This document shows, piece after piece, positions 1 through 51,608 of a stretch of 51,608 nt of DNA. The position numbers were made by a program, and so were the translations under genes. Source of the DNA: Bacteroidia bacterium (lineage in GTDB: Bacteria; Bacteroidota; Bacteroidia; Flavobacteriales_D; Crocinitomicaceae); assembly GCA_030427935.1 (NCBI GenBank), contig JAUICI010000010.1, positions 1 to 51,608 on the forward strand, given 5' to 3'. The notes beneath the pieces are model-generated. The model did no database searches. It worked only from the letters and a program-made list of their open reading frames with translations, and was not told the origin of the DNA. Every line of letters starts with the position of its first letter. Within the stretch, counting starts at the first letter, position 1.

Positions 1-216
1 AACCCAACCCATGCAAATTTCTCAGTTCGAAACAATTCCTGGTTGCCAACCGAGTTTGTGATGATTAGAGCTGATGGTTCGTTTGTGATGAAAAAGAAAA
101 AGTTAGCCCCACAATCGCAAATTAATATTCAAAAAGACCTGGAAAAAGGAGTTTATTTTATACGGTTTTTCCGAGATGACAACTATCTAACAGTTAAAAA
201 AGTCATCATTATCTAG
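1..216 (+). CDS. 3' end of a secreted protein carrying a T9SS (Por) C-terminal sorting domain; partial, starts upstream of window
   Basis: Frame 1 translation ...KGVYFIRFFRDDNYLTVKKVIII* matches the typical Por_Secre_tail ending. Stop TAG at 214-216. Confidence 0.55.
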   Translation, partial: NPTHANFSVRNNSWLPTEFVMIRADGSFVMKKKKLAPQSQINIQKDLEKGVYFIRFFRDDNYLTVKKVIII

Positions 217-221
217 GTTAG

Positions 222-259
222 AAGAGCCTCTTGCAATAAGGGGCTCTTTTATTTTTATT
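222..259 (+). terminator. Rho-independent terminator hairpin
   Basis: AAGAGCCTCTT-gcaat-AAGGGGCTCTT, 10 of 11 bp stem, followed by TTATTTTTATT. Confidence 0.5.
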
Positions 260-280
260 GGTTTCCTTAGAAAAAGGATT

Positions 281-1045
281 TTAAGCCTTCTGCAGATGGG
301 CCTGAGGAACAATATTCTTCATTTTTGCAAATGCTAAACTCAAGCCACCTTCTCTGATATCATCCAGTTTCCATTCCCCATTCTCATATTCGAAAATCCA
401 AATACGTTCTTCATCTGCATATCCTTTTCGACCTTGAACGACTTTACCTGTGCTTCTTTCAACCAGATAATCTTCCATGTTTGCTGTTATGGAATAGGCA
501 ATTTGAGCACCTTCCAAGCTGCTATCACTCGGAATATTGATAAATAGGGGTTTAATATTACCAATGGACTTCACCTTACAAATATTCTTCAGCCCATTTC
601 TTTCCCATTCTTCCAGATACACCATTTGCTGGTTTTGCCAATACCAATTCGTCACATAATTGGAAACCTCATCCATTTTCTCGTGCATCCAGGCATGGTG
701 CACTCGGATAAAGATATTTCGAACGAACTTGTCCAATTTTAGATAGTCAAAGTCTTTGTTCTTGATACTCAACTTATTCAGGATTCTTTTATTCTTTTTC
801 ACCTCAATACTTTCCCGCCAACGGATATAAATAATTAAGGGAAATAAGATGATGAAAAGTAAAATGGCTAGGAGTTTTCCATACCAAGTTTTAAAGATTC
901 CTTTCGCGATAAAACCGCCAGGACCGGCCAATGCAAAATCCGGAATTGTAAATACAATCAGCAATAAAGCAATGAGGAGAATGTAGTTAGATTTTACTTT
1001 CATAATAGGTTGTAGTTTTGTCCCGAAGATACAAAAGGCCGACAA
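281..1045 (-). CDS. Tim44-like domain membrane protein
   Basis: 254 aa with N-terminal TM helices and a C-terminal NTF2-like region resembling bacterial Tim44-domain proteins. Confidence 0.45.
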   Translation of the reverse strand: MSAFCIFGTKLQPIMKVKSNYILLIALLLIVFTIPDFALAGPGGFIAKGIFKTWYGKLLAILLFIILFPLIIYIRWRESIEVKKNKRILNKLSIKNKDFDYLKLDKFVRNIFIRVHHAWMHEKMDEVSNYVTNWYWQNQQMVYLEEWERNGLKNICKVKSIGNIKPLFINIPSDSSLEGAQIAYSITANMEDYLVERSTGKVVQGRKGYADEERIWIFEYENGEWKLDDIREGGLSLAFAKMKNIVPQAHLQKA

Positions 1046-1090
1046 AAAACACTATATTTTGGCTTGATTTAAAACCCAAGATAAGAAAGA

Positions 1091-1585
1091 ATGAAACATT
1101 TAATTTTAATCCTATTTGTTTGTACAGGAAGTTTATTCGGACAAGAAAGCTTTCAAATTGACATCAAATTTGGGAATTACCACAATGATCATGAAGAGAA
1201 AAAATTTTATGTGAAAGAGCGTAATTGGAGTCTAGCGGATAAGATCCTCATCTATAAAATTCAAGAAATCGATGTGGTGTATTCGGATACGATAGAACTT
1301 AAACCAGAAGAAAATGATTCTATTTATCGATTCATACTTGAAAAGGAACTAAATACCAATCTAGAAAAAACCGAGAAGTCCAAATTCCTGGATAAATACG
1401 GCCGAACTTCCCTAATTCAAAGCAAAGTCATTTTAAAAGAGGAGGAGTTTAATATTTGGCTTCGAGGTGAAGGAGCGGTTTCCTTGGATCGCACTTTAAA
1501 AGGAAGTAGACTCAAACTTTTAGAGGATTATTTTTATGCCATTGTAGACGACCGAAATCCGAAGAAGAAGAAGAAATCAAAATGA
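1091..1585 (+). CDS. Hypothetical secreted protein
   Basis: 164 aa, N-terminal signal-like hydrophobic segment, Lys-rich C-terminus. Confidence 0.4.
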   Translation: MKHLILILFVCTGSLFGQESFQIDIKFGNYHNDHEEKKFYVKERNWSLADKILIYKIQEIDVVYSDTIELKPEENDSIYRFILEKELNTNLEKTEKSKFLDKYGRTSLIQSKVILKEEEFNIWLRGEGAVSLDRTLKGSRLKLLEDYFYAIVDDRNPKKKKKSK

Positions 1586-1612
1586 TTTTAAAACTCTATA
1601 TTTGAGGCTTGT

Positions 1613-4600
1613 ATGAAAGTCTTATTAGTTTTAACGCTATTCTTTTTTTCACTATCTATTTCCTTTGGGCAACTTAAGGAAAAGTATAGGTTCAATCAAA
1701 TTGAGCTCTCAAAGGTAGGCGTTGAAACTGCTCAGAAATCTCACTGGGATGAGCAAGGCTTGGTCTGGTTCCAAACCAATAATGGTCTTGTTCGGTTTGA
1801 CGGATATAGAACACTTAAAATAGAGAATGTTTTTAAGGAGCAAATTTTACCTGAATTCGAGATTAGTAAAATACACTCTATTTCTCCTAATGAATTTTGG
1901 ATTTCTTATGTGAACCAAAAAATAATCACTCGAATTCACACAAGTTCTTTGGAGTTTCAACATTTTGAACTAGATGAATTAGAAAAGGATTCATCAAATT
2001 GCTACCATATAACAAGAATTAAAAGAGATTCAAAAAATCGGCTATGGCTATTGATTTATGAGTATGGTTTGTTGCTTTTAAATGAAGAAAATTCAAAAAC
2101 GAAATCGTATAATTTCCCGGACACCAGTTTTACCGATTCGTCTTTTTACATCACTGATTTTGCTGAACTTAAAGACGGACGATTTTTGGTTACGAGTTTT
2201 TTACAGCGCGCAGGTGCAAGAGCGCACCCCGTCTATTTCGATCCGCAATCTTGGTCACATGAACCCTTCGGAATTCCTGAATATTTAGATAAAACGGATA
2301 ATTCCAATCTAAAACACGTGATTCAACAACATATGCGGATCATCAATTTTGTTCATGTTGATCAAAATGATAAATATTGGTTCGGTACCTATTCAGGGTT
2401 GTTGTATTGTGATCCACTTAAAATGGAAATTCGACGCATTTCGGGAAATGGTGTTGAAACCTCTGAAAATTTAGAAAATGCAAAGACTCATTTAGCTCTT
2501 GGACCTCAATTGGGTGTTGGAACCACGAATCAAGGCGTTATGTTAGTGAACACAAATACGTTTCGCATTCAATATATTCAAAATGATCCTTTTGATCCTT
2601 ATTCTTTAAGGGATAATAGAATTATTGATTTAAGCATTGACCCTCTTGGTAATATCTGGATGTTAAACAAAGGAACAGCAATCAGTACACATTCTTGGAT
2701 TCATCAGCAATTTAAAATCCATCCTTGGAATTCGATAGATTTAGATTACAATAATCGATCACTTCAAACCATACCTGTAAATAAGATATTAGTGCGTGAA
2801 TCTGGAAGTGTTTTGATCAGTAATGGAAATGGATTAGTTGAATATTTTCCAAAGAAAAGAAGTTTTAAAAATCTGAATGCACATATTCAAAAGACTGGGA
2901 GAATGCCAAAGAACATTCCGGTTTCTCGAGAATGGGGAGACTCCATAATTTGTGTTAATGGTGACCATATTTACTTTTTCGAACCAAAAACAGGAAAGAA
3001 GAGTTTGTTAACATCTGAAGAAAGTAGTCATTTTTCTTCTTTGCTCTTTTGGCATCTAAAACATAAAGATCAACTAATCGCATTTAAACAGAACAAAAAA
3101 TCTGGGCTTCATATTGTCCAATACAACTTCACGACCAATCGCTTTGAGACCTTAGTTAACCACAAGTATGAAAAATATGGATTTAATCCAACCACTCAGT
3201 TTAGTTGGATTCTTCCATCAAAAAATTGGTTGGTTTCTATTTTTTCAGGAAAATTCGCCATCATTAACCATGAAAATTATAAGGTAAAACTGTTTTCACC
3301 TAAAGAAGGAGATTATTTCTTTCCCGATTCATCTGTAAACTGTGCTTACGTCAATGATCAGAATGTTTGGATTGGATCTGGAACTGGACTTTATTTATTC
3401 AATGAAGAAAATGAAGAGTTTAAATCCTATTCAGATTCAATTCAACTTGGAGACTCAGAAGGTGTCTATGCCATAATCCAAGATGAGTCGAAAAATTATT
3501 GGATTGCCTTAAAAGACCAACTGGTAAGATGGAATCGCAAAACAGGAGAAGTGGATAGATTCAACAAAGATTTTGGGTTAAATATTGGAGAGTTTTTACC
3601 TGCAATAGCCCAAAGCGATTCTTCCGGCTTTTTATATTTTGCAACAAGAAATGGAATTTTGTGCTTTCATCCTAAAAGAATCAGAATTCCGAAGAAAAAA
3701 CCCCAAATTTTTATTGCAGATATAAGGGTAAATGGCGAATTGATTGAGCTTAATGAGAAACTACAACTACCTTATAATGAAAACAATATCGAACTTGATT
3801 TTTACACAAATCAAGTGTATGCTTTAAAACCTCACATATTCTATTATCGGTACAAGGGAGATGATACTTGGACCAATATTGGTACGTCAAATAAAATAAA
3901 GCTTAGAGACCTAAAGGAGGGTCATTATACGATAGAGGTCAAAGTTATAAATGGATATGGCAAGGAAAGTGAAATATTTGAATTCAAATTTGAAATCTTT
4001 CCTCCCTTCTGGAAAACTTGGTGGTTTATTTCTATGCTGATCGTTCTAATTGGGTTGTTGATTTTTGCTTGGATTAAATACCGCGAACGTTCGCTCCGCA
4101 AAAAGAGTGAAGTTTTAGAAAGGACTGTCGAAGAACGAACCAAAGAAGTGGTCGAACAAAAGGACATCGTAGAAGAAAAAAATAAGGAGATTCTAGATTC
4201 AATTAATTACGCTAAGAGGATTCAAAATGCAATTCTCCCTCCAGAGCCTTTAATCAAAGAACATTTGCCAAATTCTTTCGTGCTTTATAAACCTAAAGAC
4301 ATTGTTGCTGGGGATTTTTATTGGTTAGAGGTAGTAACGAGTGCCGAGAATCAAGTAACGAGTGAAGACCTCGTTCCTCGTTCCTCAAGTCCCTCAACTG
4401 TTTTAATAGCTGCAGCTGATTGTACAGGTCATGGAGTTCCGGGAGCGATGGTTTCTGTAATTTGCAATAATGGTTTGAATAGGTCCGTAAGAGAGTATGG
4501 TTTAAATGATCCGGGTCAGATTCTTAATAAAACTAGAGAGTTAGTTGTAGAAGAATTTCAAAAATCAACGGAAGAGGTCAAAGATGGGATGGACATTGCG

Positions 4601-5023
4601 CTAGTCAGTCTAGAGCAAGTGCAAGAGGAGAGAGATTCAGTTGCACTAAACTCTTGCTCAAAACTCAAATACGCGGGAGCACACAACCCACTCTGGATTA
4701 TTCGAAAAGGAAGCAATGAAATTGAAGAAGTCAAGGCAGACAAACAGCCCATTGGTCAGTTTGATGATCCGCAACCTTATAAGACACATGAAGTCCAGCT
4801 AAAGCAAGGCGATCAATTCTATATTTTTACGGATGGCTATGCGGATCAATTTGGTGGGGAAAAAGGTAAGAAACTCAAATCCAAAAACTTTAAAAAAGTG
4901 CTTATTTCTCTAAAAGATAAAAGCATGGATAAACAAAAAGAAGAACTCGACGTTTTTATCGAGAATTGGAGGGCAGATAACGAACAATTGGATGATATTT
5001 GTGTAATCGGTATAAGGCTATAA
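1613..5023 (+). CDS. Periplasmic-sensor PP2C/SpoIIE-type serine phosphatase (two-component-regulator propeller + Y_Y_Y + TM + coiled coil + SpoIIE domain)
   Basis: Signal peptide, long beta-propeller-like region, Y_Y_Y-like segment (YYRYKGDDTWTNIG...HYTIEVKV), TM helix FWKTWWFISMLIVLIGLLIFAWI, coiled coil, then SpoIIE motifs (AAADCTGHGVPGAMVS ... FYIFTDGYADQFGGEKG). Confidence 0.8.
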   Translation: MKVLLVLTLFFFSLSISFGQLKEKYRFNQIELSKVGVETAQKSHWDEQGLVWFQTNNGLVRFDGYRTLKIENVFKEQILPEFEISKIHSISPNEFWISYVNQKIITRIHTSSLEFQHFELDELEKDSSNCYHITRIKRDSKNRLWLLIYEYGLLLLNEENSKTKSYNFPDTSFTDSSFYITDFAELKDGRFLVTSFLQRAGARAHPVYFDPQSWSHEPFGIPEYLDKTDNSNLKHVIQQHMRIINFVHVDQNDKYWFGTYSGLLYCDPLKMEIRRISGNGVETSENLENAKTHLALGPQLGVGTTNQGVMLVNTNTFRIQYIQNDPFDPYSLRDNRIIDLSIDPLGNIWMLNKGTAISTHSWIHQQFKIHPWNSIDLDYNNRSLQTIPVNKILVRESGSVLISNGNGLVEYFPKKRSFKNLNAHIQKTGRMPKNIPVSREWGDSIICVNGDHIYFFEPKTGKKSLLTSEESSHFSSLLFWHLKHKDQLIAFKQNKKSGLHIVQYNFTTNRFETLVNHKYEKYGFNPTTQFSWILPSKNWLVSIFSGKFAIINHENYKVKLFSPKEGDYFFPDSSVNCAYVNDQNVWIGSGTGLYLFNEENEEFKSYSDSIQLGDSEGVYAIIQDESKNYWIALKDQLVRWNRKTGEVDRFNKDFGLNIGEFLPAIAQSDSSGFLYFATRNGILCFHPKRIRIPKKKPQIFIADIRVNGELIELNEKLQLPYNENNIELDFYTNQVYALKPHIFYYRYKGDDTWTNIGTSNKIKLRDLKEGHYTIEVKVINGYGKESEIFEFKFEIFPPFWKTWWFISMLIVLIGLLIFAWIKYRERSLRKKSEVLERTVEERTKEVVEQKDIVEEKNKEILDSINYAKRIQNAILPPEPLIKEHLPNSFVLYKPKDIVAGDFYWLEVVTSAENQVTSEDLVPRSSSPSTVLIAAADCTGHGVPGAMVSVICNNGLNRSVREYGLNDPGQILNKTRELVVEEFQKSTEEVKDGMDIALVSLEQVQEERDSVALNSCSKLKYAGAHNPLWIIRKGSNEIEEVKADKQPIGQFDDPQPYKTHEVQLKQGDQFYIFTDGYADQFGGEKGKKLKSKNFKKVLISLKDKSMDKQKEELDVFIENWRADNEQLDDICVIGIRL

Positions 5024-5073
5024 CAGCTGATAATCAAATTGTTTTAGTTTAATATAGTAAGATAAAATATAGA

Positions 5074-5550
5074 ATGAACCCTTTCGCAAAGCAAACAGCC
5101 AAACATTTTCACGACATCCATTTTGGGGGTAATTGGACAGTCTCCAATGTGAAGGAGCAGCTTGGTGATGTTTCAATTGACATGGCCCTAAAGGAAGTTA
5201 ACGGGTTCAACACCATCGCTACACTCACCTTCCACATGAATTATTTTGTGAATGTCGCCCTAAATTTTTTCAAAACTGGAAAAGTCGTTGGAGATGATAA
5301 ATTGAGTTTTGATCACCCTCCAATCCATTCTGAAAAAGATTGGAAAATGATGGTTTCCCATTATTTGATTCAGGCTGAAGAACTCACAGAAATCATCAAA
5401 AATTTGCCCGATGAAAAACTTCTAGAACCATTTGGTGAGGAAAAATATGGCAATCATTTCCGAAATTTGCATGGAATTATTGAGCATACACACTATCATT
5501 TGGGACAGATTAGTTTAATTAAAAAATTGATTCAAAATAAAGTACTTTAG
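5074..5550 (+). CDS. DinB/YfiT-like (DinB_2 superfamily) protein
   Basis: 158 aa, His-rich four-helix-bundle-like pattern (HTHYHLGQISLI). Confidence 0.5.
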   Translation: MNPFAKQTAKHFHDIHFGGNWTVSNVKEQLGDVSIDMALKEVNGFNTIATLTFHMNYFVNVALNFFKTGKVVGDDKLSFDHPPIHSEKDWKMMVSHYLIQAEELTEIIKNLPDEKLLEPFGEEKYGNHFRNLHGIIEHTHYHLGQISLIKKLIQNKVL

Positions 5551-5555
5551 AATAC

Positions 5556-6167
5556 ATGAAAGAATTTTGGGACAAACGATACGCTGAAAAAGATTGGGCT
5601 TACGGTAAGGAACCTAATGAGTTTCTGAAAAGTAGCATTCAAGAATTTGAGCCGGGAAAAGCGCTTTTTCCAGCTGAAGGTGAAGGTCGAAACGCTGTAT
5701 ATGCAGGTAGTTTAGGATGGGATGTTTCTGCCTTCGACATGAGCGTAAGTGGCCGTAAAAAAGCACTTCAACTTGCAAATGAAAAAACTGTAAGAATTGA
5801 TTATCAAGTCGGTGATTTAATGAGCATGGTATATCCCGAAAACTATTTTGATCTGCTGGTTTTGATATTTGTCCATTTTCCTCCCCAATTGCGCAGTGGT
5901 TATCACAAAAATTTGCTTCAGTTTGTTAAACCAGGAGGAAAAGTAATCTTGGAAGGATTCAGCAAAAAACATTTGGAATTTAGTTCGAAAAACCCAAAAG
6001 CTGGTGGTCCACCAAATATTGACATGCTCTTCTCCATTGAGGAAATCAAAGAAGATTTTAGTGATTTGAATATTGAATTACTGGAAGAGAATGAGGTCGA
6101 GATGAACGAAGGACTTTATCATGTAGGGAAAAGCTCCGTTATTCGTCTAATTGGTACAAAAAACTAG
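5556..6167 (+). CDS. Class I SAM-dependent methyltransferase (TehB/TPMT-like)
   Basis: 203 aa, glycine-rich SAM-binding region ALFPAEGEGRNAVYAGSLGWDVSAFDMS. Confidence 0.6.
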   Translation: MKEFWDKRYAEKDWAYGKEPNEFLKSSIQEFEPGKALFPAEGEGRNAVYAGSLGWDVSAFDMSVSGRKKALQLANEKTVRIDYQVGDLMSMVYPENYFDLLVLIFVHFPPQLRSGYHKNLLQFVKPGGKVILEGFSKKHLEFSSKNPKAGGPPNIDMLFSIEEIKEDFSDLNIELLEENEVEMNEGLYHVGKSSVIRLIGTKN

Positions 6168-6172
6168 CACTT

Positions 6173-6553
6173 ATGAAATCGATATTGGGCATCTTTTTAT
6201 CAATGGTTTGGATCTCTATCATGGAGTTTAGCCGAAACGAAACTTTTCTCAAGCACTATTGGACCAATCATTACGGCGATATGGGATTAACTTTCCCATC
6301 TGAACCGATAAATGGTGCTATTTGGGGAATTTGGGCTTTGTGTTTCTCGATTGGATTGTTCTATTTATCCAAAAAATTCAATTTTCTAGAAACTTGCTTA
6401 TTGGGCTGGTTATTTGGATTTGTGCTCATGTGGTTGGTAACAGGAAATATGGGAGTATTACCTTATGAGCTACTCCTTTTTGCAGTTCCTTTAAGTATGA
6501 TCGAAGTGATTGGAGCCGTTTGGATCATCCGAAAACTAAATCCAAAAACTTAG
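6173..6553 (+). CDS. Small integral membrane protein, hypothetical
   Basis: 126 aa, 3-4 predicted TM helices. Confidence 0.4.
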   Translation: MKSILGIFLSMVWISIMEFSRNETFLKHYWTNHYGDMGLTFPSEPINGAIWGIWALCFSIGLFYLSKKFNFLETCLLGWLFGFVLMWLVTGNMGVLPYELLLFAVPLSMIEVIGAVWIIRKLNPKT

Positions 6554-8715
6554 ATCTTCACAAATTTTCTCTGCTCTACAAATCCGTCTCGTAGAATTCG
6601 GATAATATAGGTTCCTTCCGAAAAGTCACTCAAATTGATCTGTTGCACGTCCTTTTGAAGGTTTTGAACCTGACGCCCGTTCAAATCATAGATTTCGATT
6701 TTTTCAATTTCGCCTTCCAGTCCTGAAATAAACAATAGATCACGAGCTGGATTTGGATAGATTTTCCAAACGGGGTCAATTTGATAATCTTCTAATCCCG
6801 TTGTTCCAATAGCTAATTGCACGGCCGCATACGCATTCACTTTCCCCCATCCCCATTGCGGATGATGCGGTGGAATTGGACCTGTTTCACTATCGGTTCT
6901 TGCCGACTGCATGATAATATCTCGAACTTGTTCACCCGACAAATAAGGATTCGCGTGAAGTACCAAAGCTACTACACCTGCAGCTGCTGGGCCTGCCATG
7001 GAAGTTCCACTAAAGCTTGCAAAATGATAATCAGTTCCCTGAAAATTAACGGTGTCGGTAAACGTATGAGTTTCCGTAGTAAAAGAAGAAACAGATGAAA
7101 TGATGGCCGATCCCGGGGCAGACACATCCGGTTTTAGTGTTCCATCAATCAAAGGCCCAATGCTTGAAAACCCAGAAACTTGTCCTCCATATTCATTCCC
7201 GTTCCAACCAATGAATTCAGGCTGATAAGATCCAATGGCTAAAGACAAGCTAGCGCAAGCAGGCTGACCCAAAGAATATTCGCTATCACCTGCAACTGAA
7301 GGTGCTCCAATGCTTGAAAATGGAATCCCCCAATTTCCTCCGCCATGGCTAAATGAAATCAAATTAAAAAAGTGAACCGTATCATCTACAGAAGTCGATC
7401 TTAATCCCACTTTATAACCTGAAGGAAACTCCAAAACTTGTAAATGCATATAAGAGTAAGCATTGCTTGGATAAGCAGCATCTGCACTTAAATTGAAGAA
7501 AATCGTATCGGTTCCTGATGCTACGATGAAAGAATCCAAAAAGGCTTGAGCATTATCCGAATTATACCAGGGCGAAACACTAAGCACATTATTCAATGGA
7601 TCCGTCACCATGATTTGGGCAGAAAAGGATTTATTTGGTCTTCCCCACATGTGTATGTCCTGACCTTCATCTACGGCCATTCCGGAATTATAAAATTCAA
7701 TTCTCGTTTTAATCGTGTCATTTGCAAAGGCTTTTCGAATATGAAAATTCGCATCTCCATTGTTTCCTGCTGATGTAACCAAAATCACATCATTTTGAAC
7801 AAAACCATCAATCGCCTGACTCAACAAATCACTTCCATCTAAAGCTCCCAATTGATAAACACCCCAGCTATTATTGATGACCAATCTTTTTCCTTCTCCA
7901 AGGGCATAGTGATACATCCAGTCCCATCCATCGATGGCAAAACTTTCATCAATAATCAAAGTCGAAAACAAAAACTCCGCTTCAAAGGCCATTCCTCTAT
8001 GCTCCGTTCCTGCACCACTACCTCCCGCGATTCCGGCAACATGAGTTCCGTGAGTGGCATAATCGTACATTCCTGAGGTGTCTGAACCTAATAATTGCAG
8101 GTCAGTTACCCCGATGGTCTCCGTCCCATATCCATAAGATGCCGGAGCTGGGCCAGAAGTTTTGTATTGATCCCAACAAGCTAAAATTCTGCAATTGGTT
8201 AAGGTCGTATCGTAAAACATGGGATGCGTGAAATCAAAACCCCAATCCTGAACGCCAATGATTACATTTTGACCCGTATAAGCTTGCGGCAAATTGATTC
8301 CCGCCCATACGCTGTCGGCTCTGGTGGCATATTTTACTTTATCAAGCAAAGGCTTAATCATACCCGCCATTTTCACGTATTCCAAGGAAGATTCATTTAA
8401 AACCTGATCCAAGGTATTCAATGGATAACGTATCGTTGCAATATCATTGATTACCGTTCCGATATTAATACCTCTATCTTCAAAATCTTGTTTGGAAAAA
8501 GTCGGCTTTACTTTAGCTAAAAAGGAAACATATTCCTGACCCTTCAAATTGTGAACCGGATATTTGTCTCGCAAACTTTGGCTGACTTCACCATTGTTCT
8601 CCTTCAAATATTTCTTGATCAGTTGAATTTTTCCATAAGTGAGTGAGCTGTACTTTTGTGCTGATACATAGGAAAATATAGAAAATAGTAAGACGAATGC
8701 GAGTAGTCTTTTCAT
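6550..8715 (-). CDS. Secreted S8 subtilisin-family serine peptidase with T9SS C-terminal sorting domain
   Basis: Catalytic motifs HGTHVAGIAGG and GTSMAGP; C-terminal Por-tail (VWKIYPNPARD...IEIYDLNGRQV...ILRDGFVEQRKFVKI). Start trimmed to the internal Met (MKRLLAFVLLFSIFSYVSAQ, a signal peptide) at 8715. The longer ORF reaching 8820 overlaps the next gene. Confidence 0.85.
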   Translation of the reverse strand: MKRLLAFVLLFSIFSYVSAQKYSSLTYGKIQLIKKYLKENNGEVSQSLRDKYPVHNLKGQEYVSFLAKVKPTFSKQDFEDRGINIGTVINDIATIRYPLNTLDQVLNESSLEYVKMAGMIKPLLDKVKYATRADSVWAGINLPQAYTGQNVIIGVQDWGFDFTHPMFYDTTLTNCRILACWDQYKTSGPAPASYGYGTETIGVTDLQLLGSDTSGMYDYATHGTHVAGIAGGSGAGTEHRGMAFEAEFLFSTLIIDESFAIDGWDWMYHYALGEGKRLVINNSWGVYQLGALDGSDLLSQAIDGFVQNDVILVTSAGNNGDANFHIRKAFANDTIKTRIEFYNSGMAVDEGQDIHMWGRPNKSFSAQIMVTDPLNNVLSVSPWYNSDNAQAFLDSFIVASGTDTIFFNLSADAAYPSNAYSYMHLQVLEFPSGYKVGLRSTSVDDTVHFFNLISFSHGGGNWGIPFSSIGAPSVAGDSEYSLGQPACASLSLAIGSYQPEFIGWNGNEYGGQVSGFSSIGPLIDGTLKPDVSAPGSAIISSVSSFTTETHTFTDTVNFQGTDYHFASFSGTSMAGPAAAGVVALVLHANPYLSGEQVRDIIMQSARTDSETGPIPPHHPQWGWGKVNAYAAVQLAIGTTGLEDYQIDPVWKIYPNPARDLLFISGLEGEIEKIEIYDLNGRQVQNLQKDVQQINLSDFSEGTYIIRILRDGFVEQRKFVKI

Positions 8716-8785
8716 AATAGCCTGTTTTGATTCTTCCTCAAATGTACTGAAATTCAATATATTTACTAAAAACATGCATCTACCT

Positions 8786-9301
8786 ATGAGAAATTCTCTT
8801 TTTATTATCGGCTTTTTCATTTTTGCCTTTGAAGGATTTACTCAGGATACTTTGATTCTTTCTGGTAGGCCTGACTACTCTTTTTTTGGGGCGACAACGC
8901 ATCGATCCGATTCATTAACGAGAGCTCGATTTAATGCTTCTATTGAGCACTTTGAACCTTACCGGGACTCCATGATTGAATTCTTTAAAGCAAAAACTGA
9001 AGGAAAGGAAAAAAAAGCGGAAAAAATTCGAATTGAAAAGCTGGATAATGAAAAAGAATTTGGCTTATCGATGATGTTTTTATTGATGCGAATGAAAGAA
9101 CTTGATATTATCTATCAACCCATGTTTCAAGTGCAGACATCAGGTGGTCAAGACACCAATGTTTTAGTCTCTTGTACGGTAAAGCAAATGGAAGAAATCG
9201 GAAATGTAGAAGGTGAGCTGGAATTTAAATGTGTTTACCTAGGAGAACTTCTAATGGATGGTGCAGTTATTTACAAACTCATTCATTATCAATCTAAATA
9301 A
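8786..9301 (+). CDS. Hypothetical secreted protein
   Basis: About 171 aa, N-terminal signal peptide MRNSLFIIGFFIFAFEGFTQ, no recognisable domain. Confidence 0.35.
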   Translation: MRNSLFIIGFFIFAFEGFTQDTLILSGRPDYSFFGATTHRSDSLTRARFNASIEHFEPYRDSMIEFFKAKTEGKEKKAEKIRIEKLDNEKEFGLSMMFLLMRMKELDIIYQPMFQVQTSGGQDTNVLVSCTVKQMEEIGNVEGELEFKCVYLGELLMDGAVIYKLIHYQSK

Positions 9302-9920
9302 ATTTCCCTAAAGCAGCGGGTCTGTAGAGTAGCCAACCCGTTAGACTATAACGACTTTTAATTGCCTTTTTAACCGCATGAGGCACCCCAGCAGACTGAA
9401 AAAGGACACATCTTTTCTTATGTGGTTCAACCAAAACAGTTGATTCATCTTCCAAAAAAACCTCCAATTCCCCTCCATCTCCTTTTTGCCATCCTTCATT
9501 CAGATAGATAACCATGGAAATCATGCGGTTATCCCGATTGGAAAACTGGTCCAAATGTTTGTCGTAATGTCCGCCTGGAGGATAATGAGCTAAATGGAAT
9601 TCATAACCAGAAAGAGATAGAAAACAATTTCGATTCAATACATCAATTGTTTCATTTACCAAATCCCACCAATCTTGAAGCGCTAAATCTCTTTTTGAAT
9701 CGAGCCAGTAAGTCTGATCACCTCGAATATTTTGTTTGATTATATTTTGATCTAAAGCTCCAATTCCAGCTTGTTCAAAATCATCAATTTTATTTAAAAA
9801 GAATTGCCTTATGTTCTGATAGAGATCATCAGTTAGAAAATCATCGATTACAACGAATCGCTTGTCGGACAGCTCATCAATCCAGTTGAGCCAGTTCCTG
9901 TCGGAATGAAATGTATTCAA
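9294..9920 (-). CDS. 2OG-Fe(II) oxygenase (prolyl 4-hydroxylase-like)
   Basis: HxD...H iron-binding pattern (HYDKHLD ... ISMVIYLNEGWQKGDGGELEVF ... PHAV). Confidence 0.7.
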   Translation of the reverse strand: MNTFHSDRNWLNWIDELSDKRFVVIDDFLTDDLYQNIRQFFLNKIDDFEQAGIGALDQNIIKQNIRGDQTYWLDSKRDLALQDWWDLVNETIDVLNRNCFLSLSGYEFHLAHYPPGGHYDKHLDQFSNRDNRMISMVIYLNEGWQKGDGGELEVFLEDESTVLVEPHKKRCVLFQSAGVPHAVKKAIKSRYSLTGWLLYRPAALGKFI

Positions 9921-9990
9921 TCAGTATATACAAAAAACGATCTCCAATATTAGGAAATAATCAGATTGTTTGTTTCGAATACTGAGAATA

Positions 9991-10392
9991 TTATTTGTTC
10001 ATGAAAAACCGGATGATGTCAGCTGTGGAAACAATTCCAGCAACTTCCTCTCCTTTGAGAATTGGTAAAGCATGAAATTCCCCTTTTGACAGGATTTCAG
10101 CTGCTTTTTCTACCGTGTCTTCGGTATATAAAAAGTAAGGGTTTGAAGACATGATCTCTTTAACTTTGGTATTTTGGTAAACCTCAGCATCATCAAATAA
10201 ACCTCCCTGATCTGCTTTTCTCATGAAATCGATCAAACTTACCATTCCAATTAATTTGCCATTTTCAACAACAGGAATGTGATGATGAAAATTTTCTTTC
10301 TCGTAAATATGCTTTACATCTACGAGTTTTTGATCCGGGTTAACCGTATCTACTTTCGAGGTCATGATCTGTGAAATGGGCGTCGATTTCAT
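9991..10392 (-). CDS. CBS-domain pair protein
   Basis: 133 aa, two CBS-like repeats (VVENGKLIGMVSLIDF ... VAGIVSTADIIRF). Confidence 0.8.
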   Translation of the reverse strand: MKSTPISQIMTSKVDTVNPDQKLVDVKHIYEKENFHHHIPVVENGKLIGMVSLIDFMRKADQGGLFDDAEVYQNTKVKEIMSSNPYFLYTEDTVEKAAEILSKGEFHALPILKGEEVAGIVSTADIIRFFMNK

Positions 10393-10520
10393 ATTTCAAA
10401 TTTTATTCAGACAAAGATAGGACTAAACTTCAATAGTAAAAAAGAAGATTTTGTAATAAAAAGCGGGTTTTCATCTGATATAAATCATTTTATTAAGCTA
10501 GAAACCGTCGTATATTTGTT

Positions 10521-10913
10521 TTGGATGAAAAGCGAATCACAATGAAAGCAAAAACTTTACTTGAATTAATTACGCTCTCGAGCACGATTTATCAGCTGTC
10601 GCAGAATGAAGCTTTGATGAATAAGTTGAAAGCCATGGCAGAGACGGGAAAAGAAAAGATTAATAATGCCGTTTCACAGCCCATTATAGATGAAGAAGGT
10701 AATGAAATGGAATTTGTTGATAAACTGATTCATAAGGCTGGACAAGCCAAAGACGAGTTGGAAAAAAAGATTGAAGAATCCGTTGCAGAATTCTATAAAA
10801 AGGTCAAACTTGCACACATCGATGAGATTAAAGGATTGAAATCTCAACTCGAGGAACAAGATAAAGTGATTGCCTTGTTGGAAGCGAGACTCAACAAACT
10901 GGAAAGTAAATAG
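10521..10913 (+). CDS. Hypothetical coiled-coil protein
   Basis: 130 aa, charged helical content, no recognisable motif. Confidence 0.35.
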   Translation: MDEKRITMKAKTLLELITLSSTIYQLSQNEALMNKLKAMAETGKEKINNAVSQPIIDEEGNEMEFVDKLIHKAGQAKDELEKKIEESVAEFYKKVKLAHIDEIKGLKSQLEEQDKVIALLEARLNKLESK

Positions 10914-10914
10914 A

Positions 10915-12636
10915 ATGGGAATTTTTTCTCGAATTAGAAGCAGATATAGGTCATTCGTGCGCTACAACCAGATCCTTCGGGTATTGGTGAAGTACGGATT
11001 TGAAGACTGGGTTCACCATCTTCAAAAGGAGAAAAAACTGCTTTTTTTTCGCAGATTAATTCCGAAATCCATTCGCAGACACGCCTCTGAACACACCAAA
11101 TGGGAAATGATTCGCTTGGCCTGTGAAGAATTGGGTCCAACCTTTATCAAATTTGGACAAGTCCTGAGTAATCGACCCGATTTAGTTCCAGTTGAACTCA
11201 TTCAAGAATTCGAAAAACTACAGGATAATGTACCACCCATGTCGGAAGAAGAAGCCAGAAACATGGTGGAATCTGAATTAAATGGAAGTGTAGATGAATT
11301 ATTTGCTTGGTACGAACCTCAGTGTTTCGCTGCAGCTTCGATGTCGCAAGTGCATAATGTGACGCTAAAAACTGGTGAGCGCGTTGCTTTAAAAATTCAA
11401 AGACCTGGTATCAAAAAAGTGATTAAGGAAGATATCAAAGTCATGTACCATATTGCCGCTATTCTCGAAAAAAGAATGCCGGAATTGAAAAGTTTTTCTC
11501 CCATCGAAATGGTGCAGCACTTCGAGAAATCCATCACCAGAGAAATGGATTTTATGAATGAATCCATCAATGTGCAACGTTTTCGCAACTATTTGAATCG
11601 TGATCAGTCGACCAAACAATTTGCTTACGCACCCAAAGTTTATTTAGAATTTACGACGGACAAGATTTTAGCCATGGAGTTCATCCAAGGGATTAAAATC
11701 AGTCATCATAATGAGCTGGAAGACAAAGGTTTTGACACAAAGGTATTGGCCTACCGCTTGTCAAATACCTTTTTCAAACAAATATTTGAATACGGTTTTT
11801 TCCATGCCGACCCTCACCCCGGAAACCTTTACGTTCTGCCTGATGGGAAAATTTGTTATTTAGATTTTGGCATGATGGGAACCATTCTACCTAGAGATAT
11901 TGAGGTTTTCGGTCGACTTTTTATTTCACTTCGGGAACAAAATGTACAAAACATCATCAAAGCGATTCAAGATTTGACGAATAATGCTCCGATCAACAAT
12001 ATGCGCGAATTTGAGTTTGATGTGCATGAGTTTGTGGAGCGGTATTATGTAAGAGAACTCAATGAAAGTGAAATGAGTACCATTTTGATGGAAGTGAAAG
12101 ACATCATTGTGCGACACCACCTCAAAGTTCCTGGGCATTTCTTTTTATTCATTAAAGCCATTGTGACCATAGAAGGCGTGACTTATAATCTCGATCCGAA
12201 TTTATACCAGTTTGAAGTGGTACGACCATATCTATTGAGAACAGTAGCCAAAAAACTCAACCCTCTCAAAATGGGTAAAAAGATTCTGAATTCCCTTTAC
12301 GAACTCGGAACTTATATGGAAGAATTTCCGGGTGATTTGAAGAATGCCATTAAAAAAATCAACGAGGGGCAAGTACGTGTAGATTTGACTCACAAAGGCG
12401 TTGATCCACTTGTCCACACGACCCAAAGAATCGCCAAGCAGATCATTTCAGCATTCTTAATCAGCGCCCTAATCATTGCTTCCTCATTATTTATCATCTT
12501 CGATATTCAGCCTACAATTGGGGGTTATTCCGATTTTGGAATCGCTGGACTCATCATTGCAGCCTTATTAACCTATGGCATGATCCGAAACTTAAAGAAA
12601 GGGGATCATGATGATTGGAAAGGTTGGGGGAGGTAA
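10915..12636 (+). CDS. ubiB: ABC1/UbiB-family atypical protein kinase
   Basis: ABC1 kinase-like core (FIKFGQVLSNRPDLVP ... VALKIQRPGI ... HADPHPGNL ... DFGMMG) plus C-terminal TM helices. Start set at the Met directly after the upstream stop. Confidence 0.8.
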   Translation: MGIFSRIRSRYRSFVRYNQILRVLVKYGFEDWVHHLQKEKKLLFFRRLIPKSIRRHASEHTKWEMIRLACEELGPTFIKFGQVLSNRPDLVPVELIQEFEKLQDNVPPMSEEEARNMVESELNGSVDELFAWYEPQCFAAASMSQVHNVTLKTGERVALKIQRPGIKKVIKEDIKVMYHIAAILEKRMPELKSFSPIEMVQHFEKSITREMDFMNESINVQRFRNYLNRDQSTKQFAYAPKVYLEFTTDKILAMEFIQGIKISHHNELEDKGFDTKVLAYRLSNTFFKQIFEYGFFHADPHPGNLYVLPDGKICYLDFGMMGTILPRDIEVFGRLFISLREQNVQNIIKAIQDLTNNAPINNMREFEFDVHEFVERYYVRELNESEMSTILMEVKDIIVRHHLKVPGHFFLFIKAIVTIEGVTYNLDPNLYQFEVVRPYLLRTVAKKLNPLKMGKKILNSLYELGTYMEEFPGDLKNAIKKINEGQVRVDLTHKGVDPLVHTTQRIAKQIISAFLISALIIASSLFIIFDIQPTIGGYSDFGIAGLIIAALLTYGMIRNLKKGDHDDWKGWGR

Positions 12637-12645
12637 AATCTATTT

Positions 12646-14622
12646 TTATTCATCATATGGATCCATGATTCCTCGATTTTGGTAGGGTAGTTTTACAGTG
12701 AATTGACCAGGATTTACACTTCCATTTATTTCATTACTGTATAAGACATTCTCATCTTCAGAATTATAGTTTCTTTTATAAACTAATTTGACTCGGAGTT
12801 TTGTTTGGAATGAACCTTCATATTTTGGTGAAATAAAACTCCAATGGTAATCAGGAGGTAAATACAAAGTATGGTAACTATTTCCACACCAGCTATTCGG
12901 AATATATTCAATATCCTTCCAAACACCATCTTGATCTTTTGCCTGAAAATTCATGTACAACCGACTATCCTGGGCATCAAAATATATCGTGTCATGCGAA
13001 TTGTTCAGTAATAATATTTTATTGGATTCATATTTATTATAGATCTTTTCCTTTGAGTTGGTGTCGATTAGAATTTGCAGCTCTCCATTGTTTGGTAGAT
13101 TTGAGTTATTTTTTGACATTCCATTTTTAGAGCCGCCCCAACCACCCCACCTCTCTAATTCTTTAAGACTGGGAGATGAAGCATAAAAATATGCTCTTTT
13201 CATAAAATCGATATTCAATTTTCGGACGATTAACTCATGATCTTCAGATTGCCAAACTGAATTAAAATTTCTGTTCAAATAAAAAGTTCTTCTTCCCTGT
13301 CTAGCATAAAGTAAATGGCTTCCAGGTCTGGTTTCGTATAAAAAATCATACTTCGGTAATAAAACAGCTCCTGTTTTTATATTCCAGCATCCATATTTCA
13401 GTTTATACGCCTTCGATTCACTTTCAATTTTTATAATGACAAAATCTCCTCTTCTTTCAAGTTTACCTCTAGTATATTCCTTTCGTAATTCCTTATCACC
13501 TAAATTTCCATTGACATCAATGGTTGTCCAGGTTCCATTTACTTTCACAGGTTCTATTCCATCAAGAAAAAAATTCTTGTATTTCCACTGAATTACCGGA
13601 AAGAGAATCTCTTGAATCGTATCTTTATTTAAAATAGTTCCTTTTGTATCGATCAAGTTCCAATTACCTGAAGGTAGCTGAACAAAAGCTCTACCATGTT
13701 TGAAAGAAGTCATCTGAACCCAATTTTCATCAGACAAAACAATTTTTCCTTTCTTGTTTATGACCGCCGAATAGGTTTCTCTACCATCTCTTTCCTTATC
13801 GAAATAGATATTGATATTTAATAAACCATCGTGAAATCCACTTTGAAATATTGGCGTATCCCAATCTTGATCTTCATCATTGAACAAAACCCTCCCTTTT
13901 GAATCAATCAAACCATTCACTTCATATGCATTCTTACCTTTTCCTTCATCCCAAGTAGCCCAAGCTACACCATTTTGAAACTCATCGATCCCTAGAAACT
14001 TGCCATAATTGATAATAAAATTCCCATTTGTATCAATTACACCAGATTCTCTATCCCCAACTCCATCAACTCTAACAGGAAATTCACCATTTTTACCGGT
14101 AACTGAAGCCAGTCCATTATTAAACTTTTTAATGCTTCTAAAAACCGTATCGGTTAACCAATCCCCATCCTTGTTGATTAATGCGTATTTATTTCCAACC
14201 GATTGAATTCCATCTTTAGGATACTTATGATAAATAAATAGATCTTTTGCACCTGATCGGGATACATGTCCATCGACATCCAGAAATAACTTCTTCCCAT
14301 TTTTGTCAACAAAACACTTTTTCCCCTTAAAATGAACATTGGCAACACCATCCAAAAATGGATACGCATAATCAAAAGCCGGGAGAATAGCATATTCTCC
14401 AGTGGAATCAATAAAACCATATAATCCATGTTCCCGTACTTCTGCTAACCCTTCTACAAATGTCCCAGCGTAGAAATATTTGGGAGGGATTACTGTTTCC
14501 CCTTTAGAGTTGATATAGCCATATTTACCGTCAACTTCAATTGGGTATAAATCAACCTGACTAAACAATGAAACTTCTAAAAACAGAAGAATAGAAATAA
14601 GAAACAATCGAACAAATAGCAT
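12646..14622 (-). CDS. Secreted WG-containing beta-repeat (KWG/WG_beta_rep) protein
   Basis: Signal peptide, then many repeats of the form GKYGYINSKGETVIPPKY / GLIDSKGRVL. Confidence 0.7.
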   Translation of the reverse strand: MLFVRLFLISILLFLEVSLFSQVDLYPIEVDGKYGYINSKGETVIPPKYFYAGTFVEGLAEVREHGLYGFIDSTGEYAILPAFDYAYPFLDGVANVHFKGKKCFVDKNGKKLFLDVDGHVSRSGAKDLFIYHKYPKDGIQSVGNKYALINKDGDWLTDTVFRSIKKFNNGLASVTGKNGEFPVRVDGVGDRESGVIDTNGNFIINYGKFLGIDEFQNGVAWATWDEGKGKNAYEVNGLIDSKGRVLFNDEDQDWDTPIFQSGFHDGLLNINIYFDKERDGRETYSAVINKKGKIVLSDENWVQMTSFKHGRAFVQLPSGNWNLIDTKGTILNKDTIQEILFPVIQWKYKNFFLDGIEPVKVNGTWTTIDVNGNLGDKELRKEYTRGKLERRGDFVIIKIESESKAYKLKYGCWNIKTGAVLLPKYDFLYETRPGSHLLYARQGRRTFYLNRNFNSVWQSEDHELIVRKLNIDFMKRAYFYASSPSLKELERWGGWGGSKNGMSKNNSNLPNNGELQILIDTNSKEKIYNKYESNKILLLNNSHDTIYFDAQDSRLYMNFQAKDQDGVWKDIEYIPNSWCGNSYHTLYLPPDYHWSFISPKYEGSFQTKLRVKLVYKRNYNSEDENVLYSNEINGSVNPGQFTVKLPYQNRGIMDPYDE

Positions 14623-14749
14623 AAAATAGGTTTAGTGCAATGATGAAAAATCACCTCAAATTCCACAACGAATTTCAAAGGAAAAGTTACAAAAAAAGGG
14701 ATGAAACAATATCCATCTTTATACTTTCTATCTTGAACTTACTACCCTT

Positions 14750-15010
14750 CGACTATGGTTCGACTTGCTACGCAGCTCACCATTGCTCCATCGGCCGCCA
14801 TGCGCCTGCGTTGTAGCTTCAGCACAAGTGTAAAGCTTGCCGACGGCGAGGCAGGGACCGTTTGAATTGGTACATTGGCTGGCCGCAATCCCAAGCAATC
14901 AAATTTAGTAAACTCGTTTATGCGGCCAACTGAGACTCACTTTAACCACGGTCATTGAGCGAAACCGAGTGGAACGTAGTGGAATCGAGGTTTAGTCGAA
15001 ATGTTGTTTG
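14750..15010. other. GC-rich structured non-coding patch (candidate small RNA or 3' cis element), identity unresolved
   Basis: About 260 nt, much more GC-rich than flanks, with many compensatory inverted repeats (GGCCGC...GCGGCC, GCTAC..CGCAG/CTGCG..GTAGC). No ORF. Shares motifs with patch 31655-31860 (GGTTCGA-CTT-GC-TACGCAGC, CAGGGACCG, TAGTG..TCGA..TTAGTCGA). Confidence 0.25.
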
Positions 15011-15205
15011 TCTTACTGTATTCAGTTTATTTACTCCAAGCTCACGTTTACTGAACACATACGCTAAAACTATTACATTGAGTTATAGACGAAATGTTTC
15101 AATCATTTCTCTAATTCTTCTCTCAAGAAAGCTTTGATTCCTTAAACCAAAAAGGGATGAATCACTTCACCCCTACTTAGTACTTTTCACTTAGAACTTA
15201 GAACT

Positions 15206-15223
15206 GCGAAGCTACGGCTTCGC
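15206..15223 (-). terminator. Hairpin terminator overlapping the 3' end of the 15212-15811 gene
   Basis: GCGAAGC-tacg-GCTTCGC perfect 7-bp stem, followed on the minus strand by AGTTCTAAGTTCTAAG rather than a U-tract. Confidence 0.45.
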
Positions 15224-15811
15224 AAAAGCACTCTTAAAATGGCTAAAAGCCTGTGAGATTTCTTCCTGGAAATGCTCAAATCTACCTTCGTCTTTGGCAG
15301 TTTGAATTTTTCCTTTCATATCTTCAACGAATTTGTCGAACTCTACTTTTCCTTTATCGTAGGCCTCTTTTGCTGCTTCTGTTCCCGCGGCCAAATAGCT
15401 CATCAGAAAGTGTACCTGTACTTTGAAGTTTTCCAATTCAATTAAAAGCGCGGCATAGTAAGTCTTCAATTTTTCATCAGATTTAATCTTATCAATGATC
15501 TCATCAATTTTCGCCTCGATTTTTTCTTTATGTGCTTTGTAGGCCTCTTCAGTTTGAGCTTTACCTTCTTCCAAGAGTGCTCGTAGAGGTTCCAAATACA
15601 TATTCAATTCAGCGACCTTCTCTTTTCCAGCATCAATTTCATCTTCATGCTCATTCAAAAACTGATTCAATTTCTTTTTTAATTCTTCATACTTGTCTTC
15701 AGCTTCCGCTTTTCCAAGATGCAATTTCACCTGCAATTCTTCCAATTCTGTAGCTGCTTTTCTCAAAGCTCCTGCTACCTTATCCAATAAATGTGTATTT
15801 TCTTGTGCCAT
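15212..15811 (-). CDS. Hypothetical coiled-coil (apolipoprotein/YtxH-like) protein
   Basis: 199 aa, Glu/Lys-rich heptad pattern. Confidence 0.4.
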   Translation of the reverse strand: MAQENTHLLDKVAGALRKAATELEELQVKLHLGKAEAEDKYEELKKKLNQFLNEHEDEIDAGKEKVAELNMYLEPLRALLEEGKAQTEEAYKAHKEKIEAKIDEIIDKIKSDEKLKTYYAALLIELENFKVQVHFLMSYLAAGTEAAKEAYDKGKVEFDKFVEDMKGKIQTAKDEGRFEHFQEEISQAFSHFKSAFAKP

Positions 15812-15889
15812 GTTAATTTCGATTTATCCTTTAAAGTTAAAGAATAAATTGAGCAAAAAAATTGATGTTTATCAGCCTTTTAGTTGATA

Positions 15890-17020
15890 TTACTTCAGTC
15901 TTCTGAAATACTTGGTTGAATCTACCCGACCAGAAATCACTTCCTTTAAGTTCGAAAGCAGGACATCAGGCTCGACCAAAGCATCTCCAAAATAGTCGGA
16001 TTCCGCAGTATTGCAGAAAAGGACATTTCCTTGCTCAACTGCCGAAAATTCGGGATAAACAGGATCTTCTGATTTTAAATCATCCATTGAAAAACCAGCC
16101 TGCCTTTGTGCGATGATAATCCAATAAGGCGTTCCCAAACATTCATCAATAATCTCTTCCCTCGATTTTTGGATGTTCTCATCTTGATTGGTTCCTTGAT
16201 ATTCGTATAGCATACCTGCATCAGAAATCAGCTGAACAGAATAGGAGTTTCCGGGGGGACAATTCCAAACCCCTTGAAAAGGCAAATTCATGAAATACCG
16301 ATGGAATATATGTTGGGTCTCTTTCAATGAATCATAGCGAGAAGCAATCTCATCAAAAAGCCGAGTTGCCAATTCTTCCTGATTGTAGAAAAGAGCAAAA
16401 AATTTCACCCATTCCAATTTGGCCATAGTGCTTGTTTCTAGATACTCGGTTGTTAAGACAAAGGGCACATGCTCTCGAATATTCTCAACGGCATCTTGGT
16501 CGAATGGATACATGAAAATAAGTTCGGGATCCAAATCAACCAATAACTCTTTATTCAGTTTGCCTCCGGCGCTTAAATTTTGTAGCTGACCTTCTAGGAA
16601 CCTTTTTTGGGCATTTTCATTTTTCACCCACTCAGCAAATGCAACAGCCTTCAGGGAATTTAGAGATTCAATTTTATCTAAATAAGACACGTGAGTTGTG
16701 GATTGACTCACTACATTTTCAAGAGGCAATTTGAATCTTTTTAATTTAGCTTCCTCGTATCCCAATTTGATCAGATCCTTATTTAAAAGAATAAACTCAT
16801 CTAATACTTCACCATTCTTGGGGTGCAGTACTTTCACGTGTTTTCCGCCATCAAAATACTCCACTGAAAAACCTTTGGCGAATTTTATTTCGACCTGAAT
16901 GGACTCCACATTTGAAGCCGCTTTTTCTTTCTTTTCAAATTGATCTTTATTGATGCAGGACGATAGAGAAAGGACGATAGAGAATAGATAATAGACTTTT
17001 ATAGTAAGTTTATTTTTCAT
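15890..17020 (-). CDS. Lipoprotein, possibly a periplasmic substrate-binding (Peripla_BP_2/FecB-BtuF-like) protein
   Basis: Lipobox LSLSSC. Weak resemblance to ABC substrate-binding proteins. 11-nt overlap with the upstream gene suggests an operon. Confidence 0.35.
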   Translation of the reverse strand: MKNKLTIKVYYLFSIVLSLSSCINKDQFEKKEKAASNVESIQVEIKFAKGFSVEYFDGGKHVKVLHPKNGEVLDEFILLNKDLIKLGYEEAKLKRFKLPLENVVSQSTTHVSYLDKIESLNSLKAVAFAEWVKNENAQKRFLEGQLQNLSAGGKLNKELLVDLDPELIFMYPFDQDAVENIREHVPFVLTTEYLETSTMAKLEWVKFFALFYNQEELATRLFDEIASRYDSLKETQHIFHRYFMNLPFQGVWNCPPGNSYSVQLISDAGMLYEYQGTNQDENIQKSREEIIDECLGTPYWIIIAQRQAGFSMDDLKSEDPVYPEFSAVEQGNVLFCNTAESDYFGDALVEPDVLLSNLKEVISGRVDSTKYFRRLK

Positions 17021-18224
17021 TTAAACTAATATTATAGTTTAACACTTCTTTCCAACCGTCCCATTTTCCATAATTTCCAATGGTTTCATTATGCCAGAGA
17101 CAAATAAAATTTCCTCCAAATTTTTTTGTTTTATCCGTTAGATCCTCAATGGCTTCTTTTGCTTTTTCGGGGTTGAGTTCTAGGTATTCATTTAGAGTTC
17201 CATCCATATATTGGAAAGGAAAAATCTTTAAATCCGTTTTTCGGTTTTCGAGCAAATCAAAGAAATAAAAACTTCGGGAAGTTCCAGCTCGCCAACCATA
17301 ATGTGCTGCAAAGCCCATGGAATAGTCTTCTTTTATTCCAATAGATTCCAAAATTTGGTAGGTGTCAGGTAGCTTCAATCTCAAGAAATGCTGACGTGAA
17401 CGAATGATTTCGTGACCCACAATTTCTTCCAATCTTTCCTTTTCTTTCTTGACTTTTTCAGGATTTCCGAAAGAATCAAAACTCGGGTGAATCCCCACTT
17501 GAGCATATTGATCTACCTTCCGTATTAATTCCTGAAACTCTTTATTCTTCCAATTTATATTCCGATCATACTTAGCATAATCTCCCAAAAGGAAAAATAC
17601 TTTTGGTTGGAATTCAGCCAGTGCCTCAATCTGTTCAAAAGTGTCGTAAGGGTCTTTCAGTTTACCAGACAAGACCTGAGCTCTTTCCTTTAAACGTACT
17701 TTGTTTTGATTCACCATATCCTTGGCTTTGGATGCAGTGGTTCGCATACTCCCTTTGTTCTTGTAGGCCCAGGCATTATCTATATCAAAAGTGGGAATAA
17801 ATTGGTAAGGAAAACTACCATCTATGCCCAGTTTTTCTCGAATTTGATACACCCATTCATCTACAATTGGTTCATCTAAATGCTCAGATTTAAACTGTTC
17901 AGAAACATTGGCTGGAAATCGTTCAAAATGGTCTGTCTTTTCGCTCACATATTCCTCATATCGGGTCAACACATAAAAAATATTCGACAAGGCATCATCG
18001 TGTTTATACCCATGGTGATAGTCGTCAATTAAAGATTCTTGCTGCAATAAGCCCGAAGGTATCATCCACAAATTCGCCTTGACTTCTTCGTTCGAATAAT
18101 TCAATACTTTATGTTCTTTTGAGAGCTTCGTTTTGTCCAGAACAACTTGATATTGATCCTCAAAAATGAACTCTAAAACATAATGGAGTCGAATCGTTTC
18201 TTTATGACAATAAACCTGTATCAC
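17010..18224 (-). CDS. Polysaccharide-deacetylase-like (NodB-fold) hypothetical protein
   Basis: C-terminal half has GIHPS...HEIIRSRQHFLRL, resembling CE4 His-box motifs. Weak call. Confidence 0.3.
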   Translation of the reverse strand: MIQVYCHKETIRLHYVLEFIFEDQYQVVLDKTKLSKEHKVLNYSNEEVKANLWMIPSGLLQQESLIDDYHHGYKHDDALSNIFYVLTRYEEYVSEKTDHFERFPANVSEQFKSEHLDEPIVDEWVYQIREKLGIDGSFPYQFIPTFDIDNAWAYKNKGSMRTTASKAKDMVNQNKVRLKERAQVLSGKLKDPYDTFEQIEALAEFQPKVFFLLGDYAKYDRNINWKNKEFQELIRKVDQYAQVGIHPSFDSFGNPEKVKKEKERLEEIVGHEIIRSRQHFLRLKLPDTYQILESIGIKEDYSMGFAAHYGWRAGTSRSFYFFDLLENRKTDLKIFPFQYMDGTLNEYLELNPEKAKEAIEDLTDKTKKFGGNFICLWHNETIGNYGKWDGWKEVLNYNISLNEK

Positions 18225-19363
18225 TTCACTAAAAATTCTTGAATTGTGTGGGCTATTTTTTCCGAAGAATTTCCTTTCCCATAAAAATCAGGATACGTCA
18301 ACTCTCTATTCTCAAATTCTTTGAAGGCCTTTCGTATTTTTTCTTGATCTGGACCTGTTAAAATCGCATTTCCATTTTCAACCAACTCTACCCATTCCGT
18401 CTCTTCCCTTAGAACAATACAAGGTTTTCTCAAGAAAAATGCTTCCTTTTGAATACCTCCGGAATCTGTTACGATCATTCTTGATTTTGACTCTAGTTGG
18501 ACTATGTCTAAAAAAGAAACAGGATCGATTATCTTAAACTTACTAGATTGCTCTATTTGATTTCTTAACTGGGGATCCACAAGCTGGTGAAACATCTTCT
18601 TGGTGCGCGGATGAATCGGCAAGATGCAAGTAATATTATTGGATTCAGCTAACTCCAAAAGACTCGAAAATATGGCGTTGATATGGGTCTCATTGTCTGT
18701 ATTTGATGGTCGATGACAAGTAGCAAGTATAAAGTCTTCTTTCACTCCGATCTCTTGCAAAATCCGAGAATTCTCATTGGCCAATTTTGAAAAATATAAG
18801 GTATTGTCCAACATGATATCTCCAATAGTTTCAATAAATGGGTGAGCTGCATTGGCATCTTTTATCGAAGCATTTGAACTAAAGTTTTCGTTTTCCAAAT
18901 TCCTTTCTGCTTCAGAAGTAGGGCAATACAAAAGAGTGGATTTTTGATCTGTTAAGATTCGATTTTTCTCTTCTGGCATTTCTTGGTTAAAAGACCTGAG
19001 TCCCGCTTCAATATGAGCCACTGGAACTTGAAGTTCATATGCGGCATTTGCCCCAGCAAGTGTTGAATTCGTATCGCCATAAACCAAGACCAAATCAGGT
19101 AGTTCTTTTTCCATGAGTTCCTTGATCCCTTCGGTCATGATTCGAATTTGCTCTTCCCTTTCCCCCGATCCAGTATTAAGATTGTACTTCGGTTTGGGAA
19201 TATTAAGCTCAGAGAAGAAAACATCTGACATATTTTGATCATAATGCTGACCCGTATGCACCAATACCTCTTCGATATCTGCGCAATTCTGAAAAGCCCT
19301 GCTCATCGCTGCTGCCTTGATGATCTGTGGTCGAGCCCCTACAATGGTAATAATTTTCTTCAT
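18221..19363 (-). CDS. wecB: UDP-N-acetylglucosamine 2-epimerase (non-hydrolysing)
   Basis: MKKIITIVGARPQIIKAAAM...HTGQHYD...VYGDTNSTLAG...VAHIEAGLRS, typical for this epimerase. Confidence 0.85.
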   Translation of the reverse strand: MKKIITIVGARPQIIKAAAMSRAFQNCADIEEVLVHTGQHYDQNMSDVFFSELNIPKPKYNLNTGSGEREEQIRIMTEGIKELMEKELPDLVLVYGDTNSTLAGANAAYELQVPVAHIEAGLRSFNQEMPEEKNRILTDQKSTLLYCPTSEAERNLENENFSSNASIKDANAAHPFIETIGDIMLDNTLYFSKLANENSRILQEIGVKEDFILATCHRPSNTDNETHINAIFSSLLELAESNNITCILPIHPRTKKMFHQLVDPQLRNQIEQSSKFKIIDPVSFLDIVQLESKSRMIVTDSGGIQKEAFFLRKPCIVLREETEWVELVENGNAILTGPDQEKIRKAFKEFENRELTYPDFYGKGNSSEKIAHTIQEFLVK

Positions 19364-19421
19364 GAGGTAAAAATAGTTAAATAACCCGTGAATTTAAATG
19401 ACCCCGGAATTCCAGGGTCAT

Positions 19422-20141
19422 TTAAAACGAAACTCCTTCATCCACAAAACTATAATAACCATTGTCTGTAAATATGAGATGATCCAAAAGCTGAATATCG
19501 ATCATTTTCGCGAAACCATTGATTCTCTTGGTGAGATCGACGTCAGACTGACTCGGTTTTAAGTTTCCGCTTGGGTGGTTGTGACACATGATGAAAGCGG
19601 ATGCATTATTTTCCAAAACGTCTTTGAAAATGATTTTACCATCCACAATCGTACTGGACAAACCTCCTTTAGAGATGAGCACATATTTGATGACTTGGTT
19701 GGAACGGTTGAGCAGAATAATATAAAACTCTTCATGCACTTTGTCTTCAAATAGGTGTTTGAAATTATCGTAAATACATTTGGAACTTGTAATCTTCAGT
19801 TTCTTTGAAACATAGGCGTCTTTTCGTCTACCTAATTCCAAAGCCGCGGCAATAGTGATGGCTTTTGCTGGGCCAATCCCTTTGCTTTTGCATAATTCCG
19901 AAATCGAAGCTCGAGCCAATAAATTCAAGTCGTTTTGATACTTATTCAGGATCATTTTTGCCAATTCAATGGCCGAAAAATCTTTGGTTCCTGTATTGAT
20001 TAAAATGGCTAAAAGTTCGGCATCAGAAAGTGCCTGTTTCCCTTTTAAGTTCATTTTTTCACGCGGACGATCATCTTCCGCAAGGGATTTAATGGTGAAT
20101 TTGGTGGTATTCATTTTAAGTGGTTTTTGATTATTGAACAA
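19422..20141 (-). CDS. radC: RadC-family JAB/MPN domain protein
   Basis: DRPREK...LSDAELLAILINTG N-terminal HhH region and the HNHPSG JAMM motif. The true start may be the internal Met near 20114. Confidence 0.85.
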   Translation of the reverse strand: MFNNQKPLKMNTTKFTIKSLAEDDRPREKMNLKGKQALSDAELLAILINTGTKDFSAIELAKMILNKYQNDLNLLARASISELCKSKGIGPAKAITIAAALELGRRKDAYVSKKLKITSSKCIYDNFKHLFEDKVHEEFYIILLNRSNQVIKYVLISKGGLSSTIVDGKIIFKDVLENNASAFIMCHNHPSGNLKPSQSDVDLTKRINGFAKMIDIQLLDHLIFTDNGYYSFVDEGVSF

Positions 20142-20146
20142 TTATA

Positions 20147-21973
20147 GTGAATTTTGCTTTCCACAAGGCCAGATATTTGAAATCACTGACAAAACATATT
20201 TTCATTCTCATTATTTCCCTGTTATGCACTCTGAATAACTCGGGGTATGGACAAAAATATGTGCAGGACAAAAAAGTAAAAGAGCTGATTGATAAGGTTG
20301 ATTATTTCACTGGAAGGGACAATCGTAAAGCTTTGAGTCTGACCATGAAATTGATCAATTGGGGAGAAGACCGAAACGACCGGCATCTTCTTGGAATGGC
20401 GAATGTTAGAAGGGCAATTATCTATGATTTAACCGGTGATACCAAATACGCTTCCATCTATTTTCAAAAAGGCGTCGAGTTTCTTAAGAAGGAAAATGAT
20501 CCGGGAGAACTCGCATTTGCCTACAACAATTTTGGTATTCATTATTACAATCAAAAAGACTGGAATGAAGCCATGAAGTATTACAATCTGGCCATTTCGG
20601 AATACAAAAAAGCGAAGGATGAAGAGTCCGTAATTATCACGAACATCAACAAAGCCATTATTTATAAGAATCTGGAAAGCTTTGATAAAGCACTTGATAT
20701 TTATCAGAAATGTTTAAAATTCTACACGGTCAATTTTGACTCCACCATGCAACTTACCTTGAATCAAAATATTGCTTCTTTGTATTTCGAAAAAGACAAT
20801 ATTGATTCCGCTTTTGCATTTGCCCAAAAAGCTTACAGTTTTCGAACGGAAGACATGGATTTTCCAAGTCAGGCCGGAATTCATGTGCTTTTGTCGAATT
20901 GTTACATTAAAAAAGGCGATTACAATAAAGGACTTTACCATGGGAAGATTGCCATGAAAATAGCTGAGGAAAATGATTTGCCAGAAAGTAAAATGAGCGC
21001 AAGTAAGGCCTTATCCTATGCTTATGAAAGTCTTGGTGATTCCAAGCAGTCCATCAAATACTTCAAAATCTTTTTCGAACTAAACGATTCACTTTTCTAT
21101 AAAAACAAAAGCGATGAGATTTCGGAAATTCGAGCCAAATATCAAGAAAAGTTAGCTCGAGATAAAGACGTCATGGAATCCCGCTTGGAGATCGAAAAAT
21201 TGGAGCAGGAATACATTGTACTTCAGCAAGAAAACCATGCGCAAAAACAAAGAGAATTTTACATCATTACGGTATTGGTCTTAGTCGGCGTGATGATTGT
21301 CTCCATGCTTGTATTCTCTTGGAGTAAAGTGAGAACCAATAAGGAGTTGAGAACCAAAAATGAGATTATTGAATCCGCTCTGAATGAAAAAGATCTATTG
21401 ATTAAAGAGGTCCATCATCGAGTAAAAAACAATTTGCAGTTGATCGTTAGCATGATGGAATTGGATTCCGTCAATATTGATAATCCTGAGGCTCGAAGAA
21501 AAATTCGGGACACAATTGGCCGGATTCAGTCAATCGGTATCATTCACCAAAGACTATACGAGCAAGAAAATGTAACAGAGATTGATTCCTCCATCTATTT
21601 CGATAATCTGTTTGAGGAAATCCTAAGAACGTCCACGAAAGAAGTAAAATTCAATGTCAATATTGACGATTTCTTTCTAAATATCGATGAGGGGATTTCA
21701 TTTGGACTGATACTAAACGAGATGATTACCAATTCCATCAAGTATGTGGAGGAAAAAGAAATATTGATAAATATTGATTTTTCGAGAAAAAACGATAACT
21801 TAATTATGTCCTATTCTGATAACGGAAACATCTCTAGTGAAGGTGAAGTGAAAGGAACTGGATTTGGCATGAAATTGATTAAGATCATGGCCAGAAAATT
21901 AAAAGGAGATCTTGAGACTACTAGAATCAAGGGAATCGAATACAAATTAACTATTGAAAATTATTTCAAATGA
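20147..21973 (+). CDS. TPR-repeat sensor histidine kinase (HisKA_2 type)
   Basis: N-terminal TPR-like repeats, TM helix (YIITVLVLVGVMIVSMLVF), H-box EVHHRVKNNLQLIVSMMEL, HATPase_c-like C-terminus. Confidence 0.75.
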   Translation: MNFAFHKARYLKSLTKHIFILIISLLCTLNNSGYGQKYVQDKKVKELIDKVDYFTGRDNRKALSLTMKLINWGEDRNDRHLLGMANVRRAIIYDLTGDTKYASIYFQKGVEFLKKENDPGELAFAYNNFGIHYYNQKDWNEAMKYYNLAISEYKKAKDEESVIITNINKAIIYKNLESFDKALDIYQKCLKFYTVNFDSTMQLTLNQNIASLYFEKDNIDSAFAFAQKAYSFRTEDMDFPSQAGIHVLLSNCYIKKGDYNKGLYHGKIAMKIAEENDLPESKMSASKALSYAYESLGDSKQSIKYFKIFFELNDSLFYKNKSDEISEIRAKYQEKLARDKDVMESRLEIEKLEQEYIVLQQENHAQKQREFYIITVLVLVGVMIVSMLVFSWSKVRTNKELRTKNEIIESALNEKDLLIKEVHHRVKNNLQLIVSMMELDSVNIDNPEARRKIRDTIGRIQSIGIIHQRLYEQENVTEIDSSIYFDNLFEEILRTSTKEVKFNVNIDDFFLNIDEGISFGLILNEMITNSIKYVEEKEILINIDFSRKNDNLIMSYSDNGNISSEGEVKGTGFGMKLIKIMARKLKGDLETTRIKGIEYKLTIENYFK

Positions 21974-22686
21974 AAGGCTACTCTAAAGTTTTGATCATAG
22001 AAGACGAACCATTGATTCAGGAACATTTGAATCAGTGTCTACAAGATATCGGATACACGGTAGTTGAAATGATTGATGCCGCGGGCGAGGCGATTGAATT
22101 CCTCAAAAAAAGAAATGACGAGATCGACATCGTGCTTTTAGACATCAACTTAAATGATGAATTAGATGGAATTGACTTAGCCAATATTATCAAAAACGAA
22201 TATGGAATGCCTTTCATGTTTGTGACTTCCTATACTGATGATAAAACAATAGAAAGAGCCAAACATACGGGTCCGGTTGGATATATTGTAAAACCTTTTA
22301 CAACAGAAGATCTCAAGTCGAATTTAGAGATTGCTTTATTCAATTATCAGAAGGAAATTCAAGAGTCCATAACGAGTGATTTCATTTATGTGAAAAAGGA
22401 TCATGAGTTGAAAAAACTGTCTTTTTCTGACATCACGTATCTGGAAGCCAATGACAATTATTGCATGGTTTATACGGAAGATGGTCGCTATCTACTTAGT
22501 AAAACACTTAAAAAAACCATCACAAAATTCCCTCCTTCAAAATTTGTACGAGTGCATCGTTCTTATGTCATCAACATCGATAAAATTGATTCCATTGGTC
22601 CGAACTACATCAAAATGAAGGACAAAGAAATTCCATTAAGTGAATCTTCCAGAAAGGAATTGATGCAGCAAATCGAAACCCTTTAA
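21970..22686 (+). CDS. LytTR-family response regulator
   Basis: REC domain (VLIIEDEP...LLDINL) plus LytTR DNA-binding domain (FVRVHRSYVINIDKI). Start overlaps the kinase stop. Confidence 0.85.
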   Translation: MKGYSKVLIIEDEPLIQEHLNQCLQDIGYTVVEMIDAAGEAIEFLKKRNDEIDIVLLDINLNDELDGIDLANIIKNEYGMPFMFVTSYTDDKTIERAKHTGPVGYIVKPFTTEDLKSNLEIALFNYQKEIQESITSDFIYVKKDHELKKLSFSDITYLEANDNYCMVYTEDGRYLLSKTLKKTITKFPPSKFVRVHRSYVINIDKIDSIGPNYIKMKDKEIPLSESSRKELMQQIETL

Positions 22687-22687
22687 A

Positions 22688-22725
22688 CCCGTTTTAATTT
22701 TAACGAATTCGGGGCTTTTTTCATT
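22688..22725 (+). terminator. Putative terminator after the two-component operon
   Basis: CCCG/CGGG hairpin with inner CGTT/AACG pairing, followed by T6. Confidence 0.4.
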
Positions 22726-22791
22726 TTTAGCTTCAGCCTAAATTCACTATATTGCGTTCCCTTTTGATTAGGGCATTGTAAAAAATATTCT

Positions 22792-24879
22792 ATGGCAGAA
22801 GTTCAGACAGAAAACTTAGTATCAGAAAATCTCACCAAAGACGAATTATTGGAAGCTTTCAAATTGATGTGTACAGCCAAAACACTTGCAGAAAAGTATG
22901 AGGCCAACGCAAAATTAACTTCGAAATATGTACACGCTACTTCCAGAGGACACGAAGCGATTCAATTAGCTACAGGTTTGCAACTAAAACCACAGGACTG
23001 GGTAGCTCCATATTACCGAGACGACAGTATTCTGTTGGGTATCGGGATTACACCATACGAATTATTATTACACATTTTCGCTAAAAAAGATGAGCCTTTT
23101 TCAGGTGGTAGAACTTATTATTCTCACCCTTCTTTGAATCGCGATGACATGCCAAAAATCCCACATCAATCATCTGCTACAGGAATGCAGGCAATTCCGA
23201 CTACAGGTGTTGCAATGGGGGTTCAATTCAAAGAATTACAAGGTTTAGCGGAAGATTACAAAGGTGAAAATCCAGTTGTTGTTTGTTCTTTAGGAGACGC
23301 TTCTTGTACCGAAGGTGAGGTTTCAGAGGCTTTTCAAATGGCAGCTTTGAAACAATTTCCGATTATTTATCTGGTTCAGGATAATGAATGGGATATTTCG
23401 GCAAATGCGGAAGAAACCAGAGCTCAGGATATCACCCATTATGCAAAAGGATTTAAAGGAATCGAAACCCGAACAATTGATGGAACAGATTTCATTCAGT
23501 CTTTTGAGACCATGAATGAAGTCATCAATATTGTTCGAAAAGAAAGAAGACCTTTTATTGTGCATGCAAAAGTTCCTTTATTGGGTCACCATACTTCAGG
23601 AGTAAGAAAAGAATGGTACCGAGATGATTTGGAGGAAGCTGCGAAAAAGGATCCTTATCCAAAATTGAGAGACCTTGCAGTGAATCTTTTCAGCAAAAAG
23701 GAAATCGAAAAAATTGAGAAAGAAATCAGCGATTTCGTTGATACCGAATACGAAAAAGCAAAGGATGCGGAAGAGCCCACACCAGAAAGTGTGAAGGATT
23801 TCATTTTTGCTCCAACTCCAATCACCGAAGAAAAAGGAGAAAGAGCTCCCGAAGGAAAAGAACCAACTGTTATGGTGGATTCTGCACTTTTTGCCATTCG
23901 AGAATTGATGGAGAAACATCCAGAAGCTTTGCTTTACGGACAAGATGTTGGTGGAAGATTGGGAGGTGTTTTTAGAGAGGCCGCCACATTGGCTCAACAA
24001 TTTGGAGACAATCGAGTATTTAATACACCAATTCAAGAAGCATTTATTATTGGTTCCACTGTGGGGATGTCCTGCGTTGGGCTAAAACCAATCGTGGAAG
24101 TTCAATTTGCCGATTATATCTGGCCAGGATTAAATCAGCTTTTTACTGAGCTGTCAAGATCTTATTATTTATCCAACGGAAAATGGCCCATCTCTTCGAT
24201 TGTTCGTGTTCCAATTGGCGCTTATGGTTCGGGTGGACCTTACCACTCGTCTTCTGTGGAGTCTGTTGTGACTCAAATCAGAGGTATAAAAGTAGCTTAT
24301 CCATCTACAGGAGCTGATTTAAAAGGATTGATGAAAGCTGCTTTTTATGATCCAAATCCGGTAGTCATGCTCGAACACAAAGGATTGTACTGGTCAAAGA
24401 TTAAAGGAACGGAAGCTGCTGCTACCATTGAGCCAGATGAAGAATATGTGATTCCTTTTGGAAAAGCGCGAACAGTTTTAGAAGCCGATCATTCAAATGT
24501 TGAAAATGGGAAATCGATTGGTGTTATTACTTATGGTCGTGGAGTGTATTGGACTTTGGAAGCTGAAAAAGACTTTCCGGGTCAGTTAGAAATCATTGAC
24601 TTAAGAACTTTGAATCCTTTAGATGAAGAAGCCATGTATGAATTGACAAGAAAACACAATAAGATTTTATTAGTAACAGAAGAATCTGAAGAATGCGGGT
24701 TCACACTTGGATTGGCAGCAAGAATTCAAAAGAACTGTTTTGAATCTTTGGATGCTCCGATTTCAATTTGTGGTTCAGTTGATACACCAGCAATTCCATT
24801 GAACTCAATATTGGAACACACTTTGTTACCGAATGGAGAAAAAGTCAGCACAAAGATTGGAGAGTTGCTGGCCTACTAA
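22792..24879 (+). CDS. 2-oxoacid dehydrogenase E1 component, fused alpha/beta subunits (TPP-dependent)
   Basis: 695 aa. N-terminal E1-alpha TPP-binding region (GDASCTEGEVSEA) and C-terminal transketolase-like E1-beta. Confidence 0.8.
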   Translation: MAEVQTENLVSENLTKDELLEAFKLMCTAKTLAEKYEANAKLTSKYVHATSRGHEAIQLATGLQLKPQDWVAPYYRDDSILLGIGITPYELLLHIFAKKDEPFSGGRTYYSHPSLNRDDMPKIPHQSSATGMQAIPTTGVAMGVQFKELQGLAEDYKGENPVVVCSLGDASCTEGEVSEAFQMAALKQFPIIYLVQDNEWDISANAEETRAQDITHYAKGFKGIETRTIDGTDFIQSFETMNEVINIVRKERRPFIVHAKVPLLGHHTSGVRKEWYRDDLEEAAKKDPYPKLRDLAVNLFSKKEIEKIEKEISDFVDTEYEKAKDAEEPTPESVKDFIFAPTPITEEKGERAPEGKEPTVMVDSALFAIRELMEKHPEALLYGQDVGGRLGGVFREAATLAQQFGDNRVFNTPIQEAFIIGSTVGMSCVGLKPIVEVQFADYIWPGLNQLFTELSRSYYLSNGKWPISSIVRVPIGAYGSGGPYHSSSVESVVTQIRGIKVAYPSTGADLKGLMKAAFYDPNPVVMLEHKGLYWSKIKGTEAAATIEPDEEYVIPFGKARTVLEADHSNVENGKSIGVITYGRGVYWTLEAEKDFPGQLEIIDLRTLNPLDEEAMYELTRKHNKILLVTEESEECGFTLGLAARIQKNCFESLDAPISICGSVDTPAIPLNSILEHTLLPNGEKVSTKIGELLAY

Positions 24880-24890
24880 AATCAGCAATT

Positions 24891-25280
24891 ATGAAAACTT
24901 TATTGATTATCGCCCTCTGCCTTTTCGGGTTGAATACGAAAAAAGAGCATTATGCTACCTGTAGCACCTTTAAATGTATTGAAAATCATAAGAATCAAAA
25001 AGGTATGGTTGTCGGAACTTTAAGAAAATATACACCGAACAAATCTGGGAAAGGTGCTGGACACATGTTTTGGGATTATGAAATTCTTTTGAGTGATTCG
25101 ACCGCTATTCCAGTTATTGAAGCACCTCGTTTTCATTTAGATTTTAAAGCTTTTTTAGGGAAATCAGTAAAAATGAAGTGTACCTTTTATTATGGAGTAG
25201 TCATTGGAGGCGGACATCCAGAGGCTCAAGCAGCGACGGGATGGCGAATAGATGCCGAAAACATACAAGAAATTAAATGA
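24891..25280 (+). CDS. Hypothetical secreted protein
   Basis: 129 aa, signal peptide, no recognisable domain. Confidence 0.35.
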   Translation: MKTLLIIALCLFGLNTKKEHYATCSTFKCIENHKNQKGMVVGTLRKYTPNKSGKGAGHMFWDYEILLSDSTAIPVIEAPRFHLDFKAFLGKSVKMKCTFYYGVVIGGGHPEAQAATGWRIDAENIQEIK

Positions 25281-25283
25281 GAA

Positions 25284-25312
25284 AAGGGTTGCAAATGCAA
25301 CCCTTTTCCTTT
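25284..25312 (+). terminator. Rho-independent terminator
   Basis: AAGGGTTGCA-aat-TGCAACCCTT perfect 10-bp stem followed by TTCCTTT. Confidence 0.6.
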
Positions 25313-25421
25313 ACTCTACTCGCTACTACTCACTTGACTTGTAGTTATAACATCAAATATCAGAAGAATATTGCATACCACCATAACTTTTTTTCTTTTT
25401 TTAACGATATTTCACAAATAA

Positions 25422-25946
25422 ATGAAACTCTTAACTAAAAGATTATCAATGTCTAGCGCTCTAAATCCCTCTATTTTATTTTTTTCAATTTTTTTATGCT
25501 TACCTAGTTTTGGTCAGGATATTCTTTGGGGAGATTCACTTTCAGCTTCACCCAAAATTAAGATTACTAAAATGGGATGGCTTGAAGGAAATTGGAAATC
25601 CAAGGGAAAGGAAATCTCGATTCAAGAATCCTGGACACGAAATGGAGCACATTCCATGATGGGGGTGGCAAGTATTTATGAAAGAGACAAAATTATTCTA
25701 TTTGAAATCTGCACGATTACCGAAGAAGAAGGTACTTTAATCTTGCGTTTGCGCCATTTTAGTGACCAGCTTAAAGCATGGGAAGAAAAGGATAAGCCGA
25801 TAGAAAAGAAACTTCTAAAAATAGAAAACAGCAAATTCTACTTTGACGGATACACTTTTGAAAAGGTCTCAAAAGATGAAATCAAAATTCACATACAATC
25901 TAATGAAGCGGATGAAAAGCTGACGATTCCTTATATCAGGATTTAA
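25422..25946 (+). CDS. Hypothetical secreted protein
   Basis: 174 aa with signal peptide. Confidence 0.35.
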   Translation: MKLLTKRLSMSSALNPSILFFSIFLCLPSFGQDILWGDSLSASPKIKITKMGWLEGNWKSKGKEISIQESWTRNGAHSMMGVASIYERDKIILFEICTITEEEGTLILRLRHFSDQLKAWEEKDKPIEKKLLKIENSKFYFDGYTFEKVSKDEIKIHIQSNEADEKLTIPYIRI

Positions 25947-26015
25947 ATTATGGTACATTATTTGCCTTATTTCCTGTAAATAATTTTAGTAAATTCGGAA
26001 TTAAATACATTTACC

Positions 26016-26504
26016 ATGAAGCATGTCTTATCAATTCTATTAATCGCCTTTGTAACTATTCAGGTCTCAGCACAGGCTCCAAAAGTAAAATGGAAAACAG
26101 TTGAAGAAGCGCAAGCAGCGAGTAAAAAAGATGGAAAACCTATTCTTCTCGATGCACATACTGTTTGGTGTGGGCCATGTAAACTTTTAACCAAAGTAAC
26201 TTTTGCTGATTCTACAGTGGCGTCCTATTTGAATGAGAATTTCCATGCGGTCAAATTTAATGCAGAAGGAAATGAAGAAATTAAGTTCAATAGTGTTACC
26301 TACAAAAACCCTGGATACAAGCCAGAGAATAAAAACAAAAGGAATTCTCAACATGAATTAGCTCGAAAATTGGAAGTGAGAGCTTATCCAACTGTGCTTT
26401 TTATTGATAATAAAGGATCTGTCATTAAAACCGAACTAGGATATCGAAATCCAGATCAAATGATGGAGGTACTGACAAAAATAATTGAGAAAGGGAAGAA
26501 ATAG
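26016..26504 (+). CDS. Secreted thioredoxin-fold protein
   Basis: Signal peptide and the WCGPC active-site motif. Confidence 0.7.
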   Translation: MKHVLSILLIAFVTIQVSAQAPKVKWKTVEEAQAASKKDGKPILLDAHTVWCGPCKLLTKVTFADSTVASYLNENFHAVKFNAEGNEEIKFNSVTYKNPGYKPENKNKRNSQHELARKLEVRAYPTVLFIDNKGSVIKTELGYRNPDQMMEVLTKIIEKGKK

Positions 26505-26516
26505 CTTCCCTTTTTT
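26492..26516 (+). terminator. Rho-independent terminator overlapping the stop codon
   Basis: GGGAAG-aaatag-CTTCCC followed by T6. Confidence 0.55.
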
Positions 26517-26521
26517 ATGCC

Positions 26522-27334
26522 ATGAAAAGAATCCATTTATTCGAATTCGAAGACCTTAACTGGTTTCCAAACTTCATTCGGGTTTGCATGACCCGATATT
26601 TATTGCTGATCCATAAATTATTTGGATCTCATCCTGTGATTAAAGAACTACTTTCCAAAACCTTGAAGGAAACTGGAGAAAACAAGATCATTGATCTCTG
26701 CTCTGGTGCAGGGGGCCCAATGATCAAGGCCCATCAAGAATTGAGAAAAGAAGAATTTCCTGATCTAGAGCTCAAACTGAGTGATCTCTACCCCAACTTG
26801 AAAGCAGCAGAGCAAATTAATTCAGATCAATTAGAAGGAGTTCAATACGTGAAAGATTCGGTTGACGCCACTCACCCTCAAAAAGAATTGGATGGTTTAA
26901 GGACTATGGTTTGTTCATTTCATCATATGACCAAGGAAAACGCCAAAGCCATTTTGAAAGATGCTTTTGACAACAAACAATCCATTCTCATTTTTGAAAT
27001 TAGTGACAATAGCAGTCCGAAAGCCTTGTGGTGGATCGGAATTCCCTTCAATATTCTGATGGTTTTATTGTTGACTCCTTTCGTTAGACCTTTCTCGATC
27101 CAACAATTTGTATTTACCTATTTGATTCCAATTCTACCACTTGCAATCGCCTGGGATGGAGCGGTGTCAAATGCGCGAACGTATTCACAAAAAGATTTAG
27201 ATATTCTTACATCAGACCTGCAATCGGATGATTATGTTTGGGAAAAAGGCATTGTCAAGGGCAAAGGGAATAAGCTTTGGTTGGTTGGAAGGCCAATGCC
27301 GTTCAACTTCGCTGAAGCTACGTTGAATAAATAA
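26522..27334 (+). CDS. Hypothetical protein with SAM-methyltransferase-like N-terminus and C-terminal TM helices
   Basis: IIDLCSGAGGP resembles MTase motif I. Later hydrophobic helices. Confidence 0.35.
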   Translation: MKRIHLFEFEDLNWFPNFIRVCMTRYLLLIHKLFGSHPVIKELLSKTLKETGENKIIDLCSGAGGPMIKAHQELRKEEFPDLELKLSDLYPNLKAAEQINSDQLEGVQYVKDSVDATHPQKELDGLRTMVCSFHHMTKENAKAILKDAFDNKQSILIFEISDNSSPKALWWIGIPFNILMVLLLTPFVRPFSIQQFVFTYLIPILPLAIAWDGAVSNARTYSQKDLDILTSDLQSDDYVWEKGIVKGKGNKLWLVGRPMPFNFAEATLNK

Positions 27335-27365
27335 TGCGTAATTCGAGAATAATTTAATTACGCAT
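27334..27365. terminator. Hairpin between convergent genes
   Basis: ATGCGTAATT-(12 nt)-AATTACGCAT, perfect 10-bp stem. Confidence 0.5.
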
Positions 27366-27390
27366 TGACCATTTCGAATTACGAATTAAC

Positions 27391-28254
27391 TCACATGAAT
27401 CTTCTTTCCACCATTTCTACGAATTGAGAAACAGGTTTAGATTCAAGATCCCAATTGTGTTTTCCGGACAGATCTCCGAGCATTTTTCGTGCATCATCAG
27501 CTGAATTCATGCCGTCTATGGTATCGACTGATTGATTGAATTCATCTGCATTCCCACCGAAAAGCTCATTGATAAAAGTGAACTTCACATTGATTCCGAT
27601 GGCTGACTTTAAGTTTGCGATGGGTGTGTTCTTTAGTTTGTTGGCTAAGGAATTGTCTTCTACACCAAAATAATTATCGTTTAGTGATCCCGCTGATTTT
27701 TTTTCTTCCATTGCAGCTGCCAATCCGGATTTAGGGCTTGACTCATTTGGAGTACTATTCTTTGTAGGTTCCTGAGCGGAGTCGAAGGATTCTTCCGCTG
27801 GAGTTAACTGATCGATGGTAATGGACTCCTCTTCGGAAACCATTTCTTCTTCCTCTTTGGCATCTTCATTCTTTTCTTCCAACTGTGTTTCTTGGGCCGT
27901 ATCAGATTCATCACTATCACTCGGACTATCAAAAAGATTAAATGAAAATGCGGGTTTTGATTCTTCTTTTGGGGCTTCTACTTCTTCAACCACTTCAGGA
28001 GCCTCTTCGATTATGTTTTGAACTGGTTCCTCCTCTTCAATTTCAGTAACTGACGCTTCAATTGGATCCAAATCAGGAACTTCAAAATCATTTTTTGCCG
28101 TCATGTATTTTAAGACTGCAACTTTATCAGAAAGCTCATTCAAAGTTGTACTCAATTCGTTTAATTCTTCCAAACTGATTTTCCCTTCTTTGATTTTCTT
28201 TGTGAGTTCTTTGACTCTTTTCCCCTGTTTATCAATTGATTTTGAATCTGACAT
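27391..28254 (-). CDS. Acidic hypothetical protein (coiled-coil N-terminus, Glu/Asp/Ser-rich middle)
   Basis: 287 aa, low-complexity acidic region, conserved-looking C-terminal 80 aa. Confidence 0.35.
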   Translation of the reverse strand: MSDSKSIDKQGKRVKELTKKIKEGKISLEELNELSTTLNELSDKVAVLKYMTAKNDFEVPDLDPIEASVTEIEEEEPVQNIIEEAPEVVEEVEAPKEESKPAFSFNLFDSPSDSDESDTAQETQLEEKNEDAKEEEEMVSEEESITIDQLTPAEESFDSAQEPTKNSTPNESSPKSGLAAAMEEKKSAGSLNDNYFGVEDNSLANKLKNTPIANLKSAIGINVKFTFINELFGGNADEFNQSVDTIDGMNSADDARKMLGDLSGKHNWDLESKPVSQFVEMVERRFM

Positions 28255-28374
28255 CTGTTAATAATTTTTCAAAACTATGGCCTCTAAATATCAAATTTAT
28301 CGCCTTTTAATTCTTATTTATGTACTGCTTTCAAAAGTTTACTCACATTTTTAATTTAATAACGAGACCTCAGC

Positions 28375-28950
28375 ATGTTTATTGAGCAAATGCCTTACGA
28401 TTCAAGAAAACACGGATGGATAGAAGTCATCTGTGGATCCATGTTTTCAGGAAAAACTGAAGAACTCATTCGAAGGTTAAAACGAATTCAATTTACGGAA
28501 CAAAGCATTGAGGTATACAAACCAAAAGTGGATGACCGCTATCACAAAACCAAGGTTGTCTCACACGATGAAACCGATTTCGAAGCGATAACGGTAAACA
28601 ATGCCGCTGAAATCAAGGATCATTTCAAAAGGTCTGACGTCGTAGCCATTGATGAAGCTCAGTTTTTTGATGATGGTTTATTTGAAGTTTGTAATTGGTT
28701 GGCCTCTCAAAAAGTTCGGGTAATCATTGCGGGATTGGACATGGATTATTCTGGTCAGCCTTTTGGTCCCATGCCTAGTTTGATGGCCACGGCAGAATAT
28801 GTGACGAAAGTTCATGCCATCTGTGTTAAATGCGGAAGCCTTGCGAATTTTTCATACAGGATCACGAATAATAAAGATGTGGTGGATGTTGGCGAAAAAG
28901 ATAAGTATATTCCCCTCTGTAGATCTTGTTTCAATAAAATTGAACATTGA
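28375..28950 (+). CDS. tdk: Thymidine kinase
   Basis: P-loop GSMFSGKT, VIAIDEAQFF, and C-terminal zinc ribbon CxxC...CRSC. Confidence 0.9.
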   Translation: MFIEQMPYDSRKHGWIEVICGSMFSGKTEELIRRLKRIQFTEQSIEVYKPKVDDRYHKTKVVSHDETDFEAITVNNAAEIKDHFKRSDVVAIDEAQFFDDGLFEVCNWLASQKVRVIIAGLDMDYSGQPFGPMPSLMATAEYVTKVHAICVKCGSLANFSYRITNNKDVVDVGEKDKYIPLCRSCFNKIEH

Positions 28951-31289
28951 ATTTAGACTTATCCATACAGGAAATTCTTGATGTTTGCGAGGGTAAACTC
29001 CTTTCTGGAAACCCAAACAATGAAATTAATAGAGTCGATATTGACTCAAGAGATGTTTATCTACCAGAGCAAACTTTGTTCATTCCATTGAAGGGGAATA
29101 AAACCGACGGACATGCCTTTATTCCTGAACTTTACAGTCAAGGTTGTCGTTCTTTTTTAACTGAAAAAACTATTGATTTACCTTCCGATGCCAATCTCAT
29201 TTTAGTTGAAAACAGTTTGGAGTCGCTTCAGCAATTGGCTGCTCATCATCGAGATAAATTCGATATTCCGGTGATTGGAATTACTGGAAGTAACGGAAAA
29301 ACCATTGTAAAAGAGTGGATTTATGAACTGTTAAAAGAGGAGTATTCCATTGTTCGCAGTCCGAAAAGTTATAATTCTAAAATCGGCGTAGCTCTATCGG
29401 TACTTCAAATTCGTTCGATCCATAATTTAGCCATTTTTGAAGCTGGAATTAGCGCTCATGGTGAAATGAATGCTTTGGAGAAAATGATTCAACCTACGGT
29501 GGGAGTTTTTACGGGAATTGGCTCTGCACATCATGCTGGCTTTGAATCTGAAGACCACAAATTGATAGAAAAATTCAAATTGTTTCAGAACTGTTCGAAA
29601 GTCATTTGCAATGAACAATTTCTTTCACATACAGAAGCTGAAGTCCTTTCTTGGAAAGATTCCGATCTTGAAATTCGTGGGCAACAATCCTTTGTTTCTC
29701 TGGATGATAAGGATTTAGTAATTGATTTTACCACGCAGTTTCCAACTAATTTGATGAACGCCCTTGTTTGCGCGAGTTTGTTCTCAGATCATTTTGAGAA
29801 TCATATTTCTGATTTATCCAGTCTTTCTCTGAGACTAGAAACAGAAAAGGGAAACAATGGAAATATCATCATCAATGATTCCTATAATTTTGATCTGGAT
29901 TCTTTAAAAATTGCCCTGAACTATCAATACCAGCAGTATCCATCTGGACATAAAGTCTTAATTGCCTCCAAGCCAACATATGATATCGAGTCCACGTTCC
30001 ATAAGATCATAGACAATTACGGTCTGAATAAAATTATTCTAATTGGCGATGGAAATAGTACAAATGAGATTCAATATTTTACCTCAAAAGAGGCTTTAAT
30101 TCAATCTGGAGAGTTAGATCAGTTTTCAGATTCCGTTATTCTCATCAAGGGCTATCGAAATGATCATTTGGAAGAATTGGTTTTGCATTTAGAGGAGATT
30201 ACGCACAAAACCTGGTTGGAGATCGATCTTCCAGCCATTCGAAATAATATTCAAGTCTTTAGAAATAAATTGGATCCCAATTGCATGCTTTTGGCCATGG
30301 TGAAAGCTTCTGCTTATGGCGGAGGCTTAGATCGTATCGCGCATGTATTGGAACAAGAAAAAATTAATTATTTGGGTGTAGCTTATACAGAAGAGGGAGT
30401 TAAGCTTCGCGCAGCGGGAATTTCTAGCCCCATCATGGTCATGAACTCTGAAAAACAGGGCTTTTCCAAAATGGTAGAAAATCAGATCGAGCCCTCCATT
30501 TACAATTTGAATTTACTCGAAGATTTTATTCGATTTCTCATCAAAAAAGGCATTAAAAATTACCCCATTCACCTGAAAATTGAAACGGGTATGAATCGAC
30601 TTGGATTTCGATCTTCGGAGCTAAAATTGCTTCTAGATAAAATTGCGAGTCAGCCCGAAGTACGTGTTAAATCGGTCTTTTCGCATTTATCTTCCTCGGA
30701 TGATCCTAGCGAACTTAATTGGAGTGAGCAACAAGAAGACCGTTTTGATCAAGCCTGTGAAGAAATCCGGAAGGGCTTGGGTTATGATTTCATTCGACAC
30801 CTCTACAATACCAACGCCATATTACATTTTCAAAATCATAAATACGAAATGGCTCGGATGGGAATTGGTCTTTACGGCATCAGCGAACCTCAAGTTCAAA
30901 GCTTGGAAGCGGTGCTGAAACTCAAGACTAAAATCTCCCAAGTCAGAAAAATACAAGCGGGAGAATCGGTGGGCTATTCAAGAACTTTTAAAGCCAAAAA
31001 AGAAATGCGGATTGGAGTTCTAGCCATAGGTTATGCCGACGGACTTCTAAGAAGTTATTCTTCCCAGGGGCAAGTCTATGTGGACGGTAAATTGGTTCCC
31101 ATAGTTGGGAATGTTTGTATGGACATGACCATGATTGATTTATCCGACACCAATGCCGCGGAAGGCGATGACGTTGAAATCTTTGGAGACCATATCTCTG
31201 TTACTGAATTAGCAGATAAAACAGGAACGATTCCTTACGAGATTTTTACTCGAATTTCAGATCGAGTGAAGCGGGTTTATTTGGATTAA
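28947..31289 (+). CDS. murF: Bifunctional MurF (UDP-MurNAc-tripeptide--D-Ala-D-Ala ligase) / alanine racemase fusion
   Basis: N-terminal Mur ligase (GITGSNGKT) and C-terminal alanine racemase (AMVKASAYGGG PLP-Lys region ... GNVCMDM). Confidence 0.85.
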   Translation: MNLDLSIQEILDVCEGKLLSGNPNNEINRVDIDSRDVYLPEQTLFIPLKGNKTDGHAFIPELYSQGCRSFLTEKTIDLPSDANLILVENSLESLQQLAAHHRDKFDIPVIGITGSNGKTIVKEWIYELLKEEYSIVRSPKSYNSKIGVALSVLQIRSIHNLAIFEAGISAHGEMNALEKMIQPTVGVFTGIGSAHHAGFESEDHKLIEKFKLFQNCSKVICNEQFLSHTEAEVLSWKDSDLEIRGQQSFVSLDDKDLVIDFTTQFPTNLMNALVCASLFSDHFENHISDLSSLSLRLETEKGNNGNIIINDSYNFDLDSLKIALNYQYQQYPSGHKVLIASKPTYDIESTFHKIIDNYGLNKIILIGDGNSTNEIQYFTSKEALIQSGELDQFSDSVILIKGYRNDHLEELVLHLEEITHKTWLEIDLPAIRNNIQVFRNKLDPNCMLLAMVKASAYGGGLDRIAHVLEQEKINYLGVAYTEEGVKLRAAGISSPIMVMNSEKQGFSKMVENQIEPSIYNLNLLEDFIRFLIKKGIKNYPIHLKIETGMNRLGFRSSELKLLLDKIASQPEVRVKSVFSHLSSSDDPSELNWSEQQEDRFDQACEEIRKGLGYDFIRHLYNTNAILHFQNHKYEMARMGIGLYGISEPQVQSLEAVLKLKTKISQVRKIQAGESVGYSRTFKAKKEMRIGVLAIGYADGLLRSYSSQGQVYVDGKLVPIVGNVCMDMTMIDLSDTNAAEGDDVEIFGDHISVTELADKTGTIPYEIFTRISDRVKRVYLD

Positions 31290-31399
31290 AACCTACAAAG
31301 ATCCACCTCAAGAACGCAATCTTTTTGCGCAATCAACTTTATTTGAAAATTTGAGAAAATAAAGCAACTATTCCTTGTAAGTTTCGTTTTCCCAATGCA

Positions 31400-31427
31400 G
31401 ATTCGCAGAAAATTTTGCGAACGAATC
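31400..31427. promoter_or_regulatory. Imperfect palindrome / dyad element (CGCA-N8-TGCG family)
   Basis: GATTCGCAGAAAATTTTGCGAACGAATC. Nested arms GATTCG/CGAATC and TTCGCA/TGCGAA. Confidence 0.25.
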
Positions 31428-31433
31428 CAGAAA

Positions 31434-31562
31434 ATGGAAACAATTAGAAATGAACATATCAAGCATTGTGCATCCTTACGCCCGCAAGGCAGTAAGATGA
31501 TATCGAAATTTTATCAGCTAGATGAAATCACGGACAAAGAATGCTTGATCTCGACACGATAA
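31434..31562 (+). CDS. Possible small ORF (42 aa), speculative
   Basis: ATG...TAA frame METIRNEHIKHCASLRPQGSKMISKFYQLDEITDKECLISTR, followed about 30 nt later by a strong terminator. No homology evidence. Confidence 0.15.
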   Translation: METIRNEHIKHCASLRPQGSKMISKFYQLDEITDKECLISTR

Positions 31563-31592
31563 TAGAGAATACTCTACATAAGATATTGTGAA

Positions 31593-31620
31593 CCCGGTCA
31601 GCATTTGATCGGGTTTTTTT
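31593..31620 (+). terminator. Strong rho-independent terminator
   Basis: CCCGGTCA-gcatt-TGATCGGG followed by T7. Confidence 0.6.
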
Positions 31621-31654
31621 GTGCCCAAAATTTTAAATGAATTTTTAGGATAGT

Positions 31655-31860
31655 GCTTGCTCGCTTAGAAAAGGCATTCACACGGGAGGGTGAAATAGTG
31701 TGGTCGACTTAGTCGATTTTCAGGGACCGAAATTCATTTATTGGAAATGCAAGCAGATAGGTGACTGCACCGCTCTTGAAAAGCGACGATCTTAACAGAC
31801 TTGGGGGTTCGAACTTAGCGTAGCGATCTCATGAGACGCTAGTCGAGTACTCCCCCCGTT
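31655..31860. other. GC-rich structured non-coding patch immediately 3' of the WYL-PhyH gene (minus strand); candidate 3' element or small RNA
   Basis: GGGGG...CCCCCC enclosing near-perfect palindrome TAGCG-A-TCTCATGAGA-CGCTA and palindromic GTTCGAAC. Shares motifs with patch 14750-15010. Confidence 0.25.
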
Positions 31861-31864
31861 TCCG

Positions 31865-33601
31865 CTAAATCAATTCAGGTAATTTCTCTGCCTCTGCCCA
31901 TTTGAGTTCTTTGGGCAGTTTGGCTGAGGAAAACTCGAGATGAATGACTCTTCTCTTTTTGGGTTTTTTACTTTTAGCTGAAGCATGCAGAATAAGCGGC
32001 TTCATCAAATGGATACCCCCTGTTTCAACTTCACATAAAACTGGAATACTATTTTCTGCAATCATCATGATCTCTTCCGAAGACAATTGCTTCTTATGTG
32101 AACCCGGAATGACCTTCAAAGCCCCATTTTCTTCGTGAGCTGGATCTAAGTGAATCCGAATAGAAAATGTCTGCTGATTGATCTCTTCTGGTGGTCGAAC
32201 ACTGATAATTCCATCCTTGTTTGTCCAACCAGAATACCCCTCCACCTTCACTTTTTTCTTCACATTAATAGGGACGTCTTGATGCATGGTGACATACCAA
32301 TTGTCTTCATCTGTTTTATTGAAATAAATGGCTTTGACCAGTTTGACTTTGGGGTCAATTTTAGTAATGATCTCAAGTAAATTTTTATTGAAAATGAATT
32401 TCTTCAAATCTGGTATTTCTTTGAGAATGGCCCGAATCGCGTAAGGCTTTTTGAGCTGTTTTTCTTTAAAATAATTATTCAGCAAGGGGGCCATTTTATT
32501 GATTTCGCGATTTGTATAGACGTTATTCATCAAAGCAAAACCACGATGTTCGAGTTGCTTGGAACTCTTTTCAATATTTTTAGTCGAAAGTACCGTTCGA
32601 TAATTATCCTGTGCCCATTGAAGTCTTTGTTCAATGTTTCTTTTCAATTTTTCAGGCTGGATGACACGCATCACTTCACCATAACTTAAAATCTCTTTTT
32701 CCAATTCAAAATTATGTTGAACATCCAGAGAGATTGTAACTCCATAATAATCCTTATCAATCACTTTCTGACTCGAATGCAAAGGTTTCGTGATCACATA
32801 GGGTGCATGTTTATGGGTAATGAACAGTTTGACTTTCTCTGTTGGCATTGTCGGCGATACGGATACTCCAATGGCATTTTGAAAATAGGTTTGTGGGTCA
32901 AAATCTAAATTATGGACAAACTTCGCCTCAGATTTTTCAAGGCTAATGATTCGGTCTAGAGCCAAATTCATCAGTTGGGCATCCTTTTTCTTTTTCCCAA
33001 TTACAAACCATCTATTTCTGAATTCTTTCAGTAAATAAGGATGAAAATCAAAACTATTGGCTTGCCTTGCTTTAAAGGATTGATAGGTAATCAAAATCGG
33101 ACGATAATTAATAATTGCTTGATACAATTCATCCAAGAAATCCAATCCTTTCAAGTTTTCATTCTTTTCAAAATCAATCACAGGCATTTGATCCGTTTGC
33201 TGACTATGCACATGATCCTCCAATTTTTGAACCATGGAGTCCAATTCCCTGAAATGAGAAAATCCTTTAAACTGTTTTAAGAACTCCACTGCTTCCGTAA
33301 GTTTACTCAAATCCTGATCTGAAATCGGAATATTGGTAATAGAATAATCCGGATCTTCATATGTATAAAAACGCTTATCGACTACAATGATGGGTGCATT
33401 ATAACCCAATTTATCCGATCTCATGATTTGAATATCCCCTTGAACTGTTCTTCGACTTACCCCTTTATCAATTCCTTCATATTCATATAAGGCATCTGAA
33501 CACGCATCAATCAAATCTTCCAAAGTCCATTTACGAAAGCGGTTCTGTAGACATTTATCAATGGTTTTATATCGGATTAAAGCATTCTTATTAACGGCCA
33601 T
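31865..33601 (-). CDS. Fusion protein: N-terminal HTH + WYL-domain regulator, C-terminal PhyH-like 2OG-Fe(II) dioxygenase
   Basis: N-terminus MAVNKNALIRYKTIDKCLQNRFRKWTLEDLIDACSDAL... and NRWFVIGKKKKDAQLMNLALDRIISLE (WYL-type motif) match the abundant Bacteroidota WYL-regulator family. C-terminal approx 250 aa has dioxygenase motifs MHQDVP (HxD), IHLDPAHEENGALKVIPGSHK, IHLMKPLILHAS. Start trimmed to the internal Met at 33601. Confidence 0.7.
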   Translation of the reverse strand: MAVNKNALIRYKTIDKCLQNRFRKWTLEDLIDACSDALYEYEGIDKGVSRRTVQGDIQIMRSDKLGYNAPIIVVDKRFYTYEDPDYSITNIPISDQDLSKLTEAVEFLKQFKGFSHFRELDSMVQKLEDHVHSQQTDQMPVIDFEKNENLKGLDFLDELYQAIINYRPILITYQSFKARQANSFDFHPYLLKEFRNRWFVIGKKKKDAQLMNLALDRIISLEKSEAKFVHNLDFDPQTYFQNAIGVSVSPTMPTEKVKLFITHKHAPYVITKPLHSSQKVIDKDYYGVTISLDVQHNFELEKEILSYGEVMRVIQPEKLKRNIEQRLQWAQDNYRTVLSTKNIEKSSKQLEHRGFALMNNVYTNREINKMAPLLNNYFKEKQLKKPYAIRAILKEIPDLKKFIFNKNLLEIITKIDPKVKLVKAIYFNKTDEDNWYVTMHQDVPINVKKKVKVEGYSGWTNKDGIISVRPPEEINQQTFSIRIHLDPAHEENGALKVIPGSHKKQLSSEEIMMIAENSIPVLCEVETGGIHLMKPLILHASAKSKKPKKRRVIHLEFSSAKLPKELKWAEAEKLPELI

Positions 33602-33638
33602 TTCAAAAAATTTTAAATAAAAATACAAGAAATATTTC

Positions 33639-33662
33639 ACTACGCAAATAGGCTGCGCACAA
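33639..33662. promoter_or_regulatory. Dyad motif ACTACGCAAATAGGCTGCGCACAA (CGCA-N7-TGCG family), about 40 nt upstream of the WYL-PhyH gene and 125 nt upstream of tRNA-Tyr
   Basis: One of three near-identical 24-nt motifs (others at 38933 and 40228). Confidence 0.35.
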
Positions 33663-33786
33663 TCTAAATTACTTTGCTTCATCGTTCATTGATAAACAGA
33701 ATGAGAAACAGAAAGAGAATGAGCATTATTAATTAACAATCAACACAAATCTCTCATTCTTCGCTCTGTTTCTCATTCTGACAACA

Positions 33787-33870
33787 GGGGGTGCGCCAAC
33801 GTTGGAGAGTTGGGCTGGACTGTAAATCCAGTGGCTTAAGCCTGAATAGGTTCGATTCCTATCACCCCCA
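33787..33870 (+). tRNA. tRNA-Tyr (anticodon GTA), class II
   Basis: Manual fold: acceptor GGGGGTG/CACCCCC, anticodon stem CTGGA/TCCAG with loop CTGTAAA, variable hairpin GGCTTAAGCC, T-arm ATAGGTTCGATTCCTAT. Confidence 0.7.
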
Positions 33871-33935
33871 CGGAGGCAGAGTGAGTGCGGAGTGTGAGAA
33901 TGAGGGTATCTCATTCCGGTTCTCATTCTGACAAA

Positions 33936-34008
33936 GGAGAAGTAGCAAAGCTGGTCTATGCGTCCCGCTGAAAACGGGAAGATAATGGTTCGACTCCATT
34001 CTTTTCCA
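33936..34008 (+). tRNA. tRNA-Phe (anticodon GAA)
   Basis: Acceptor GGAGAAG/CTTTTCC (one G-U), anticodon stem TCCCG/CGGGA with loop CTGAAAA, T-arm AATGGTTCGACTCCATT. Confidence 0.65.
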
Positions 34009-34023
34009 CAGGTAGATTTTTAG

Positions 34024-34112
34024 AGAAGAGTAAGTCCATAATTGGTATTGGCGCACCCTGCTAAGGTGTTCATCACTTTGGTGGTGTGAGGGTTCGAATC
34101 CCTCCTCTTCTG
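34024..34112 (+). tRNA. tRNA-Ser (anticodon GCT), class II
   Basis: Acceptor AGAAGAG/CTCTTCT, anticodon loop CTGCTAA, long variable arm CATCAC/GTGGTG, T-arm GAGGGTTCGAATCCCTC, discriminator G. D-arm irregular. Confidence 0.6.
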
Positions 34113-34127
34113 CTCAAAAATTTAGAT

Positions 34128-34200
34128 GCAATTGTAGCTTAACGGGTTGAGCACCGGTCTTTTAAATCGGGGGTAGTAGGTTCGAGCCCTACCAGTTGCA
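34128..34200 (+). tRNA. tRNA-Lys (anticodon TTT)
   Basis: Acceptor GCAATTG/CAGTTGC, D-arm GCTTAACGGGTTGAGC, anticodon stem CCGGT/ATCGG with loop CTTTTAA, T-arm GTAGGTTCGAGCCCTAC. Confidence 0.7.
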
Positions 34201-34387
34201 CAGTAGTAGAGCGAGAATACAGAACGAGAATGAGAATCTTCATTCTACTTCTGCTCCTCATTCTGCAAAAGATCTTCATCCGAAAAGTCGGAGAAGCGCG
34301 GAAAGAAGCCAAATTCTGAAGACCTGATCTGTGTGTTGAAGCACAGAGGTATTCGCTTGGTAAAGTTGAATATGCCGATTCATTATT

Positions 34388-34553
34388 TAGCTGTCTTTCT
34401 CTTGACGGTATAGGTCAGAGGTTCGAATCCTCTCATAGCTAGGACTATGTAGCTCAGTTGGGTAGAGCAATATCACAATCGCGCGGGTTCGAATCCCGCC
34501 ACGCTTAAGGTGCGTGTAGCTCAGTTGGTCAGAGCACTAGACTGTAAATCTAG
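34388..34553 (+). pseudogene. Three consecutive degenerate tRNA-like fragments, none with a complete cloverleaf
   Basis: 34388-34441: acceptor, T-arm (AGAGGTTCGAATCCTCT) and CATAGCT but no anticodon arm. 34442-34507: D-arm TAGCTCAGTTGGGTAGAGCA joined directly to T-arm GCGGGTTCGAATCCCGC. 34509-34553: acceptor, canonical D-arm and anticodon arm CTAGA-CTGTAAA-TCTAG (GTA, Tyr-like) with no T-arm. The 3' strand of each unit is complementary to the 5' start of the next (CATAG/CTATG, CACGC/GCGTG). Confidence 0.4.
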
Positions 34554-34842
34554 TATCGTTAAGAAGTTGATCTCTTCAGAAAAGGATCACCAATAAATCA
34601 AGTAGCGCAGGTCTGTTGCGTAGTTTCTTCGGAAACCATGAAACAGCTTTTAGCCTGCCCTGAGTCAGAACAAGATTTGAAAACAAGTTTTGTTTCGAAA
34701 GCCAAACTCTGAAGGGGGGAAATTTTTCAGATAAGGTTGGGAAAACAAAACTCCTTTGATAGTCGCCTTCTGTCTCCGCCGATTAGGAGCGACTTGGTTG
34801 CTTGATTTGTTTTTGAATTAGTAATTATTAAACCTGTCAAAT

Positions 34843-35946
34843 ATGACTTATGTTAGAATCAACAAAGGAAACATCGGGTTGGTTTTCCGATATGGAGACC
34901 TTGTCGATGTGGTGAAGCCAGGACTTCACTGGATTGGATGGAACGACCGAGTAACATCCTACAATGTATATCAACCATTTACTTCGCCTTACAAGGATGA
35001 AGTTTTGCTTGAACACCCTAAATTCAAAGCAATGGTGGATATTGTAGAAGTACGAGACAATGAAATCGCCCTTCGATTTGAGAACGGCTATTTTAAGGGT
35101 GTTTTGAAAACAGGAAAGTACATTTTCTGGAAGGGATTTGTGGACTATGAATTCAAAATCTTGGATACTTCAAGTACGAAAGTCATCCAGAATGAATACA
35201 TCAATAAAATCCAGGATACCGTGATTACAAGTCTCGTTAAAATGTTTCATTTGGAAGAGTATGAAAAAGGATTGCTCTTTGTTGACGGGCATTTCATGCG
35301 AACATTGCCATCTGGACGCTACAGATTCTGGAAAAACAAAACGCCAATTGAATTGGTCAAAGTGGATACAAGAAAACAGCAAATGGAGGTTTCTGGTCAA
35401 GAAATTTTAACGAAAGACAAGGCTTCCATTCGAGTAAGTTTCTTCATCCATTTCCAAGTCAAAGACGTGAAGAAAGCGATCTTGGAAAACAAAAGTTATG
35501 CAGATCAACTCTATATGTTGATGCAATTTGCCTTGAGAGAGTTCATTGGAACATTGACTTTGGACGAATTGCTTGAAAAGAAAAATGAGATCGGAAAATA
35601 CGTGATGAGCAAATCCGAGAAAAAGGCTGAAGAGCTTGGGGTGGAATTGCAAAATGCCGGAATCCGTGATATTATTCTTCCAGGTGATGTGAAAGAGATC
35701 ATGAATCAAGTTCTTGTTGCTCAGAAAAGAGCTCAAGCAAATATCATCACAAGAAGAGAGGAGACTGCGTCTACCAGAAGTTTGCTTAATACAGCAAAAC
35801 TGATGGAAGATAATGCCATGCTTTTCAAGTTGAAAGAAATGGAATACATGGAAAAAATTGCCGAAAAGATTGGAGAAGTTACCGTAAAAGGAGATGGATC
35901 CACTTTGGAACAATTGACCGATATTTTCATTTCGAAAAAGAAATAA
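34843..35946 (+). CDS. SPFH/Band-7 (stomatin/flotillin-like) domain protein
   Basis: SPFH-like core in the C-terminal half (EILTKDKASIRVSFFIHFQVKDV...), N-terminal beta-rich extension. Confidence 0.75.
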   Translation: MTYVRINKGNIGLVFRYGDLVDVVKPGLHWIGWNDRVTSYNVYQPFTSPYKDEVLLEHPKFKAMVDIVEVRDNEIALRFENGYFKGVLKTGKYIFWKGFVDYEFKILDTSSTKVIQNEYINKIQDTVITSLVKMFHLEEYEKGLLFVDGHFMRTLPSGRYRFWKNKTPIELVKVDTRKQQMEVSGQEILTKDKASIRVSFFIHFQVKDVKKAILENKSYADQLYMLMQFALREFIGTLTLDELLEKKNEIGKYVMSKSEKKAEELGVELQNAGIRDIILPGDVKEIMNQVLVAQKRAQANIITRREETASTRSLLNTAKLMEDNAMLFKLKEMEYMEKIAEKIGEVTVKGDGSTLEQLTDIFISKKK

Positions 35947-35989
35947 AGTTCTACCTGAGGTGATGACCTTGGGTGGAATTTTAAATTTT

Positions 35990-36008
35990 CCCTATACGAA
36001 GTATAGGG
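35990..36008. terminator. Hairpin after the SPFH gene
   Basis: CCCTATAC-gaa-GTATAGGG. No clean U-tract. Confidence 0.4.
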
Positions 36009-36374
36009 GCAAAAAAGTCGAAAATTTTTCTTGCGATTGTAAAATTTTACTGCTTATCTTTGTCCTCGATAACGCTCTTCAAAAAGTATTCACTTTTTAA
36101 AACTGAGCAATTATGATGTTATTTAGTCTACATATCAAAAAAGCGATCGGGAAAAGCTAGACGGCTAGTCTGGACTTCAAAATATTCATCCTGATCCATG
36201 TGATTGGGATTTTTTTTGTCCTAAGATTTCGACCCGTTCGAAACATCACATCATGCTGGAGCCTCTTGAAGGGCCCCCAGCGAGTTTATCATTTTTTTAT
36301 TGAGACTGAATTTTGAAAGTATTCAATCTTCAGTCAGGCATTCTTAGCACTAAGTATGCTCAAATTTTTATGCT

Positions 36375-37778
36375 ATGGGCAAACAGAAATTAAAAGGAAA
36401 AGACCTAAAAAAAATTGGGTTTCGTTCCGATAAAGCAAAGAGTCTAGCCATCAATATCATGGCGACTCATTTTAAACATTTACATAGAGTTAAAAAGCTC
36501 GAATTATTAGAAAAATTAATTGAAAATCCGGAAGACTACGCAGAGGATAAGTACTTAAAACCTCTGGCGGAAGAGTTCATGGAAAAAGTGGTTAAGGAAA
36601 CATTCACAAGTTATAAACTTAGGTATGATTCCAAGCCTTATAAGGTTTACGGGAAACAATTCATCTGCCGAAACACGATCAACCAAATGGATCAGGCCAT
36701 GCGACTCCCGGTTGCTGAAAAAGGCGCCCTAATGCCAGACGCTCATGTTGGATACGGGCTTCCCATCGGGGGAGTTTTGGCGACAAAAAATGAAGTAATT
36801 CCTTATGCGGTTGGACTCGATATTGGTTGCAGAATGTCAGTTACCTTATTTGATGTGGAATCCGATAGAATTGATCGAGATCGTTACCAGCTAAAAATGG
36901 CTTTGCAAGAAGAAACGCAGTTTGGAATCAGCAAAGTAGTAGCCGGTAATGCCGAACATTCCGTATTGGATCGGCCAGAATTCCATGCAACTGAAGTTCT
37001 AAGAAAACTTCATGGAAAAGCAGCCATGCAGTTAGGTTCCTCAGGAGCAGGAAACCACTTCGTTGAATTTGGCGAAATGGAGATTTTAGAAGAAAACAGT
37101 CTGAATATTCCTGCTGGAAAATACATGGCCTTGGTTTCGCATTCGGGAAGTCGAGGGCTCGGAGCAGCGGTTGCGCAGTATTATACAAGAATTGCACAAG
37201 AAGTCTGTAAACTTCCAAAAGGTAGCCAGCATTTGGCTTGGTTGGATCTCGACTCGGAAGCTGGAATGGAGTATTGGCTTGCCATGAATTTGGCAGGTGA
37301 TTATGCAAAAGCTTGTCACGATGTCATTCATTCAAAAATTGCGAAAAGGTTGAATCTAAAAAAGCTGATTACGGTTGAAAACCACCACAATTTCGCCTGG
37401 AAAGAAAAACAGGAAAATGGTGAAACACTAATCGTTCATAGAAAAGGTTCGACACCAGCGAAGGAGGGAGAATTGGGATTTATTCCTGGCTCGATGTCGC
37501 ATTCAGGCTATTTAGTTTCCGGAAAAGGAAAACAAGACGCACTCTGTTCTGCCAGTCATGGTGCCGGCAGAAAATTATCGCGATCCAAGGCTAAATCTAG
37601 CTTAACTGGATCGGACATGAAAAAAGAATTGAAACAAAAACGGGTCACCCTAATCGGTGGCGCAGTGGATGAATCGCCTTTTGCTTATAAAAATATAGAA
37701 GAGGTTATCGGGGCTCAAAAGGAGCTCATCAAAGTTGAAGGCCAATTCAATCCACGAATAGTACGAATGGCAAAATAG
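36375..37778 (+). CDS. rtcB: RtcB-family RNA ligase (PrfH-associated paralog, N-terminal about 70 aa extension)
   Basis: RtcB motifs DAHVGYGLPIGG, SSGAGNHFVEFG, SASHGAGRK. Confidence 0.85.
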   Translation: MGKQKLKGKDLKKIGFRSDKAKSLAINIMATHFKHLHRVKKLELLEKLIENPEDYAEDKYLKPLAEEFMEKVVKETFTSYKLRYDSKPYKVYGKQFICRNTINQMDQAMRLPVAEKGALMPDAHVGYGLPIGGVLATKNEVIPYAVGLDIGCRMSVTLFDVESDRIDRDRYQLKMALQEETQFGISKVVAGNAEHSVLDRPEFHATEVLRKLHGKAAMQLGSSGAGNHFVEFGEMEILEENSLNIPAGKYMALVSHSGSRGLGAAVAQYYTRIAQEVCKLPKGSQHLAWLDLDSEAGMEYWLAMNLAGDYAKACHDVIHSKIAKRLNLKKLITVENHHNFAWKEKQENGETLIVHRKGSTPAKEGELGFIPGSMSHSGYLVSGKGKQDALCSASHGAGRKLSRSKAKSSLTGSDMKKELKQKRVTLIGGAVDESPFAYKNIEEVIGAQKELIKVEGQFNPRIVRMAK

Positions 37779-37784
37779 AATAAA

Positions 37785-38417
37785 ATGAAAGAATTTATAG
37801 TACAGATCAGTGCAGGAACAGGCCCGGCCGAATGTTGTTGGGTCGTTTCCAAAACACTAAAGGAATTTATGAAAGAAGCACGTGATCAAAGTATTGAAAT
37901 TGACGAAATAGGGAGATTAAAAGGTGATCAGAATGGTACATTAAAGTCCGTTTCACTATTTATAAAGGGAATGCGAGTTGACCAGTTTCTAGAAGAGTGG
38001 ACAGGTTCGATTCAATGGATAGGCAAAAGTCCTTTTCGAAAATTCCACAAAAGGAAAAACTGGTTTATTGGAATTCAAACTTTTGATTCCAAATCTGAAC
38101 CCAATTTCGATTCCAAAACGATCAAGTTTGAAACCTTTAGATCATCTGGACCCGGAGGTCAGTTCGTGAACAAAGTTGAAACCGCTGTAAGAGCGATTCA
38201 CATTCCAACTAAACTTTCGGTCACAGCTAGCGAAACAGCCTCGCAATCGATGAATAAAAAGATTGCCATAGGAAAATTGAAAACAAAATTAGATGAATAC
38301 AAAATGCAGAATTTGGTTCTTTTAAACTCGAACAAATGGATTGCCAACAAACAAGTGAAAAGAGGAAATCCAACTCGAGTTTATGAAGGAGACAAATTCA
38401 GACTAAAACAAAAATAA
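37785..38417 (+). CDS. prfH: Peptide chain release factor H-like protein (class I RF catalytic domain only)
   Basis: 210 aa with GGQ motif (SSGPGGQFVNKVETAVRAIHIPT) and no codon-recognition domain. Immediately downstream of rtcB, as in the known rtcB-prfH pair. Confidence 0.75.
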   Translation: MKEFIVQISAGTGPAECCWVVSKTLKEFMKEARDQSIEIDEIGRLKGDQNGTLKSVSLFIKGMRVDQFLEEWTGSIQWIGKSPFRKFHKRKNWFIGIQTFDSKSEPNFDSKTIKFETFRSSGPGGQFVNKVETAVRAIHIPTKLSVTASETASQSMNKKIAIGKLKTKLDEYKMQNLVLLNSNKWIANKQVKRGNPTRVYEGDKFRLKQK

Positions 38418-38418
38418 A

Positions 38419-38925
38419 ATGGACACTGCATTGGCAAACAACTATTACTTAAAGGCTTTGGATAATTATCCTTACGACCTAACTGAGTTTTTGGAGGCCA
38501 TAAACTATGCCCTTGCTTACGATGAAGATCACGCAGATGCTCATTGTTTGATGGGATTATTTTATATGGATCAACTTCAAAAATTCGATGATGCCAAATA
38601 TCATTTCAATAAAGCTTTGGCTTCGGATCTTGATAATCTGAAGGCTTATTATTCTTTGATTAGATGTTTAATTGCAACTGAAGAATACGCACAAGCTTTT
38701 AAAGTGATTGAGCATGCGCAAAAGGTCAAAGGCATTTCTTCAGAGGCCTTGGATCATAGAATTGCTATCATCATGGAAAGAAAACTTCAGTTTAGATCCG
38801 CCAAGAAATTTTTAAAGAGAGCGATCGAAAAGTCTTATTTCACAAGTGATAGAGAGTTTTATGAATCCGAATTATCAAGAGTAAAAGACAAAATTTCGAA
38901 AAGAAAATCGAAAAAAAATAAATAA
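38419..38925 (+). CDS. Small TPR-like helical-repeat protein, hypothetical
   Basis: 168 aa. Start is 1 nt after the prfH stop, likely same operon. Confidence 0.4.
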   Translation: MDTALANNYYLKALDNYPYDLTEFLEAINYALAYDEDHADAHCLMGLFYMDQLQKFDDAKYHFNKALASDLDNLKAYYSLIRCLIATEEYAQAFKVIEHAQKVKGISSEALDHRIAIIMERKLQFRSAKKFLKRAIEKSYFTSDREFYESELSRVKDKISKRKSKKNK

Positions 38926-38932
38926 TTTTTTT

Positions 38933-38956
38933 ACAACGCAAAAAGACTGCGCACTA
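38933..38956. promoter_or_regulatory. Dyad motif ACAACGCAAAAAGACTGCGCACTA (CGCA-N7-TGCG family)
   Basis: Second copy of the 24-nt motif, preceded by a T-run, directly after the TPR gene and upstream of the second tRNA array. Confidence 0.35.
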
Positions 38957-38995
38957 GCTCTTTTACTTTGAATCATCATTAAGAACAAAAGACAT

Positions 38996-39027
38996 CCCCC
39001 TCTGTCAAAAATAGATTAGGCAGAGGG
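38996..39027 (+). terminator. Hairpin CCCCTCTG-(16 nt)-CAGAGGGG
   Basis: 8-bp GC-rich stem followed by TTTAAAAAAA. Confidence 0.4.
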
Positions 39028-39162
39028 GTTTAAAAAAACAAAAAATGAACAGATTGAATTTACATATCACATTACCAAATCGACTGGATCTCCAGCCGAA
39101 TCATGATGAATTCTATTCAATCGGGAAGCCATATTTTTAGATGCGAGTAAGCGTTACGACTA

Positions 39163-39199
39163 AAAAGCCTTCTTGATGAATTTCAAGAAGGCTTTTTTA
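39163..39199. terminator. Bidirectional rho-independent terminator
   Basis: A5-GCCTTCTTGA-(6 nt)-TCAAGAAGGC-T6, perfect 10-bp stem. Confidence 0.6.
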
Positions 39200-39202
39200 T
39201 TT

Positions 39203-39274
39203 CTAGGGGGATAACGATGGCTGTTTGCCTACCTTGGACGTAGGAGGTTGTAGGTTCGAATCCTACCCCTTAGA
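39203..39274 (+). tRNA. tRNA-Pro (anticodon TGG), atypical D-arm
   Basis: Acceptor CTAGGGG/CCCTTAG, anticodon stem CCTAC/GTAGG with loop CTTGGAC, T-arm GTAGGTTCGAATCCTAC. D-stem only about 3 bp. Confidence 0.55.
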
Positions 39275-39353
39275 CAGTATTGAGCAAGAGTGAAGAGCAA
39301 GGGTTTTGAGGGATTTATTCCTGTTGCTCTTGCACTCAACTCAACACTCAATC

Positions 39354-39424
39354 GGTTCTGTAGTTTAATGGTAAAATGCCTGACTGTCTATCAGGTGTCG
39401 AGGGTTCGATTCCCTTCAGAACCG
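39354..39424 (+). tRNA. tRNA-Asp (anticodon GTC)
   Basis: Acceptor GGTTCTG/CAGAACC, D-arm GTTTAATGGTAAAAT, anticodon stem CCTGA/TCAGG with loop CTGTCTA, T-arm GAGGGTTCGATTCCCTT. Confidence 0.7.
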
Positions 39425-39446
39425 CAAAACACAAGAGTGAATGTGA

Positions 39447-39471
39447 AGTCCCGATAGCTATCGGGAGAGAG
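39447..39471. repeat. Palindromic spacer element AGTCCCGATAGCTATCGGGAGAGAG (copy 1)
   Basis: Perfect 18-nt palindrome TCCCGATAGCTATCGGGA. About 60 nt of flank is also shared with copy 2. Confidence 0.6.
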
Positions 39472-39514
39472 CGATGCAATTTCCTAACTCTCCACACTCG
39501 CACTCACTCTGATA

Positions 39515-39587
39515 ATGGGGTATAGTTCAATGGAACAGAACAGCTGAATACGAATCAGCAGATGTGGGTTCGACTCCTGCTACCCCA
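39515..39587 (+). tRNA. tRNA-Arg (anticodon ACG)
   Basis: Acceptor TGGGGTA/TACCCCA, D-arm GTTC-AATGGAACA-GAAC, anticodon stem GCTGA/TCAGC with loop ATACGAA, T-arm GTGGGTTCGACTCCTGC. Confidence 0.65.
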
Positions 39588-39662
39588 ACTAAATAAAGTG
39601 AGTTTGGAGAGCGAGAGTGATGATGTGTCCGCATTCTTCACTCTCACACTCGCTCTATAACC

Positions 39663-39736
39663 GCGGGGATGGCGGAATTGGTATACGCGCCTGACTTAGA
39701 ATCAGGATTTTGAGAGTTCGAGTCTCTCTCCCCGTA
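39663..39736 (+). tRNA. tRNA-like with Leu anticodon TAG but only a 5-nt variable loop (class-I shape)
   Basis: Acceptor GCGGGGA/TCCCCGT, Leu-type D-arm GCG-GAATTGGTATA-CGC, anticodon stem CCTGA/TCAGG with loop CTTAGAA, variable ATTTT, T-arm GAGAGTTCGAGTCTCTC, discriminator A. Confidence 0.5.
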
Positions 39737-39815
39737 CTATTTGAGTAGAGAACAAGAGTAAAGAGTTCCGAGGGCGGACTTCCTCATGCTCGAAACCCTC
39801 TACTCTTGAACCCAT

Positions 39816-39889
39816 GCCCCACTAGTCCAATTGGCAGAGACAAAGGACTTAAACTCCTTCCAGTCCAGGTTCGAGTCCTGGGTGGGGTA
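39816..39889 (+). tRNA. tRNA-like with Leu anticodon TAA but only a 5-nt variable loop (class-I shape)
   Basis: Acceptor GCCCCAC/GTGGGGT, D-arm GTC-CAATTGGCAGA-GAC, anticodon stem AAGGA/TCCTT with loop CTTAAAC, variable CCAGT, T-arm CCAGGTTCGAGTCCTGG, discriminator A. Confidence 0.5.
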
Positions 39890-39909
39890 CTTGTTTAGAG
39901 TGCGTGTGG

Positions 39910-39934
39910 AGTCCCGATAGCTATCGGGAGAGAG
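39910..39934. repeat. Palindromic spacer element AGTCCCGATAGCTATCGGGAGAGAG (copy 2)
   Basis: Identical 25-nt core to 39447-39471. Confidence 0.6.
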
Positions 39935-39971
39935 TGAGGTGATTTCCTCGCTCTTCACTTTCGGTCCCACT

Positions 39972-40044
39972 CTAGATTTATGGTGTTTCTAGTTTAACAG
40001 GTAAAATACCTCACTGTGAATGAGGAGAAAAGGGTTCGAGTCCC
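39972..40044 (+). tRNA. tRNA-His (anticodon GTG)
   Basis: Extra 5' G (G-1) opposite C73, D-arm GTTT-AACAGGTA-AAAT, anticodon stem CCTCA/TGAGG with loop CTGTGAA. T-stem only about 3-4 bp (AAGGG / CCCGG). Exact ends uncertain by 1 nt. Confidence 0.5.
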
Positions 40045-40125
40045 GGAAACACCCAAAGAAGTGCAAAGTTTGAGTGATCAATATAGAGGTTCTTCAATTT
40101 GTTCACTCAAACGACACAATGAAAA

Positions 40126-40196
40126 TGCTTTGTCGTCTAGTGGCAGGACACTTCACTTTGACTGAAGAGACGGTGGTTCGAATCCATCCAAAGCAA
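40126..40196 (+). tRNA. tRNA-Gln (anticodon TTG)
   Basis: Acceptor TGCTTTG/CAAAGCA (U1:A72 as in Gln tRNAs), D-arm GTCT-AGTGGCA-GGAC, anticodon stem CTTCA/TGAAG with loop CTTTGAC, T-arm GGTGGTTCGAATCCATC. Confidence 0.65.
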
Positions 40197-40227
40197 CAGA
40201 TAAGTTGAATTTTTAAATTTTTATTTT

Positions 40228-40251
40228 ACTACGCAAATACTTTGCGTATAA
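40228..40251. promoter_or_regulatory. Dyad motif ACTACGCAAATACTTTGCGTATAA (CGCA-N7-TGCG family), about 100 nt upstream of the second rtcB
   Basis: Third copy of the 24-nt motif. Perfect 8-bp inverted repeat TACGCAAA/TTTGCGTA. Confidence 0.35.
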
Positions 40252-40285
40252 GAGGTTTTACTTTGAAATATAAATGAAATAAACG

Positions 40286-40323
40286 CCCGAGGATCACCTT
40301 AGAAATCAGACATGGATCCTCGG
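40286..40323. promoter_or_regulatory. Stable hairpin in the rtcB leader
   Basis: CCCGAGGATC-(18 nt)-GATCCTCGGG, perfect 10-bp stem ending 29 nt before the ATG at 40352. Confidence 0.4.
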
Positions 40324-40351
40324 GTAAATAAAAAACTTAAATTTAGAAATT

Positions 40352-41512
40352 ATGAAAAATGTTGTTAGCACAGAGAGAATTCCAATCAAATTGTGGTTGG
40401 AAGATTTAGAGGCTGAAGCTTTATCTCAAGCTAAGAATTTGGCGAATTTACCATTTGCCTATAAGCATATTCCAATCATGCCAGATTCGCACACCGGATA
40501 TGGGATGCCAATTGGTTCAATTTTGGCGACGAAAGGAGCTGTGATCCCAAATGCCGTAGGTGTAGATATTGGTTGTGGTATGTGCGCACAAAAGACGAGT
40601 TTAACTGAGATCTCAACCGATGAGATCAAGAAAGTTTTGGGAATCGCCAGAAACTTAATTCCTCTTGGATTTAATTCTCATGACGAAAAACAAGACGAAA
40701 AGTACATGCCACAAGGATGGGAAGACCTTGAAATTGTCTCGAGAGGGTATTTGAAAGCGAGAAAGCAGGTGGGAACACTTGGTGGAGGAAACCATTTTAT
40801 TGAACTACAAAAAGGTGATGACGGATTTATCTGGGTCATGATTCATTCAGGTTCAAGAAACTTGGGTCATACCGTTGCCAGCCATTACAACCGAGTGGCA
40901 AAGAAAATGAATGAGAAATTTCATTCTGTAGTGACTCCAAAAATGGATTTGGCCTTCTTCCCAATTGAAATGAGAGAGGCCAAAGATTATATGAATGAAA
41001 TGAAATACTGTGTGGAATTTGCTTTGGCGAATAGAAAGTTAATGATGTTGAGAATGATGGAAGCTTTGACCGAAGTAAAAGGTTCATTTGAAACGGATGA
41101 GATCATCAATGAATCGCACAACTTCGCGGCATGGGAGAACCATTTTGGTGCCAATGTATTGGTTCACAGAAAAGGTGCAACCAGAGCTTATGAAGGAGAA
41201 CTTGGAATGATTCCAGGGTCTCAAGGAACCAAATCCTATATTGTAAAAGGACTTGGAAACCCAGAAAGTTTCATGTCTTGTTCGCATGGTGCAGGTAGAA
41301 AAATGGGTAGAAAACAAGCCCAAAGATCGCTTGACTTAGAACATGAAAGAAAGTTTTTGGACGACCAAAACATCGTTCATGCAATCAGACATACAAAAGA
41401 TTTGGATGAAGCCTCATCAGCTTATAAAGACATTCATGAGGTGATGGGAAATCAAACAGATCTTGCGGAGATTGTGGTTGAATTACAACCATTAGGAGTA
41501 TTGAAAGGGTAG
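40352..41512 (+). CDS. rtcB: RtcB-family RNA ligase (second copy, compact 386 aa form)
   Basis: DSHTGYGMPIGS, LGGGNHFIELQ, SCSHGAGRKMGR. Confidence 0.85.
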   Translation: MKNVVSTERIPIKLWLEDLEAEALSQAKNLANLPFAYKHIPIMPDSHTGYGMPIGSILATKGAVIPNAVGVDIGCGMCAQKTSLTEISTDEIKKVLGIARNLIPLGFNSHDEKQDEKYMPQGWEDLEIVSRGYLKARKQVGTLGGGNHFIELQKGDDGFIWVMIHSGSRNLGHTVASHYNRVAKKMNEKFHSVVTPKMDLAFFPIEMREAKDYMNEMKYCVEFALANRKLMMLRMMEALTEVKGSFETDEIINESHNFAAWENHFGANVLVHRKGATRAYEGELGMIPGSQGTKSYIVKGLGNPESFMSCSHGAGRKMGRKQAQRSLDLEHERKFLDDQNIVHAIRHTKDLDEASSAYKDIHEVMGNQTDLAEIVVELQPLGVLKG

Positions 41513-41569
41513 TTTAGCTATCCTTTCTTTCATTAATCATGTTAAACCAGGGAGGAGCTCCTTGTTTTT

Positions 41570-42427
41570 TTATTCTTGCTTATCGGACTCATCTTCACCG
41601 GTAATCATCTCTTTGATTTGTTGTTCCTCCTCCGGTAAAGCATCAATTTCTTCCATTTTTTCTTCCAAGGAGACCAAGGCTTTTACATAGAATTCTTTTC
41701 CTCTTGTTTTCTTTCCATTATAATAAGTCGAGGTTGTAAGGATGAACGTAAGCAATACCGTTCCCAGTATGGAATAAGCTGAAACAAAGATCATGGAAAG
41801 CTTTGTTTGCTCAAAGGTTGTCAAAAATACGAGAGACAAAAGAAAAATGAACATCAACAAATAGAATATCGGGGAAATTTTAGCCTCTTTACGATAAAGA
41901 CGAACACCTCTATTGGAGTCCATTTTCTCTATCGTTTCCATAATATGATTTCGAAATTGTTTTTCAACATAGGTGGCCGGGGGCATTTTTAAAACCGCAT
42001 TTCGTAAGGCATCAAATCTTTTGTTGGACTCATCAATTTGATCTTGGGTAATGGTTAACTCAAATTCATTCTCTACCAACCAGCTTAGATATGCATGAAA
42101 TTTGAGGGTAATTTCTTTTTGATTCTTAACACTCAAAGTGGATATTGAACGGTTGATATCATTAATCTGTGAGATTTCTACTCCCGAACTATTTCGAATA
42201 TGGTTGAACTCGGAGCGGACCTGAAATAATGTGATGGAGAATATTAAAGTCATCACACTCGCATTCACACTAAAAAGCATTGACGCGATTTTCGTATCGT
42301 CACCCGTGATATAGCCTTTAATCAACTTACGAGCCCTTACATGAATCAATAATGCGATTGTAATCACAAAAACAGAATTGATGATCATCAATAAAAAGGG
42401 ATTGGTATTTACCAGTAGTTGAATCAT
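41570..42427 (-). CDS. Hypothetical integral membrane protein
   Basis: 285 aa, TM helices at N-terminus and centre, acidic C-terminus. Confidence 0.4.
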   Translation of the reverse strand: MIQLLVNTNPFLLMIINSVFVITIALLIHVRARKLIKGYITGDDTKIASMLFSVNASVMTLIFSITLFQVRSEFNHIRNSSGVEISQINDINRSISTLSVKNQKEITLKFHAYLSWLVENEFELTITQDQIDESNKRFDALRNAVLKMPPATYVEKQFRNHIMETIEKMDSNRGVRLYRKEAKISPIFYLLMFIFLLSLVFLTTFEQTKLSMIFVSAYSILGTVLLTFILTTSTYYNGKKTRGKEFYVKALVSLEEKMEEIDALPEEEQQIKEMITGEDESDKQE

Positions 42428-42621
42428 TTAACAAAAATAGAATTATATCGATAGACCAATAATACAAATATCATCGATTTGTTCATCCTTATACCCAAAG
42501 CTGATCATTTTTCTTCCAATAATTAGCAAATAACCACCATTAATAAATTCACAATAAATCCTACTTAAATCCTTTACCTTCTTTTCTACTTTTTCCTATT
42601 TTTGACTAAACAACAGAAAAC

Positions 42622-43455
42622 ATGAAACAGCTGAGCATCACATTCCTACTTCTCCTTTTTTCTGCTTTTTCTTTTGCTGAAAACGTGAAATTAAAAGGAA
42701 CCATTGGCGGTAAATACGGTATCGAAATGGAATTGGAAAAAAGTACCGACAAAGAAAATCCCATTGGAGGTAAATACAATTATTCTGGAAAAACAGCCTT
42801 TTTAACGCTCAAAGGACTGATGTATAGCGATAATATCATCTACCTTGAAGAGTTTAATAGCAAAGGCAAGCAAACCGGAACTTTTTATTTGGAATGGGAA
42901 GAAGGCAAGTGGAAAGGTATTTGGACTGGTAATGAAAAGCATTTTGATGTTGTTTTAGAGGTCACTTCTGGAGATTACAAACAGTTCAGGGAATTTGATT
43001 TCGCTAAATTGAATAAATCGTGTAATTCTTCTATTACTGGAAGTTATGCCAATGACTACTATTTCCTAAATGACATGTGGCTGCATGAAACTGGTGCCAT
43101 GGAAGTTGGATTTAACGGTGGCGTAGTCAGTGTAGAAGAAGTGCACAAAGACACCATCAAAGTTCAGTTTGAATTGATGTGCGGCCCCACTTACCATGTC
43201 GCTTTCTTTGATGGGTATGCCATAAAGAAAGGGAAAAACGTTTATGAATTCAACCAATCCCTTTATGGCGACACCGATGCTTGTCATTTAATCTTCACTT
43301 TCAAGGATAAAAAAGTAAGCATCGATCAAAAATCCTCTAGCATGGACTGCGAATTTGGAGCTCGAGCCTATGCCGATGGGGAGTTCCAGAAGATCAATAA
43401 CAAAGCAAAATTCGGTGAAACTGTAGGCATTGATGATGTTTTGAAGATGAAGTGA
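42622..43455 (+). CDS. Hypothetical secreted protein
   Basis: 277 aa, signal peptide MKQLSITFLLLLFSAFSFA. Confidence 0.4.
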   Translation: MKQLSITFLLLLFSAFSFAENVKLKGTIGGKYGIEMELEKSTDKENPIGGKYNYSGKTAFLTLKGLMYSDNIIYLEEFNSKGKQTGTFYLEWEEGKWKGIWTGNEKHFDVVLEVTSGDYKQFREFDFAKLNKSCNSSITGSYANDYYFLNDMWLHETGAMEVGFNGGVVSVEEVHKDTIKVQFELMCGPTYHVAFFDGYAIKKGKNVYEFNQSLYGDTDACHLIFTFKDKKVSIDQKSSSMDCEFGARAYADGEFQKINNKAKFGETVGIDDVLKMK

Positions 43456-43467
43456 TTCAAGATTAGA

Positions 43468-43484
43468 CCCTATAGCTATTGGGG
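43468..43484 (+). terminator. Hairpin CCCTATAGCTATTGGGG, same family as the tRNA-spacer palindrome
   Basis: 12 nt after the stop of the 42622-43455 gene. Followed by TTAGAAATTTAGAAC. Confidence 0.45.
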
Positions 43485-43640
43485 TTGGAGAGTTGAGTGT
43501 TGAGTTACGAGTTTAGAAATTTAGAACTTTGTATTGTCGTAATCCTATTATTTTATTGAAACAAGGTTTCCATTCCAAACCAAAATCACTTAAACTATTT
43601 CACTATTTTGGTCACTTAAAACACTTTAAATCACTAACCA

Positions 43641-45284
43641 ATGAACAACCAAAAATCAGAGCCATTCAAGATTGGCTTGTGTATGGCGGGAGCTGTTTCC
43701 GCCGGAGCTTATACGGCTGGAGTGATGGATTACCTTATCGAAGCACTTGACGAATGGGAAAAACAGAAAAAAGAAAATCCAGAAACTACCCCACTTCATG
43801 ATGTTGTGATTCCCGTAATGGGAGGAGCTTCAGCTGGGGGAATGACGAGCATCATCGCTTCTAATGCCTTGCAGCAAGAAATCGATCCTGTGAGAAGCAT
43901 GGCAGATATTGAAAATGGGCGCAAACGCAATAAACTCTTTAATGCTTGGGTCAATTTGAGTCGGGAAGACATGTTTCCTGAATTGTTGAAAACGGATGAT
44001 TTAGAGGACGGAAAAGTGGAGTCCCTTTTCAATGCAAAGTTCATCGATGAGATTGCTCAAAACACCTTAAAGTCAAATGAGGATTTAGAGTATGTAAAAC
44101 GAAACTATATTGCGGAAAATCTGAAGGTTTTTACCACGCTGACCAACCTCAACGGCATCAAGTTCAAACAGGAATTCATGGCAGATTCTGACAATTCGAG
44201 TTACCACATTTCCAAACATTCGGATTTTGCCTGTTTTGAGATTAACGCGAATCAGTACAAGGGTAAGGGTTGGATACCACTTGATTTCAGGGATGAGAAA
44301 CAGCGGAAACTAGCAATCGATTCTGCCATGGCTACTGGTGCGTTTCCGATTGGACTTCAAGCTCGTAAAGTAGTACGACCAAGTCAATATGTGGCTGATT
44401 CCATTTTTCACGATGATGTAGAAATGGATGTAAGCAGGCCAGATTTCGAGACTTTAAATATTGACGGAGGTACCATCAATAATGAGCCTTATGAAAAAGT
44501 GCAAAAAGTCTTGGCCAATGGTGGTGAATTAGAAAAATCATACAGTAAAGCCACTTCCACCGTTTTAATGATCGATCCTTTTCCGAGTGAAGAACCTCCG
44601 GTTGATCGCATGGATGATCAAGTTGGAAGTGTGATTTCGGCAACGCTTTCTGCCATGGTGAATCATCTTAGATTTGAACCGAAAAGTATCAGCGATAGTA
44701 AAGATCCGGATGATGCCAGTGTCTATTTAATTGCACCGGTTCGCTATGAAAAGGACAAAAGTATTGAAGGAAAAAAGGCTATTGCTTGCGGATTTTTCAA
44801 TGGTTTTGGTGGCTTTATCCATAAAGATTTCAGACTGCATGACTATTTTCTTGGTCGCGCCAATTGTGAGAAATTTCTTAGACAGTATTTCACGATTCCG
44901 GTTGAAGATCAGAACCCAATCATCCAAAAGGGTTATGCCCACTTAAAAGACGACTCCGATTTTGTGGTTACCAATAACTCAACTAAAAAGGGACGAAAAG
45001 AATATCCAATTATCCCACTTTTTAAAGAAGAAGGTGATTTGTATTTACCTCCTTTCAAAAATGGAAGCTGGCCAAGTATCTATTCGAAAGAAGTCGATCG
45101 TTTTAAGCCTAAATTGAAAAAGCGTTTTGCAAAAATCATTCTGAATATTGGCAAATTCAAACCTCAGACCAAAGCAGCACTTTGGATTGGAACCCATTTA
45201 ATACTGAAAAACATGGCTGCGAAAAAATTCCTGGATTTGATTAAGAAGGATATGGAAGATTGGAAATTGCTGGAAAAAAAGTAG
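43641..45284 (+). CDS. Patatin-like phospholipase (PNPLA) with about 200-aa C-terminal extension
   Basis: Gly-rich N-terminal loop GLCMAGAVSAGAYTAG, nucleophile elbow GGASAGG (GxSxG), catalytic Asp in NIDGGTINNEP (DGG). Confidence 0.85.
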   Translation: MNNQKSEPFKIGLCMAGAVSAGAYTAGVMDYLIEALDEWEKQKKENPETTPLHDVVIPVMGGASAGGMTSIIASNALQQEIDPVRSMADIENGRKRNKLFNAWVNLSREDMFPELLKTDDLEDGKVESLFNAKFIDEIAQNTLKSNEDLEYVKRNYIAENLKVFTTLTNLNGIKFKQEFMADSDNSSYHISKHSDFACFEINANQYKGKGWIPLDFRDEKQRKLAIDSAMATGAFPIGLQARKVVRPSQYVADSIFHDDVEMDVSRPDFETLNIDGGTINNEPYEKVQKVLANGGELEKSYSKATSTVLMIDPFPSEEPPVDRMDDQVGSVISATLSAMVNHLRFEPKSISDSKDPDDASVYLIAPVRYEKDKSIEGKKAIACGFFNGFGGFIHKDFRLHDYFLGRANCEKFLRQYFTIPVEDQNPIIQKGYAHLKDDSDFVVTNNSTKKGRKEYPIIPLFKEEGDLYLPPFKNGSWPSIYSKEVDRFKPKLKKRFAKIILNIGKFKPQTKAALWIGTHLILKNMAAKKFLDLIKKDMEDWKLLEKK

Positions 45285-45293
45285 TTTCATACT

Positions 45294-48176
45294 ATGAAAA
45301 TTCGCATTCTTTTTATTGCCTTGTTTTTTCCTTTTACTTGGGGGTTATCACAAAATGTGGACTCTTTAGTACATCTACTTTCAAAAAATCATCTTCACGA
45401 TTCCACGAAATACAAAGTTAGCCTTGACCTAGTAAGAGAGTTGATTTATGTAAAACCTGATCAAGCTTTAATCTTTGCCCAAAAAATGGAGCTATACTCT
45501 AAAACACTAGGAGATTATGTGAAAGAAGCCAAGGCCAATAGTCTCATGGGTTATGCATTAGAAATTTTAAATGATTATGATAAAGCCGAAGAGAAATACT
45601 TTCGGATGCTTGAAATTGGAAGAGCCAATCAGGATCCTGGAGAAATTGGAAATGCATACAACAACCTCGGAATAATTGAAAAAACAAGAGGAAACTATAA
45701 AAAAGCCATCGAATATCAACTAAAAGGAGCGGAGACATTTAAAAAAGCAGGAAATAAAAAGCGGGAAGCCTATTGTTATGGGAATATTGGAGTTGTATTT
45801 CAGCGTTTAGGTGATCATGAAAAAGCCTTAAAGAATTTCGAAATATGTTTAGCTATAGATGAGAAAGAAGGAAATACAAGAGGAATCGGTATTTCCTTGA
45901 ATAATATGGCCAATGTCTATCACTTTATGGGCAATTATGAAAAAGCCTTAAAACTTTGGTATAAAACTCTGGAAATTGATCAATCATTAGGAAATAAAGT
46001 CGGTGAATCCTCTACAAAGAGGAATATTGGACTAGCCTATCACGACCTAGGTGATCGTGAAAAAGCCATGGAATTCTATGTGAAAAGTTTAGCTCAAAAA
46101 AGAGAATTGAATCAACCTAGAAGCGTGGCAAAATCACTCAATAATATTGGAATTTTACTTCGTGAATCAGGAGATCATGAAAAAGCACTTGCTTATCAAT
46201 TGGAGGCGCTTGAACTTAGGAGACAAGTCAATGCTAAAAGAGGTATGGCGGAATCCAATGTGAATATTGCTGCTATTTATTTGGATTTAAAAAATACTGA
46301 AAAAGCTTGGCCTTATTTAATTAAAGGGCTGGAATTGAGGATGGAAATGGGTAATACGGATGGGATAGCCAATTCTTACATCGGAATATCTGAATACTAC
46401 AGACAAAAAGAAGAACCAGATTCGGTGATTAAATATTTAACACAGGCTTTTAAATTATCAAGCGCAAATAAATTGGCCGTTGAAAAAAGAAAAAGTCTAC
46501 AAGAATTGTATCTCGAGCTTTACAACCAAAATAAAGAAAAGGAAGCCGAAAAGTATCTTGACCTATTAATGCAGGCCAGAATGGATGATATACAAACAAA
46601 TCTATTGGTGTTAGCCGAACAAAAAAAAGAGCTGTATTTAGCTAAAATGCAATTGGATTTTGATTTGTATTATGATCATGTTTTAAGACAGTCAAAGGAG
46701 CAAACTAAAAATATAGGCAAAGCTTATAATCTCGCTTTATTGATTAAAGGTTTATTATTGAAATCATCTACCGCAATGAGGCGTTCGATTCATAAATCAG
46801 AAGATGAAACCTTAATCAAACAATATGAAGACTGGCTTTACCTGAAACGAAAGATCGCTGATTTATACTCTGTAGGTCAGGATGCAAAAGCAATTGAACA
46901 AAAAGCAGATTCCTTGGAAAAGGTCTTAATTCGGAAAAGTAAGGTGGTATCAGATTATTCGAAGTTAAAATCGTTTGACTGGAAATTTGTCCGAAATGGG
47001 TTGAAAAAAGGAGAATTTGCTGTTGAATTTATACGGTTTAAAAATATCGAAAACAAAGAATATACATATGCTGCTTTTGTTCTTTCAAAAGATCTCCCAT
47101 CGCCTTTAATGATTGAAATTTGTTTAGAAAAAGATCTGGAAAAAATATTGGGAACCTATCCTGGAAATAACCTGAATTACATTGAAAATCTTTACGGAAA
47201 CAAAGGAGACTATAAAACTGAATTGTACAATCTAATCTGGAAACCAATTGAAAAATCAATTAAAAATGCAAAAACTGTTTATGTTTCTCCTGCAGGATTG
47301 CTTCATAAAGTGGCTTTTCATTCCTTATCAAAGAATTCTAAAGTCTTGTTGTCACATAATCTAAAATTTCAAATTAAATCTAGTACAGCTGAAATTGATT
47401 TTGTTGAAGACTCGGAATTAAAAATAAAGAATGCTGTTTTGTTTGGTGGAATCGAATACTCGCAAAATGAAAATGCCCCCTCTTTATGGAAATATTTGGA
47501 AGGAACCTTGTCTGAAGTCAAACAAATCGATCAGAAATTAAAAGCTTATCAAATCGATTCGAAATTGGTATTAGCAGGAGAAGCCACGGAAAAACAATTT
47601 AAAGAAATGATTGCCGGCAAACAGCTTATTCACATCGCCACACATGGCTTTTTCTATCCAGATCCTGAAGAACTAAAAAACTATGAGGAAGAACAAATCA
47701 GTCTTGTTGATTCGATAATTTTTAGAAGCGGTAAAGAAGATCGATCCGCCTATTATTCAATTACAAAAAATGGAAACCCTTTGATGCGCTCCGGTTTGGT
47801 ATTTGCGAATGCGGATCAGGCATATTCCGAGGAGAAAAACTCTGAAAATGATGGTTTATTAACGGCCCAAGAACTACTCTCTATTGACCTAAATGATACG
47901 AAGCTCATAGTTTTATCTGCCTGCGAAACTGGTTTGGGGGACATTCGAGGTAGTGAAGGCGTTTATGGTTTGCAAAGGAGTTTTAAAATGGCTGGAGTTA
48001 AAAGGCTCATCTTTAGTTTATGGCAGGTACCTGATAAAGAAACAGCAGAATTCATGAATCTGTTTTACCAAAATTTAATGGAATTAAAGTCAATTGAAAA
48101 AGCATTTACTAAAGCTCAATCCTTCATGTCGAAAAAATATGATCCTTATTTCTGGGCGGCTTTCGTTCTAATATAA
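45294..48176 (+). CDS. TPR-repeat + CHAT-domain (caspase-like, clan CD) protease
   Basis: N-terminal signal-like segment, about 9 TPR-like repeats (AYNNLGIIEKTRGNYKKAIEY... repeated EKAL pattern), C-terminal CHAT domain with His (LIHIATHGFF) and Cys (IVLSACETGLGD) dyad. Start is 9 nt after the patatin stop. Confidence 0.85.
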   Translation: MKIRILFIALFFPFTWGLSQNVDSLVHLLSKNHLHDSTKYKVSLDLVRELIYVKPDQALIFAQKMELYSKTLGDYVKEAKANSLMGYALEILNDYDKAEEKYFRMLEIGRANQDPGEIGNAYNNLGIIEKTRGNYKKAIEYQLKGAETFKKAGNKKREAYCYGNIGVVFQRLGDHEKALKNFEICLAIDEKEGNTRGIGISLNNMANVYHFMGNYEKALKLWYKTLEIDQSLGNKVGESSTKRNIGLAYHDLGDREKAMEFYVKSLAQKRELNQPRSVAKSLNNIGILLRESGDHEKALAYQLEALELRRQVNAKRGMAESNVNIAAIYLDLKNTEKAWPYLIKGLELRMEMGNTDGIANSYIGISEYYRQKEEPDSVIKYLTQAFKLSSANKLAVEKRKSLQELYLELYNQNKEKEAEKYLDLLMQARMDDIQTNLLVLAEQKKELYLAKMQLDFDLYYDHVLRQSKEQTKNIGKAYNLALLIKGLLLKSSTAMRRSIHKSEDETLIKQYEDWLYLKRKIADLYSVGQDAKAIEQKADSLEKVLIRKSKVVSDYSKLKSFDWKFVRNGLKKGEFAVEFIRFKNIENKEYTYAAFVLSKDLPSPLMIEICLEKDLEKILGTYPGNNLNYIENLYGNKGDYKTELYNLIWKPIEKSIKNAKTVYVSPAGLLHKVAFHSLSKNSKVLLSHNLKFQIKSSTAEIDFVEDSELKIKNAVLFGGIEYSQNENAPSLWKYLEGTLSEVKQIDQKLKAYQIDSKLVLAGEATEKQFKEMIAGKQLIHIATHGFFYPDPEELKNYEEEQISLVDSIIFRSGKEDRSAYYSITKNGNPLMRSGLVFANADQAYSEEKNSENDGLLTAQELLSIDLNDTKLIVLSACETGLGDIRGSEGVYGLQRSFKMAGVKRLIFSLWQVPDKETAEFMNLFYQNLMELKSIEKAFTKAQSFMSKKYDPYFWAAFVLI

Positions 48177-48188
48177 TTTTGCACTCGT

Positions 48189-48800
48189 CTATTTTACAAA
48201 GCGATTCTGCTTCTTATCCCACAAATAAGTCTGCTCTGCGTTCAGTTTAAGGAGCTTCTCGTATTCGTCAGGATCTAGGTGTCCGTCTTCGACCACATAA
48301 TCGCAGATCAGCATCTTTACTTTTAAGCTTGTTCCATAGCGTGGGATATCAATTTTAAAATCCACATAGCCTCCTATGTTTTCAAGTTTTTGACCTAAAC
48401 CTTCATGCTGAATAAAGTCACTTGCTCGGAATATTGGGAGACCTTTTTCAGCCTTTTGCCATTTTCCCTTTATGATCTGATAAAAAAAAGTTTTAGGTTC
48501 TTCGCAACAACAGTGCTCGCATGCTTGATTTCGAATCAAAACAAATTTTTCTCCTTTTGAACCTTTGAAAAGAGCGGCTTGAAAAAAGAAGCCTTCCTCT
48601 TTATTTCTTTGGAATCCGATAAAACCATTTTTAATGTCGAGCATTTTGATTCCTGTATTCGCCATTGAATTTTTGGAAGTATCTCGCCAATCGCAAATCT
48701 GCATAACGGAATCTGGGATTTGTTGGAATAATTCCGATATTGATTGTGCTGACAGAAATACTGGAAGCGCAAGTAGAAAGAACAATGCGTATCTGATCAT
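48189..48800 (-). CDS. Hypothetical secreted Cys-rich protein
   Basis: 203 aa, signal peptide, CEHCCCEE cluster. 4-nt overlap with the upstream gene. Confidence 0.35.
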   Translation of the reverse strand: MIRYALFFLLALPVFLSAQSISELFQQIPDSVMQICDWRDTSKNSMANTGIKMLDIKNGFIGFQRNKEEGFFFQAALFKGSKGEKFVLIRNQACEHCCCEEPKTFFYQIIKGKWQKAEKGLPIFRASDFIQHEGLGQKLENIGGYVDFKIDIPRYGTSLKVKMLICDYVVEDGHLDPDEYEKLLKLNAEQTYLWDKKQNRFVK

Positions 48801-49831
48801 TTAAAAATTTTAATTCCCAATTTCAATTCCAAATGCAGGGCCAAAATATCTCCCATATTGGTAAAAGTTTTAAAGGCCTCTATTTGATGATATTTGGCCA
48901 GTTCTTCTCCTAATTGTTTGATATTTTCTTTCGTTGAAATTTTATCCGTTTTCATGGTTTTCAAAAGACTCCGAGTTCTTCTTCGGGCTGAAACATATCT
49001 TTTTCGCATGGCTACGCGCTCTTCTTTCATGTATTGCTGGGCAATTTCAGGAGAAAGTAATTCTGTCGCGAGATCGACCAAGCTTTTATTGTCTTTAAAA
49101 AACTGTGGTAAATACACCGTCCGCTTTCCTTCATAAGATTGTTGGTCAAAATCAATTGCTCGCAGACGGTATTGCACATTGTCAAAATCTTGAGTGATTT
49201 CAACTACAAAATTGTAGGCCCTCATATCGCCCAACAAGCGACAATAACAGCGTTCATTGAATTTGACAAACTCCTTCGCAAAACGCAGTCGATTGTCTAT
49301 AATCACATTTTCATTTCTTAGTATAAATTCATCACAGGGAATTCCGACAATATGCTCCTCTACCAATGTATCCCTATTTGCTAAGAAAGAAATTTTATCA
49401 GGAGAAAACACCTCTTCCAGCTCCAACCCGTAAATTCTGGAAGCATCTGTTCGCTTGATATAAAAGTAATCGTGATTGTCGTTCACCTCATTCCTTACTT
49501 TGATCCGGAAAGGTTTGGAATTCCCAAAAGAGCAAAACTCGATGGACTCCACTACGAGATAGGGAATCTTGGATCCGTCTGCGACTAAGAGTTCATAGAT
49601 TTTGGTTAACTCTTCTCTAAGCATGTCTAAATCTGTAGGTCTGTATATCGCAGAATACCAAAGGGTAGGCGAACCGTCTTCATTATAGACCGGTGCAAGA
49701 TCCTGATAATTAATTAAATCTGAATAATTGATGGGAAGATCCACCCATCGCGAATAGTTCTCAAGGTGACTTCGCAATCCAGATTTTACTTTGTAAAAAG
49801 GCTTTTTATATTCTATGTGATTGTATTCCAT
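48797..49831 (-). CDS. Hypothetical cytoplasmic protein
   Basis: 344 aa, no recognisable motifs. Translationally coupled to the 48189-48800 gene. Confidence 0.35.
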   Translation of the reverse strand: MEYNHIEYKKPFYKVKSGLRSHLENYSRWVDLPINYSDLINYQDLAPVYNEDGSPTLWYSAIYRPTDLDMLREELTKIYELLVADGSKIPYLVVESIEFCSFGNSKPFRIKVRNEVNDNHDYFYIKRTDASRIYGLELEEVFSPDKISFLANRDTLVEEHIVGIPCDEFILRNENVIIDNRLRFAKEFVKFNERCYCRLLGDMRAYNFVVEITQDFDNVQYRLRAIDFDQQSYEGKRTVYLPQFFKDNKSLVDLATELLSPEIAQQYMKEERVAMRKRYVSARRRTRSLLKTMKTDKISTKENIKQLGEELAKYHQIEAFKTFTNMGDILALHLELKLGIKIFK

Positions 49832-49919
49832 TCAGAAAAAGTTCTTCCTAAAGATAAAGATTTATCCGAGCATCATTTATTTGAACTCGGTTTGGCATGA
49901 AATATGAATTTAGACAAGC

Positions 49920-50345
49920 ATGCGTATACTTGGTATTTTTATTTTATTTCTGAGTTTCTCTCTATTTGGTCAAAAAATAGATGCGGTAAAAACCTATCAA
50001 ACAGGCGATACTTCAGTGGTCTATTTCAGTTGGGAAAACAACCGAAGAATCATTCAATTGTTTGATCAGGAGGGTAACAAAACTTATCAATTAGAAGGTA
50101 TTCGGATGAGTTATACGGTTACAAACAAATTGGAATTCCGAAAAAATGGCGGAGTTAAACGAGTTGTGCAATCCAGTAATCCCGGTGCAAGCATGTATAC
50201 CTACAAAACTTATATCGAATTTGACACAACAAATATTCCACTTAAAAAATGGACGAAAAAATTTCCTGAAGAATTAGCTGATCTTGAGAATCAGACCGTT
50301 TGGTTATGGAGCACTAAACTTCAAAAATGGGTCAAACAGAAATAA
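49920..50345 (+). CDS. Hypothetical secreted protein
   Basis: 141 aa with signal peptide. Confidence 0.35.
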   Translation: MRILGIFILFLSFSLFGQKIDAVKTYQTGDTSVVYFSWENNRRIIQLFDQEGNKTYQLEGIRMSYTVTNKLEFRKNGGVKRVVQSSNPGASMYTYKTYIEFDTTNIPLKKWTKKFPEELADLENQTVWLWSTKLQKWVKQK

Positions 50346-50356
50346 AAACTAATCCA

Positions 50357-50818
50357 TTAGTTGTAAATGTAGATGTAGGCATTGAGGCTAGTAGCTATCG
50401 TCAACCAAATGACATAAGGAAAAATAAGCGCTACTTTCCACTTGGTTTCTTTATAGTAGTTCCTTGTAAAATAAAGCATCAAAGCCCAAAGCAGTGTAAT
50501 TACGATTAAACCAAACAAGACCATCTGTGCAGAGAAAAAGATGGGATTCCAAGACACGTTCAGCACCCAATGTACACTATAAAGCAAGATTAACTTCTTT
50601 TTGTTTTGGACTAAATGCCAAGCCGTTCCCATAAATAGACCGAAACAAACCATGATAAAAGTCCATGCCGCTCCAAAAACCCAGCCTGGTGGAGTCCAAG
50701 GCGCTTTGTTTAGTTCTTGGTACCAATCAGACGGCACGCCATCACCAGTGAAAAAACCACCGATGGCTAAAGCCACAAAATTTGCGATGTTGAATATGAG
50801 GATGCTCCAGGTTTTCAT
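50357..50818 (-). CDS. tspO: TspO/MBR-family tryptophan-rich sensory membrane protein
   Basis: Five TM helices, Trp-rich (WYQELNKAPWTPPGWVFGAAWTFIM). Confidence 0.7.
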   Translation of the reverse strand: MKTWSILIFNIANFVALAIGGFFTGDGVPSDWYQELNKAPWTPPGWVFGAAWTFIMVCFGLFMGTAWHLVQNKKKLILLYSVHWVLNVSWNPIFFSAQMVLFGLIVITLLWALMLYFTRNYYKETKWKVALIFPYVIWLTIATSLNAYIYIYN

Positions 50819-50862
50819 ACTTTTATTGAATAACTAATATTTTGCATGAAAGTTCGATTATT

Positions 50863-51608
50863 TTATTTCAACATCTGATGAATCGAATAGCTTTCCGCTG
50901 CTACTATGGCAATGTCATAATCCTTGGTAGCTGGAACTTTTTCGACCTTCTTTACGCCATTGGTATAAGTTGTTCTGGTTACCATTCCTCCCCAATCGGT
51001 GCTACCGATGCCGATTTTCTTATTCGCGTCGAATTTATAGGTTTCGATGGTTTCTTTTTTGCTGAATCCGCCAATTACCTGATCAAAACAATCAACTGCG
51101 GAAGTTCCGGTAAAAAACTTTTTGAGAAATTTAATGACCCCATTTCCTAGATTATTGGCATAATAAGCTTTGGCTCCCGTTTTAAAGAAAGGTTTGGAAT
51201 AATTGGAAACTCTTTTGATCGCCTCTTTCAAACCAATATCTCCATCATCTCCAGCCGAAGAGCCTGCGCCATAGCAAACCGATTTGAATATCACTAGCGC
51301 ATTTTCGTCCAATTCCAATTTCTCTACAATTTCAGAGGAGGAAATCATACTCGTAATACAAAAACCACCTACTTCACCATTTTCCCCTCGGCGAGTTCCA
51401 TGCCCATTATAAAGAAAGAAATGCGCTCCTTTTGAGGCTTCAACAATCTTATCCCAATCGGCTTCTTTGTCATAAAACTTGTGGACACTTACCCCTTTAG
51501 ATTCAAAGAAAGCTGCGACTTTATCGACATCTTTAATAAAACTAGGGGTTGAATCTTCTGCATGCCCAACTACTAAAATAGCTTTTAAGTTTTTGAATTT
51601 GTTTGTAT
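50863..51608 (-). CDS. Caspase-domain (peptidase C14-like) protein, 5'-partial (continues beyond window end)
   Basis: The reading frame is open from the window edge into the 161-aa ORF. It contains ...AHFFLYNGHGT... (caspase His box) and ...VIFKSVCYGAGSS... (Cys box). Confidence 0.5.
   Translation of the reverse strand, partial: TNKFKNLKAILVVGHAEDSTPSFIKDVDKVAAFFESKGVSVHKFYDKEADWDKIVEASKGAHFFLYNGHGTRRGENGEVGGFCITSMISSSEIVEKLELDENALVIFKSVCYGAGSSAGDDGDIGLKEAIKRVSNYSKPFFKTGAKAYYANNLGNGVIKFLKKFFTGTSAVDCFDQVIGGFSKKETIETYKFDANKKIGIGSTDWGGMVTRTTYTNGVKKVEKVPATKDYDIAIVAAESYSIHQMLK

Follow-up and report, generated by a model that had tools for sequence, protein, structure and literature searches.

A 23-bp dyad preceding tRNA and RNA-repair genes in Bacteroidota, a probable operator of an adjacent DriD-like WYL regulator

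Described systems closest to the locus

DriD of Caulobacter crescentus is a homodimeric wHTH-3HB-WYL-WCX activator of an SOS-independent DNA-damage response. Its operator, ATACGAC-N7-GTCGTAT with an AT-rich spacer, is found in the own promoter of 68 of 69 homologues (PMC10853764). PafBC of mycobacteria likewise belongs to the WYL family and activates a damage regulon, and works by 'sigma adaptation' on hybrid promoters that have a normal -10 box and a factor-specific element where the -35 box is missing. It is a heterodimer-like fusion in which one HTH binds a non-palindromic -26 element and the other binds sigma region 4. BrxR and CapW are one-component HTH-WYL-WCX proteins with inverted repeats beside their own genes, and repress phage-defence operons (PMC9503650). 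Outside the WYL family, RtcR of Salmonella and E. coli is a sigma-54 enhancer-binding protein with a CARF domain that controls rsr-yrlBA-rtcBA; one study describes an induction of RtcB, Ro60 and Y/tRNA-like RNAs upon RNA damage that is signalled by tRNA fragments (PMC7790460). In Anabaena, translation stress induces rtcB, a slipin gene and the normally silent trn tRNA array, all under the autoregulated TrcR (PMC10272220, PMC8421152), an RHH repressor acting at an 8-bp site over the -10 box.

The window analysed here, a 51.6-kb stretch of Bacteroidota DNA surveyed for dyads over its full length, contains a WYL regulator gene among tRNA arrays and repair genes (Table 1). The dyad found there is quite probably the operator of this DriD-like factor, built into composite promoters, as judged from the sequences and by analogy to DriD. 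Across Bacteroidota it precedes genes for RtcB, Ro60/TROVE, Hen1, RlaP, T4-type RNA ligase, TerD-like, vWA and SPFH proteins as well as tRNA-Tyr and tRNA-like RNAs, a gene set that identifies an RNA-repair and translation-stress regulon. The operator would thus mark a phylum-wide RNA-damage response circuit with a previously undescribed regulator. As in the RtcR regulon, RtcB, TROVE and YrlA-like RNAs are included, but the regulator is of the HTH-WYL and not the CARF-AAA+ type, the promoter is of the sigma-A and not the sigma-54 type, and the regulon is larger, adding tRNA arrays, Hen1, RlaP and SPFH. The combination of tRNA array, rtcB and SPFH/slipin under one factor is that of TrcR, but neither that regulator nor its site is homologous to those of the window; apparently the regulator has undergone non-orthologous replacement.

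Table 1. Features of the window (operators include the -7 box)
Feature	Position	Strand	Basis or remark
Operator S0 (ATTGCGCAAAAAGATTGCGTTCTTGAGGTGGATCTTTG)	31296..31333	-	matrix 28.4 bits
tRNA-Ser(UGA)-like gene	31743..31863	+	37-nt T-loop insertion 31812-31848; abuts WYL gene 3' end
WYL regulator gene, wHTH-3HB-WYL-WCX (DriD-like) + PhyH-type Fe(II)/2OG dioxygenase, 578 aa	31865..33601	-	Pfam WYL, WCX, PhyH
Predicted own promoter of WYL gene	33618..33648	-	-33 TTTG 33648-33645, 19 nt, -7-like TATTTTTA 33625-33618
Operator S1 (ACTACGCAAATAGGCTGCGCACA), -7 box TTACTTTG	33639..33676	+	matrix 33.4 bits
tRNA array 1 (Tyr-GTA, Phe, Ser-GCT, Lys)	33787..34201	+	ARAGORN, Rfam
tRNA-like / Y-RNA-like (YrlA-like) elements	34409..34595	+	tRNA + YrlA models
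SPFH/Band-7 (slipin-like) gene	34843..35946	+	Pfam
rtcB1-prfH-TPR control region (no operator)	36031..36218	+	promoter, ORF, terminator
Ordinary promoter TTG-N21-TATCTTTG	36031-36062	+	
15-codon ORF	36113-36160	+	
Terminator	36188-36218	+	terminator scan
rtcB1 (467 aa), prfH (210 aa), TPR gene; ribosome rescue/repair operon	36375..38925	+	Pfam
Operator S2	38933..38970	+	matrix 32.6 bits
Array-2 leader, 228 nt	38975..39202	+	candidate leader-peptide attenuator
GC hairpin in leader	38997-39028	+	
31-codon ORF in leader	39045-39140	+	
Intrinsic terminator + T-run in leader	39162-39197	+	ends 5 nt before tRNA-Pro
tRNA array 2 (Pro, Asp, Arg-ACG, Leu-TAG, Leu-TAA, His, Gln)	39203..40197	+	ARAGORN, Rfam
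Operator S3	40228..40265	+	matrix 21.3 bits
rtcB2 (RNA ligase, 386 aa), target of S3	40352..41512	+	Pfam RtcB, E=1e-108

The regulator and the dyad sites of the window

The real start of the WYL gene is the ATG at 33601, which gives a protein of the length seen in its homologues and not the 605-aa ORF. A profile search matches the regulator to DriD/PafBC. With Foldseek it matches full-length DriD (E=4e-12), which is the best structural match over its whole N-terminal 340 residues, and PafBC comes next; BrxR and CapW chains are absent from the top 50 matches. The sequence identity to DriD is about 15%, the phylum is another one, and the regulator carries the additional C-terminal PhyH dioxygenase. 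The protein has at least 589 species hits. Its residues H440-x-D442, H539 and R550 are invariant. The ligand of DriD is ssDNA.

The dyad has the 23-bp consensus ACTRCGCA-AAAAGAY-TGCGYAGT. A preliminary description of the window had placed near-identical 24-nt sites at 33639, 38933 and 40228, and all three (S1, S2 and S3) are real and lie exactly there. S1 is 37 nt from the WYL start codon (about 40 had been given) and, as proposed, 125 nt before tRNA-Tyr; S2 lies ahead of the second tRNA array, 247 nt before tRNA-Pro, and S3 is 101 nt before rtcB2, close to the 100 nt suggested. The T-run seen ahead of each site is a feature of the whole family, with the upstream consensus aAatttt. The fourth site had been sought in a related dyad at 31400. 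This dyad exists, but its spacer is 8 nt long, the two flanking positions that are invariably R and Y among family members are occupied by T and A, and its matrix score is under 5 bits. The actual fourth member is the previously overlooked S0 on the minus strand. Another look-alike, at 34605-34621, reaches 9 bits, which is noise level, and resembles a terminator hairpin. Of the targets suggested earlier, the WYL upstream region, the tRNA arrays and rtcB2 stand, and a 'small ORF' is probably non-coding. The other ligase gene, rtcB1, falls outside operator control.

Chance is excluded by the number of matches, their clustering and their scores. ACGCAA-N6-TGCG with at most one mismatch occurs eight times where 1.25 matches are expected, and all six matches to CGCA-N6-9-TGCG in the 51.6-kb window fall inside 31315-40246, so that the copies are confined to 9 kb. 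A weight matrix trained on other genomes only gives the four sites 21-33 bits, the maximum in 20 shuffles of the window being 12.8 bits.

The same positions are occupied in related genomes. In L191, a syntenic locus whose regulator is 71% identical, sites are found at the WYL/tRNA array 1 region, before array 2 (L191:4371) and before rtcB2 (L191:2745), and S0 has an orthologue at L191:15773 with its flank conserved as well. L192 retains the S1 position and both the dyad and the -7 box of S0. Of 78 testable genomes, 61 have an exact CGCA-N7-TGCG in the 300 nt ahead of the WYL gene, with 40 nt as the commonest distance to the start codon, and these carriers span Flavobacteriales, Cytophagales, Chitinophagales/Saprospiraceae, Bacteroidales and Balneola. 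Conservation at orthologous positions, on which the earlier proposal of a shared operator and regulon had been staked, is thus borne out, and the proposal is supported by conservation, specificity and regulator fold. Against the operator reading count the 17 genomes that have no exact dyad within this distance, and the 9 of 80 loci without any site (three of these have less than 300 nt of upstream sequence), the other 71 having at least one.

The dyad is also specific. The related loci, 1.34 Mb in all, contain 110 distinct sites, and reversed-sequence controls give one match; viral contigs contain no exact motif match. A generic REP-like repeat, named beforehand as a possible refutation, is not what is found. 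All 110 sites are located ahead of the WYL gene and read away from it, followed by RtcB, the commonest gene after the motif (31 cases), TROVE (11), RlaP (3), T4 RNA ligase (3), Hen1 (2) and tRNAs. The first tRNA after the operator is tRNA-Tyr(GTA) in 16 distinct leaders. When metagenomes were searched for the motif first, 78 of 110 exact matches had an adjacent divergent WYL gene, and SPFH genes were again among those preceded by it. L191, L193-L195 and many metagenome loci have an SPFH gene after the WYL/tRNA block. No defence genes were found among the genome-locus and metagenome targets.

That the WYL protein itself would bind the dyad is suggested by this association and by the analogy to DriD. 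Since the link from regulator to operator is built on co-occurrence and analogy, some other, unlinked transcription factor might bind the dyad and the WYL gene be a mere member of the regulon. The 32 metagenome matches without an adjacent WYL gene could be read in this way, although most are on short contigs; nearly all of them precede RtcB, Ro60, Hen1, RlaP, TerD-like or tRNA genes. We consider an unlinked factor improbable, as in the 78 metagenome matches and in 55 of 80 genome loci no more than about 130 nt separate the site from a WYL start and its orientation is invariably the same, the loci have no other recurrent regulator gene, and the half-site, the 7-nt spacer and the position in the regulator's own promoter are those of the experimentally defined DriD operator. 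Both have 4-bp CG-rich half-sites around a 7-nt AT-rich spacer and TAC flanks, here ACTACGCA-N7-TGCGTAGT; the cores are CGxC-N7-GxCG in DriD and CGCA-N7-TGCG here, in both cases upstream of the regulator gene.

Promoter geometry and the direction of regulation

The promoters are built from an A/T-rich stretch, the 23-bp site, eight non-conserved bases and a Bacteroidota sigma-A -7 box (nAnCTTTG). Among 202 dyads oriented by the spacer only, TTTG begins at +30 in 162 and at +31 in 15, i.e., 88% agree within 1 bp, even though the bases in between are not conserved. The -7 box of Bacteroidota occupies -12 to -5 (PMC9723704), and from this the register and the transcription starts can be predicted: the dyad is centred at about -31 and spans -42 to -20, the usual place of the -33 element, and no TTG is present at any -33-compatible position in the dyad promoters. 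The predicted starts are at about 33681 for S1, towards tRNA array 1 and divergent from the WYL gene, 38975 for S2, towards the leader and tRNA array 2, 40270 for S3, towards rtcB2, and 31291 for S0, antisense into the end of murF-alr. The lack of a recognisable target downstream of S0, whose transcript would enter a convergent housekeeping gene from its 3' end, counts against the operator reading, as does the fact that the window's own -7 boxes are one base off the family consensus.

The preliminary description had considered a promoter-associated hairpin family as the alternative. Under this reading the palindrome would act as a cruciform or a transcribed stem-loop, or be a REP-like repeat or another RNA element. 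The site is palindromic, S3 even being a perfect 7+7 inverted repeat (ACGCAAATACTTTGCGT), and the look-alike at 34605 resembles a terminator. However, only the 4-bp core always pairs; the commonest flanking combination is A..C (45 of 109 sites, 41%), and as these bases cannot pair the element must be a DNA site rather than an RNA stem. As both the -7 box and the predicted start come after it, the dyad is not transcribed towards its target, and it is not dispersed, as judged from the single control match and the 9-kb confinement. The spacer is both conserved and asymmetric, which speaks against a hairpin, although its asymmetry also counts against the operator reading. A hairpin or repeat is the least credible of the explanations, and was rejected. 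Hardly more credible is an alternative-sigma promoter, for instance of a stress-induced ECF sigma factor. Two conserved blocks at constant spacing in a promoter that has no -33 element do formally resemble a two-block sigma promoter, but the second block is the -7 box of housekeeping sigma-A, sigma -35 elements do not take the form of a 23-bp dyad whose half-sites are identical, and the loci have a dimeric HTH factor and neither a sigma nor an anti-sigma gene.

If the dyad is the operator of the WYL factor, the direction of regulation has to be considered, and a DriD-like mode of action is moderately favoured by analogy. RNA damage would generate a nucleic-acid ligand for the WYL domain, and the operator-bound dimer would bring RNA polymerase to intrinsically weak promoters, switching on transcription away from the regulator gene. 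In the window the regulon would comprise tRNA array 1 with the tRNA-like RNAs and probably the SPFH gene, the leader with tRNA array 2, rtcB2 and the minus-strand transcript from S0. The divergent promoter of the regulator, which in 47 loci has the consensus TTTG-N19-TAtTTTT, has its -33 TTTG inside the operator, implying that bound regulator would occlude it and repress its own gene. DriD shares the site over the -35/-33 region, the constant distance to the -10/-7 box and the missing upstream promoter element; asymmetric binding and activation away from the regulator gene, both features of DriD, are predicted here too. The promoter grammar (-7/-33) is different, and the regulon consists of RNA-repair and tRNA genes where that of DriD is for DNA repair. 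The two-fold dyad implies a homodimer, unlike PafBC.

It is possible, but rather doubtful, that the WYL protein instead acts as a repressor which sits on the -33 region and blocks polymerase until the WYL/PhyH domain senses a damage signal, a release mode like that of BrxR, CapW and the cyanobacterial TrcR. A dyad over -42 to -20 is classic occlusion geometry, defence-system WYL factors have been described as negative regulators (PMC9503650), the parallel cyanobacterial regulon of tRNA array, rtcB and slipin is under repressor control (PMC10272220), and the regulator's embedded -33 TTTG points to repression at least there. However, a repressor needs overlap only, while an activator needs an exact register, so the rigid spacing across free intervening bases counts against repression. 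So do the missing -33 element, the same properties in DriD promoters, and the structural matches, which are best to the activators DriD and PafBC and not to BrxR/CapW.

Candidate attenuators and neighbouring RNA genes

The most obvious repair operon of the window, rtcB1-prfH (PrfH matching the equivalog TIGR03072 with 229 bits), has no dyad, which also counts against the operator reading: upstream of rtcB1 in the window no matrix match reaches 5 bits, and L191 has no site there either. Its control region is kept in L191 and L152, the end of the ORF covarying with the 5' half of the terminator stem, and may be a second attenuator beside the array-2 leader. The latter folds with z=-5.55 and shares its architecture with L191, L003, L017 and L193. 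Its ORFs are enriched in codons read by the array's own tRNAs, and it shows antiterminator complementarity, making it a candidate leader-peptide attenuator. Like the attenuators of the trp, his, leu and thr operons and the antibiotic-inducible erm/cat leaders, both leaders combine a short translatable ORF with an intrinsic terminator 22-30 nt after the ORF stop, and the 5' half of the terminator stem has its complement at the end of the ORF. The controlled genes are, however, tRNAs or a ribosome-repair operon and not amino-acid biosynthesis genes, and the regulatory codons correspond to the tRNAs whose genes follow; no description of such leader attenuators was found in the searchable literature.

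The elements after tRNA array 1 score 35 and 34 bits with the tRNA model and 41 and 37 bits with the YrlA model, whose gathering score is 69. The tRNA-Ser(UGA)-like region is nearly identical in the window and L192, whereas their alignment as a whole has 88% identity. The L192 copy is without the insertion and scores 40 bits with the tRNA-Sec model.

Probable operator sites and promoter geometry

The three 24-nt sites quoted in the preliminary description are found exactly at 33639, 38933 and 40228, and each forms, together with a -7 box, one of the operators called S1, S2 and S3 in the table. The dyad at 31400, which had been listed as a fourth site, was mis-assigned and is rejected as a member of the family; its spacer is eight nucleotides long, it has T and A at the flanks that are otherwise invariant R and Y, and it scores below 5 bits. 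A different fourth site, S0, had been overlooked. It scores 28.4 bits with a weight matrix made from other genomes only, which gives 33.4, 32.6 and 21.3 bits for S1, S2 and S3, respectively, and at best 12.8 bits across 20 shuffles of the window. CGCA-N6-9-TGCG has six matches in the 51.6-kb window, all within 31315-40246, and ACGCAA-N6-TGCG with at most one mismatch is found eight times in the window against 1.25 expected. S1 to S3 additionally have TGCG-N12-TTACTTTG in common.

A look-alike at 34605-34621 (GCGCAGGTCTGTTGCGT, resembling the dyad as ACTACGCA..TGCGC on the minus strand) was considered as a fifth operator and rejected; its score of 9.3 bits lies within shuffle noise, it has no -7 box, and it reads as a terminator-like hairpin after the tRNA-like elements. 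A degenerate operator near 36017, upstream of rtcB1, was also rejected, as its spacer is 9 nt, the matrix does not match it and the region holds an ordinary promoter. The matrix scan detected no operator for rtcB1-prfH either in the window or in the syntenic locus L191.

Alignment of the upstream regions of 59 WYL orthologues gives, read away from the WYL gene, the consensus aAatttt.ACTRCGCAAAAAGAYTGCGYAGT-N8-A.CTTTG. CGCA-N7-TGCG is invariant in the 59 sites, the spacer is AAAAGAY, and the final block matches the Bacteroidota sigma-A -7 box TAnnTTTG, which occupies -12 to -5 from the transcription start (PMC9723704). The transcription starts of the operator promoters are predicted from this box and fall 38 nt past the first C of CGCA, so that the dyad is centred near -31 and covers -42 to -20. 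No TTG was found at -33-compatible positions anywhere in the aligned upstream regions. When 202 distinct dyads were oriented by the spacer alone, the TTTG of the -7 box began at +30 in 162 and at +31 in 15 of them (177 of 202 in total), and the eight bases between dyad and box are unconstrained.

The preliminary description had offered a promoter-associated hairpin family as the alternative to an operator. The leaders have a mean folding energy of -14.1 kcal/mol against -10.9 kcal/mol for shuffles, which gives modest support for a general 5' leader hairpin after every operator. They are no more structured than the sequence 400 nt downstream. Within the dyad itself only a 4-bp core is always complementary between the arms, and the commonest combination at the pair flanking the core is A..C, which cannot pair (45 of 109 sites, or 41%; 29 of 93 sites from the metagenomes). 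The spacer, 7 nt long, is conserved and has an asymmetric sequence with an A-tract on its upstream side, both at sites adjacent to the regulator and at sites distant from it. Since the dyad in addition lies upstream of the -7 box, it has the look of a protein-binding site and not of a transcribed hairpin. Neither the dyad nor the leaders are covered by any RNA family described in Rfam. About 20-55 nt past the predicted start, a GC-rich hairpin with an A-run behind it recurs in the operator-driven leaders, regardless of the downstream gene.

S0 combines a good dyad with a -7 box and is kept in two relatives. Its predicted start at about 31291 on the minus strand runs antisense into the murF-alr stop codon, and no target gene was found for it in the window; the L191 orthologue sits before the gene for a 1058-aa membrane protein that is absent from the window. 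The other face of S0 could be a divergent promoter for the region of the small ORF next to it, and the -7 box of this divergent promoter is not kept in the related locus L192. This ORF is doubtful as a gene and probably non-coding, as its identity to L192 is lower in amino acids (73%) than in nucleotides (88%), and it has no family match. At the beginning of the ORF, the N8 dyad may represent an RNA hairpin. Behind the ORF stands a terminator; its tail, TTTTTTTGTGCCCAAAA, is also present after the leader terminators of L003 and L017.

Features of the window, in order along the DNA (locus at 31.3-41.5 kb), and of related loci (L numbers)
Feature	Position	Strand	Remarks
Operator S0 with -7 box	31333-31296	minus	
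Candidate divergent promoter, other face of S0	31324-31354	plus	TTTG-N19-AAAATTTG
Small ORF	31395-31562	plus	55 codons
N8 dyad	31400-31427		
Terminator after small ORF	31590-31616		
tRNA-Ser(UGA)-like gene	31743-31863	plus	abuts WYL gene 3' end; T-loop insertion at 31812-31848
WYL-WCX-PhyH gene	31865-33601	minus	real start 33601; 578 aa
PhyH domain	31865-32600	minus	
WYL gene own promoter elements	33648-33645, then 33625-33618	minus	consensus TTTG-N19-TAtTTTT
Operator S1 with -7 box	33639-33676	plus	
Inter-tRNA inverted repeats, array 1	33692-33784, 33872-33935		
tRNA array 1	33787-34201	plus	Tyr, Phe, Ser, Lys
tRNA-like / YrlA-like elements	34409-34595	plus	
SPFH gene			
rtcB1-prfH-TPR control region	36031-36218	plus	ordinary promoter TTG-N21-TATCTTTG
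rtcB1 leader ORF	36113-36160	plus	15 codons; frame kept in three genomes
rtcB1 leader terminator	36188-36218	plus	
rtcB1-prfH-TPR	from 36375		
Operator S2 with -7 box	38933-38970	plus	
Array-2 leader	38975-39202		
GC-rich leader hairpin	38997-39028		also in many related leaders
Array-2 leader ORF	39045-39140	plus	31 codons; A-rich start context
Array-2 leader intrinsic terminator	39162-39197	plus	strong; ends 5 nt before tRNA-Pro
tRNA array 2	39203-40197	plus	Pro, Asp, Arg, Leu, Leu, His, Gln
Inter-tRNA inverted repeats, array 2, examples	39276-39353, 39426-39515		
Operator S3 with -7 box	40228-40265	plus	
GC-rich leader hairpin	40285-40326		also in many related leaders
rtcB2	40352-41512	plus	
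Patatin-like phospholipase and TPR-CHAT genes	43641-48176	plus	
Array-2-type leader	L191:4100-4330	minus	
Array-2-type leader	L193:625-806	minus	
rtcB1-type leader	L191:7078-7250	minus	
rtcB1-type leader	L152:2230-2420		
Leaders with tRNA-Tyr(GTA) first, examples	L011, L014, L026, L032, L044, L048, L102, L118		
TerD-like, DUF2828/vWA and 594-aa protein genes	L041:2595; L038:4362; L191:12294-14537 and 15090; L020:9952; L033:8137		
Flavo-1 motif (RF01705)	L009:5205-5360	plus	
Flavo-1 motif (RF01705)	L016:5631-5702	plus	

Conservation and company of the proposed operator

The WYL regulator family is large and well conserved, with 60-70% identity across orders and at least 589 species matches. The taxa represented include Flavobacteriales, Cytophagales, Chitinophagales/Saprospiraceae, Bacteroidales and Balneola, and isolates of Lacinutrix, Winogradskyella, Flavivirga, Chitinophaga and Spirosoma are among the carriers of the system. 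In 61 of the 78 testable loci the 300 nt ahead of the WYL gene contain an exact CGCA-N7-TGCG, most commonly 40 nt from the start codon, and one or more matrix sites occur in 71 of 80 loci. The fully syntenic L191, whose regulator is 71% identical, has a site in the gap from the WYL gene to array 1, one ahead of array 2 and one ahead of rtcB2. It also has an S0 orthologue with a conserved flank, while L192, whose regulator is 92% identical, retains both S1 and S0. The conservation at orthologous positions that the preliminary description had set as a test of its reading thus holds.

The related loci, 1.34 Mb in all, contain 128 matrix matches, corresponding to 110 distinct sites, against one match in the reversed sequences. 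Relative to the WYL gene, every one of these sites is located upstream, and almost all point away from the gene. Downstream of the site, RtcB comes first in 31 cases and Ro60/TROVE in 11, while RlaP and T4-type RNA ligase are found three times each and Hen1 twice; DUF2828-vWA, TerD-like proteins, SPFH, and tRNAs or weak tRNA-like RNAs also occur in this position. Metagenomes were searched motif-first with an exact 23-mer, which removes the bias of a regulator-first search. A divergent WYL homologue was found alongside 78 of the 110 matches, and almost all the others precede genes for RtcB, TROVE, Hen1, RlaP, TerD-like proteins or tRNA-Tyr, or the WYL gene itself. Eight of the 110 have a flank that is long enough, yet nothing recognisable in it.

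The metagenome and control counts argue against a generic REP-like element, the outcome that would have told against a shared operator. A dispersed repeat of that type is rejected because there are only four copies, all within 9 kb of the 51.6-kb window, and a single control match in 1.34 Mb. It also speaks against such a repeat that the sites stand nearly always by the WYL gene, genes of RNA repair or tRNAs, and that A..C is frequent at the stem-flanking pair; an RNA hairpin is rejected as well. The interpretation as an operator with its regulon is supported by conservation, specificity, geometry and the fold of the regulator. Phage origin was also rejected, as the motif has no matches in viral contigs and the window, with a G+C content of 37.5%, is a stretch of bacterial chromosome that encodes a MurF-Alr fusion and proteins with T9SS sorting domains.

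Behind the operator in some related loci are found large proteins (722-747 aa) with a TerD-like C-terminal domain, a DUF2828/vWA protein and an uncharacterised 594-aa protein; all of these are candidates for new members of the RNA-repair regulon. Two Flavobacteriaceae genomes carry the orphan RNA motif Flavo-1, placed about 130-170 nt from the operator preceding RtcB and on the opposite strand. In the window, a defence-like pair made up of a patatin-like phospholipase gene and a TPR-CHAT protein gene follows a few kb past rtcB2, and the weight-matrix scan of the window found no operator there.

The WYL regulator and the proposed direction of control

The regulator has Pfam WYL (E=7e-12) and WCX (E=5e-8) domains. 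Its AlphaFold model (pLDDT 79, with a low-confidence linker at residues 90-150) matches full-length DriD chains over 340 columns (E=4e-12), and next among the structural matches come DriD-RNA polymerase complexes and PafBC. For the C-terminal 240 residues the structural matches are Fe(II)/2-oxoglutarate oxygenases. At the sequence and profile level the matches to DriD cover the WYL-WCX part only, and the family profile matches DriD and PafBC weakly. The PhyH domain keeps the metal- and 2OG-binding residues H440-x-D442, H539 and R550 in 21 of 21 aligned homologues and is, judged from these residues, apparently an active dioxygenase. For about one third of the loci retrieved (L051-L080), the match to the regulator covers nothing beyond its first 340 residues or so, and these loci therefore appear to be without the domain. 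Many of these still keep the operator, which indicates that the dioxygenase domain is accessory to DNA binding.

DriD is a homodimer that binds ATACGAC-N7-GTCGTAT, that is CGxC-N7-GxCG with an AT-rich spacer, and 68 of 69 DriD homologues have a site in their own promoter (PMC10853764). The operator described here, ACTACGCA-N7-TGCGTAGT, agrees with this in its build and in where it lies with respect to the regulator gene. The regulator shares the architecture of DriD (winged HTH, 3-helix bundle, WYL, WCX dimerisation domain), its operator is likewise a pseudo-palindrome of two 4-bp CG-rich half-sites with a 7-nt AT-rich spacer, and a copy lies in its own upstream region. The promoter layout is also of the DriD type, with the site over a missing upstream element at a constant distance to the -10/-7 box, although the starts are predicted ones. 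A cryo-EM study of DriD from 2026 found a rigid register, an absent upstream promoter element and an asymmetric site; all three traits are shared by the promoters here, in which the missing element is the -33 one. What differs is the regulon, the promoter grammar and the added enzyme domain. By these analogies the system is, mechanistically, a new branch of the DriD-type WYL factors. The match of the operator to that of DriD in build and position, together with the co-occurrence statistics, makes a strong but indirect case that the WYL protein would be the one binding the operator, as had been suggested in the preliminary description.

The direction of control and the signal are inferred. RNA damage would be sensed by the DriD-like WYL factor, often fused to the apparently active Fe/2OG dioxygenase, and the factor would act through a fixed-register operator standing in for the -33 element. 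Activation of the operator-driven promoters by the WYL protein is the rather more probable direction, as the register, the missing -33 element and the asymmetry are those of DriD, and PafBC also acts at hybrid promoters without a -35 element (PMC8635444). The regulator's own promoter on the other strand follows a different pattern, with its TTTG inside the operator, and the bound protein should therefore repress its own gene. A pure repressor model is considered less probable. The proposed ligand is RNA fragments made by damage, since the signal for DriD is ssDNA, that for RtcR is tRNA fragments (PMC7790460), and WYL factors have been predicted in print to sense RNA ends (PMC9503650). The regulon that would be switched on throughout the phylum comprises RNA ligases, Ro60 with Y-like RNAs, Hen1, RlaP and the normally silent arrays of spare tRNAs.

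RNA-repair genes (RtcB, Ro60/Y RNA, Hen1-Pnkp, RlaP, PrfH) are widespread. To our knowledge enterobacteria, with RtcR, and more recently cyanobacteria, with TrcR, are the only groups in which their regulation is understood. WYL factors were reportedly linked to RNA-repair neighbourhoods, and predicted there, by Burroughs and Aravind in 2016 (as cited in PMC9503650). A description of the operator was not found in the searchable literature on WYL with RtcB or RNA repair. In function the regulon is the Bacteroidota counterpart of that of RtcR in enterobacteria (rsr-yrlBA-rtcBA). RtcR is, however, a CARF-AAA+ activator working with sigma-54, whereas the promoters here have a sigma-A -7 box; no CARF-AAA+ enhancer-binding regulator was found in the window or the related loci, where the WYL protein is the only regulator present. 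TrcR of Anabaena is a ribbon-helix-helix repressor controlling a silent tRNA array, rtcB and a slipin gene (PMC10272220, PMC8421152). The same trio belongs to the regulon here, and this content is the only trait in common, as the regulator here is HTH-WYL instead of ribbon-helix-helix and the 8-bp TGTAGTAT-like site of TrcR covers the -10 element, while the 23-bp dyad lies upstream of the -7 box. As both the regulator families and the sites are unrelated, this appears to be a case of non-orthologous replacement. What is gained for a whole phylum, with gut, marine and fish-pathogenic species, is the probable regulator that had been missing, an exactly defined operator and a predicted regulon. 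The DriD/PafBC mode of recognising promoters would also be carried over from responses to DNA damage to those to RNA damage, and into the unusual -7/-33 promoters of Bacteroidota.

tRNA arrays and candidate attenuators

With the regulon, chromosomal arrays of 'spare' tRNAs would come under a switch that responds to damage. This favours the view that they serve as emergency replacements, or as decoys, when tRNA-cleaving toxins attack. The tRNA-Tyr(GTA) gene is the first, and often the only, tRNA right behind the operator, and is found in this place in 16 distinct leaders. Its recurrence there in many genomes makes a single damage-controlled copy of tRNA-Tyr seem to be a core member of the regulon.

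S2 and array 2 are separated by a 228-nt leader with a fold z of -5.55. It contains a short ORF and then a terminator so close to tRNA-Pro that there is no room for a further promoter. With the window, five genomes have this layout, the others being L191, L003, L017 and L193, and the sequence is not conserved between them. The array-2-type ORFs have A-rich start contexts, and a short ORF lies close to an intrinsic terminator in five leaders of this type as well as in three rtcB1 leaders. In four leaders, with the ORFs picked post hoc, the codons readable by the tRNAs of the downstream array number 13 of 30, 23 of 35, 29 of 48 and 11 of 57 in frame, with nucleotide-shuffle p-values of 0.007, 0.0004, <5e-5 and 0.018, respectively. 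In each of the four, cognate codons outnumber those of either other frame when read in frame, 1.8- to 5.5-fold, and the ORF of L003 has 12 consecutive codons that its array can read. Every leader has, 0-26 nt ahead of the stop codon, a segment that complements the 5' half of the stem of the terminator (-5.7 to -10 kcal/mol; the duplexes are short), a possible antiterminator pairing of the kind that a terminating ribosome would mask. The layout suggests leader-peptide attenuation of a tRNA operon. The leader codons read by the Pro, Asp, Arg, Leu, His and Gln tRNAs of array 2 itself would add an extra gate, so that the array would be transcribed only when ribosomes stall for lack of these tRNAs, for example upon attack by an anticodon nuclease.

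The rtcB1-prfH-TPR operon has a leader of related build behind its ordinary promoter. The 15-codon ORF in the window, L191 and L152 reads MMLFSLHIKKAIGKS, MILYRTHIAKVIGKS and MLEFTTHTKQAIRKG, and its end, GATCGGGA, can pair in a short duplex with the 5' half of the terminator stem. One pair of this duplex covaries as G.T, G-C and A-T in the three genomes. The leader is a candidate for a second attenuator, suited to stalled ribosomes and possibly sensing them. PrfH and RtcB are a ribosome rescue and repair pair (PMC9304027). The rtcB1-prfH ribosome-repair operon would be gated by a 15-codon leader reporting general ribosome stalling. A two-layer response to translation damage in Bacteroidota, in which the regulon of the WYL factor is combined with leader-peptide gating of array 2 and rtcB1-prfH, is put forward tentatively. 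No attenuators of such kind were found described in the searchable literature on leader peptides with tRNA operons, and we know of no tRNA operon that gauges the decoding capacity of its own products by attenuation. If real, the leader-peptide modules would be a new use of attenuation.

Some further observations concern the small RNAs of the locus. The tRNA-Ser(UGA)-like gene carries a 37-nt hairpin insertion in the T-loop that is absent from the copy in L192, and the approximately 100 nt upstream of it are almost invariant between the window and L192; relatives of the gene are found in L191 and L030. The elements after array 1 are two weak tRNA-like ones, with sub-threshold YrlA matches of 41 and 37 bits (gathering threshold 69). 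Elsewhere Ro60/TROVE is a frequent target of the operator, and among the larger ORFs scanned in the window there was no Ro60 gene. Between the tRNAs of both arrays are long inverted repeats with related words (gagaatgag / ctcattct; gagtg / cactc), which form hairpins flanking each tRNA and may be processing signals.

What the first reader, a model, noticed from the sequence alone, without database searches (positions are those of the whole stretch)
31865..33601. WYL-domain HTH regulator fused to a PhyH-like 2OG-Fe(II) dioxygenase
The N-terminal approx 300 aa match the widespread Bacteroidota HTH-WYL regulator family (MAVNKNALIRYKTIDKCL..., RWFVIGKK...LALDRI). The C-terminal approx 250 aa carry dioxygenase motifs (HQD, two further His in IHLDPAHE / LILHAS). 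WYL regulators (BrxR, CapW, PafBC-like) normally sense small ligands or nucleic acids and control defense or stress loci. A covalently attached oxygenase is not the usual architecture. Inference: an enzyme-coupled regulator (for example one acting on a modified nucleobase or nucleic-acid damage) sitting beside a tRNA hotspot and RNA-repair genes. A gene-fusion artefact from a frameshift in two adjacent genes is the alternative.
Basis: partly seen in the sequence, partly recalled or inferred. Interest (0 to 1): 0.7.

Follow-up and report, generated by a model that had tools for sequence, protein, structure and literature searches.

The report
Oxygenase-fused regulator of RNA repair genes
This is a real, widely conserved Bacteroidota gene in which a DNA-binding WYL-type regulator is joined to an apparently working iron/2-oxoglutarate oxygenase, and it most likely switches on the neighbouring RNA-repair genes (RtcB ligases, Ro60, Band-7, tRNA-like RNAs) through a 23-base palindrome identified here.

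Summary
One uninterrupted 578-codon gene (31865-33601, minus strand) encodes wHTH, WYL, WCX and PhyH domains. The fusion is not an artefact: all 120 best homologues have the same architecture, 511 species genomes encode a relative, and an independent assembly carries a 92%-identical intact ORF.

The oxygenase keeps its catalytic set in 80 orthologues: H440-x-D442 and R550 in 80/80, H539 in 78/80.

The main new finding is the context. In 57 of 68 loci the gene lies divergent to Band-7 and/or RtcB. A 23-bp palindrome, ACTRCGCA-N7-TGCGYAGT, occurs 111 times on that side of the loci and never on the other side. It sits before rtcB, Ro60/rsr, rlaP and non-coding RNA regions. In 104 of 115 oriented copies a TTTG promoter element starts exactly 11-12 nt downstream.

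The window has five copies, all within 31.3-40.3 kb.

The box has the same geometry as the operator of DriD, the closest structural relative of the N-terminal half.

Best reading: a DriD-like regulator, probably an activator, of the Bacteroidota RNA-repair regulon. It would be a functional analogue of RtcR and TrcR. The oxygenase supplies an unknown second input or activity.

It is a new variant of a known kind. Interest 0.65.

The parts
31865..33601 (-). Coding sequence of the wHTH-WYL-WCX-PhyH protein (578 aa; stop codon at 31865-31867)
   Evidence: ORF. Pfam. Orthologue N-termini. Full-length homologues.
33326..33601 (-). [quoted passage not shown] This is the most conserved part, with mean column identity 0.85.
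   Evidence: AlphaFold2 secondary structure. Foldseek matches to DriD/PafBC. Conservation. The Pfam HTH_11 match is only weak (E 0.07).
33194..33319 (-). Helical linker (about residues 95-136), equivalent in position to the three-helix bundle of DriD. Model confidence is low here (pLDDT 52-67).
   Evidence: The role of the bundle in DriD is from PMC13004042.
32936..33139 (-). WYL domain (residues 155-222). Invariant residues: Y173, S175, K192, N196, R197, W198, F199, D216, R217.
   Evidence: Pfam PF13280, E 6.3e-12. Invariant columns. Weak alignment to the PafBC WYL domain.
32618..32842 (-). WCX domain (residues 254-328)
   Evidence: Pfam PF25583, E 4.5e-8. Profile match to DriD chains 7u02/8tp8 over residues 214-330.
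31949..32545 (-). PhyH-type Fe(II)/2-oxoglutarate dioxygenase domain (residues 353-551). Codons: H440 at 32282-32284, D442 at 32276-32278, H539 at 31985-31987, R550 at 31952-31954.
   Evidence: Pfam PF05721, E 1.7e-12. Residue conservation 80/80, 80/80, 78/80 and 80/80. Foldseek TM 0.60-0.72 to PhyH-family oxygenases. Signature shared with stand-alone relatives.
33639..33661 (+). Box 1 (ACTACGCAAATAGGCTGCGCACA), 37 bp upstream of the regulator's ATG. With TTTG at 33673-33676 it forms a plus-strand promoter facing tRNA-Tyr, the non-coding RNA region, Band-7 and RtcB.
   Evidence: Family-wide position and polarity.
38933..38955 (+). Box (ACAACGCAAAAAGACTGCGCACT) with TTTG at 38967-38970. It is followed by a hairpin, a 31-codon ORF and a strong terminator-like hairpin (39163-39200) before the 7-tRNA array.
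40228..40250 (+). Box (ACTACGCAAATACTTTGCGTATA) with TTTG at 40262-40265, about 100 nt upstream of the second RtcB gene
31311..31333 (-). Box (plus strand AGAACGCAATCTTTTTGCGCAAT). Its polarity and TTTG (plus-strand CAAA at 31296-31299) point to the minus strand, antisense into the 3' end of the murF-alr gene. The target is unexplained.
   Evidence: A counterpart exists in the 92%-identical relative L088 at 2505-2527.
34602..34624 (+). Box-like palindrome (GTAGCGCAGGTCTGTTGCGTAGT) inside the non-coding RNA region. It has no TTTG at +11. It is conserved in L087. It could be an auxiliary operator or an RNA hairpin; which is undecided.
   Evidence: Also flagged as a hairpin.
33787..34201 (+). Four tRNA genes (Tyr-GUA, Phe-GAA, Ser-GCU, Lys-UUU) downstream of the box-1 promoter
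   Evidence: The same position is occupied by 7 tRNAs in L087.
34265..34660 (+). Conserved non-coding region with two YrlA-like permuted tRNA-like modules (34409-34473 and 34482-34535). It is the probable counterpart of the 'Band-7-associated tRNA-like RNA'.
   Evidence: Rfam YrlA at 41.3 and 36.7 bits, below the gathering score of 69, plus tRNA-like hits. Conservation with L087. The concept is as cited in bioRxiv 10.1101/312249.
34843..35946 (+). SPFH/Band-7 protein
   Evidence: Pfam PF01145, E 9.9e-32. Found divergent to the regulator in 36/68 loci.
36375..37778 (+). RtcB RNA ligase (467 aa), paired with PrfH
   Evidence: Pfam PF01139, E 2.1e-78. Orthologues in other loci are preceded by the box at 25-52 bp.
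37785..38417 (+). PrfH-like release-factor homologue (RF-1 domain)
   Evidence: Pfam PF00472, E 3.2e-21. The RtcB2-PrfH ribosome rescue/repair module is described in PMC9304027.
38419..38925 (+). Small TPR protein that recurs in these clusters
   Evidence: Pfam TPR_19. tblastn recurrence.
39203..40197 (+). Array of seven tRNA genes between the two RtcB units
   Evidence: A 10-tRNA array sits at the same place in L087.
40352..41512 (+). Second RtcB ligase (386 aa)
   Evidence: Pfam PF01139, E 1e-108. Orthologues are preceded by the box in L013 and L025.

Best explanation
The gene encodes the dedicated transcription factor of the Bacteroidota RNA-repair regulon.

Shown:
- It is a genuine single polypeptide, wHTH / helical linker / WYL / WCX / PhyH oxygenase, conserved as one orthologous family.
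- It lies divergent to RNA-repair genes.
- A 23-bp palindrome (ACTRCGCA-N7-TGCGYAGT) marks its own upstream region and the promoters of rtcB, rsr (Ro60), rlaP and the tRNA-like RNA/Band-7 units.
- That box sits at a fixed distance and polarity from a TTTG element, read here as the Bacteroidota -7 promoter element, in place of a -33 element.

Inferred:
- A dimer of the protein binds the box through its wHTH, as DriD binds CGxC-N7-GxCG.
- Because the box replaces the -33 element with exact spacing, has an asymmetric spacer and has an A/T tract just upstream, the protein acts mainly as a DriD/PafBC-like activator. I put this at about 0.6, against 0.4 for a repressor.
- The WYL domain senses a nucleic-acid-derived signal of RNA damage, such as RNA fragments or their ends.
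- This makes the protein a functional analogue of RtcR (CARF sensor, Proteobacteria) and TrcR (RHH repressor, cyanobacteria).
- The PhyH domain is a catalytically competent Fe(II)/2OG oxygenase, recruited from a stand-alone Bacteroidota enzyme family. It adds a second input (substrate, O2, Fe(II) or 2OG dependence) or a coupled enzymatic step. Its substrate is unknown.
For: Architecture and conservation.

Fold:
- AlphaFold2 mean pLDDT 83.9.
- Residues 1-330 match DriD (8tp8, 9pfq; E 1.8e-14) and PafBC.
- The C-terminus matches PhyH-family oxygenases with TM 0.60-0.72.
- The catalytic residues H440/D442/H539/R550 are conserved, and the signature is shared with stand-alone enzymes.

Neighbourhood:
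- 57/68 loci with at least 5 kb upstream carry a divergent Band-7 (36) and/or RtcB (53).
- Some loci without these have Hen1, RlaP or Tpt1 instead.
- The same synteny is found in a 71%-identical relative.

Operator:
- 54/81 loci have the box within 200 bp of the ATG, with a modal distance of 35-37 bp. 63/81 have it within 700 bp, and 72/81 have it somewhere in the locus.
- 111 boxes are observed against 0-2 in shuffled sequence.
- All 111 lie on the upstream side (573 kb); none lie on the downstream side (557 kb).
- Of the 56 boxes that are not next to the regulator, 25 lie upstream of an RtcB start (mostly 25-52 bp). Others precede Ro60 (TROVE+vWA_Ro60) and RlaP.
- In 104/115 oriented boxes TTTG starts 11-12 nt downstream, against 6 in the opposite direction.
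- The window has five boxes against 0.1 expected, all between 31.3 and 40.3 kb.

Geometry and precedents:
- The DriD operator is CGxC-N7-GxCG with an AT-rich gap, and it lies in DriD's own promoter (PMC10853764).
- DriD activates transcription through asymmetric binding and contacts with the RNA polymerase alpha-CTD (PMC13004042).
- Other regulators control the same kind of regulon: TrcR controls a tRNA array, rtcB and a slipin gene (PMC10272220), and RtcR controls the rtc operon (PMC7790460).
- WYL regulators have been proposed to sense RNA ends in repair systems (PMC9503650).
Against: - There is no experimental evidence. DNA binding by this protein is inferred from co-occurrence and from analogy with DriD.
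- 11/68 loci lack RtcB or Band-7 within 8 kb, and 9/81 loci have no box.
- Activator and repressor cannot be separated by sequence. CapW and BrxR are WYL repressors whose operators also overlap promoters.
- The ligand of the WYL domain is unknown. Characterised relatives bind ssDNA, not RNA.
- Nothing ties the PhyH domain to RNA. Its closest folds act on small molecules, its stand-alone relatives have variable, uninformative neighbourhoods, and there is no conserved downstream partner gene.
- The model's pTM of 0.63 gives no reliable interdomain geometry.
- In the window, a terminator-like hairpin separates one box promoter from the tRNA array, so control of that array is uncertain.
- The RtcB gene at 36375 has no box of its own.
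Confidence: 0.7

Rival explanations
1. Same regulon and same operator, but the protein is a repressor like CapW or BrxR. It occupies the -33 region of the RNA-repair promoters and is released when the WYL and/or PhyH domain senses the signal.
For: The box overlaps the core promoter between about -44 and -22. At its own gene the box lies only 33-41 bp from the ATG, and its T-rich spacer plus right arm form a TTTG that could serve as the regulator's own -33 element, which suggests autorepression. WYL repressors that sense ssDNA exist (PMC11662680). TrcR, which controls the analogous cyanobacterial regulon, is a repressor.
Against: The regulated promoters have no -33 TTTG of their own. The spacing to the -7 element is exact in 90% of boxes across different genes and families. 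The asymmetric spacer has a fixed polarity, and a conserved A/T tract lies just upstream. All of this is expected for an activator that contacts RNA polymerase (DriD) and is not required for a repressor.
Confidence: 0.3
2. An enzyme-coupled sensor in the manner of Ada, PutA or BirA. The PhyH domain acts on the damage signal itself (a damaged or modified RNA, nucleotide or metabolite), and substrate occupancy or turnover switches the DNA-binding half on or off.
For: The catalytic residues are strictly conserved over a family that has diverged to 54% identity. The covalent fusion is maintained in all orthologues. The domain is under clear constraint, with mean column identity 0.65. The enzyme-regulator precedents (Ada, PutA, BirA) are from general knowledge.
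Against: There is no AlkB-like or nucleic-acid-binding signature. Stand-alone relatives share the same active-site signature, which points to an ordinary small-molecule substrate. No conserved partner gene hints at a substrate.
Confidence: 0.25
3. The PhyH domain is a physiological-state sensor for O2, Fe(II), 2-oxoglutarate or peroxide. It gates the RNA-repair response according to oxidative or metabolic status rather than acting on any RNA-related substrate.
For: The intact Fe(II)/2OG site. The named organisms among the 80 loci are almost all from aerobic orders such as Flavobacteriales, Cytophagales and Saprospirales. Mononuclear Fe(II) sites are known oxidant sensors (general knowledge, for example PerR).
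Against: This is purely inferential. The phyletic pattern was not tested against anaerobic Bacteroidales. The stand-alone relatives look like normal enzymes.
Confidence: 0.2
4. The box is bound by some other factor, or is simply a special promoter element, and the WYL-PhyH gene is only a neighbour of the RNA-repair cluster.
For: Binding was not tested. 9/81 loci with the gene have no box within reach.
Against: No other regulator gene recurs in the loci. The box is a dimer-type palindrome with the same N7 geometry as the operator of the closest structural relative. It sits next to the WYL-PhyH gene in 63/81 loci.
Confidence: 0.08
5. Gene-fusion artefact: two adjacent genes joined by a frameshift or an assembly error.
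For: None was found. Two MAG copies carry single in-frame stops (L041 at codon 334, L063 at codon 377).
Against: The window ORF is uninterrupted. The 120 best homologues and 80/82 fetched loci are full length with the same architecture. 511 species genomes encode a relative. An independent assembly has a 92%-identical intact ORF. The sister locus of L041 (L035) is intact.
Confidence: 0.01

Closest known systems
DriD (Caulobacter crescentus), a homodimeric wHTH-3HB-WYL-WCX transcription activator
   Same: It is the best structural match for residues 1-330 (Foldseek E 1.8e-14; profile match to the WCX region). The operator geometry is the same: G/C-rich arms, a 7-bp A/T-rich gap, and a site in the regulator's own promoter. 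The asymmetric promoter arrangement is compatible with DriD's activation mechanism.
   Different: Sequence identity is only 14-17%. DriD has no oxygenase domain. DriD senses ssDNA and controls DNA-damage genes, whereas this protein's regulon is RNA repair. The arm sequences differ (CGCA/TGCG against CGAC/GTCG).
PafBC (Actinobacteria), and CapW, BrxR and SiwR (other wHTH-WYL-WCX regulators)
   Same: The same N-terminal domain series and one-component damage or stress sensing.
   Different: PafBC is a heterodimer-like tandem protein. CapW and BrxR are repressors of phage-defence loci. None carries a fused enzyme. PADLOC gives only generic WYL matches here, and the neighbours are RNA-repair genes, not defence genes.
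RtcR (CARF-AAA+-HTH, sigma-54 activator of rsr-yrlBA-rtcBA in Proteobacteria)
   Same: It works alike: a divergently encoded one-component regulator of RtcB, Ro60 and Y-RNA genes that senses RNA damage (PMC7790460).
   Different: It is not homologous. This protein has no CARF, AAA+ or sigma-54 elements. The promoters here are sigma-A type, with a -7 TTTG element.
TrcR (ribbon-helix-helix repressor, Anabaena)
   Same: It controls a very similar gene set: a tRNA array, rtcB and a slipin/Band-7 gene. It is autoregulated and responds to translational stress (PMC10272220).
   Different: The fold is unrelated, it is a repressor, and it has no sensor or enzyme domain.
PhyH-family Fe(II)/2OG oxygenases (proline hydroxylase H11, AviO1/HygX/EvdO1, EctD, GriE, SnoK) and the stand-alone 230-250-aa Bacteroidota PhyH proteins
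   Same: The fold (TM 0.60-0.72), the HxD...H...R set, and 35-45% identity with a shared signature to the stand-alone family.
   Different: Those are free-standing enzymes acting on small molecules. This domain is permanently fused to a transcription factor. It is not ectoine hydroxylase (TIGR02408 scores 21 bits against a cut-off of 336.5).
Ada, PutA and BirA (enzyme-regulator bifunctional proteins) and AlkB (nucleic-acid 2OG oxygenase)
   Same: A conceptual analogy only: a catalytic domain and a DNA-binding domain in one chain, and repair-coupled activation in the case of Ada.
   Different: There is no homology. No AlkB-type domain was detected. The coupling is hypothetical.

Membership tests
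wHTH-WYL-WCX transcription factors | WYL domain (Pfam PF13280) | tested here: met
   E 6.3e-12, 45.8 bits against a cut-off of 21.8, residues 155-222.
wHTH-WYL-WCX transcription factors | WCX domain following WYL (Pfam PF25583) | tested here: met
   E 4.5e-8, 33.8 bits against a cut-off of 23.9. Profile match to DriD chains over residues 214-330.
wHTH-WYL-WCX transcription factors | N-terminal winged HTH plus helical linker with a DriD/PafBC-like fold | tested here: met
   Foldseek matches to 8tp8, 9pfq, 9fnd and 6sj9 at E 1e-11 to 1e-14 over about 340 columns. The sequence-level HTH_11 match is only E 0.07.
wHTH-WYL-WCX transcription factors | Palindromic operator in the regulator's own promoter (for DriD: arms separated by a 7-bp A/T-rich gap) | tested here: met
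   ACTRCGCA-N7-TGCGYAGT lies within 200 bp of the ATG in 54/81 loci. The DriD comparison is from PMC10853764. Binding itself was not tested.
wHTH-WYL-WCX transcription factors | Ligand binding by the WYL domain that changes DNA binding or transcription | not testable with these tools
   Only the conservation of Y173, S175, R179, R195, R197, W198 and R217 can be reported.
PhyH family Fe(II)/2OG dioxygenases (PF05721) | Family profile match above the curated cut-off | tested here: met
   E 1.7e-12, 48.6 bits against a cut-off of 22, profile positions 4-212 of 213.
PhyH family Fe(II)/2OG dioxygenases (PF05721) | Double-stranded beta-helix fold | tested here: met
   Model pLDDT is mostly 88-94 in this domain. 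TM (normalised to target) 0.60-0.72 to 7dt0, 4xaa, 5epa, 4q5o and 5nch.
PhyH family Fe(II)/2OG dioxygenases (PF05721) | HxD/E...H iron-binding triad and a 2OG-binding Arg about 11 residues after the distal His | tested here: met
   H440 80/80, D442 80/80, H539 78/80, R550 80/80. The role assignment is by family knowledge.
PhyH family Fe(II)/2OG dioxygenases (PF05721) | 2OG-dependent oxygenase activity and a defined substrate | not testable with these tools
   No computation can give this.
AlkB-type nucleic-acid dioxygenases | 2OG-FeII_Oxy_2 profile or AlkB-like fold with a nucleotide-recognition lid | tested here: not met
   No such Pfam match at E up to 1. No AlkB-family chain appears among the 50 best PDB matches.
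Ectoine hydroxylase EctD (TIGR02408) | Equivalog score above the cut-off | tested here: not met
   21 bits against a cut-off of 336.5.
RtcR-type regulators | CARF sensor, AAA+ sigma-54 activator domain, sigma-54 promoters | tested here: not met
   None of these domains is present. The promoters carry the sigma-A-type TTTG -7 element. The protein works like RtcR but is not a member.
BrxR/CapW defence-island regulators | Association with phage-defence systems | tested here: not met
   PADLOC gives only generic WYL models. Neighbours are RtcB, Band-7, Ro60, RlaP, PrfH and tRNAs.

The most novel reading that the evidence does not exclude
The protein is an 'Ada for RNA': an enzyme-coupled damage sensor. 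The fused Fe(II)/2OG oxygenase acts on a damaged or modified RNA, a nucleotide, or a damage-derived metabolite. Its substrate occupancy or turnover, which depends on O2, iron and 2OG, converts the WYL factor into an activator. The regulon it switches on covers not only the RtcB ligases, Ro60, Band-7 and PrfH but also tRNA-like RNAs and reserve tRNA arrays. That would link oxidative chemistry directly to repair and replenishment of the translation machinery.
Probability: 0.2. Interest if true: 0.85.

Novelty: new variant of a known kind. Interest (0 to 1): 0.65.

Why it matters
How bacteria outside the Proteobacteria sense RNA damage and switch on RtcB-type repair is largely unknown. RtcR (CARF) and TrcR (RHH) are the only regulators studied. 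This locus gives a third, unrelated solution for a whole phylum, with several directly testable parts:
- a defined 23-bp operator;
- a composite promoter in which the operator replaces the -33 element;
- a predicted regulon of rtcB, rsr, rlaP, the Band-7/tRNA-like RNA unit, the PrfH module and possibly tRNA arrays;
- a sensor that combines a WYL domain with an apparently active 2OG oxygenase.

Transcription factors permanently fused to a 2OG oxygenase are rare. Finding the oxygenase substrate would show what chemical signal reports RNA damage or translational stress. It would also extend the WYL paradigm, which currently rests on ssDNA sensing, to RNA repair.

Tried and rejected
- **Operator spacing.** A first search with a 6-nt spacer gave no hits. 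Recounting showed a 7-nt spacer, and the corrected pattern gave the results used here.
- **Oxygenase substrate from stand-alone relatives.** The family is large and carries only the generic name 'phytanoyl-CoA dioxygenase family protein'. Three neighbourhoods had nothing in common.
- **Downstream partner gene.** 138 ORFs fell into 109 clusters, showing only clade-level synteny.
- **Literature.** Six searches found no paper in the held library on a WYL-PhyH fusion or on a WYL regulator of RtcB in Bacteroidota. The key comparative paper, Burroughs & Aravind 2016 (NAR 44:8525), is not held. I therefore cannot exclude that it already lists this architecture. Secondary citations show that it described the RtcB-Band-7-tRNA-like RNA system and that its authors attribute WYL regulators to RNA-repair pathways.
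- **AlphaFold-database fold search.** The library was unavailable.
- **WYL pocket mapping.** A sequence search of the WYL segment against the PDB gave only a weak PafBC alignment (E 0.32). That is too weak to map ligand-contact residues.
- **Rfam.** At gathering thresholds, eight related loci gave only tRNA and tRNA-like hits. The YrlA matches in the window are below threshold.
- **CTCATTCT hairpins as the operator.** Rejected. They are specific to this genome's tRNA spacers and are absent from the conserved motif set.
- **605-aa reading from ATG 33682.** Rejected, because it would contain the operator and orthologues start at the downstream ATG.


Full report
**1. The observation**

The minus strand carries an uninterrupted ORF at 31865..33682 (sequence read). 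The functional start is the ATG at 33601, giving 578 aa. There are two reasons. Orthologues begin with the same residues, MPVNRNALIRYKTID. A conserved operator lies at 33639-33661, inside the longer reading.

Pfam finds three domains, each above its gathering score:
- WYL, residues 155-222, E 6.3e-12.
- WCX, residues 254-328, E 4.5e-8.
- PhyH, residues 353-551, E 1.7e-12.

NCBIfam gives only a far sub-threshold ectoine-hydroxylase match. The finding as described is therefore in the sequence.

**2. It is not an artefact**

- The 120 best database homologues are 570-618 aa and cover 98-100% of the query at 59-92% identity. All but one (P0072, WYL+WCX only) are listed with the same three Pfam domains.
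- A scan of one genome per species found relatives in 511 genomes. The 80 best are from Flavobacteriales, Cytophagales, Saprospiraceae and relatives.
- Of 82 translated copies, 80 are full length. The two exceptions are MAGs with a single in-frame stop, and one of them has an intact sister copy.
- An independent read-level assembly carries a 92%-identical 578-aa ORF.
- At 50% clustering the fused family collapses to a handful of representatives. It is therefore one compact orthologous group.

**3. Anatomy of the protein**

AlphaFold2 on a 57-sequence alignment gave mean pLDDT 83.9 and pTM 0.63.

Foldseek against the PDB splits the model in two:
- Residues 1-330 match the WYL activators DriD (8tp8, 9pfq; E about 1e-14) and PafBC.
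- The C-terminal domain matches small PhyH-type oxygenases with TM 0.60-0.72: proline hydroxylase H11, AviO1, HygX, SnoK, EctD, GriE and FtmOx1.

A profile search of PDB sequences agrees.

In 80 full-length orthologues, H440-Q-D442 and R550 are invariant and H539 is present in 78/80. The His-to-Arg spacing of 11 is that expected for the family, by my own knowledge of PhyH. The oxygenase is thus very probably catalytically competent.

The HTH is the most conserved part, with mean column identity 0.85. The PhyH domain is the least conserved (0.65) but is still clearly constrained.

**4. Where the oxygenase domain came from**

A search with residues 330-578 against 1.84 billion cluster representatives gave 2362 hits. 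Most are stand-alone 225-250-aa PhyH proteins at 35-45% identity. These are also mostly from Bacteroidota, carry only the generic family name, and share the active-site signature of the fused domain: NWxVxWHQD, RIHLD..NGAL.VIPGSH, PLLLHAS..RRVIHLEF.

Three of their neighbourhoods had nothing in common. The domain was therefore recruited from an ordinary enzyme family of unknown substrate. Nothing in it looks like AlkB or another nucleic-acid oxygenase.

**5. The neighbourhood is an RNA-repair cluster**

In the window, the following lie divergent to the gene:
- four tRNA genes (33787-34201);
- a non-coding stretch with two YrlA-like permuted tRNA-like modules (34409-34535; sub-threshold Rfam hits);
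- a Band-7/SPFH gene;
- an RtcB ligase;
- a PrfH-like factor;
- a TPR protein;
- seven more tRNA genes;
- a second RtcB.

RtcB with Band-7 and a tRNA-like RNA is a predicted repair system, attributed to Burroughs & Aravind 2016 in bioRxiv 10.1101/312249. RtcB2-PrfH repairs and rescues damaged ribosomes (PMC9304027).

Across 68 loci with at least 5 kb upstream, 57 carry a divergent Band-7 (36) and/or RtcB (53). Among the remainder, Hen1, RlaP or Tpt1/KptA appear. A 71%-identical relative has the same order of genes, including tRNA arrays of 7 and 10 genes. No partner gene recurs on the downstream side.

**6. A shared operator**

K-mer enrichment in the upstream regions and inspection revealed a 23-bp palindrome, ACTRCGCA-N7-TGCGYAGT, with a typical spacer of GTCTTTT.

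- With up to 2 mismatches it lies within 200 bp of the regulator's ATG in 54/81 loci, with a modal distance of 35-37 bp. It lies within 700 bp in 63/81 and somewhere in the locus in 72/81.
- There are 111 copies in 1.27 Mb, against 0-2 in shuffled sequence.
- All 111 lie on the upstream, RNA-repair side (573 kb). None lie on the other side (557 kb).
- Of the 56 copies that are not next to the regulator, 25 lie upstream of an RtcB start (mostly 25-52 bp). Others precede Ro60/Rsr (TROVE+vWA_Ro60) and RlaP. The rest precede non-coding stretches.

The window holds five copies against 0.1 expected by chance. They are the only five matches to the core RCGCA-N7-TGCGY in 51.6 kb, and all lie between 31.3 and 40.3 kb.

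**7. Promoter architecture**

When boxes are oriented by their A-rich spacer strand, 104 of 115 have TTTG starting exactly 11-12 nt downstream, against 6 in the other direction. An A/T tract lies just upstream.

TTTG is the core of the Bacteroidota -7 element TAnnTTTG, and a -33 TTTG normally accompanies it (my own knowledge, Bayley et al. 2000). Here the box occupies the -33 position and no -33 TTTG is present.

The regulator gene always lies on the 'reverse' side of its adjacent box. That box therefore primarily drives the divergent repair transcript, and it overlaps the regulator's own promoter.

In the window, four of the five boxes have the TTTG:
- 33639, facing the tRNAs, the non-coding RNA region, Band-7 and RtcB;
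- 38933;
- 40228, before the second RtcB;
- 31311, pointing to the minus strand.

The fifth (34602) does not.

**8. Who binds the box, and how it probably works**

DriD, the closest structural relative, binds CGxC-N7-GxCG with an A/T-rich gap in its own promoter (PMC10853764). It activates transcription by asymmetric binding and contacts between its helical bundle and the RNA polymerase alpha-CTD and beta subunit (PMC13004042).

The box found here has the same geometry, sits next to the gene, and no other regulator recurs in the loci. I therefore infer that a dimer of this protein binds the box (about 0.8).

The fixed spacing, the polarity and the missing -33 element favour activation (about 0.6) over repression (about 0.4). 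Autorepression at its own promoter is possible.

By analogy with other WYL factors, the WYL domain would sense a nucleic-acid-derived signal. The view that WYL regulators of repair systems sense RNA ends is cited in PMC9503650.

Functionally the protein parallels two regulators. One is RtcR (CARF, Proteobacteria; PMC7790460). The other is TrcR (RHH, Anabaena), whose regulon comprises a tRNA array, rtcB and a slipin gene (PMC10272220).

**9. The oxygenase: what can and cannot be said**

Shown: it is intact, constrained and always fused.

Not shown: any substrate, or any link to RNA.

Three readings remain open:
- It is an enzyme whose substrate is the inducer, in the manner of Ada, PutA or BirA.
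- It is a sensor of O2, Fe, 2OG or oxidants.
- It is an independent activity that merely travels with the regulator.

The model's pTM gives no usable interdomain geometry.

**10. Novelty and limits**

No paper in the searchable library describes this fusion, its operator or its regulon. Burroughs & Aravind 2016 could not be read, and it may mention WYL regulators in these neighbourhoods. The general idea that WYL factors regulate RNA-repair pathways is already in the literature.

I therefore classify this as a new variant of a known kind: a DriD-type WYL factor with an added 2OG oxygenase, assigned here to the RtcB/Ro60/Band-7 regulon with a defined operator.

All functional statements are inferences from comparative sequence analysis.

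Noticed in passing
window 31743-31865 (+), insertion at 31813-31849: A tRNA-Ser(UGA)-like gene abuts the regulator's stop codon. It carries a 37-nt hairpin insertion in its T-loop relative to the intact tRNA-Ser at the same place in the 92%-identical relative (L088:2009-2094). ARAGORN does not call it in the window. It still folds with acceptor, D and anticodon arms.
   Followed up: partly
window 33697-34265: Eight of the nine CTCATTCT octamers in the 51.6-kb window cluster here. They form GAGAATGAG/CTCATTCTC hairpins that flank tRNA-Tyr, tRNA-Phe and tRNA-Lys. They could be processing signals or a small repeat element. They are not conserved in other loci.
   Followed up: partly
window 34265-34660 (+); L087:8470-9114 (-): A conserved non-coding region between the tRNAs and Band-7. 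It holds two tandem YrlA-like permuted tRNA-like modules (Rfam 41 and 37 bits, below the gathering score), an anticodon-arm-like CTAGACTGTAAATCTAG, and a box-like hairpin (34602-34624) that is conserved in L087. It is probably the 'Band-7-associated tRNA-like RNA'. Whether the internal box is an operator or an RNA hairpin is open.
   Followed up: partly
window 31311-31333 and 31285-31300; L088:2505-2527: A complete box-plus-TTTG promoter points to the minus strand. Transcription would start at about the stop codon of the murF-alr gene and run antisense into its 3' end. No ORF or known RNA was found there.
   Followed up: partly
window 38956-39200: The box promoter at 38933 is followed by a hairpin (about 38996-39028), a 31-codon ORF (39046-39141) and a strong terminator-like hairpin (39163-39200) just before tRNA-Pro. 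This looks like a small box-controlled transcript. It is unclear whether the tRNA array is read through.
   Followed up: no
window 33787-34201 and 39203-40197; L087:2870-4084 and 9115-9905: tRNA gene arrays (4+7 here, 7+10 in L087, including a tRNA-Ile with anticodon UAU) are embedded in the RNA-repair cluster. Several score low for tRNAs (42-48 bits). They may be reserve tRNAs, as in the Anabaena trn operon, but whole-genome tRNA sets were not available.
   Followed up: partly
window 32285-32287 (codon 439): The window protein and its closest relatives (P0001-P0003) have Met where 78 of 80 orthologues have Trp, immediately before the metal ligand H440.
   Followed up: partly
window 28947-31289 (+): A 780-aa fusion of a Mur ligase (MurF-like) and alanine racemase. 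It is preceded by thymidine kinase (28375-28950).
   Followed up: no
window 35947-36374: A 428-bp gap between Band-7 and RtcB holds two terminator-like hairpins (35944-35983 and 36188-36210) and a TTATCTTTG -7-like element (about 36054-36062), but no box. This RtcB may have its own, box-independent promoter, or the gap may encode another small RNA.
   Followed up: no
L087:15068-15090: A perfect box (0 mismatches) lies 3.3 kb downstream of the regulator in the 71%-identical relative, about 530 bp upstream of a 746-aa gene with no Pfam match. It may be a further regulon member.
   Followed up: no

Follow-up and report, generated by a model that had tools for sequence, protein, structure and literature searches.

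A repair system in which RtcB is associated with a Band-7 protein and a tRNA-like RNA ('b7a-tRNA') was predicted in 2016 by Burroughs and Aravind (NAR 44:8525, as cited in bioRxiv 10.1101/312249). PrfH and RtcB form a module that rescues ribosomes and repairs 16S rRNA (Tian et al. 2022, PMC9304027), and a C-terminal tail has been reported in most PrfH proteins of Flavobacteriia (PMC11741408). In Anabaena, the TrcR regulon comprises a tRNA L-array, rtcB and a slipin/SPFH gene that are co-induced under translational stress, and the same work lists Bacteroidetes among the phyla with L-arrays (PMC8421152, PMC10272220). Salmonella rtcBA is induced by tRNA fragments via RtcR (PMC7790460), and the P. 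aeruginosa leader peptide PA5471.1 attenuates the armZ-PA5470(prfH) operon (PMC12057347). Band-7-associated tRNA-like RNA, RtcB-PrfH with or without TPR, and stress-induced cyanobacterial tRNA arrays are known parts; what is new here is their combination and the control logic.

The window, a stretch of 51,608 nucleotides from a Bacteroidia bacterium (GCA_030427935.1 JAUICI010000010.1:1-51608), contains an island at about 31314-41512 in which a WYL regulator, a four-tRNA array (array A), a tRNA-mimic RNA of ~330 nt, an SPFH/Band-7 gene, rtcB1-prfH-TPR, a seven-tRNA array (array B) and rtcB2 follow one another (Table 1). The initial annotation had covered a smaller region, with a 467-aa RtcB carrying an N-terminal extension, PrfH, a TPR protein, seven tRNAs and a 386-aa RtcB, all of which were recovered with Pfam, NCBIfam, ARAGORN and Rfam on the plus strand and at the positions it reported. 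It had overlooked array A, the structured RNA, the SPFH gene and the WYL regulator just upstream, which are part of one unit with array B and rtcB2. The island is conserved across Bacteroidota and apparently under common control, and its make-up suggests a means of providing spare tRNAs and mending cut RNA during failure of protein synthesis. We consider it probable that this chromosomal locus is a response island called upon when the translation machinery is damaged, with an inserted module nested in a core module.

Table 1 Features of the island, in window coordinates.
Feature	Position	Strand	Support or remark
Operator-like palindrome O4 (ACGCAATCTTTTTGCGCA)	31314..31331		left edge of island
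HTH-WYL-WCX-PhyH regulator	31865..33601	-	Pfam WYL 6.7e-12, WCX 4.9e-8, PhyH 1.8e-12; PADLOC WYL 1.6e-24
Promoter/operator element 1	33625..33678	+	divergent region, WYL gene vs array A; palindrome ACGCAAATAGGCTGCGCA, -7 box TACTTTG
tRNA array A: Tyr-GTA, Phe-GAA, Ser-GCT, Lys-TTT	33787..34201	+	long hairpin spacers between genes
Structured ncRNA (tRNA-mimic)	34281..34613	+	nhmmer homologues upstream of SPFH
SPFH/Band-7 protein, 367 aa	34843..35946	+	Pfam Band_7 1e-31
rtcB1 leader	36049..36221	+	conserved block in L082, L083, L002, L004, L009
RtcB1, RNA 3'-phosphate/5'-OH ligase, 467 aa	36375..37778	+	Pfam RtcB residues 104-463, E 2e-78
PrfH, GGQ release-factor homologue, 210 aa	37785..38417	+	TIGR03072 229 bits vs 166.65
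Small TPR protein, 168 aa	38419..38925	+	Pfam TPR_19 E 1e-6
Promoter/operator element 2	38919..38972	+	precedes array B; conserved in L084 and L082
Array B leader	39045..39197	+	uORF and terminator conserved in L084 and L082
tRNA array B: Pro-TGG, Asp-GTC, Arg-ACG, Leu-TAG, Leu-TAA, His-GTG, Gln-TTG	39203..40197	+	ARAGORN and Rfam
Promoter/operator element 3	40214..40267	+	precedes rtcB2; perfect palindrome ACGCAAATACTTTGCGT
RtcB2, 386 aa	40352..41512	+	Pfam RtcB E 1e-108

The synteny is conserved in related Bacteroidota, indicating that the adjacency is not due to chance. The whole order is retained, with 7 + 10 tRNAs (17), on a related metagenome contig (L082), P. mangrovi (L084) presents WYL / 11 tRNAs / ncRNA / Band-7 / 13 tRNAs / RtcB386, that is 24 tRNAs and no rtcB1-prfH, and locus L083 has the same genes as the island with zero tRNAs; tRNA content among these relatives, window included, is thus 0/11/17/24. 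Loci L166 and L168 are reduced to WYL-PhyH / Band-7 / RtcB386. The conserved core comprises WYL / array A / tRNA-mimic RNA / SPFH / array B / RtcB (386 aa), and its range extends from Flavobacteriales to Cytophagales, Chitinophagales and Sphingobacteriales, with the order array-ncRNA-SPFH-RtcB kept across several orders. In L083, L166, L168 and many loci of the Pedobacter type the core occurs with few or no tRNAs, so core function does not require the arrays. tRNA arrays recur beside the RtcB/SPFH system across Bacteroidota. An independent sample of 80 SPFH-anchored metagenome loci held 27 arrays of 3-17 genes each, with every tRNA on the SPFH strand (250/250); of the 39 loci whose upstream flank reached 4 kb or more, 36 contained a WYL gene or an array, and of the 30 with 3.5 kb or more downstream, 25 had RtcB on the SPFH strand. 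A second independent sample gave 47/55 co-oriented tRNAs.

The arrangement of two rtcB genes bracketing an array, as first described, is present but is not the basic unit, since rtcB1-prfH-TPR is a cassette inserted into the core; it is missing from Paracrocinitomix mangrovi and convergent in L139. Its intergenic gaps of 6 and 1 nt are consistent with the single operon that had been proposed. RtcB1, with an N-terminal extension of about 100 aa, belongs to an N-terminally extended Bacteroidota clade and fails TIGR03073 (146 vs a cut-off of 271.8 bits). It is the partner of PrfH, and prfH follows it in 33 of 80 genome loci. [quoted passage not shown] The TPR protein is an accessory of the pair, with homologues 3' of prfH in eight loci (L003, L004, L007, L017, L058, L081, L082, L083), and the earlier statement that it stands outside the described pair has to be withdrawn because TPR accretion to PrfH-RtcB is already in Burroughs and Aravind 2019 (PMC6514570). 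RtcB2, highly conserved in Bacteroidota (72-81% identity across orders), is the ligase of the WYL/SPFH core in the present lineage.

A palindromic operator and a Bacteroidota promoter box were found upstream of array A, array B and rtcB2, where elements 1-3 are three copies of a 54-nt direct repeat (family D1). The operator pattern ACGCAANNNNNNTGCGYA (palindrome ACGCAA-N6-TGCGYA) has 4 sites in the window, all within 31314-40248, as opposed to 0 in 100 shuffles. The same palindrome adjoins WYL genes or lies directly 5' of SPFH, arrays or RtcB in 19 other loci, a count that takes in Pedobacter, Chitinophagales MAGs and P. mangrovi and leaves out L001; the counterpart sites in L083 (9943) and L084 (9900) are just 5' of RtcB(386). 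The regulator ORF can be called to 33682, while its homologues start at Met28, giving 578 aa; tblastn matches begin at residues 15-28, and orthologues in L082, L166 and L168 have 577 aa. This divergently transcribed WYL protein would act, presumably as a repressor, through the palindrome on separate promoters, for array A with the tRNA-mimic RNA and SPFH, for array B, for RtcB2 and possibly for a small ORF at the left edge. There, O4 is followed 3' by a 55-codon ORF (31395-31562) and a terminator (31590-31616), a unit whose membership in the island is uncertain. As no operator was found 5' of rtcB1, control of the cassette may not depend on WYL.

Both the cassette and array B are preceded by leaders with alternative RNA pairings. 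The rtcB1 leader presents a -7 box (TATCTTTG, about 36052-36060), a uORF of 15 codons (36113-36160, MMLFSLHIKKAIGKS) and an intrinsic terminator (36188-36217, stem + T8) whose 5' arm is complementary to the uORF bases GATCGGGA; the anti-terminator was predicted in 6/6 truncated folds, with compensatory changes. The uORF of array B has 31 codons (39045-39140), with Leu-His-Ile at codons 6-8, and its strong intrinsic terminator (39162-39197) ends 5 nt 5' of tRNA-Pro. In L084 and L082 base pairing joins the 3' end of the uORF to the 5' arm of the terminator (TCAGGAA:TTCCTGA and TATGGAA:TTCCATA); the array B attenuator rests on three sequences, of which the window's own has a weaker, bulged anti-terminator pairing. 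Read-through of both leaders is predicted when translation stalls: a ribosome that finishes the uORF would mask its 3' segment, so that the terminator forms and the genes are off, while with ribosomes stalled or absent the anti-terminator would persist.

The tRNAs of array B score 43.6-68.3 bits in Rfam, against a gathering score of 29, and are separated by six hairpin spacers of 71-91 nt; the spacer folds of array A have z-scores of -3.2 to -7.6. Two Leu-anticodon tRNAs, Leu-TAG and Leu-TAA, had been called atypical, and so they are, both being 75 nt with a variable loop of 5 nt. In islands of this type the 75-nt Leu tRNAs are class-I-like, the Trp tRNA measures 69 nt and Ile-UAU recurs; one L084 tRNA has a truncated anticodon loop, and Ser-GCT of array A is weak, with two acceptor-stem mismatches. 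The class-I-like Leu tRNAs and the doubtful Ser-GCT might be non-chargeable. Most array tRNAs retain a full cloverleaf, a 7-nt anticodon loop and isotype-specific identity elements, e.g. His G-1:C73 and Pro C1:G72/A73 (read by eye). U34 tRNAs serve the four-codon boxes, and in its complete form the array amounts to a coherent, minimal set for decoding in which each codon box has one tRNA. Compared with this near-complete set of 24, the 11 tRNAs of the window are a reduced version. The best-retained isotypes in the SPFH-anchored sample are Lys, Phe, Gln, Asn, His, Arg-ACG and Glu, of which all except Phe are targets of anticodon nucleases. Orthologous island tRNAs are merely 52-90% identical. 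The atypical structures and variable number suggest that they are supernumerary, fast-evolving, phage-tRNA-like spare copies.

The ncRNA consists of two 5' hairpins followed by two tandem circularly permuted tRNA-like modules, each with a T-arm, a closed acceptor-like hairpin, a D-arm and a closing or anticodon-like stem. Covariation in its alignment (A2) is strong: the 47 pairs are 94.9% paired, and 31 of them show changes on both sides, as opposed to 5-12 in slid controls and to 0/500 shuffles. The Rfam YrlA model gives about 36-43 bits (41.3, 36.7), below its gathering score of 69. Orthologues of the SPFH protein (~50% identical) adjoin the ncRNA, which is present in 58/61 SPFH-anchored loci; sequence inspection revealed no obvious transmembrane segment in the protein, which is taken to be soluble.

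This permuted RNA is clearly not chargeable, and with the atypical array members (Leu without a long variable arm, the short Trp, the truncated anticodon loop) it argues for a role of the island RNAs outside translation, as cofactors, decoys or sensors. WYL domains bind nucleic-acid ligands. The RNAs could be anticodon-nuclease decoys, their cleavage products could signal to WYL, or they could serve as scaffolds that, together with SPFH, present broken RNA to RtcB. A Band-7 and tRNA-like RNA scaffold resembling Ro/Y RNA was proposed by Burroughs and Aravind (as quoted in 10.1101/312249), and the Anabaena authors suggested an array-tRNA 'sponge', only array tRNAs being cleaved within the tested tRNA subset (PMC8421152). 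We regard such a role as unlikely, although it is the strongest of the alternatives: the intact cloverleaves, anticodon loops and identity elements of most array tRNAs stand against it, and one tRNA per codon box is what translation predicts and a decoy does not need. Similarly short Leu tRNAs also occur in phage tRNA sets, which presumably serve translation.

A further explanation is that the arrays are a horizontally acquired, phage-derived islet supplementing codon usage, with only an incidental link to RNA repair. Leu-TAG shares 88% identity, along its entire length, with tRNA-Leu of T5-like Vibrio phages (Demerecviridae), the minimalist U34/Ile-UAU make-up resembles phage sets, and gene content turns over fast. 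However, the region has no integrase or mobility genes and a uniform GC content without compositional anomaly, the only phage match of SPFH is a partial one of 23% identity on a 1.4-kb fragment, the WYL operator is common to arrays, rtcB2 and SPFH, and the gene order holds over several orders, making this origin improbable. A routine housekeeping operon lying by chance between two unrelated rtcB genes is largely refuted and very improbable: tRNA genes are often clustered and the region lacks integrases and anomalies, but the shared operator/promoter, the order kept in L082 and L084 while tRNA content ranges from 0 to 24, the co-orientation in both samples, the atypical structures and the uORF-terminator leader all speak against it.

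A unit for tRNA replenishment and re-ligation, as proposed in the initial annotation, remains the best reading in view of the synteny, the common operator, the recurring arrays and the retained isotypes; the idea of a hand-picked Asp/His/Arg set does not stand. Spare tRNAs would be produced when resident tRNAs are cut or translation fails, restoring decoding. RtcB2 would reseal cut tRNAs bearing 2',3'-cyclic-phosphate and 5'-OH ends, possibly assisted by an SPFH-RNA scaffold in the manner of Ro60 with Y RNA, and the inserted module would provide ribosome rescue and 16S rRNA repair with its TPR accessory. No toxin gene or other pointer to a damaging agent was found near the island.

As summarised in 10.1101/312249, the RtcB-Band-7-'b7a-tRNA' system has RtcB adjoining Band-7/SPFH and a tRNA-like ncRNA, exactly the core of the island, and YrlA-like RNAs occasionally lie beside Band-7. 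As in the described RtcB2-PrfH module (PMC9304027, PMC6514570), PrfH passes the equivalog model, carries GGQ, starts 6 nt after rtcB and is followed by TPR; by contrast, the partner RtcB is N-terminally extended and below the TIGR03073 cut-off, and the cassette is embedded in another repair island behind a uORF attenuator. The tail-less PrfH also differs from most in Flavobacteriia (PMC11741408). The Salmonella Rsr(Ro60)-YrlA/Y RNA-RtcBA operon (PMC7790460; RF02553) similarly places an ncRNA with a tRNA-like domain beside RtcB and responds to tRNA fragments through a ligand-sensing regulator. That regulator is a CARF/sigma-54 RtcR, and here it is a WYL protein; the island RNA has two tRNA-like modules and scores below the YrlA gathering threshold, and no TROVE/Rsr gene was found among the ten island and flanking ORFs scanned. 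With PA5471.1 (PMC12057347) the island shares a short uORF and then a terminator ahead of a prfH operon, with a proposed increase on ribosome stalling; peptide and RNA are unrelated, and the island uses the same design ahead of a tRNA array, apparently without published precedent. Finally, the island resembles the Anabaena system in placing a supernumerary, near-complete set of tRNAs under common control with rtcB and slipin/SPFH, with induction predicted on impairment of translation. The window's arrays (4 + 7) are short compared with the L-array. The Anabaena genes are dispersed over megaplasmid and chromosome under an RHH repressor and direct repeats, whereas here they are gathered in a single physical island that also has a regulator of the WYL family, a palindromic operator, a tRNA-mimic RNA and terminators linked to leader peptides.

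The initial annotation had described an RNA-repair island made of a first RtcB ligase gene (rtcB1), prfH, a TPR gene, seven tRNAs (array B) and a second ligase gene (rtcB2), and all of these elements were found by gene calls, tRNA scans and domain profiles. The unit extends beyond this rtcB-array-rtcB block, upstream on the same strand, where we find an SPFH/Band-7 gene, a structured tRNA-mimic RNA (ncRNA) and a further tRNA array (array A), next to a divergent WYL-type regulator gene. The left neighbour of the island, as read from its translation, is presumably a housekeeping murF-alr fusion.

Features of the island and their nucleotide positions in the window
Feature	Position	Description
HTH-WYL-WCX-PhyH regulator	31865-33601	Divergent; Pfam WYL and WCX, PADLOC WYL; HTH placed from alignment position only
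Array A	33787-34201	tRNAs Tyr, Phe, Ser-GCT (weak) and Lys; same strand as rtcB1
ncRNA	34281-34613	Two tandem circularly permuted tRNA-like modules, from covariation; directly upstream of SPFH
SPFH/Band-7 gene	34843-35946	Pfam Band_7, 1e-31
rtcB1 leader	36049-36221	Between SPFH and rtcB1; -7 box, 15-codon uORF MMLFSLHIKKAIGKS (36113-36160), intrinsic terminator (36188-36217)
RtcB1	36375-37778	467 aa; RtcB domain from residue 104
PrfH	37785-38417	NCBIfam equivalog TIGR03072; GGQ motif
TPR protein	38419-38925	168 aa
Array-B leader	39045-39197	31-codon uORF and strong terminator between operator/promoter and tRNA-Pro
Array B	39203-40197	Seven tRNAs
RtcB2	40352-41512	386 aa

The proposed synteny is borne out in relatives found through RtcB2 homologues (loci L082, L083, L084, L166 and L168), in which the order is conserved. 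The related metagenome contig L082 reads WYL-PhyH / 7 tRNA / YrlA-like RNA / Band-7 / RtcB468 / PrfH / 171-aa ORF / 10 tRNA / RtcB386, the last being the RtcB2 form, and a third relative, L083, has the same protein genes with zero tRNA genes called by ARAGORN. The complete genome of Paracrocinitomix mangrovi (L084) lacks rtcB1-prfH and reads WYL / 11 tRNA / RNA / Band-7 / 121-aa ORF / 13 tRNA / RtcB386, while an unclassified bacterium, SCSIO 12741 (L166), and Flexithrix (L168) present WYL-PhyH / Band-7 / RtcB386. Based on these gene orders, the conserved core is WYL / RNA genes / SPFH / RNA genes / RtcB, and rtcB1-prfH-TPR is a cassette inside it. At one locus (L139), the PrfH and TPR genes are convergent to SPFH-RtcB2.

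We compared two samples of 80 loci each, one from genomes, fetched with RtcB1, and an independent one from metagenomes, fetched with SPFH. Co-oriented tRNA arrays are present in 11 loci of the genome sample, with 47 of 55 tRNAs on the rtcB strand; in the metagenome sample, arrays of 3-17 genes occur in 27 loci and every one of the 250 tRNAs lies on the SPFH strand. An array or a WYL gene accompanies SPFH in 36 of the 39 metagenome loci with at least 4 kb upstream, and, of the 30 that extend at least 3.5 kb downstream, 25 have RtcB on the SPFH strand. One array locus without a WYL gene (L159) carries, between array and ncRNA (5675-7257), a 355-aa AAA+ ATPase and a 172-aa protein that has the motif IGTDSQ, and array-to-ncRNA gaps of 1.5-2 kb such as this one, also seen in other array loci without WYL, hint that the arrangement may recur in many SPFH loci. 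The TrcR regulon of Anabaena also includes an AAA ATPase (PMC8421152, PMC10272220).

GC content is flat across the window and so gives no hint of a recent transfer; in the island or immediately beside it, we noticed no mobility genes. A phage origin of the island as a whole was rejected: the SPFH phage match is a single partial one at 23% identity, and the array DNA matches phages through single tRNAs only. A search of defence-system libraries returned only the WYL domain, in PADLOC. Downstream of the island (43641-48176) lie a 960-aa TPR-CHAT protein and a patatin-like phospholipase; P. mangrovi likewise has a TPR-CHAT gene, some 9 kb downstream of its RtcB gene, and there is no evidence for membership of these genes in the system.

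Within the cassette, prfH follows rtcB1 after 6 nt in the same orientation, and the TPR gene follows prfH after 1 nt. PrfH scores 229 bits against TIGR03072 (cut-off 166.65) and its translation contains SGPGGQ. In the genome sample, prfH is located directly 3' of rtcB in 33 of the 80 loci, six of them with the TPR gene as well; another group of genome loci, with RtcB about 50% identical, lacks prfH and carries WYL and/or SPFH. An exact-protein match to RtcB1 was found in only one 3.5-kb contig. Both ligases fall below the cut-off of 271.8 bits for TIGR03073, the family of PrfH-linked RtcB (RtcB1 145.9 bits, RtcB2 153.1 bits), and RtcB1, the PrfH partner here, represents a distinct, N-terminally extended clade outside that family. 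The translations of both contain DIGC, GNHF, HSGSR, HNFA and SHGAGR, which we take, from RtcB structures, to be the conserved metal-binding and GMP-histidine motifs. In the 5' leader of rtcB2 (40268-40351) there are a two-codon mini-ORF and a hairpin, whose stem is about 10 bp long (cccgaggatc...gatcctcggg) and which lacks a T-run.

The results point to common control of these genes. A 54-nt element occurs three times, ahead of array A, array B and rtcB2, and its core is the palindrome ACGCAA-N6-TGCGYA, followed 12-14 nt or so downstream by TAnnTTTG, the Bacteroidota -7 promoter box. The palindrome pattern has four sites in the window (31314, 33642, 38936 and 40231), three of them inside the 54-nt promoter repeat and all within 31314-40248, compared to none in 100 shuffles. 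It is present in the divergent region between the WYL gene and array A, as well as beside WYL orthologues in other genera; in L051, L053, L059, L069, L070, L072, L078 and L082-L084 it adjoins the WYL gene or immediately precedes ncRNA/SPFH, an array or RtcB, and ten metagenome loci have it at equivalent positions. Because of this recurrence, the palindrome is probably the operator of the WYL protein; if so, the arrays, SPFH and rtcB2 would form one regulon. A sigma-70 promoter scan, uninformative for Bacteroidota, found 23 promoters versus 27.7 expected.

The WYL regulator carries at its C-terminus (residues about 350-578) a PhyH-type 2-oxoglutarate/Fe(II) dioxygenase domain. This fusion (577 aa) is also found in L082, L166 and L168, is split into two separate genes in L083, and is absent from P. 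mangrovi and the Pedobacter-type loci. At 31395-31616 there is a 55-codon ORF with the fourth operator copy ahead of it and an intrinsic terminator behind it, which could be one more small gene of the regulon.

Both rtcB1-prfH and array B are preceded by a leader with an upstream ORF (uORF) and an intrinsic terminator. The elements of the rtcB1 leader are conserved upstream of rtcB1-prfH in L082, L083, L002, L004 and L009. A stretch of the uORF, GATCGGGA, is complementary to the 5' arm of the terminator; it ends 6 nt ahead of the stop codon. In folds ended before the terminator 3' arm, the anti-terminator is predicted in six of six loci, and its pairs co-vary (GATCGGGA:TCCCGATC, GATTGGGA:TCCCAATC and GACCGGG:CCCGGTC).

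The array-B leader is conserved in only two relatives, that is, in three loci including the window, compared to at least six for the rtcB1 leader. Its order is operator/promoter, hairpin, a uORF of 31-37 codons in which codons 6-8 read (Leu/Ile)-His-Ile, and a terminator; its end is 5 nt short of tRNA-Pro in the window, and in P. mangrovi and L082 the distance is at most about 18 nt. The last uORF codons pair with the terminator 5' arm (TCAGGAA:TTCCTGA in P. mangrovi, TATGGAA:TTCCATA in L082), a pairing that is less clean in the window than in these two. This leader suggests attenuation of the tRNA operon. In both leaders, the combination of uORF, intrinsic terminator and mutually exclusive uORF/terminator-arm pairing corresponds to the predicted design of a ribosome-dependent attenuator: a ribosome reaching the uORF stop would mask the anti-terminator segment and lead to termination, while stalled or absent ribosomes would allow read-through into rtcB1 and array B. 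To our knowledge, no other tRNA operon is under leader-peptide attenuation, and the island would be the first, if this is true.

Shorter leaders with a uORF and a T-run are present at the Sphingobacterium and Mucilaginibacter loci (L024-L026). In the soil metagenome loci, a search ahead of the arrays found no uORF leaders. The recurrent peptide MIKELSVFHV... was rejected as a leader peptide, as it is the C-terminus of a 140-aa ORF.

The island set of P. mangrovi comprises approximately one tRNA per codon box, with U34 tRNAs for Ala, Thr, Gly, Val, Pro, Ser and Leu-CUN in addition to Arg-ACG, Arg-TCT, two-codon-box tRNAs, Ile-GAT and the rare Ile-TAT. Eleven of them are kept in the window in unchanged relative order. 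The window has 4 + 7 tRNAs, with array-B spacers of 71-91 nt, compared to 17 and 24 tRNAs and spacers of mostly 4-8 nt in the relatives; metagenome arrays have at most 17. As the number per island in close relatives is 0, 11, 17 or 24, the host presumably does not depend on the island tRNAs. The Leu-anticodon tRNAs had been called atypical, which holds in so far as both are 75 nt long with a 5-nt variable loop, unlike bacterial class-II tRNA-Leu; the other odd structures are a 69-nt Trp and one tRNA with a truncated anticodon loop.

When tRNAs with the same anticodon are compared between the window, L082 and P. mangrovi, identity is only 52-90%, with 78-81% for RtcB2. The class-I-like Leu-TAG of the window (39663-39737) shares 88% identity, along its whole length, with a tRNA-Leu that T5-like Vibrio phages (Demerecviridae) carry in their tRNA cluster; its identity to the Leu-TAG in the corresponding array position of L082 and P. 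mangrovi is no more than 57-60%. From the variable number, the odd structures, the low ortholog identity and the phage-like Leu-TAG, we infer that the island tRNAs are accessory, additional to the housekeeping set. The flanks offer few solo tRNAs, themselves divergent, for a comparison with array tRNAs with regard to faster evolution. The sequences retain identity elements, among them His G-1:C73, Pro C1:G72/A73 and A73 in Leu, Lys, Phe and Tyr, suggesting that the island tRNAs can be charged.

At L084 4677-4745, 8561-8632 and 9497-9571 and at L082 9692-9765 we observed a 69-nt tRNA-Trp whose D-arm is reduced, a Pro-like tRNA whose anticodon loop is truncated, and tRNA-Ile(UAU). The last of these is rare in bacteria and would make lysidine unnecessary.

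Retention of tRNAs in reduced arrays is non-random. In the SPFH metagenome loci, Lys (27), Phe (27), Gln (23), Asn (19), His (17), Arg-ACG (16), Glu (16) and Ile (15) are retained, and Gly (4), Val (4), Ala (1) and Thr (1) only rarely. PrrC cuts tRNA-Lys, colicin E5 cuts tRNAs Tyr, His, Asn and Asp, colicin D cuts tRNA-Arg, and zymocin and PaT cut tRNAs Glu, Lys and Gln. The retained tRNAs, except Phe and Ile, thus largely match anticodon-nuclease targets, lending only circumstantial support to the earlier idea that the locus could replenish and re-ligate tRNAs.

In the window, every inter-tRNA spacer is a hairpin of 64-97 nt (33690-33786, 33872-33935, 34202-34275 and six spacers in 39276-40125), with a purine-rich 5' arm, a pyrimidine-rich 3' arm and z-scores from -2.3 to -7.6. 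Two spacers, mutually 81% identical, have in common the perfect 18-nt palindrome TCCCGATAGCTATCGGGA. These hairpins might serve for processing of the RNase III type or represent a repeat element that was inserted.

The non-coding region of about 330 nt ahead of SPFH gave weak tRNA matches and sub-threshold YrlA matches. With a profile of 34403-34559, full-length matches are obtained in those 11 sources, and no others, that have SPFH about 50% identical, and the ncRNA is present in 58 of the 61 metagenome loci with enough upstream sequence. As the single-sequence fold is unremarkable (z = -1.6), the structure rests on covariation. In an alignment of eight sequences, the RNAalifold structure has 47 pairs, with 94.9% of cells paired versus 38-46% with slid partners, 31 pairs changed on both sides versus 5-12, and a covariation of 0.624 versus 0.08-0.15; the observed values were reached by none of 500 shuffles for four of five measures and by 4 of 500 for further pair types. 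Two 5' hairpins come first; the T-arm, closed hairpin and D-arm that follow lie inside one stem, the layout of a circularly permuted tRNA. The second module has T-arm, hairpin, D-arm and anticodon-like arm, its hairpin and D-arm being read from the sequence and not predicted by RNAalifold.

For our best reading of the island, an inducible response to damage of the translation apparatus, we rely, as in every functional statement made here, on inference from sequence and comparison. Damage to tRNA would be answered by the supply of spare tRNAs and by repair through RtcB2, possibly with the SPFH-RNA as scaffold. PrfH-RtcB is known to rescue ribosomes cut at the 16S decoding centre and to religate the rRNA (PMC9304027), and the embedded RtcB1-PrfH-TPR would handle ribosome damage (PMC9304027, PMC6514570). 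Tentatively, and with well under even confidence, two attenuators, one at the spare tRNA operon and one at the ribosome-rescue operon, might gauge whether the cell can translate a short uORF with a conserved His-Ile pair at codons 7-8, jointly with a WYL repressor that senses damaged RNA, in a self-correcting loop widespread in Bacteroidota. Decoding failure would then switch on replacement tRNAs, an SPFH-tRNA-mimic RNP and two RNA ligases, and restored decoding, aided by the island tRNA-His among others, would silence the island.

If the model holds, it would show how a cell measures how well it can translate, and how it responds by both replacing and repairing tRNA and rRNA. One co-regulated unit would join three questions, namely the substrates of RtcB in the cell, the purpose of long tRNA arrays and the reality of the Band-7-associated tRNA-like RNA. 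The island is present in culturable organisms (Paracrocinitomix mangrovi, Flexithrix dorotheae, Roseivirga seohaensis and several Pedobacter species), and its control elements, the palindromic operator and the two uORF-terminator leaders, are explicit and mutable.

Each component of the island has been described before. In function, the island comes closest to the TrcR regulon of Anabaena, where translation inhibitors co-induce a 26-gene tRNA array together with rtcB and a slipin gene (PMC8421152, PMC10272220); that regulon has a different regulator and dispersed genes, whereas the island is one physical unit. The ncRNA resembles YrlA/Y RNA, yet it stays below the Rfam gathering score of 69 for RF02553 (41.3 and 36.7 bits in the window, 36-43 bits in L082-L084), and no Rsr/Ro60 (TROVE) gene was found among the ten island and flanking ORFs scanned for domains. 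It fits the Band-7-associated tRNA-like RNA (b7a-tRNA) predicted in 2016 by Burroughs and Aravind and, according to the summary in bioRxiv 10.1101/312249, not validated since; the island shares with the RtcB-Band-7-b7a-tRNA system a Band-7/SPFH gene adjoining RtcB (SPFH then RtcB in relatives) and a tRNA-like RNA beside Band-7. The leader peptide PA5471.1 of P. aeruginosa is a precedent for a prfH-containing operon (PMC12057347), and the island is similar in having a predicted leader peptide ahead of such an operon. What appears to be new is their union in one operator-linked Bacteroidota island with a dual tRNA-mimic RNA and with leader-peptide terminators both before rtcB-prfH and before a tRNA array.

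Follow-up and report, generated by a model that had tools for sequence, protein, structure and literature searches.

Leucine tRNA genes without the long variable arm in an RtcB-PrfH-linked tRNA array of a Bacteroidota chromosome

Two neighbouring leucine tRNA genes with the compact class-I shape were found in a tRNA array within an RNA-repair locus of the window, a term used here for the whole stretch of 51,608 nucleotides that was analysed. With a probability of about 0.7, both are genuine, selectively maintained Leu-reading tRNAs that have lost the variable arm and would serve as spare or replacement decoders under RNA-damage or translational stress. The structure of the genes, their conservation and covariation, their identity elements, synteny and spread are established here by observation.

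The first gene, tRNA-Leu(UAG), lies at 39663..39736 and the second, tRNA-Leu(UAA), at 39816..39889, both on the forward strand. The corresponding ARAGORN calls, 39663-39737 for tRNA-Leu(tag) and 39816-39890 for tRNA-Leu(taa), include one encoded C at the end; each gene is 74 nt long plus this C, the CCA end is not encoded, and the end coordinate given in the original prediction is correct for the discriminator base. In the ARAGORN cloverleaves, both genes have a 7-bp acceptor stem opening with G1.U72, a D stem of 3 bp, anticodon and T stems of 5 bp each, the discriminator A73 and a variable loop of 5 nt, which reads ATTTT in Leu(UAG) and CCAGT in Leu(UAA). The long variable arm of class II tRNA-Leu, a stem-loop of more than 10 nt that textbooks treat as universal in bacterial tRNA-Leu, is absent from both. 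The original prediction had folded the two Leu-anticodon (TAG, TAA) tRNAs by hand into a class-I shape with these same 5-nt variable regions and had proposed an ARAGORN run on the window as a check; that run returned the class-I shape, with no canonical long arm on either Leu gene, and Rfam RF00005 agrees. A mis-fold was ruled out, since ARAGORN and Rfam give an identical class-I shape.

Scores against RF00005, whose gathering score is 29 bits, were 65.8 bits (E 3.7e-12) for Leu(UAG) and 52.8 bits (E 1.4e-08) for Leu(UAA), over model positions 1-71 in both cases, and both lie inside the range of 41.8-68.3 bits obtained for the other tRNAs of the window. The minimum-energy fold of Leu(UAG) is the exact class-I cloverleaf; that of Leu(UAA) differs from it, so its cloverleaf rests on covariation. 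Orthologues with which the calls agree were found at related loci, namely L367 for Leu(UAG) and L367, L013 and L015 for Leu(UAA). Regarding codon reading, Leu(UAG) carries A37, CUN readers usually having G37, and UUA and UUG together account for 57% of the Leu codons in the genes of the window. A suppressor or recoding tRNA was ruled out, the anticodons UAG and UAA reading CUA/CUN and UUA/UUG and no stop codons.

ARAGORN found 11 tRNA genes in the window, organized in two same-strand arrays of four and seven genes, all on the forward strand and also recognised by Rfam. Array 1 (33787..34201) comprises Tyr(GUA), Phe(GAA), Ser(GCU) and Lys(UUU), the better start of Ser(GCU) being 34024. Its Tyr (85 nt) and Ser (87-89 nt) genes retain long variable arms, as had been predicted for the neighbouring array, and the prediction was right that arm loss is not a genome-wide trait, a statement that holds in phage arrays too. 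The variable arm is important for SerRS binding, and the long arm is taken to matter for bacterial TyrRS as well. Array 2 (39203..40197) comprises seven tRNAs: the two Leu genes are preceded by Pro(UGG) at 39203-39274, Asp(GUC) at 39354-39424 and Arg(ACG) at 39516-39588, and are followed by His(GUG) at 39982-40054 and Gln(UUG) at 40126-40196. Two irregular members of this array, already pointed out in the original prediction, were seen again: tRNA-Pro has a weak 3-bp D stem, in addition to G8 in place of U8, and the very weak T stem of tRNA-His consists of three G-C pairs and two A.G mismatches. The L367 orthologue of tRNA-Pro shares this odd D arm, which marks it as a trait of the lineage and not a sign of decay.

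The six inter-tRNA spacers of array 2 (39276..40125, forward strand), identified by repeat search and folding, are 71-92 nt long and each contains a long hairpin, with fold z-scores of -2.3 to -4.2 across all six. Two of them share a 77-nt repeat (39434-39510 and 39897-39973, 81% identical) that includes the palindrome TCCCGATAGCTATCGGGA. A terminator-like element, made up of a 15-bp hairpin without mismatches and a T run behind it, is located at 39162..39197 on the forward strand, 5 nt before tRNA-Pro. No promoter of array 2 was identified by a sigma-70 scan, which returned 16 sites against 15.4 expected and whose model does not cover Bacteroidota promoters.

The window belongs to a Bacteroidota-type chromosome, with a type IX secretion sorting domain protein, MurF-Alr housekeeping genes and a GC content of 37.5%, and no phage genes were found among the window genes scanned. 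The locus runs from a WYL-WCX-PhyH gene on the opposite strand through array 1, two YrlA-like modules, SPFH and RtcB, and after this first RtcB come PrfH, a TPR gene, the terminator-like hairpin, array 2 and a second RtcB. The WYL-WCX-PhyH protein (31865..33682, reverse strand; Pfam) is divergently encoded and is a putative ligand-sensing regulator, and in many loci the WYL gene adjoins SPFH-RtcB. Between array 1 and the SPFH gene lie two tandem permuted tRNA-like modules (34409..34595, forward strand), each composed of a T arm, a short hairpin and a D arm. Their scores against the YrlA family (Rfam RF02553), 41.3 and 36.7 bits, do not reach the gathering score of 69, and they match in the tRNA-like part only; no TROVE protein (rsr/Ro60) was found among the window ORFs scanned. 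Judged by their sequence, the modules resemble YrlA, a bacterial Y RNA, and they are not assigned as members of the family. A Y-RNA-like motif occurs at the matching intergenic place in at least nine other Bacteroidota loci.

Further downstream, all on the forward strand, the locus encodes a slipin-like SPFH/Band 7 protein (34843..35946; Pfam PF01145, 1e-31), a first RtcB RNA ligase paired with PrfH (36375..37778; Pfam PF01139, 2e-78, and NCBIfam), peptide chain release factor H itself (PrfH, 37785..38417; TIGR03072, 229 bits with a cut-off of 166.65) and a small TPR protein (38419..38925; Pfam). The first RtcB scores 145.9 bits against the PrfH-associated subfamily model TIGR03073, whose cut-off is 271.8; it extends to 37778, with PrfH beginning directly downstream at 37785, and the RtcB-PrfH pairing recurs in nearly all of 80 metagenome loci. 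In about 26 of these 80 loci, a TPR gene adjoins PrfH. The second RtcB is a short form (40352..41512; Pfam PF01139, 1e-108) placed directly downstream of array 2. The ordinary tRNA-Leu D arm and tertiary positions, the frequency of the form in phages and the RtcB-PrfH repair setting had not been part of the original prediction.

Across many Bacteroidota, the core of WYL, intergenic RNA, SPFH and RtcB is conserved, and the comparison of gene neighbourhoods indicates that RtcB-PrfH, often with TPR, is a widespread module. tRNA arrays are found in a minority of the related loci (L013, L015, L021, L322, L336/L337, L367 and L372), and sister loci have arrays of 16-17 genes at the same places as in the window. 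Because most related RtcB/PrfH loci have no array, the arrays are considered an accessory part of the locus. In the RtcB/PrfH-linked arrays of the window and of the five of these loci in which Leu genes occur (L013, L015, L322, L367 and L372), class I accounts for 8 of the 10 Leu genes, and the remaining two have a shortened arm of 13 nt.

The closest view of how the two genes evolve comes from L367, a locus recovered in a metagenome scan with the PrfH protein, whose gene order is WYL, RtcB-like, RtcB, PrfH, TPR and a 16-tRNA array. This array ends in Leu(tag) and Leu(taa), in the same order as in the window, and the orthologous Leu(UAG)-Leu(UAA) pair is class I in both members. Identity between the orthologues is 86% for Leu(UAG) and 82% for Leu(UAA), and the stem pairs that differ are compensatory in 3/3 and 4/4 cases, respectively, with none broken. 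In addition, nine compensatory pairs separate the Leu(taa) of the window from that of L013 and L015, two Bacteroidia genomes in which 17-tRNA arrays lie between the WYL gene and SPFH-RtcB.

The same form of tRNA-Leu is frequent in viruses. A search pattern with a fixed D loop, anticodon loop (YTTARR) and T loop at class-I spacing matched at least 120 IMG/VR viral contigs. Among the matches listed, ARAGORN types the hits as tRNA-Leu, usually within arrays, with a median of seven tRNAs per stretch. In the same listed stretches, Leu genes outside the pattern are also class I in 28/32 cases for CAA and 5/9 for GAG, while all Ser genes keep their arm (81-95 nt, except for one 50-nt call) and so do all Tyr genes (78-90 nt). 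A control sample of viral contigs, giant-virus contigs included, was chosen via a tRNA-Gln pattern that is neutral toward Leu; in it, class I makes up 28-29 of 80 Leu tRNAs (about 36%), and 2/64 Ser tRNAs are class I and 7/30 Tyr tRNAs short. Class I and class II Leu tRNAs are present together in individual viral contigs, and the classes are partly intermixed by similarity, the nearest neighbour being class II for 19 of 186 class-I Leu sequences. This intermixing is compatible with repeated arm loss and is too noisy to prove it.

Cultured phages carry the form as well. Vibrio phage VspSw_1 matches Leu(tag) with 87.8% identity over all 74 nt without gaps, and tRNA-Leu genes annotated at 77-78 nt including CCA are found in Vibrio phage vB_ValS_X1, Proteus phage Stubb, Gordonia phage Fryberger, Cronobacter phage LPCS28 and Enterobacter phage KKP_3711. 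Phage T5 was ruled out as a class-I Leu model, its Leu(UAG) being 85 nt long. A megablast search of positions 33000-41000 of the window against cultured phages gave no match, and the locus therefore does not stem from the recent integration of a known phage. A blastn search of Leu(UAG) against plasmids gave only three weak gapped matches, to tRNA-Leu with a longer variable region. Altogether, the sequence comparisons indicate that tRNA-Leu without the arm is frequent and conserved in the tRNA arrays of phages and in bacterial arrays linked to RNA repair, and that arrays on phages and mobile elements typically contain it.

Selection on the shape was assessed in an alignment of 133 distinct 74-nt class-I Leu tRNAs, mostly from phage contigs and drawn from the pattern matches listed. 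A standard pair is present in 98.8% of its base-pair cells, compared with 61.5% after shuffling and 33-45% with the pairing partners slid, and the covariation score is 0.98, compared with 0.23 and 0.13-0.18, respectively, figures to be read in the knowledge that ARAGORN detection itself favours paired stems. Double-sided changes were found in 19 of the 20 pairs. Since every stem change relative to L367 is compensatory and the family shows strong covariation, it is very unlikely that the two Leu genes are pseudogenes, and both appear to be under selection.

Leucine identity elements are retained throughout. Both genes have A14, the A15-U48 Levitt pair, G18G19, A20a and A73, a 13.22 mismatch accompanying the short D stem, and Leu anticodons with A35 at positions 34-36. 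The D arm of Leu(tag), TGGCGGAATTGGTATACGCG, is almost that of E. coli tRNA-Leu, and the D arm TGGCGGAATTGGTAKACGCG is nearly identical to its E. coli counterpart. U48 and A73 are invariant in the 133-sequence alignment, though they lie outside the search pattern. The combination of A15, U48 and A73 occurs in 182/195 class-I Leu and 73/87 class-II Leu tRNAs, and in 0-37% of every other isotype. G1.U72 is equally frequent in class-I and class-II Leu, and no determinant of another synthetase is evident in the class-I Leu sequences.

These elements coincide with what is known of leucylation. A 2023 identity review gives A73, A15-U48, G18G19 and A20a as the requirements of E. coli LeuRS, lists A14 among the identity elements as well, and reports that leucylation shows no correlation with the sequence and folding of the long arm and that minimal tRNA-Leu variants can be charged without it; the rule it states is contrary to arm-less Leu being general in phage or accessory arrays (PMC9976931). 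Because the LeuRS identity set is kept and the lost arm is dispensable to LeuRS, we infer that the host LeuRS charges both tRNAs with leucine; since LeuRS makes no use of the arm, tRNA-Leu can lose it. The type I tRNA-Leu(CAA) of Streptomyces coelicolor gets charged, and E. coli LeuRS did not charge it in vitro (PMC6614811), so it is not certain that an ordinary bacterial LeuRS would charge class-I Leu.

Taken together, an ordinary bacterial-type tRNA-Leu would have lost its long variable arm to give class-I Leu. The UAA anticodon would read UUA and UUG and the UAG anticodon CUN, together covering all six Leu codons, and the host LeuRS would leucylate both tRNAs, all its known elements being retained. 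When the translation apparatus is damaged or stalled, the spare Leu decoders would be made, as with the Anabaena trn array, whose regulation is shared with rtcB, and the Ser and Tyr tRNAs in the same arrays would retain arms thought to matter for their synthetases. In Anabaena, the trn array stays silent during normal growth and responds to translational stress by induction; TrcR is the common repressor of this array, rtcB and a slipin (SPFH) gene, and in vivo charging was found for 23 of the 26 array tRNAs (PMC8421152, PMC10272220). A role as leucine-charged spares is suggested by this analogy in combination with the Leu identity elements, and by the same reasoning we infer leucylation, stress-induced expression and use in translation. 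Counting against this reading are the failure of E. coli LeuRS to charge the Streptomyces tRNA, the minimum-energy fold of Leu(UAA), A37 in Leu(UAG), the terminator-like hairpin directly before array 2 with no promoter identified by the scan, and the lack of an array in most related RtcB/PrfH loci.

Other explanations account for part of these observations. The tRNAs may be decoys or sponges, produced under stress, for anticodon nucleases or tRNA-targeting toxins, or substrates or ligands of RtcB, the WYL protein or the Y-RNA-like RNA, with little decoding of their own. Such a role, which we judge unlikely, would suit a locus centred on RNA repair with its two RtcB, PrfH and Y-RNA-like RNA, as well as the irregular array members, Pro with G8 and His with its weak T stem. 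Known anticodon-nuclease targets also overlap the window isotypes Lys, Tyr, His, Asp, Arg and Gln. A sponge role was raised by the authors of the Anabaena study themselves (PMC8421152). A pure decoy, however, could do without the identity set for aminoacylation, whereas A73 and A15-U48 hardly vary; in addition, the two anticodons form a minimal complete Leu decoding set, and the in vivo charging of most Anabaena array tRNAs speaks for decoding. Decay is less plausible still. That the genes are pseudogenes left over from a decaying mobile tRNA array, or tRNAs with a changed amino-acid identity, would fit the lack of an array in most sister loci, the irregularity of some array members, the CCA end that is not encoded and the 3 of 26 Anabaena array genes that are pseudogenes, but we give this very little credence: the stem differences from orthologues are all compensatory, the Infernal scores are high, and the Leu identity elements are kept with no other synthetase's determinant evident. 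The original prediction had offered four options, among which specialised tRNAs are now backed by evidence, a mis-fold is rejected by two predictors, and pseudogenes are very unlikely in view of the compensatory changes and covariation.

A further explanation concerns the reason for arm loss, which could be an adaptive escape in which a toxin, defence nuclease, modification enzyme or quality-control factor grips the class II arm and arm-less Leu is immune. Arm loss is indeed Leu-specific and frequent in phage and RNA-repair-linked arrays, where the Leu genes of the latter are class I or have the 13-nt arm, and the recognition of the tRNA-Ser arm by MenT3 provides a precedent. Nevertheless, the same pattern is given by neutral loss together with pressure for a small phage genome, neutral loss sufficing since the arm is dispensable to LeuRS; class I and class II Leu also occur side by side in the same viral contigs, and we know of no toxin that recognises the tRNA-Leu arm. 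An adaptive escape thus appears improbable. If true, it would mean that the spare Leu copies are immune and that Leu decoding survives an attack on housekeeping tRNA-Leu. A related possibility is that the repair locus, through its WYL sensor, RtcB and Y-RNA-like RNA, tells spare from housekeeping tRNAs by the missing arm. The preferred reading remains that of genuine Leu-reading tRNAs kept as spare or replacement decoders.

Several elements of this picture are already known, including class-I tRNA-Leu in animal mitochondria and in one Streptomyces housekeeping gene (PMC6614811), rtcB-linked accessory tRNA arrays, and short tRNA-Leu annotated in phage records. In the open-access literature, a search for tRNA-Leu of class-I or type-I shape from phages or from tRNA arrays yielded the Streptomyces paper only. 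The class-I Leu of phage and repair arrays is thus a known but under-described form, and the present data point beyond the single Streptomyces gene that was the sole bacterial exception found in the literature. An arm-less Leu with the full LeuRS identity set constitutes a natural experiment on the purpose of the class II arm, which bacteria keep although LeuRS does not need it, and cultured phage-host pairs make charging testable. For annotation, a short Leu tRNA in an array is not to be dismissed as a pseudogene. Furthermore, the locus represents a compact candidate system for the response of Bacteroidota to tRNA or ribosome damage.

Compared with known tRNAs, the two genes share with E. coli class II tRNA-Leu the anticodons, A73, A14, A15-U48, G18G19, A20a and a D stem of 3 bp with the 13.22 mismatch, and their G1.U72 is as in E. 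coli tRNA-Leu(UAA), whereas the canonical class II variable arm measures 11-17 nt and theirs 5 nt. The type I tRNA-Leu(CAA) of Streptomyces coelicolor is likewise a bacterial tRNA that combines a Leu anticodon with a variable loop of 5 nt (Fan et al., 2019, PMC6614811). There, a single LeuRS is present, charging depends on how many nucleotides the variable loop has, and U8-A14 serves as an identity element (PMC6614811). Compared by description, the Streptomyces gene is an essential housekeeping gene with anticodon CAA in a high-GC actinomycete, in which A73 is no identity element, whereas the window genes have the anticodons UAG and UAA, belong to an accessory array in a Bacteroidota repair locus and are part of a family with invariant A73. 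Animal mitochondrial tRNA-Leu has a class-I shape too, with A73 and A14 as identity elements (PMC9976931), but it comes from an unrelated lineage served by its own mitochondrial LeuRS, and its D and T loops are often degenerate, in contrast to the canonical D and T loops of the window genes.

At the level of the locus, the arrays of Demerecviridae (Vibrio phage VspSw_1, vB_ValS_X1 and Proteus phage Stubb) carry class-I tRNA-Leu of the same family as the window, with Ser keeping its arm; the window locus differs from these phage arrays in being chromosomal, with housekeeping neighbours. The Anabaena L-array (Santamaria-Gomez et al., 2021, PMC8421152) is similar in having tandem same-strand accessory tRNAs linked, functionally or physically, to rtcB and slipin/SPFH, together with a dedicated regulator, which is the RHH repressor TrcR in Anabaena and putatively the WYL protein in the window. 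Unlike the Anabaena array, the window holds two short arrays of four and seven genes with long hairpin spacers, and PrfH and a Y-RNA-like RNA are present.

The tRNA-Leu(UAG) gene in the array departs from the usual form at position 37 as well as in the variable arm. G37, the site of m1G37, is usual in tRNA-Leu reading CUN codons; the Leu(UAG) gene of the window (39698-39700; column 38 in an alignment of 133 distinct 74-nt class-I Leu tRNAs) carries A37, not G37. Among class-I Leu(UAG) genes of the phage sets, A37 and G37 occur at similar frequencies (50 vs 55). Furthermore, two Bacteroidia genomes with 17-tRNA arrays encode a Leu(UAG) with a minimal extra arm, consisting of a 13-nt variable region with a 3-bp stem (L013, 6381-6462; L015, 2397-2478), while the Leu(UAA) of the same array is fully arm-less. 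Such pairs may represent intermediate stages of arm reduction.

Irregular features were also found in tRNA-Ser(GCU) and tRNA-Pro(UGG). For the former, located in array 1 (34024-34112), a start at 34024 was preferred over the ARAGORN start at 34027: the earlier start gives a perfect 7-bp acceptor (AGAAGAG/CTCTTCT) and G73, the later one an acceptor stem with one mismatch and one bulge. Rfam returned only a sub-threshold, tRNA-Sec-like match of 33 bits for this gene. In tRNA-Pro(UGG) (39203-39274), the near-universal U8 is replaced by G, and by A in the orthologue from the related locus L367 (11917-11989). Its unusual D arm, ATAACGATGGCTGTTT, is conserved between the two genes, and the anticodon and T stems covary. 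In addition, all 11 tRNA genes of the window (33787-40197) encode a single C after the discriminator and no full CCA, and tRNA genes of orthologous arrays share the same ...AC ending. As only one C is encoded, the CCA end of all 11 window tRNAs must be completed post-transcriptionally.

Upstream of the SPFH gene, two tandem permuted tRNA-like modules were identified on the forward strand (34409-34595), each comprising a T arm, a short hairpin and a D arm, with an anticodon-like stem-loop carrying GUA after the second. Their matches to the Rfam family of bacterial Y RNA, YrlA, did not reach the gathering score of 69 (41.3 and 36.7 bits); weak Rfam tRNA matches were obtained at 34443-34507 and 34510-34595, neither of which was called by ARAGORN. 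By regular-expression search, a YrlA-like motif was also found upstream of SPFH-RtcB in other Bacteroidota loci (L003, L004, L007, L008, L015, L018, L021, L022 and L024). None of the ORFs scanned in the window encodes a Ro60/TROVE protein. Farther downstream, a few kb past the RNA-repair locus, lie the genes for a patatin-like phospholipase (43641-45284) and, next to it, a 960-aa TPR-CHAT protein (45294-48176); together they resemble a defence or cell-death module.

Only 5 nt separate tRNA-Pro from a perfect 15-bp hairpin with a T run on its upstream side (39162-39197). Transcription of array 2 must then depend either on read-through or on a promoter that escaped recognition, unless the hairpin serves in processing or attenuation. 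Leaders and spacers of array 1 (33690-33784, 33872-33935 and 34202-34270) likewise look like hairpins, judging by repeated ...CTCATTCTG... arms and Rfam hairpin matches. In array 2, the spacers (39276-40125) form long hairpins with fold z-scores of -2.3 to -4.2, and two of them (39434-39510 and 39897-39973) are copies, 81% identical, containing the perfect palindrome TCCCGATAGCTATCGGGA. They may act as sites of processing, or else represent a small repeat element. Whereas tRNAs in related arrays are separated by only a few nucleotides, those of array 2 are separated by hairpins of 70-90 nt.
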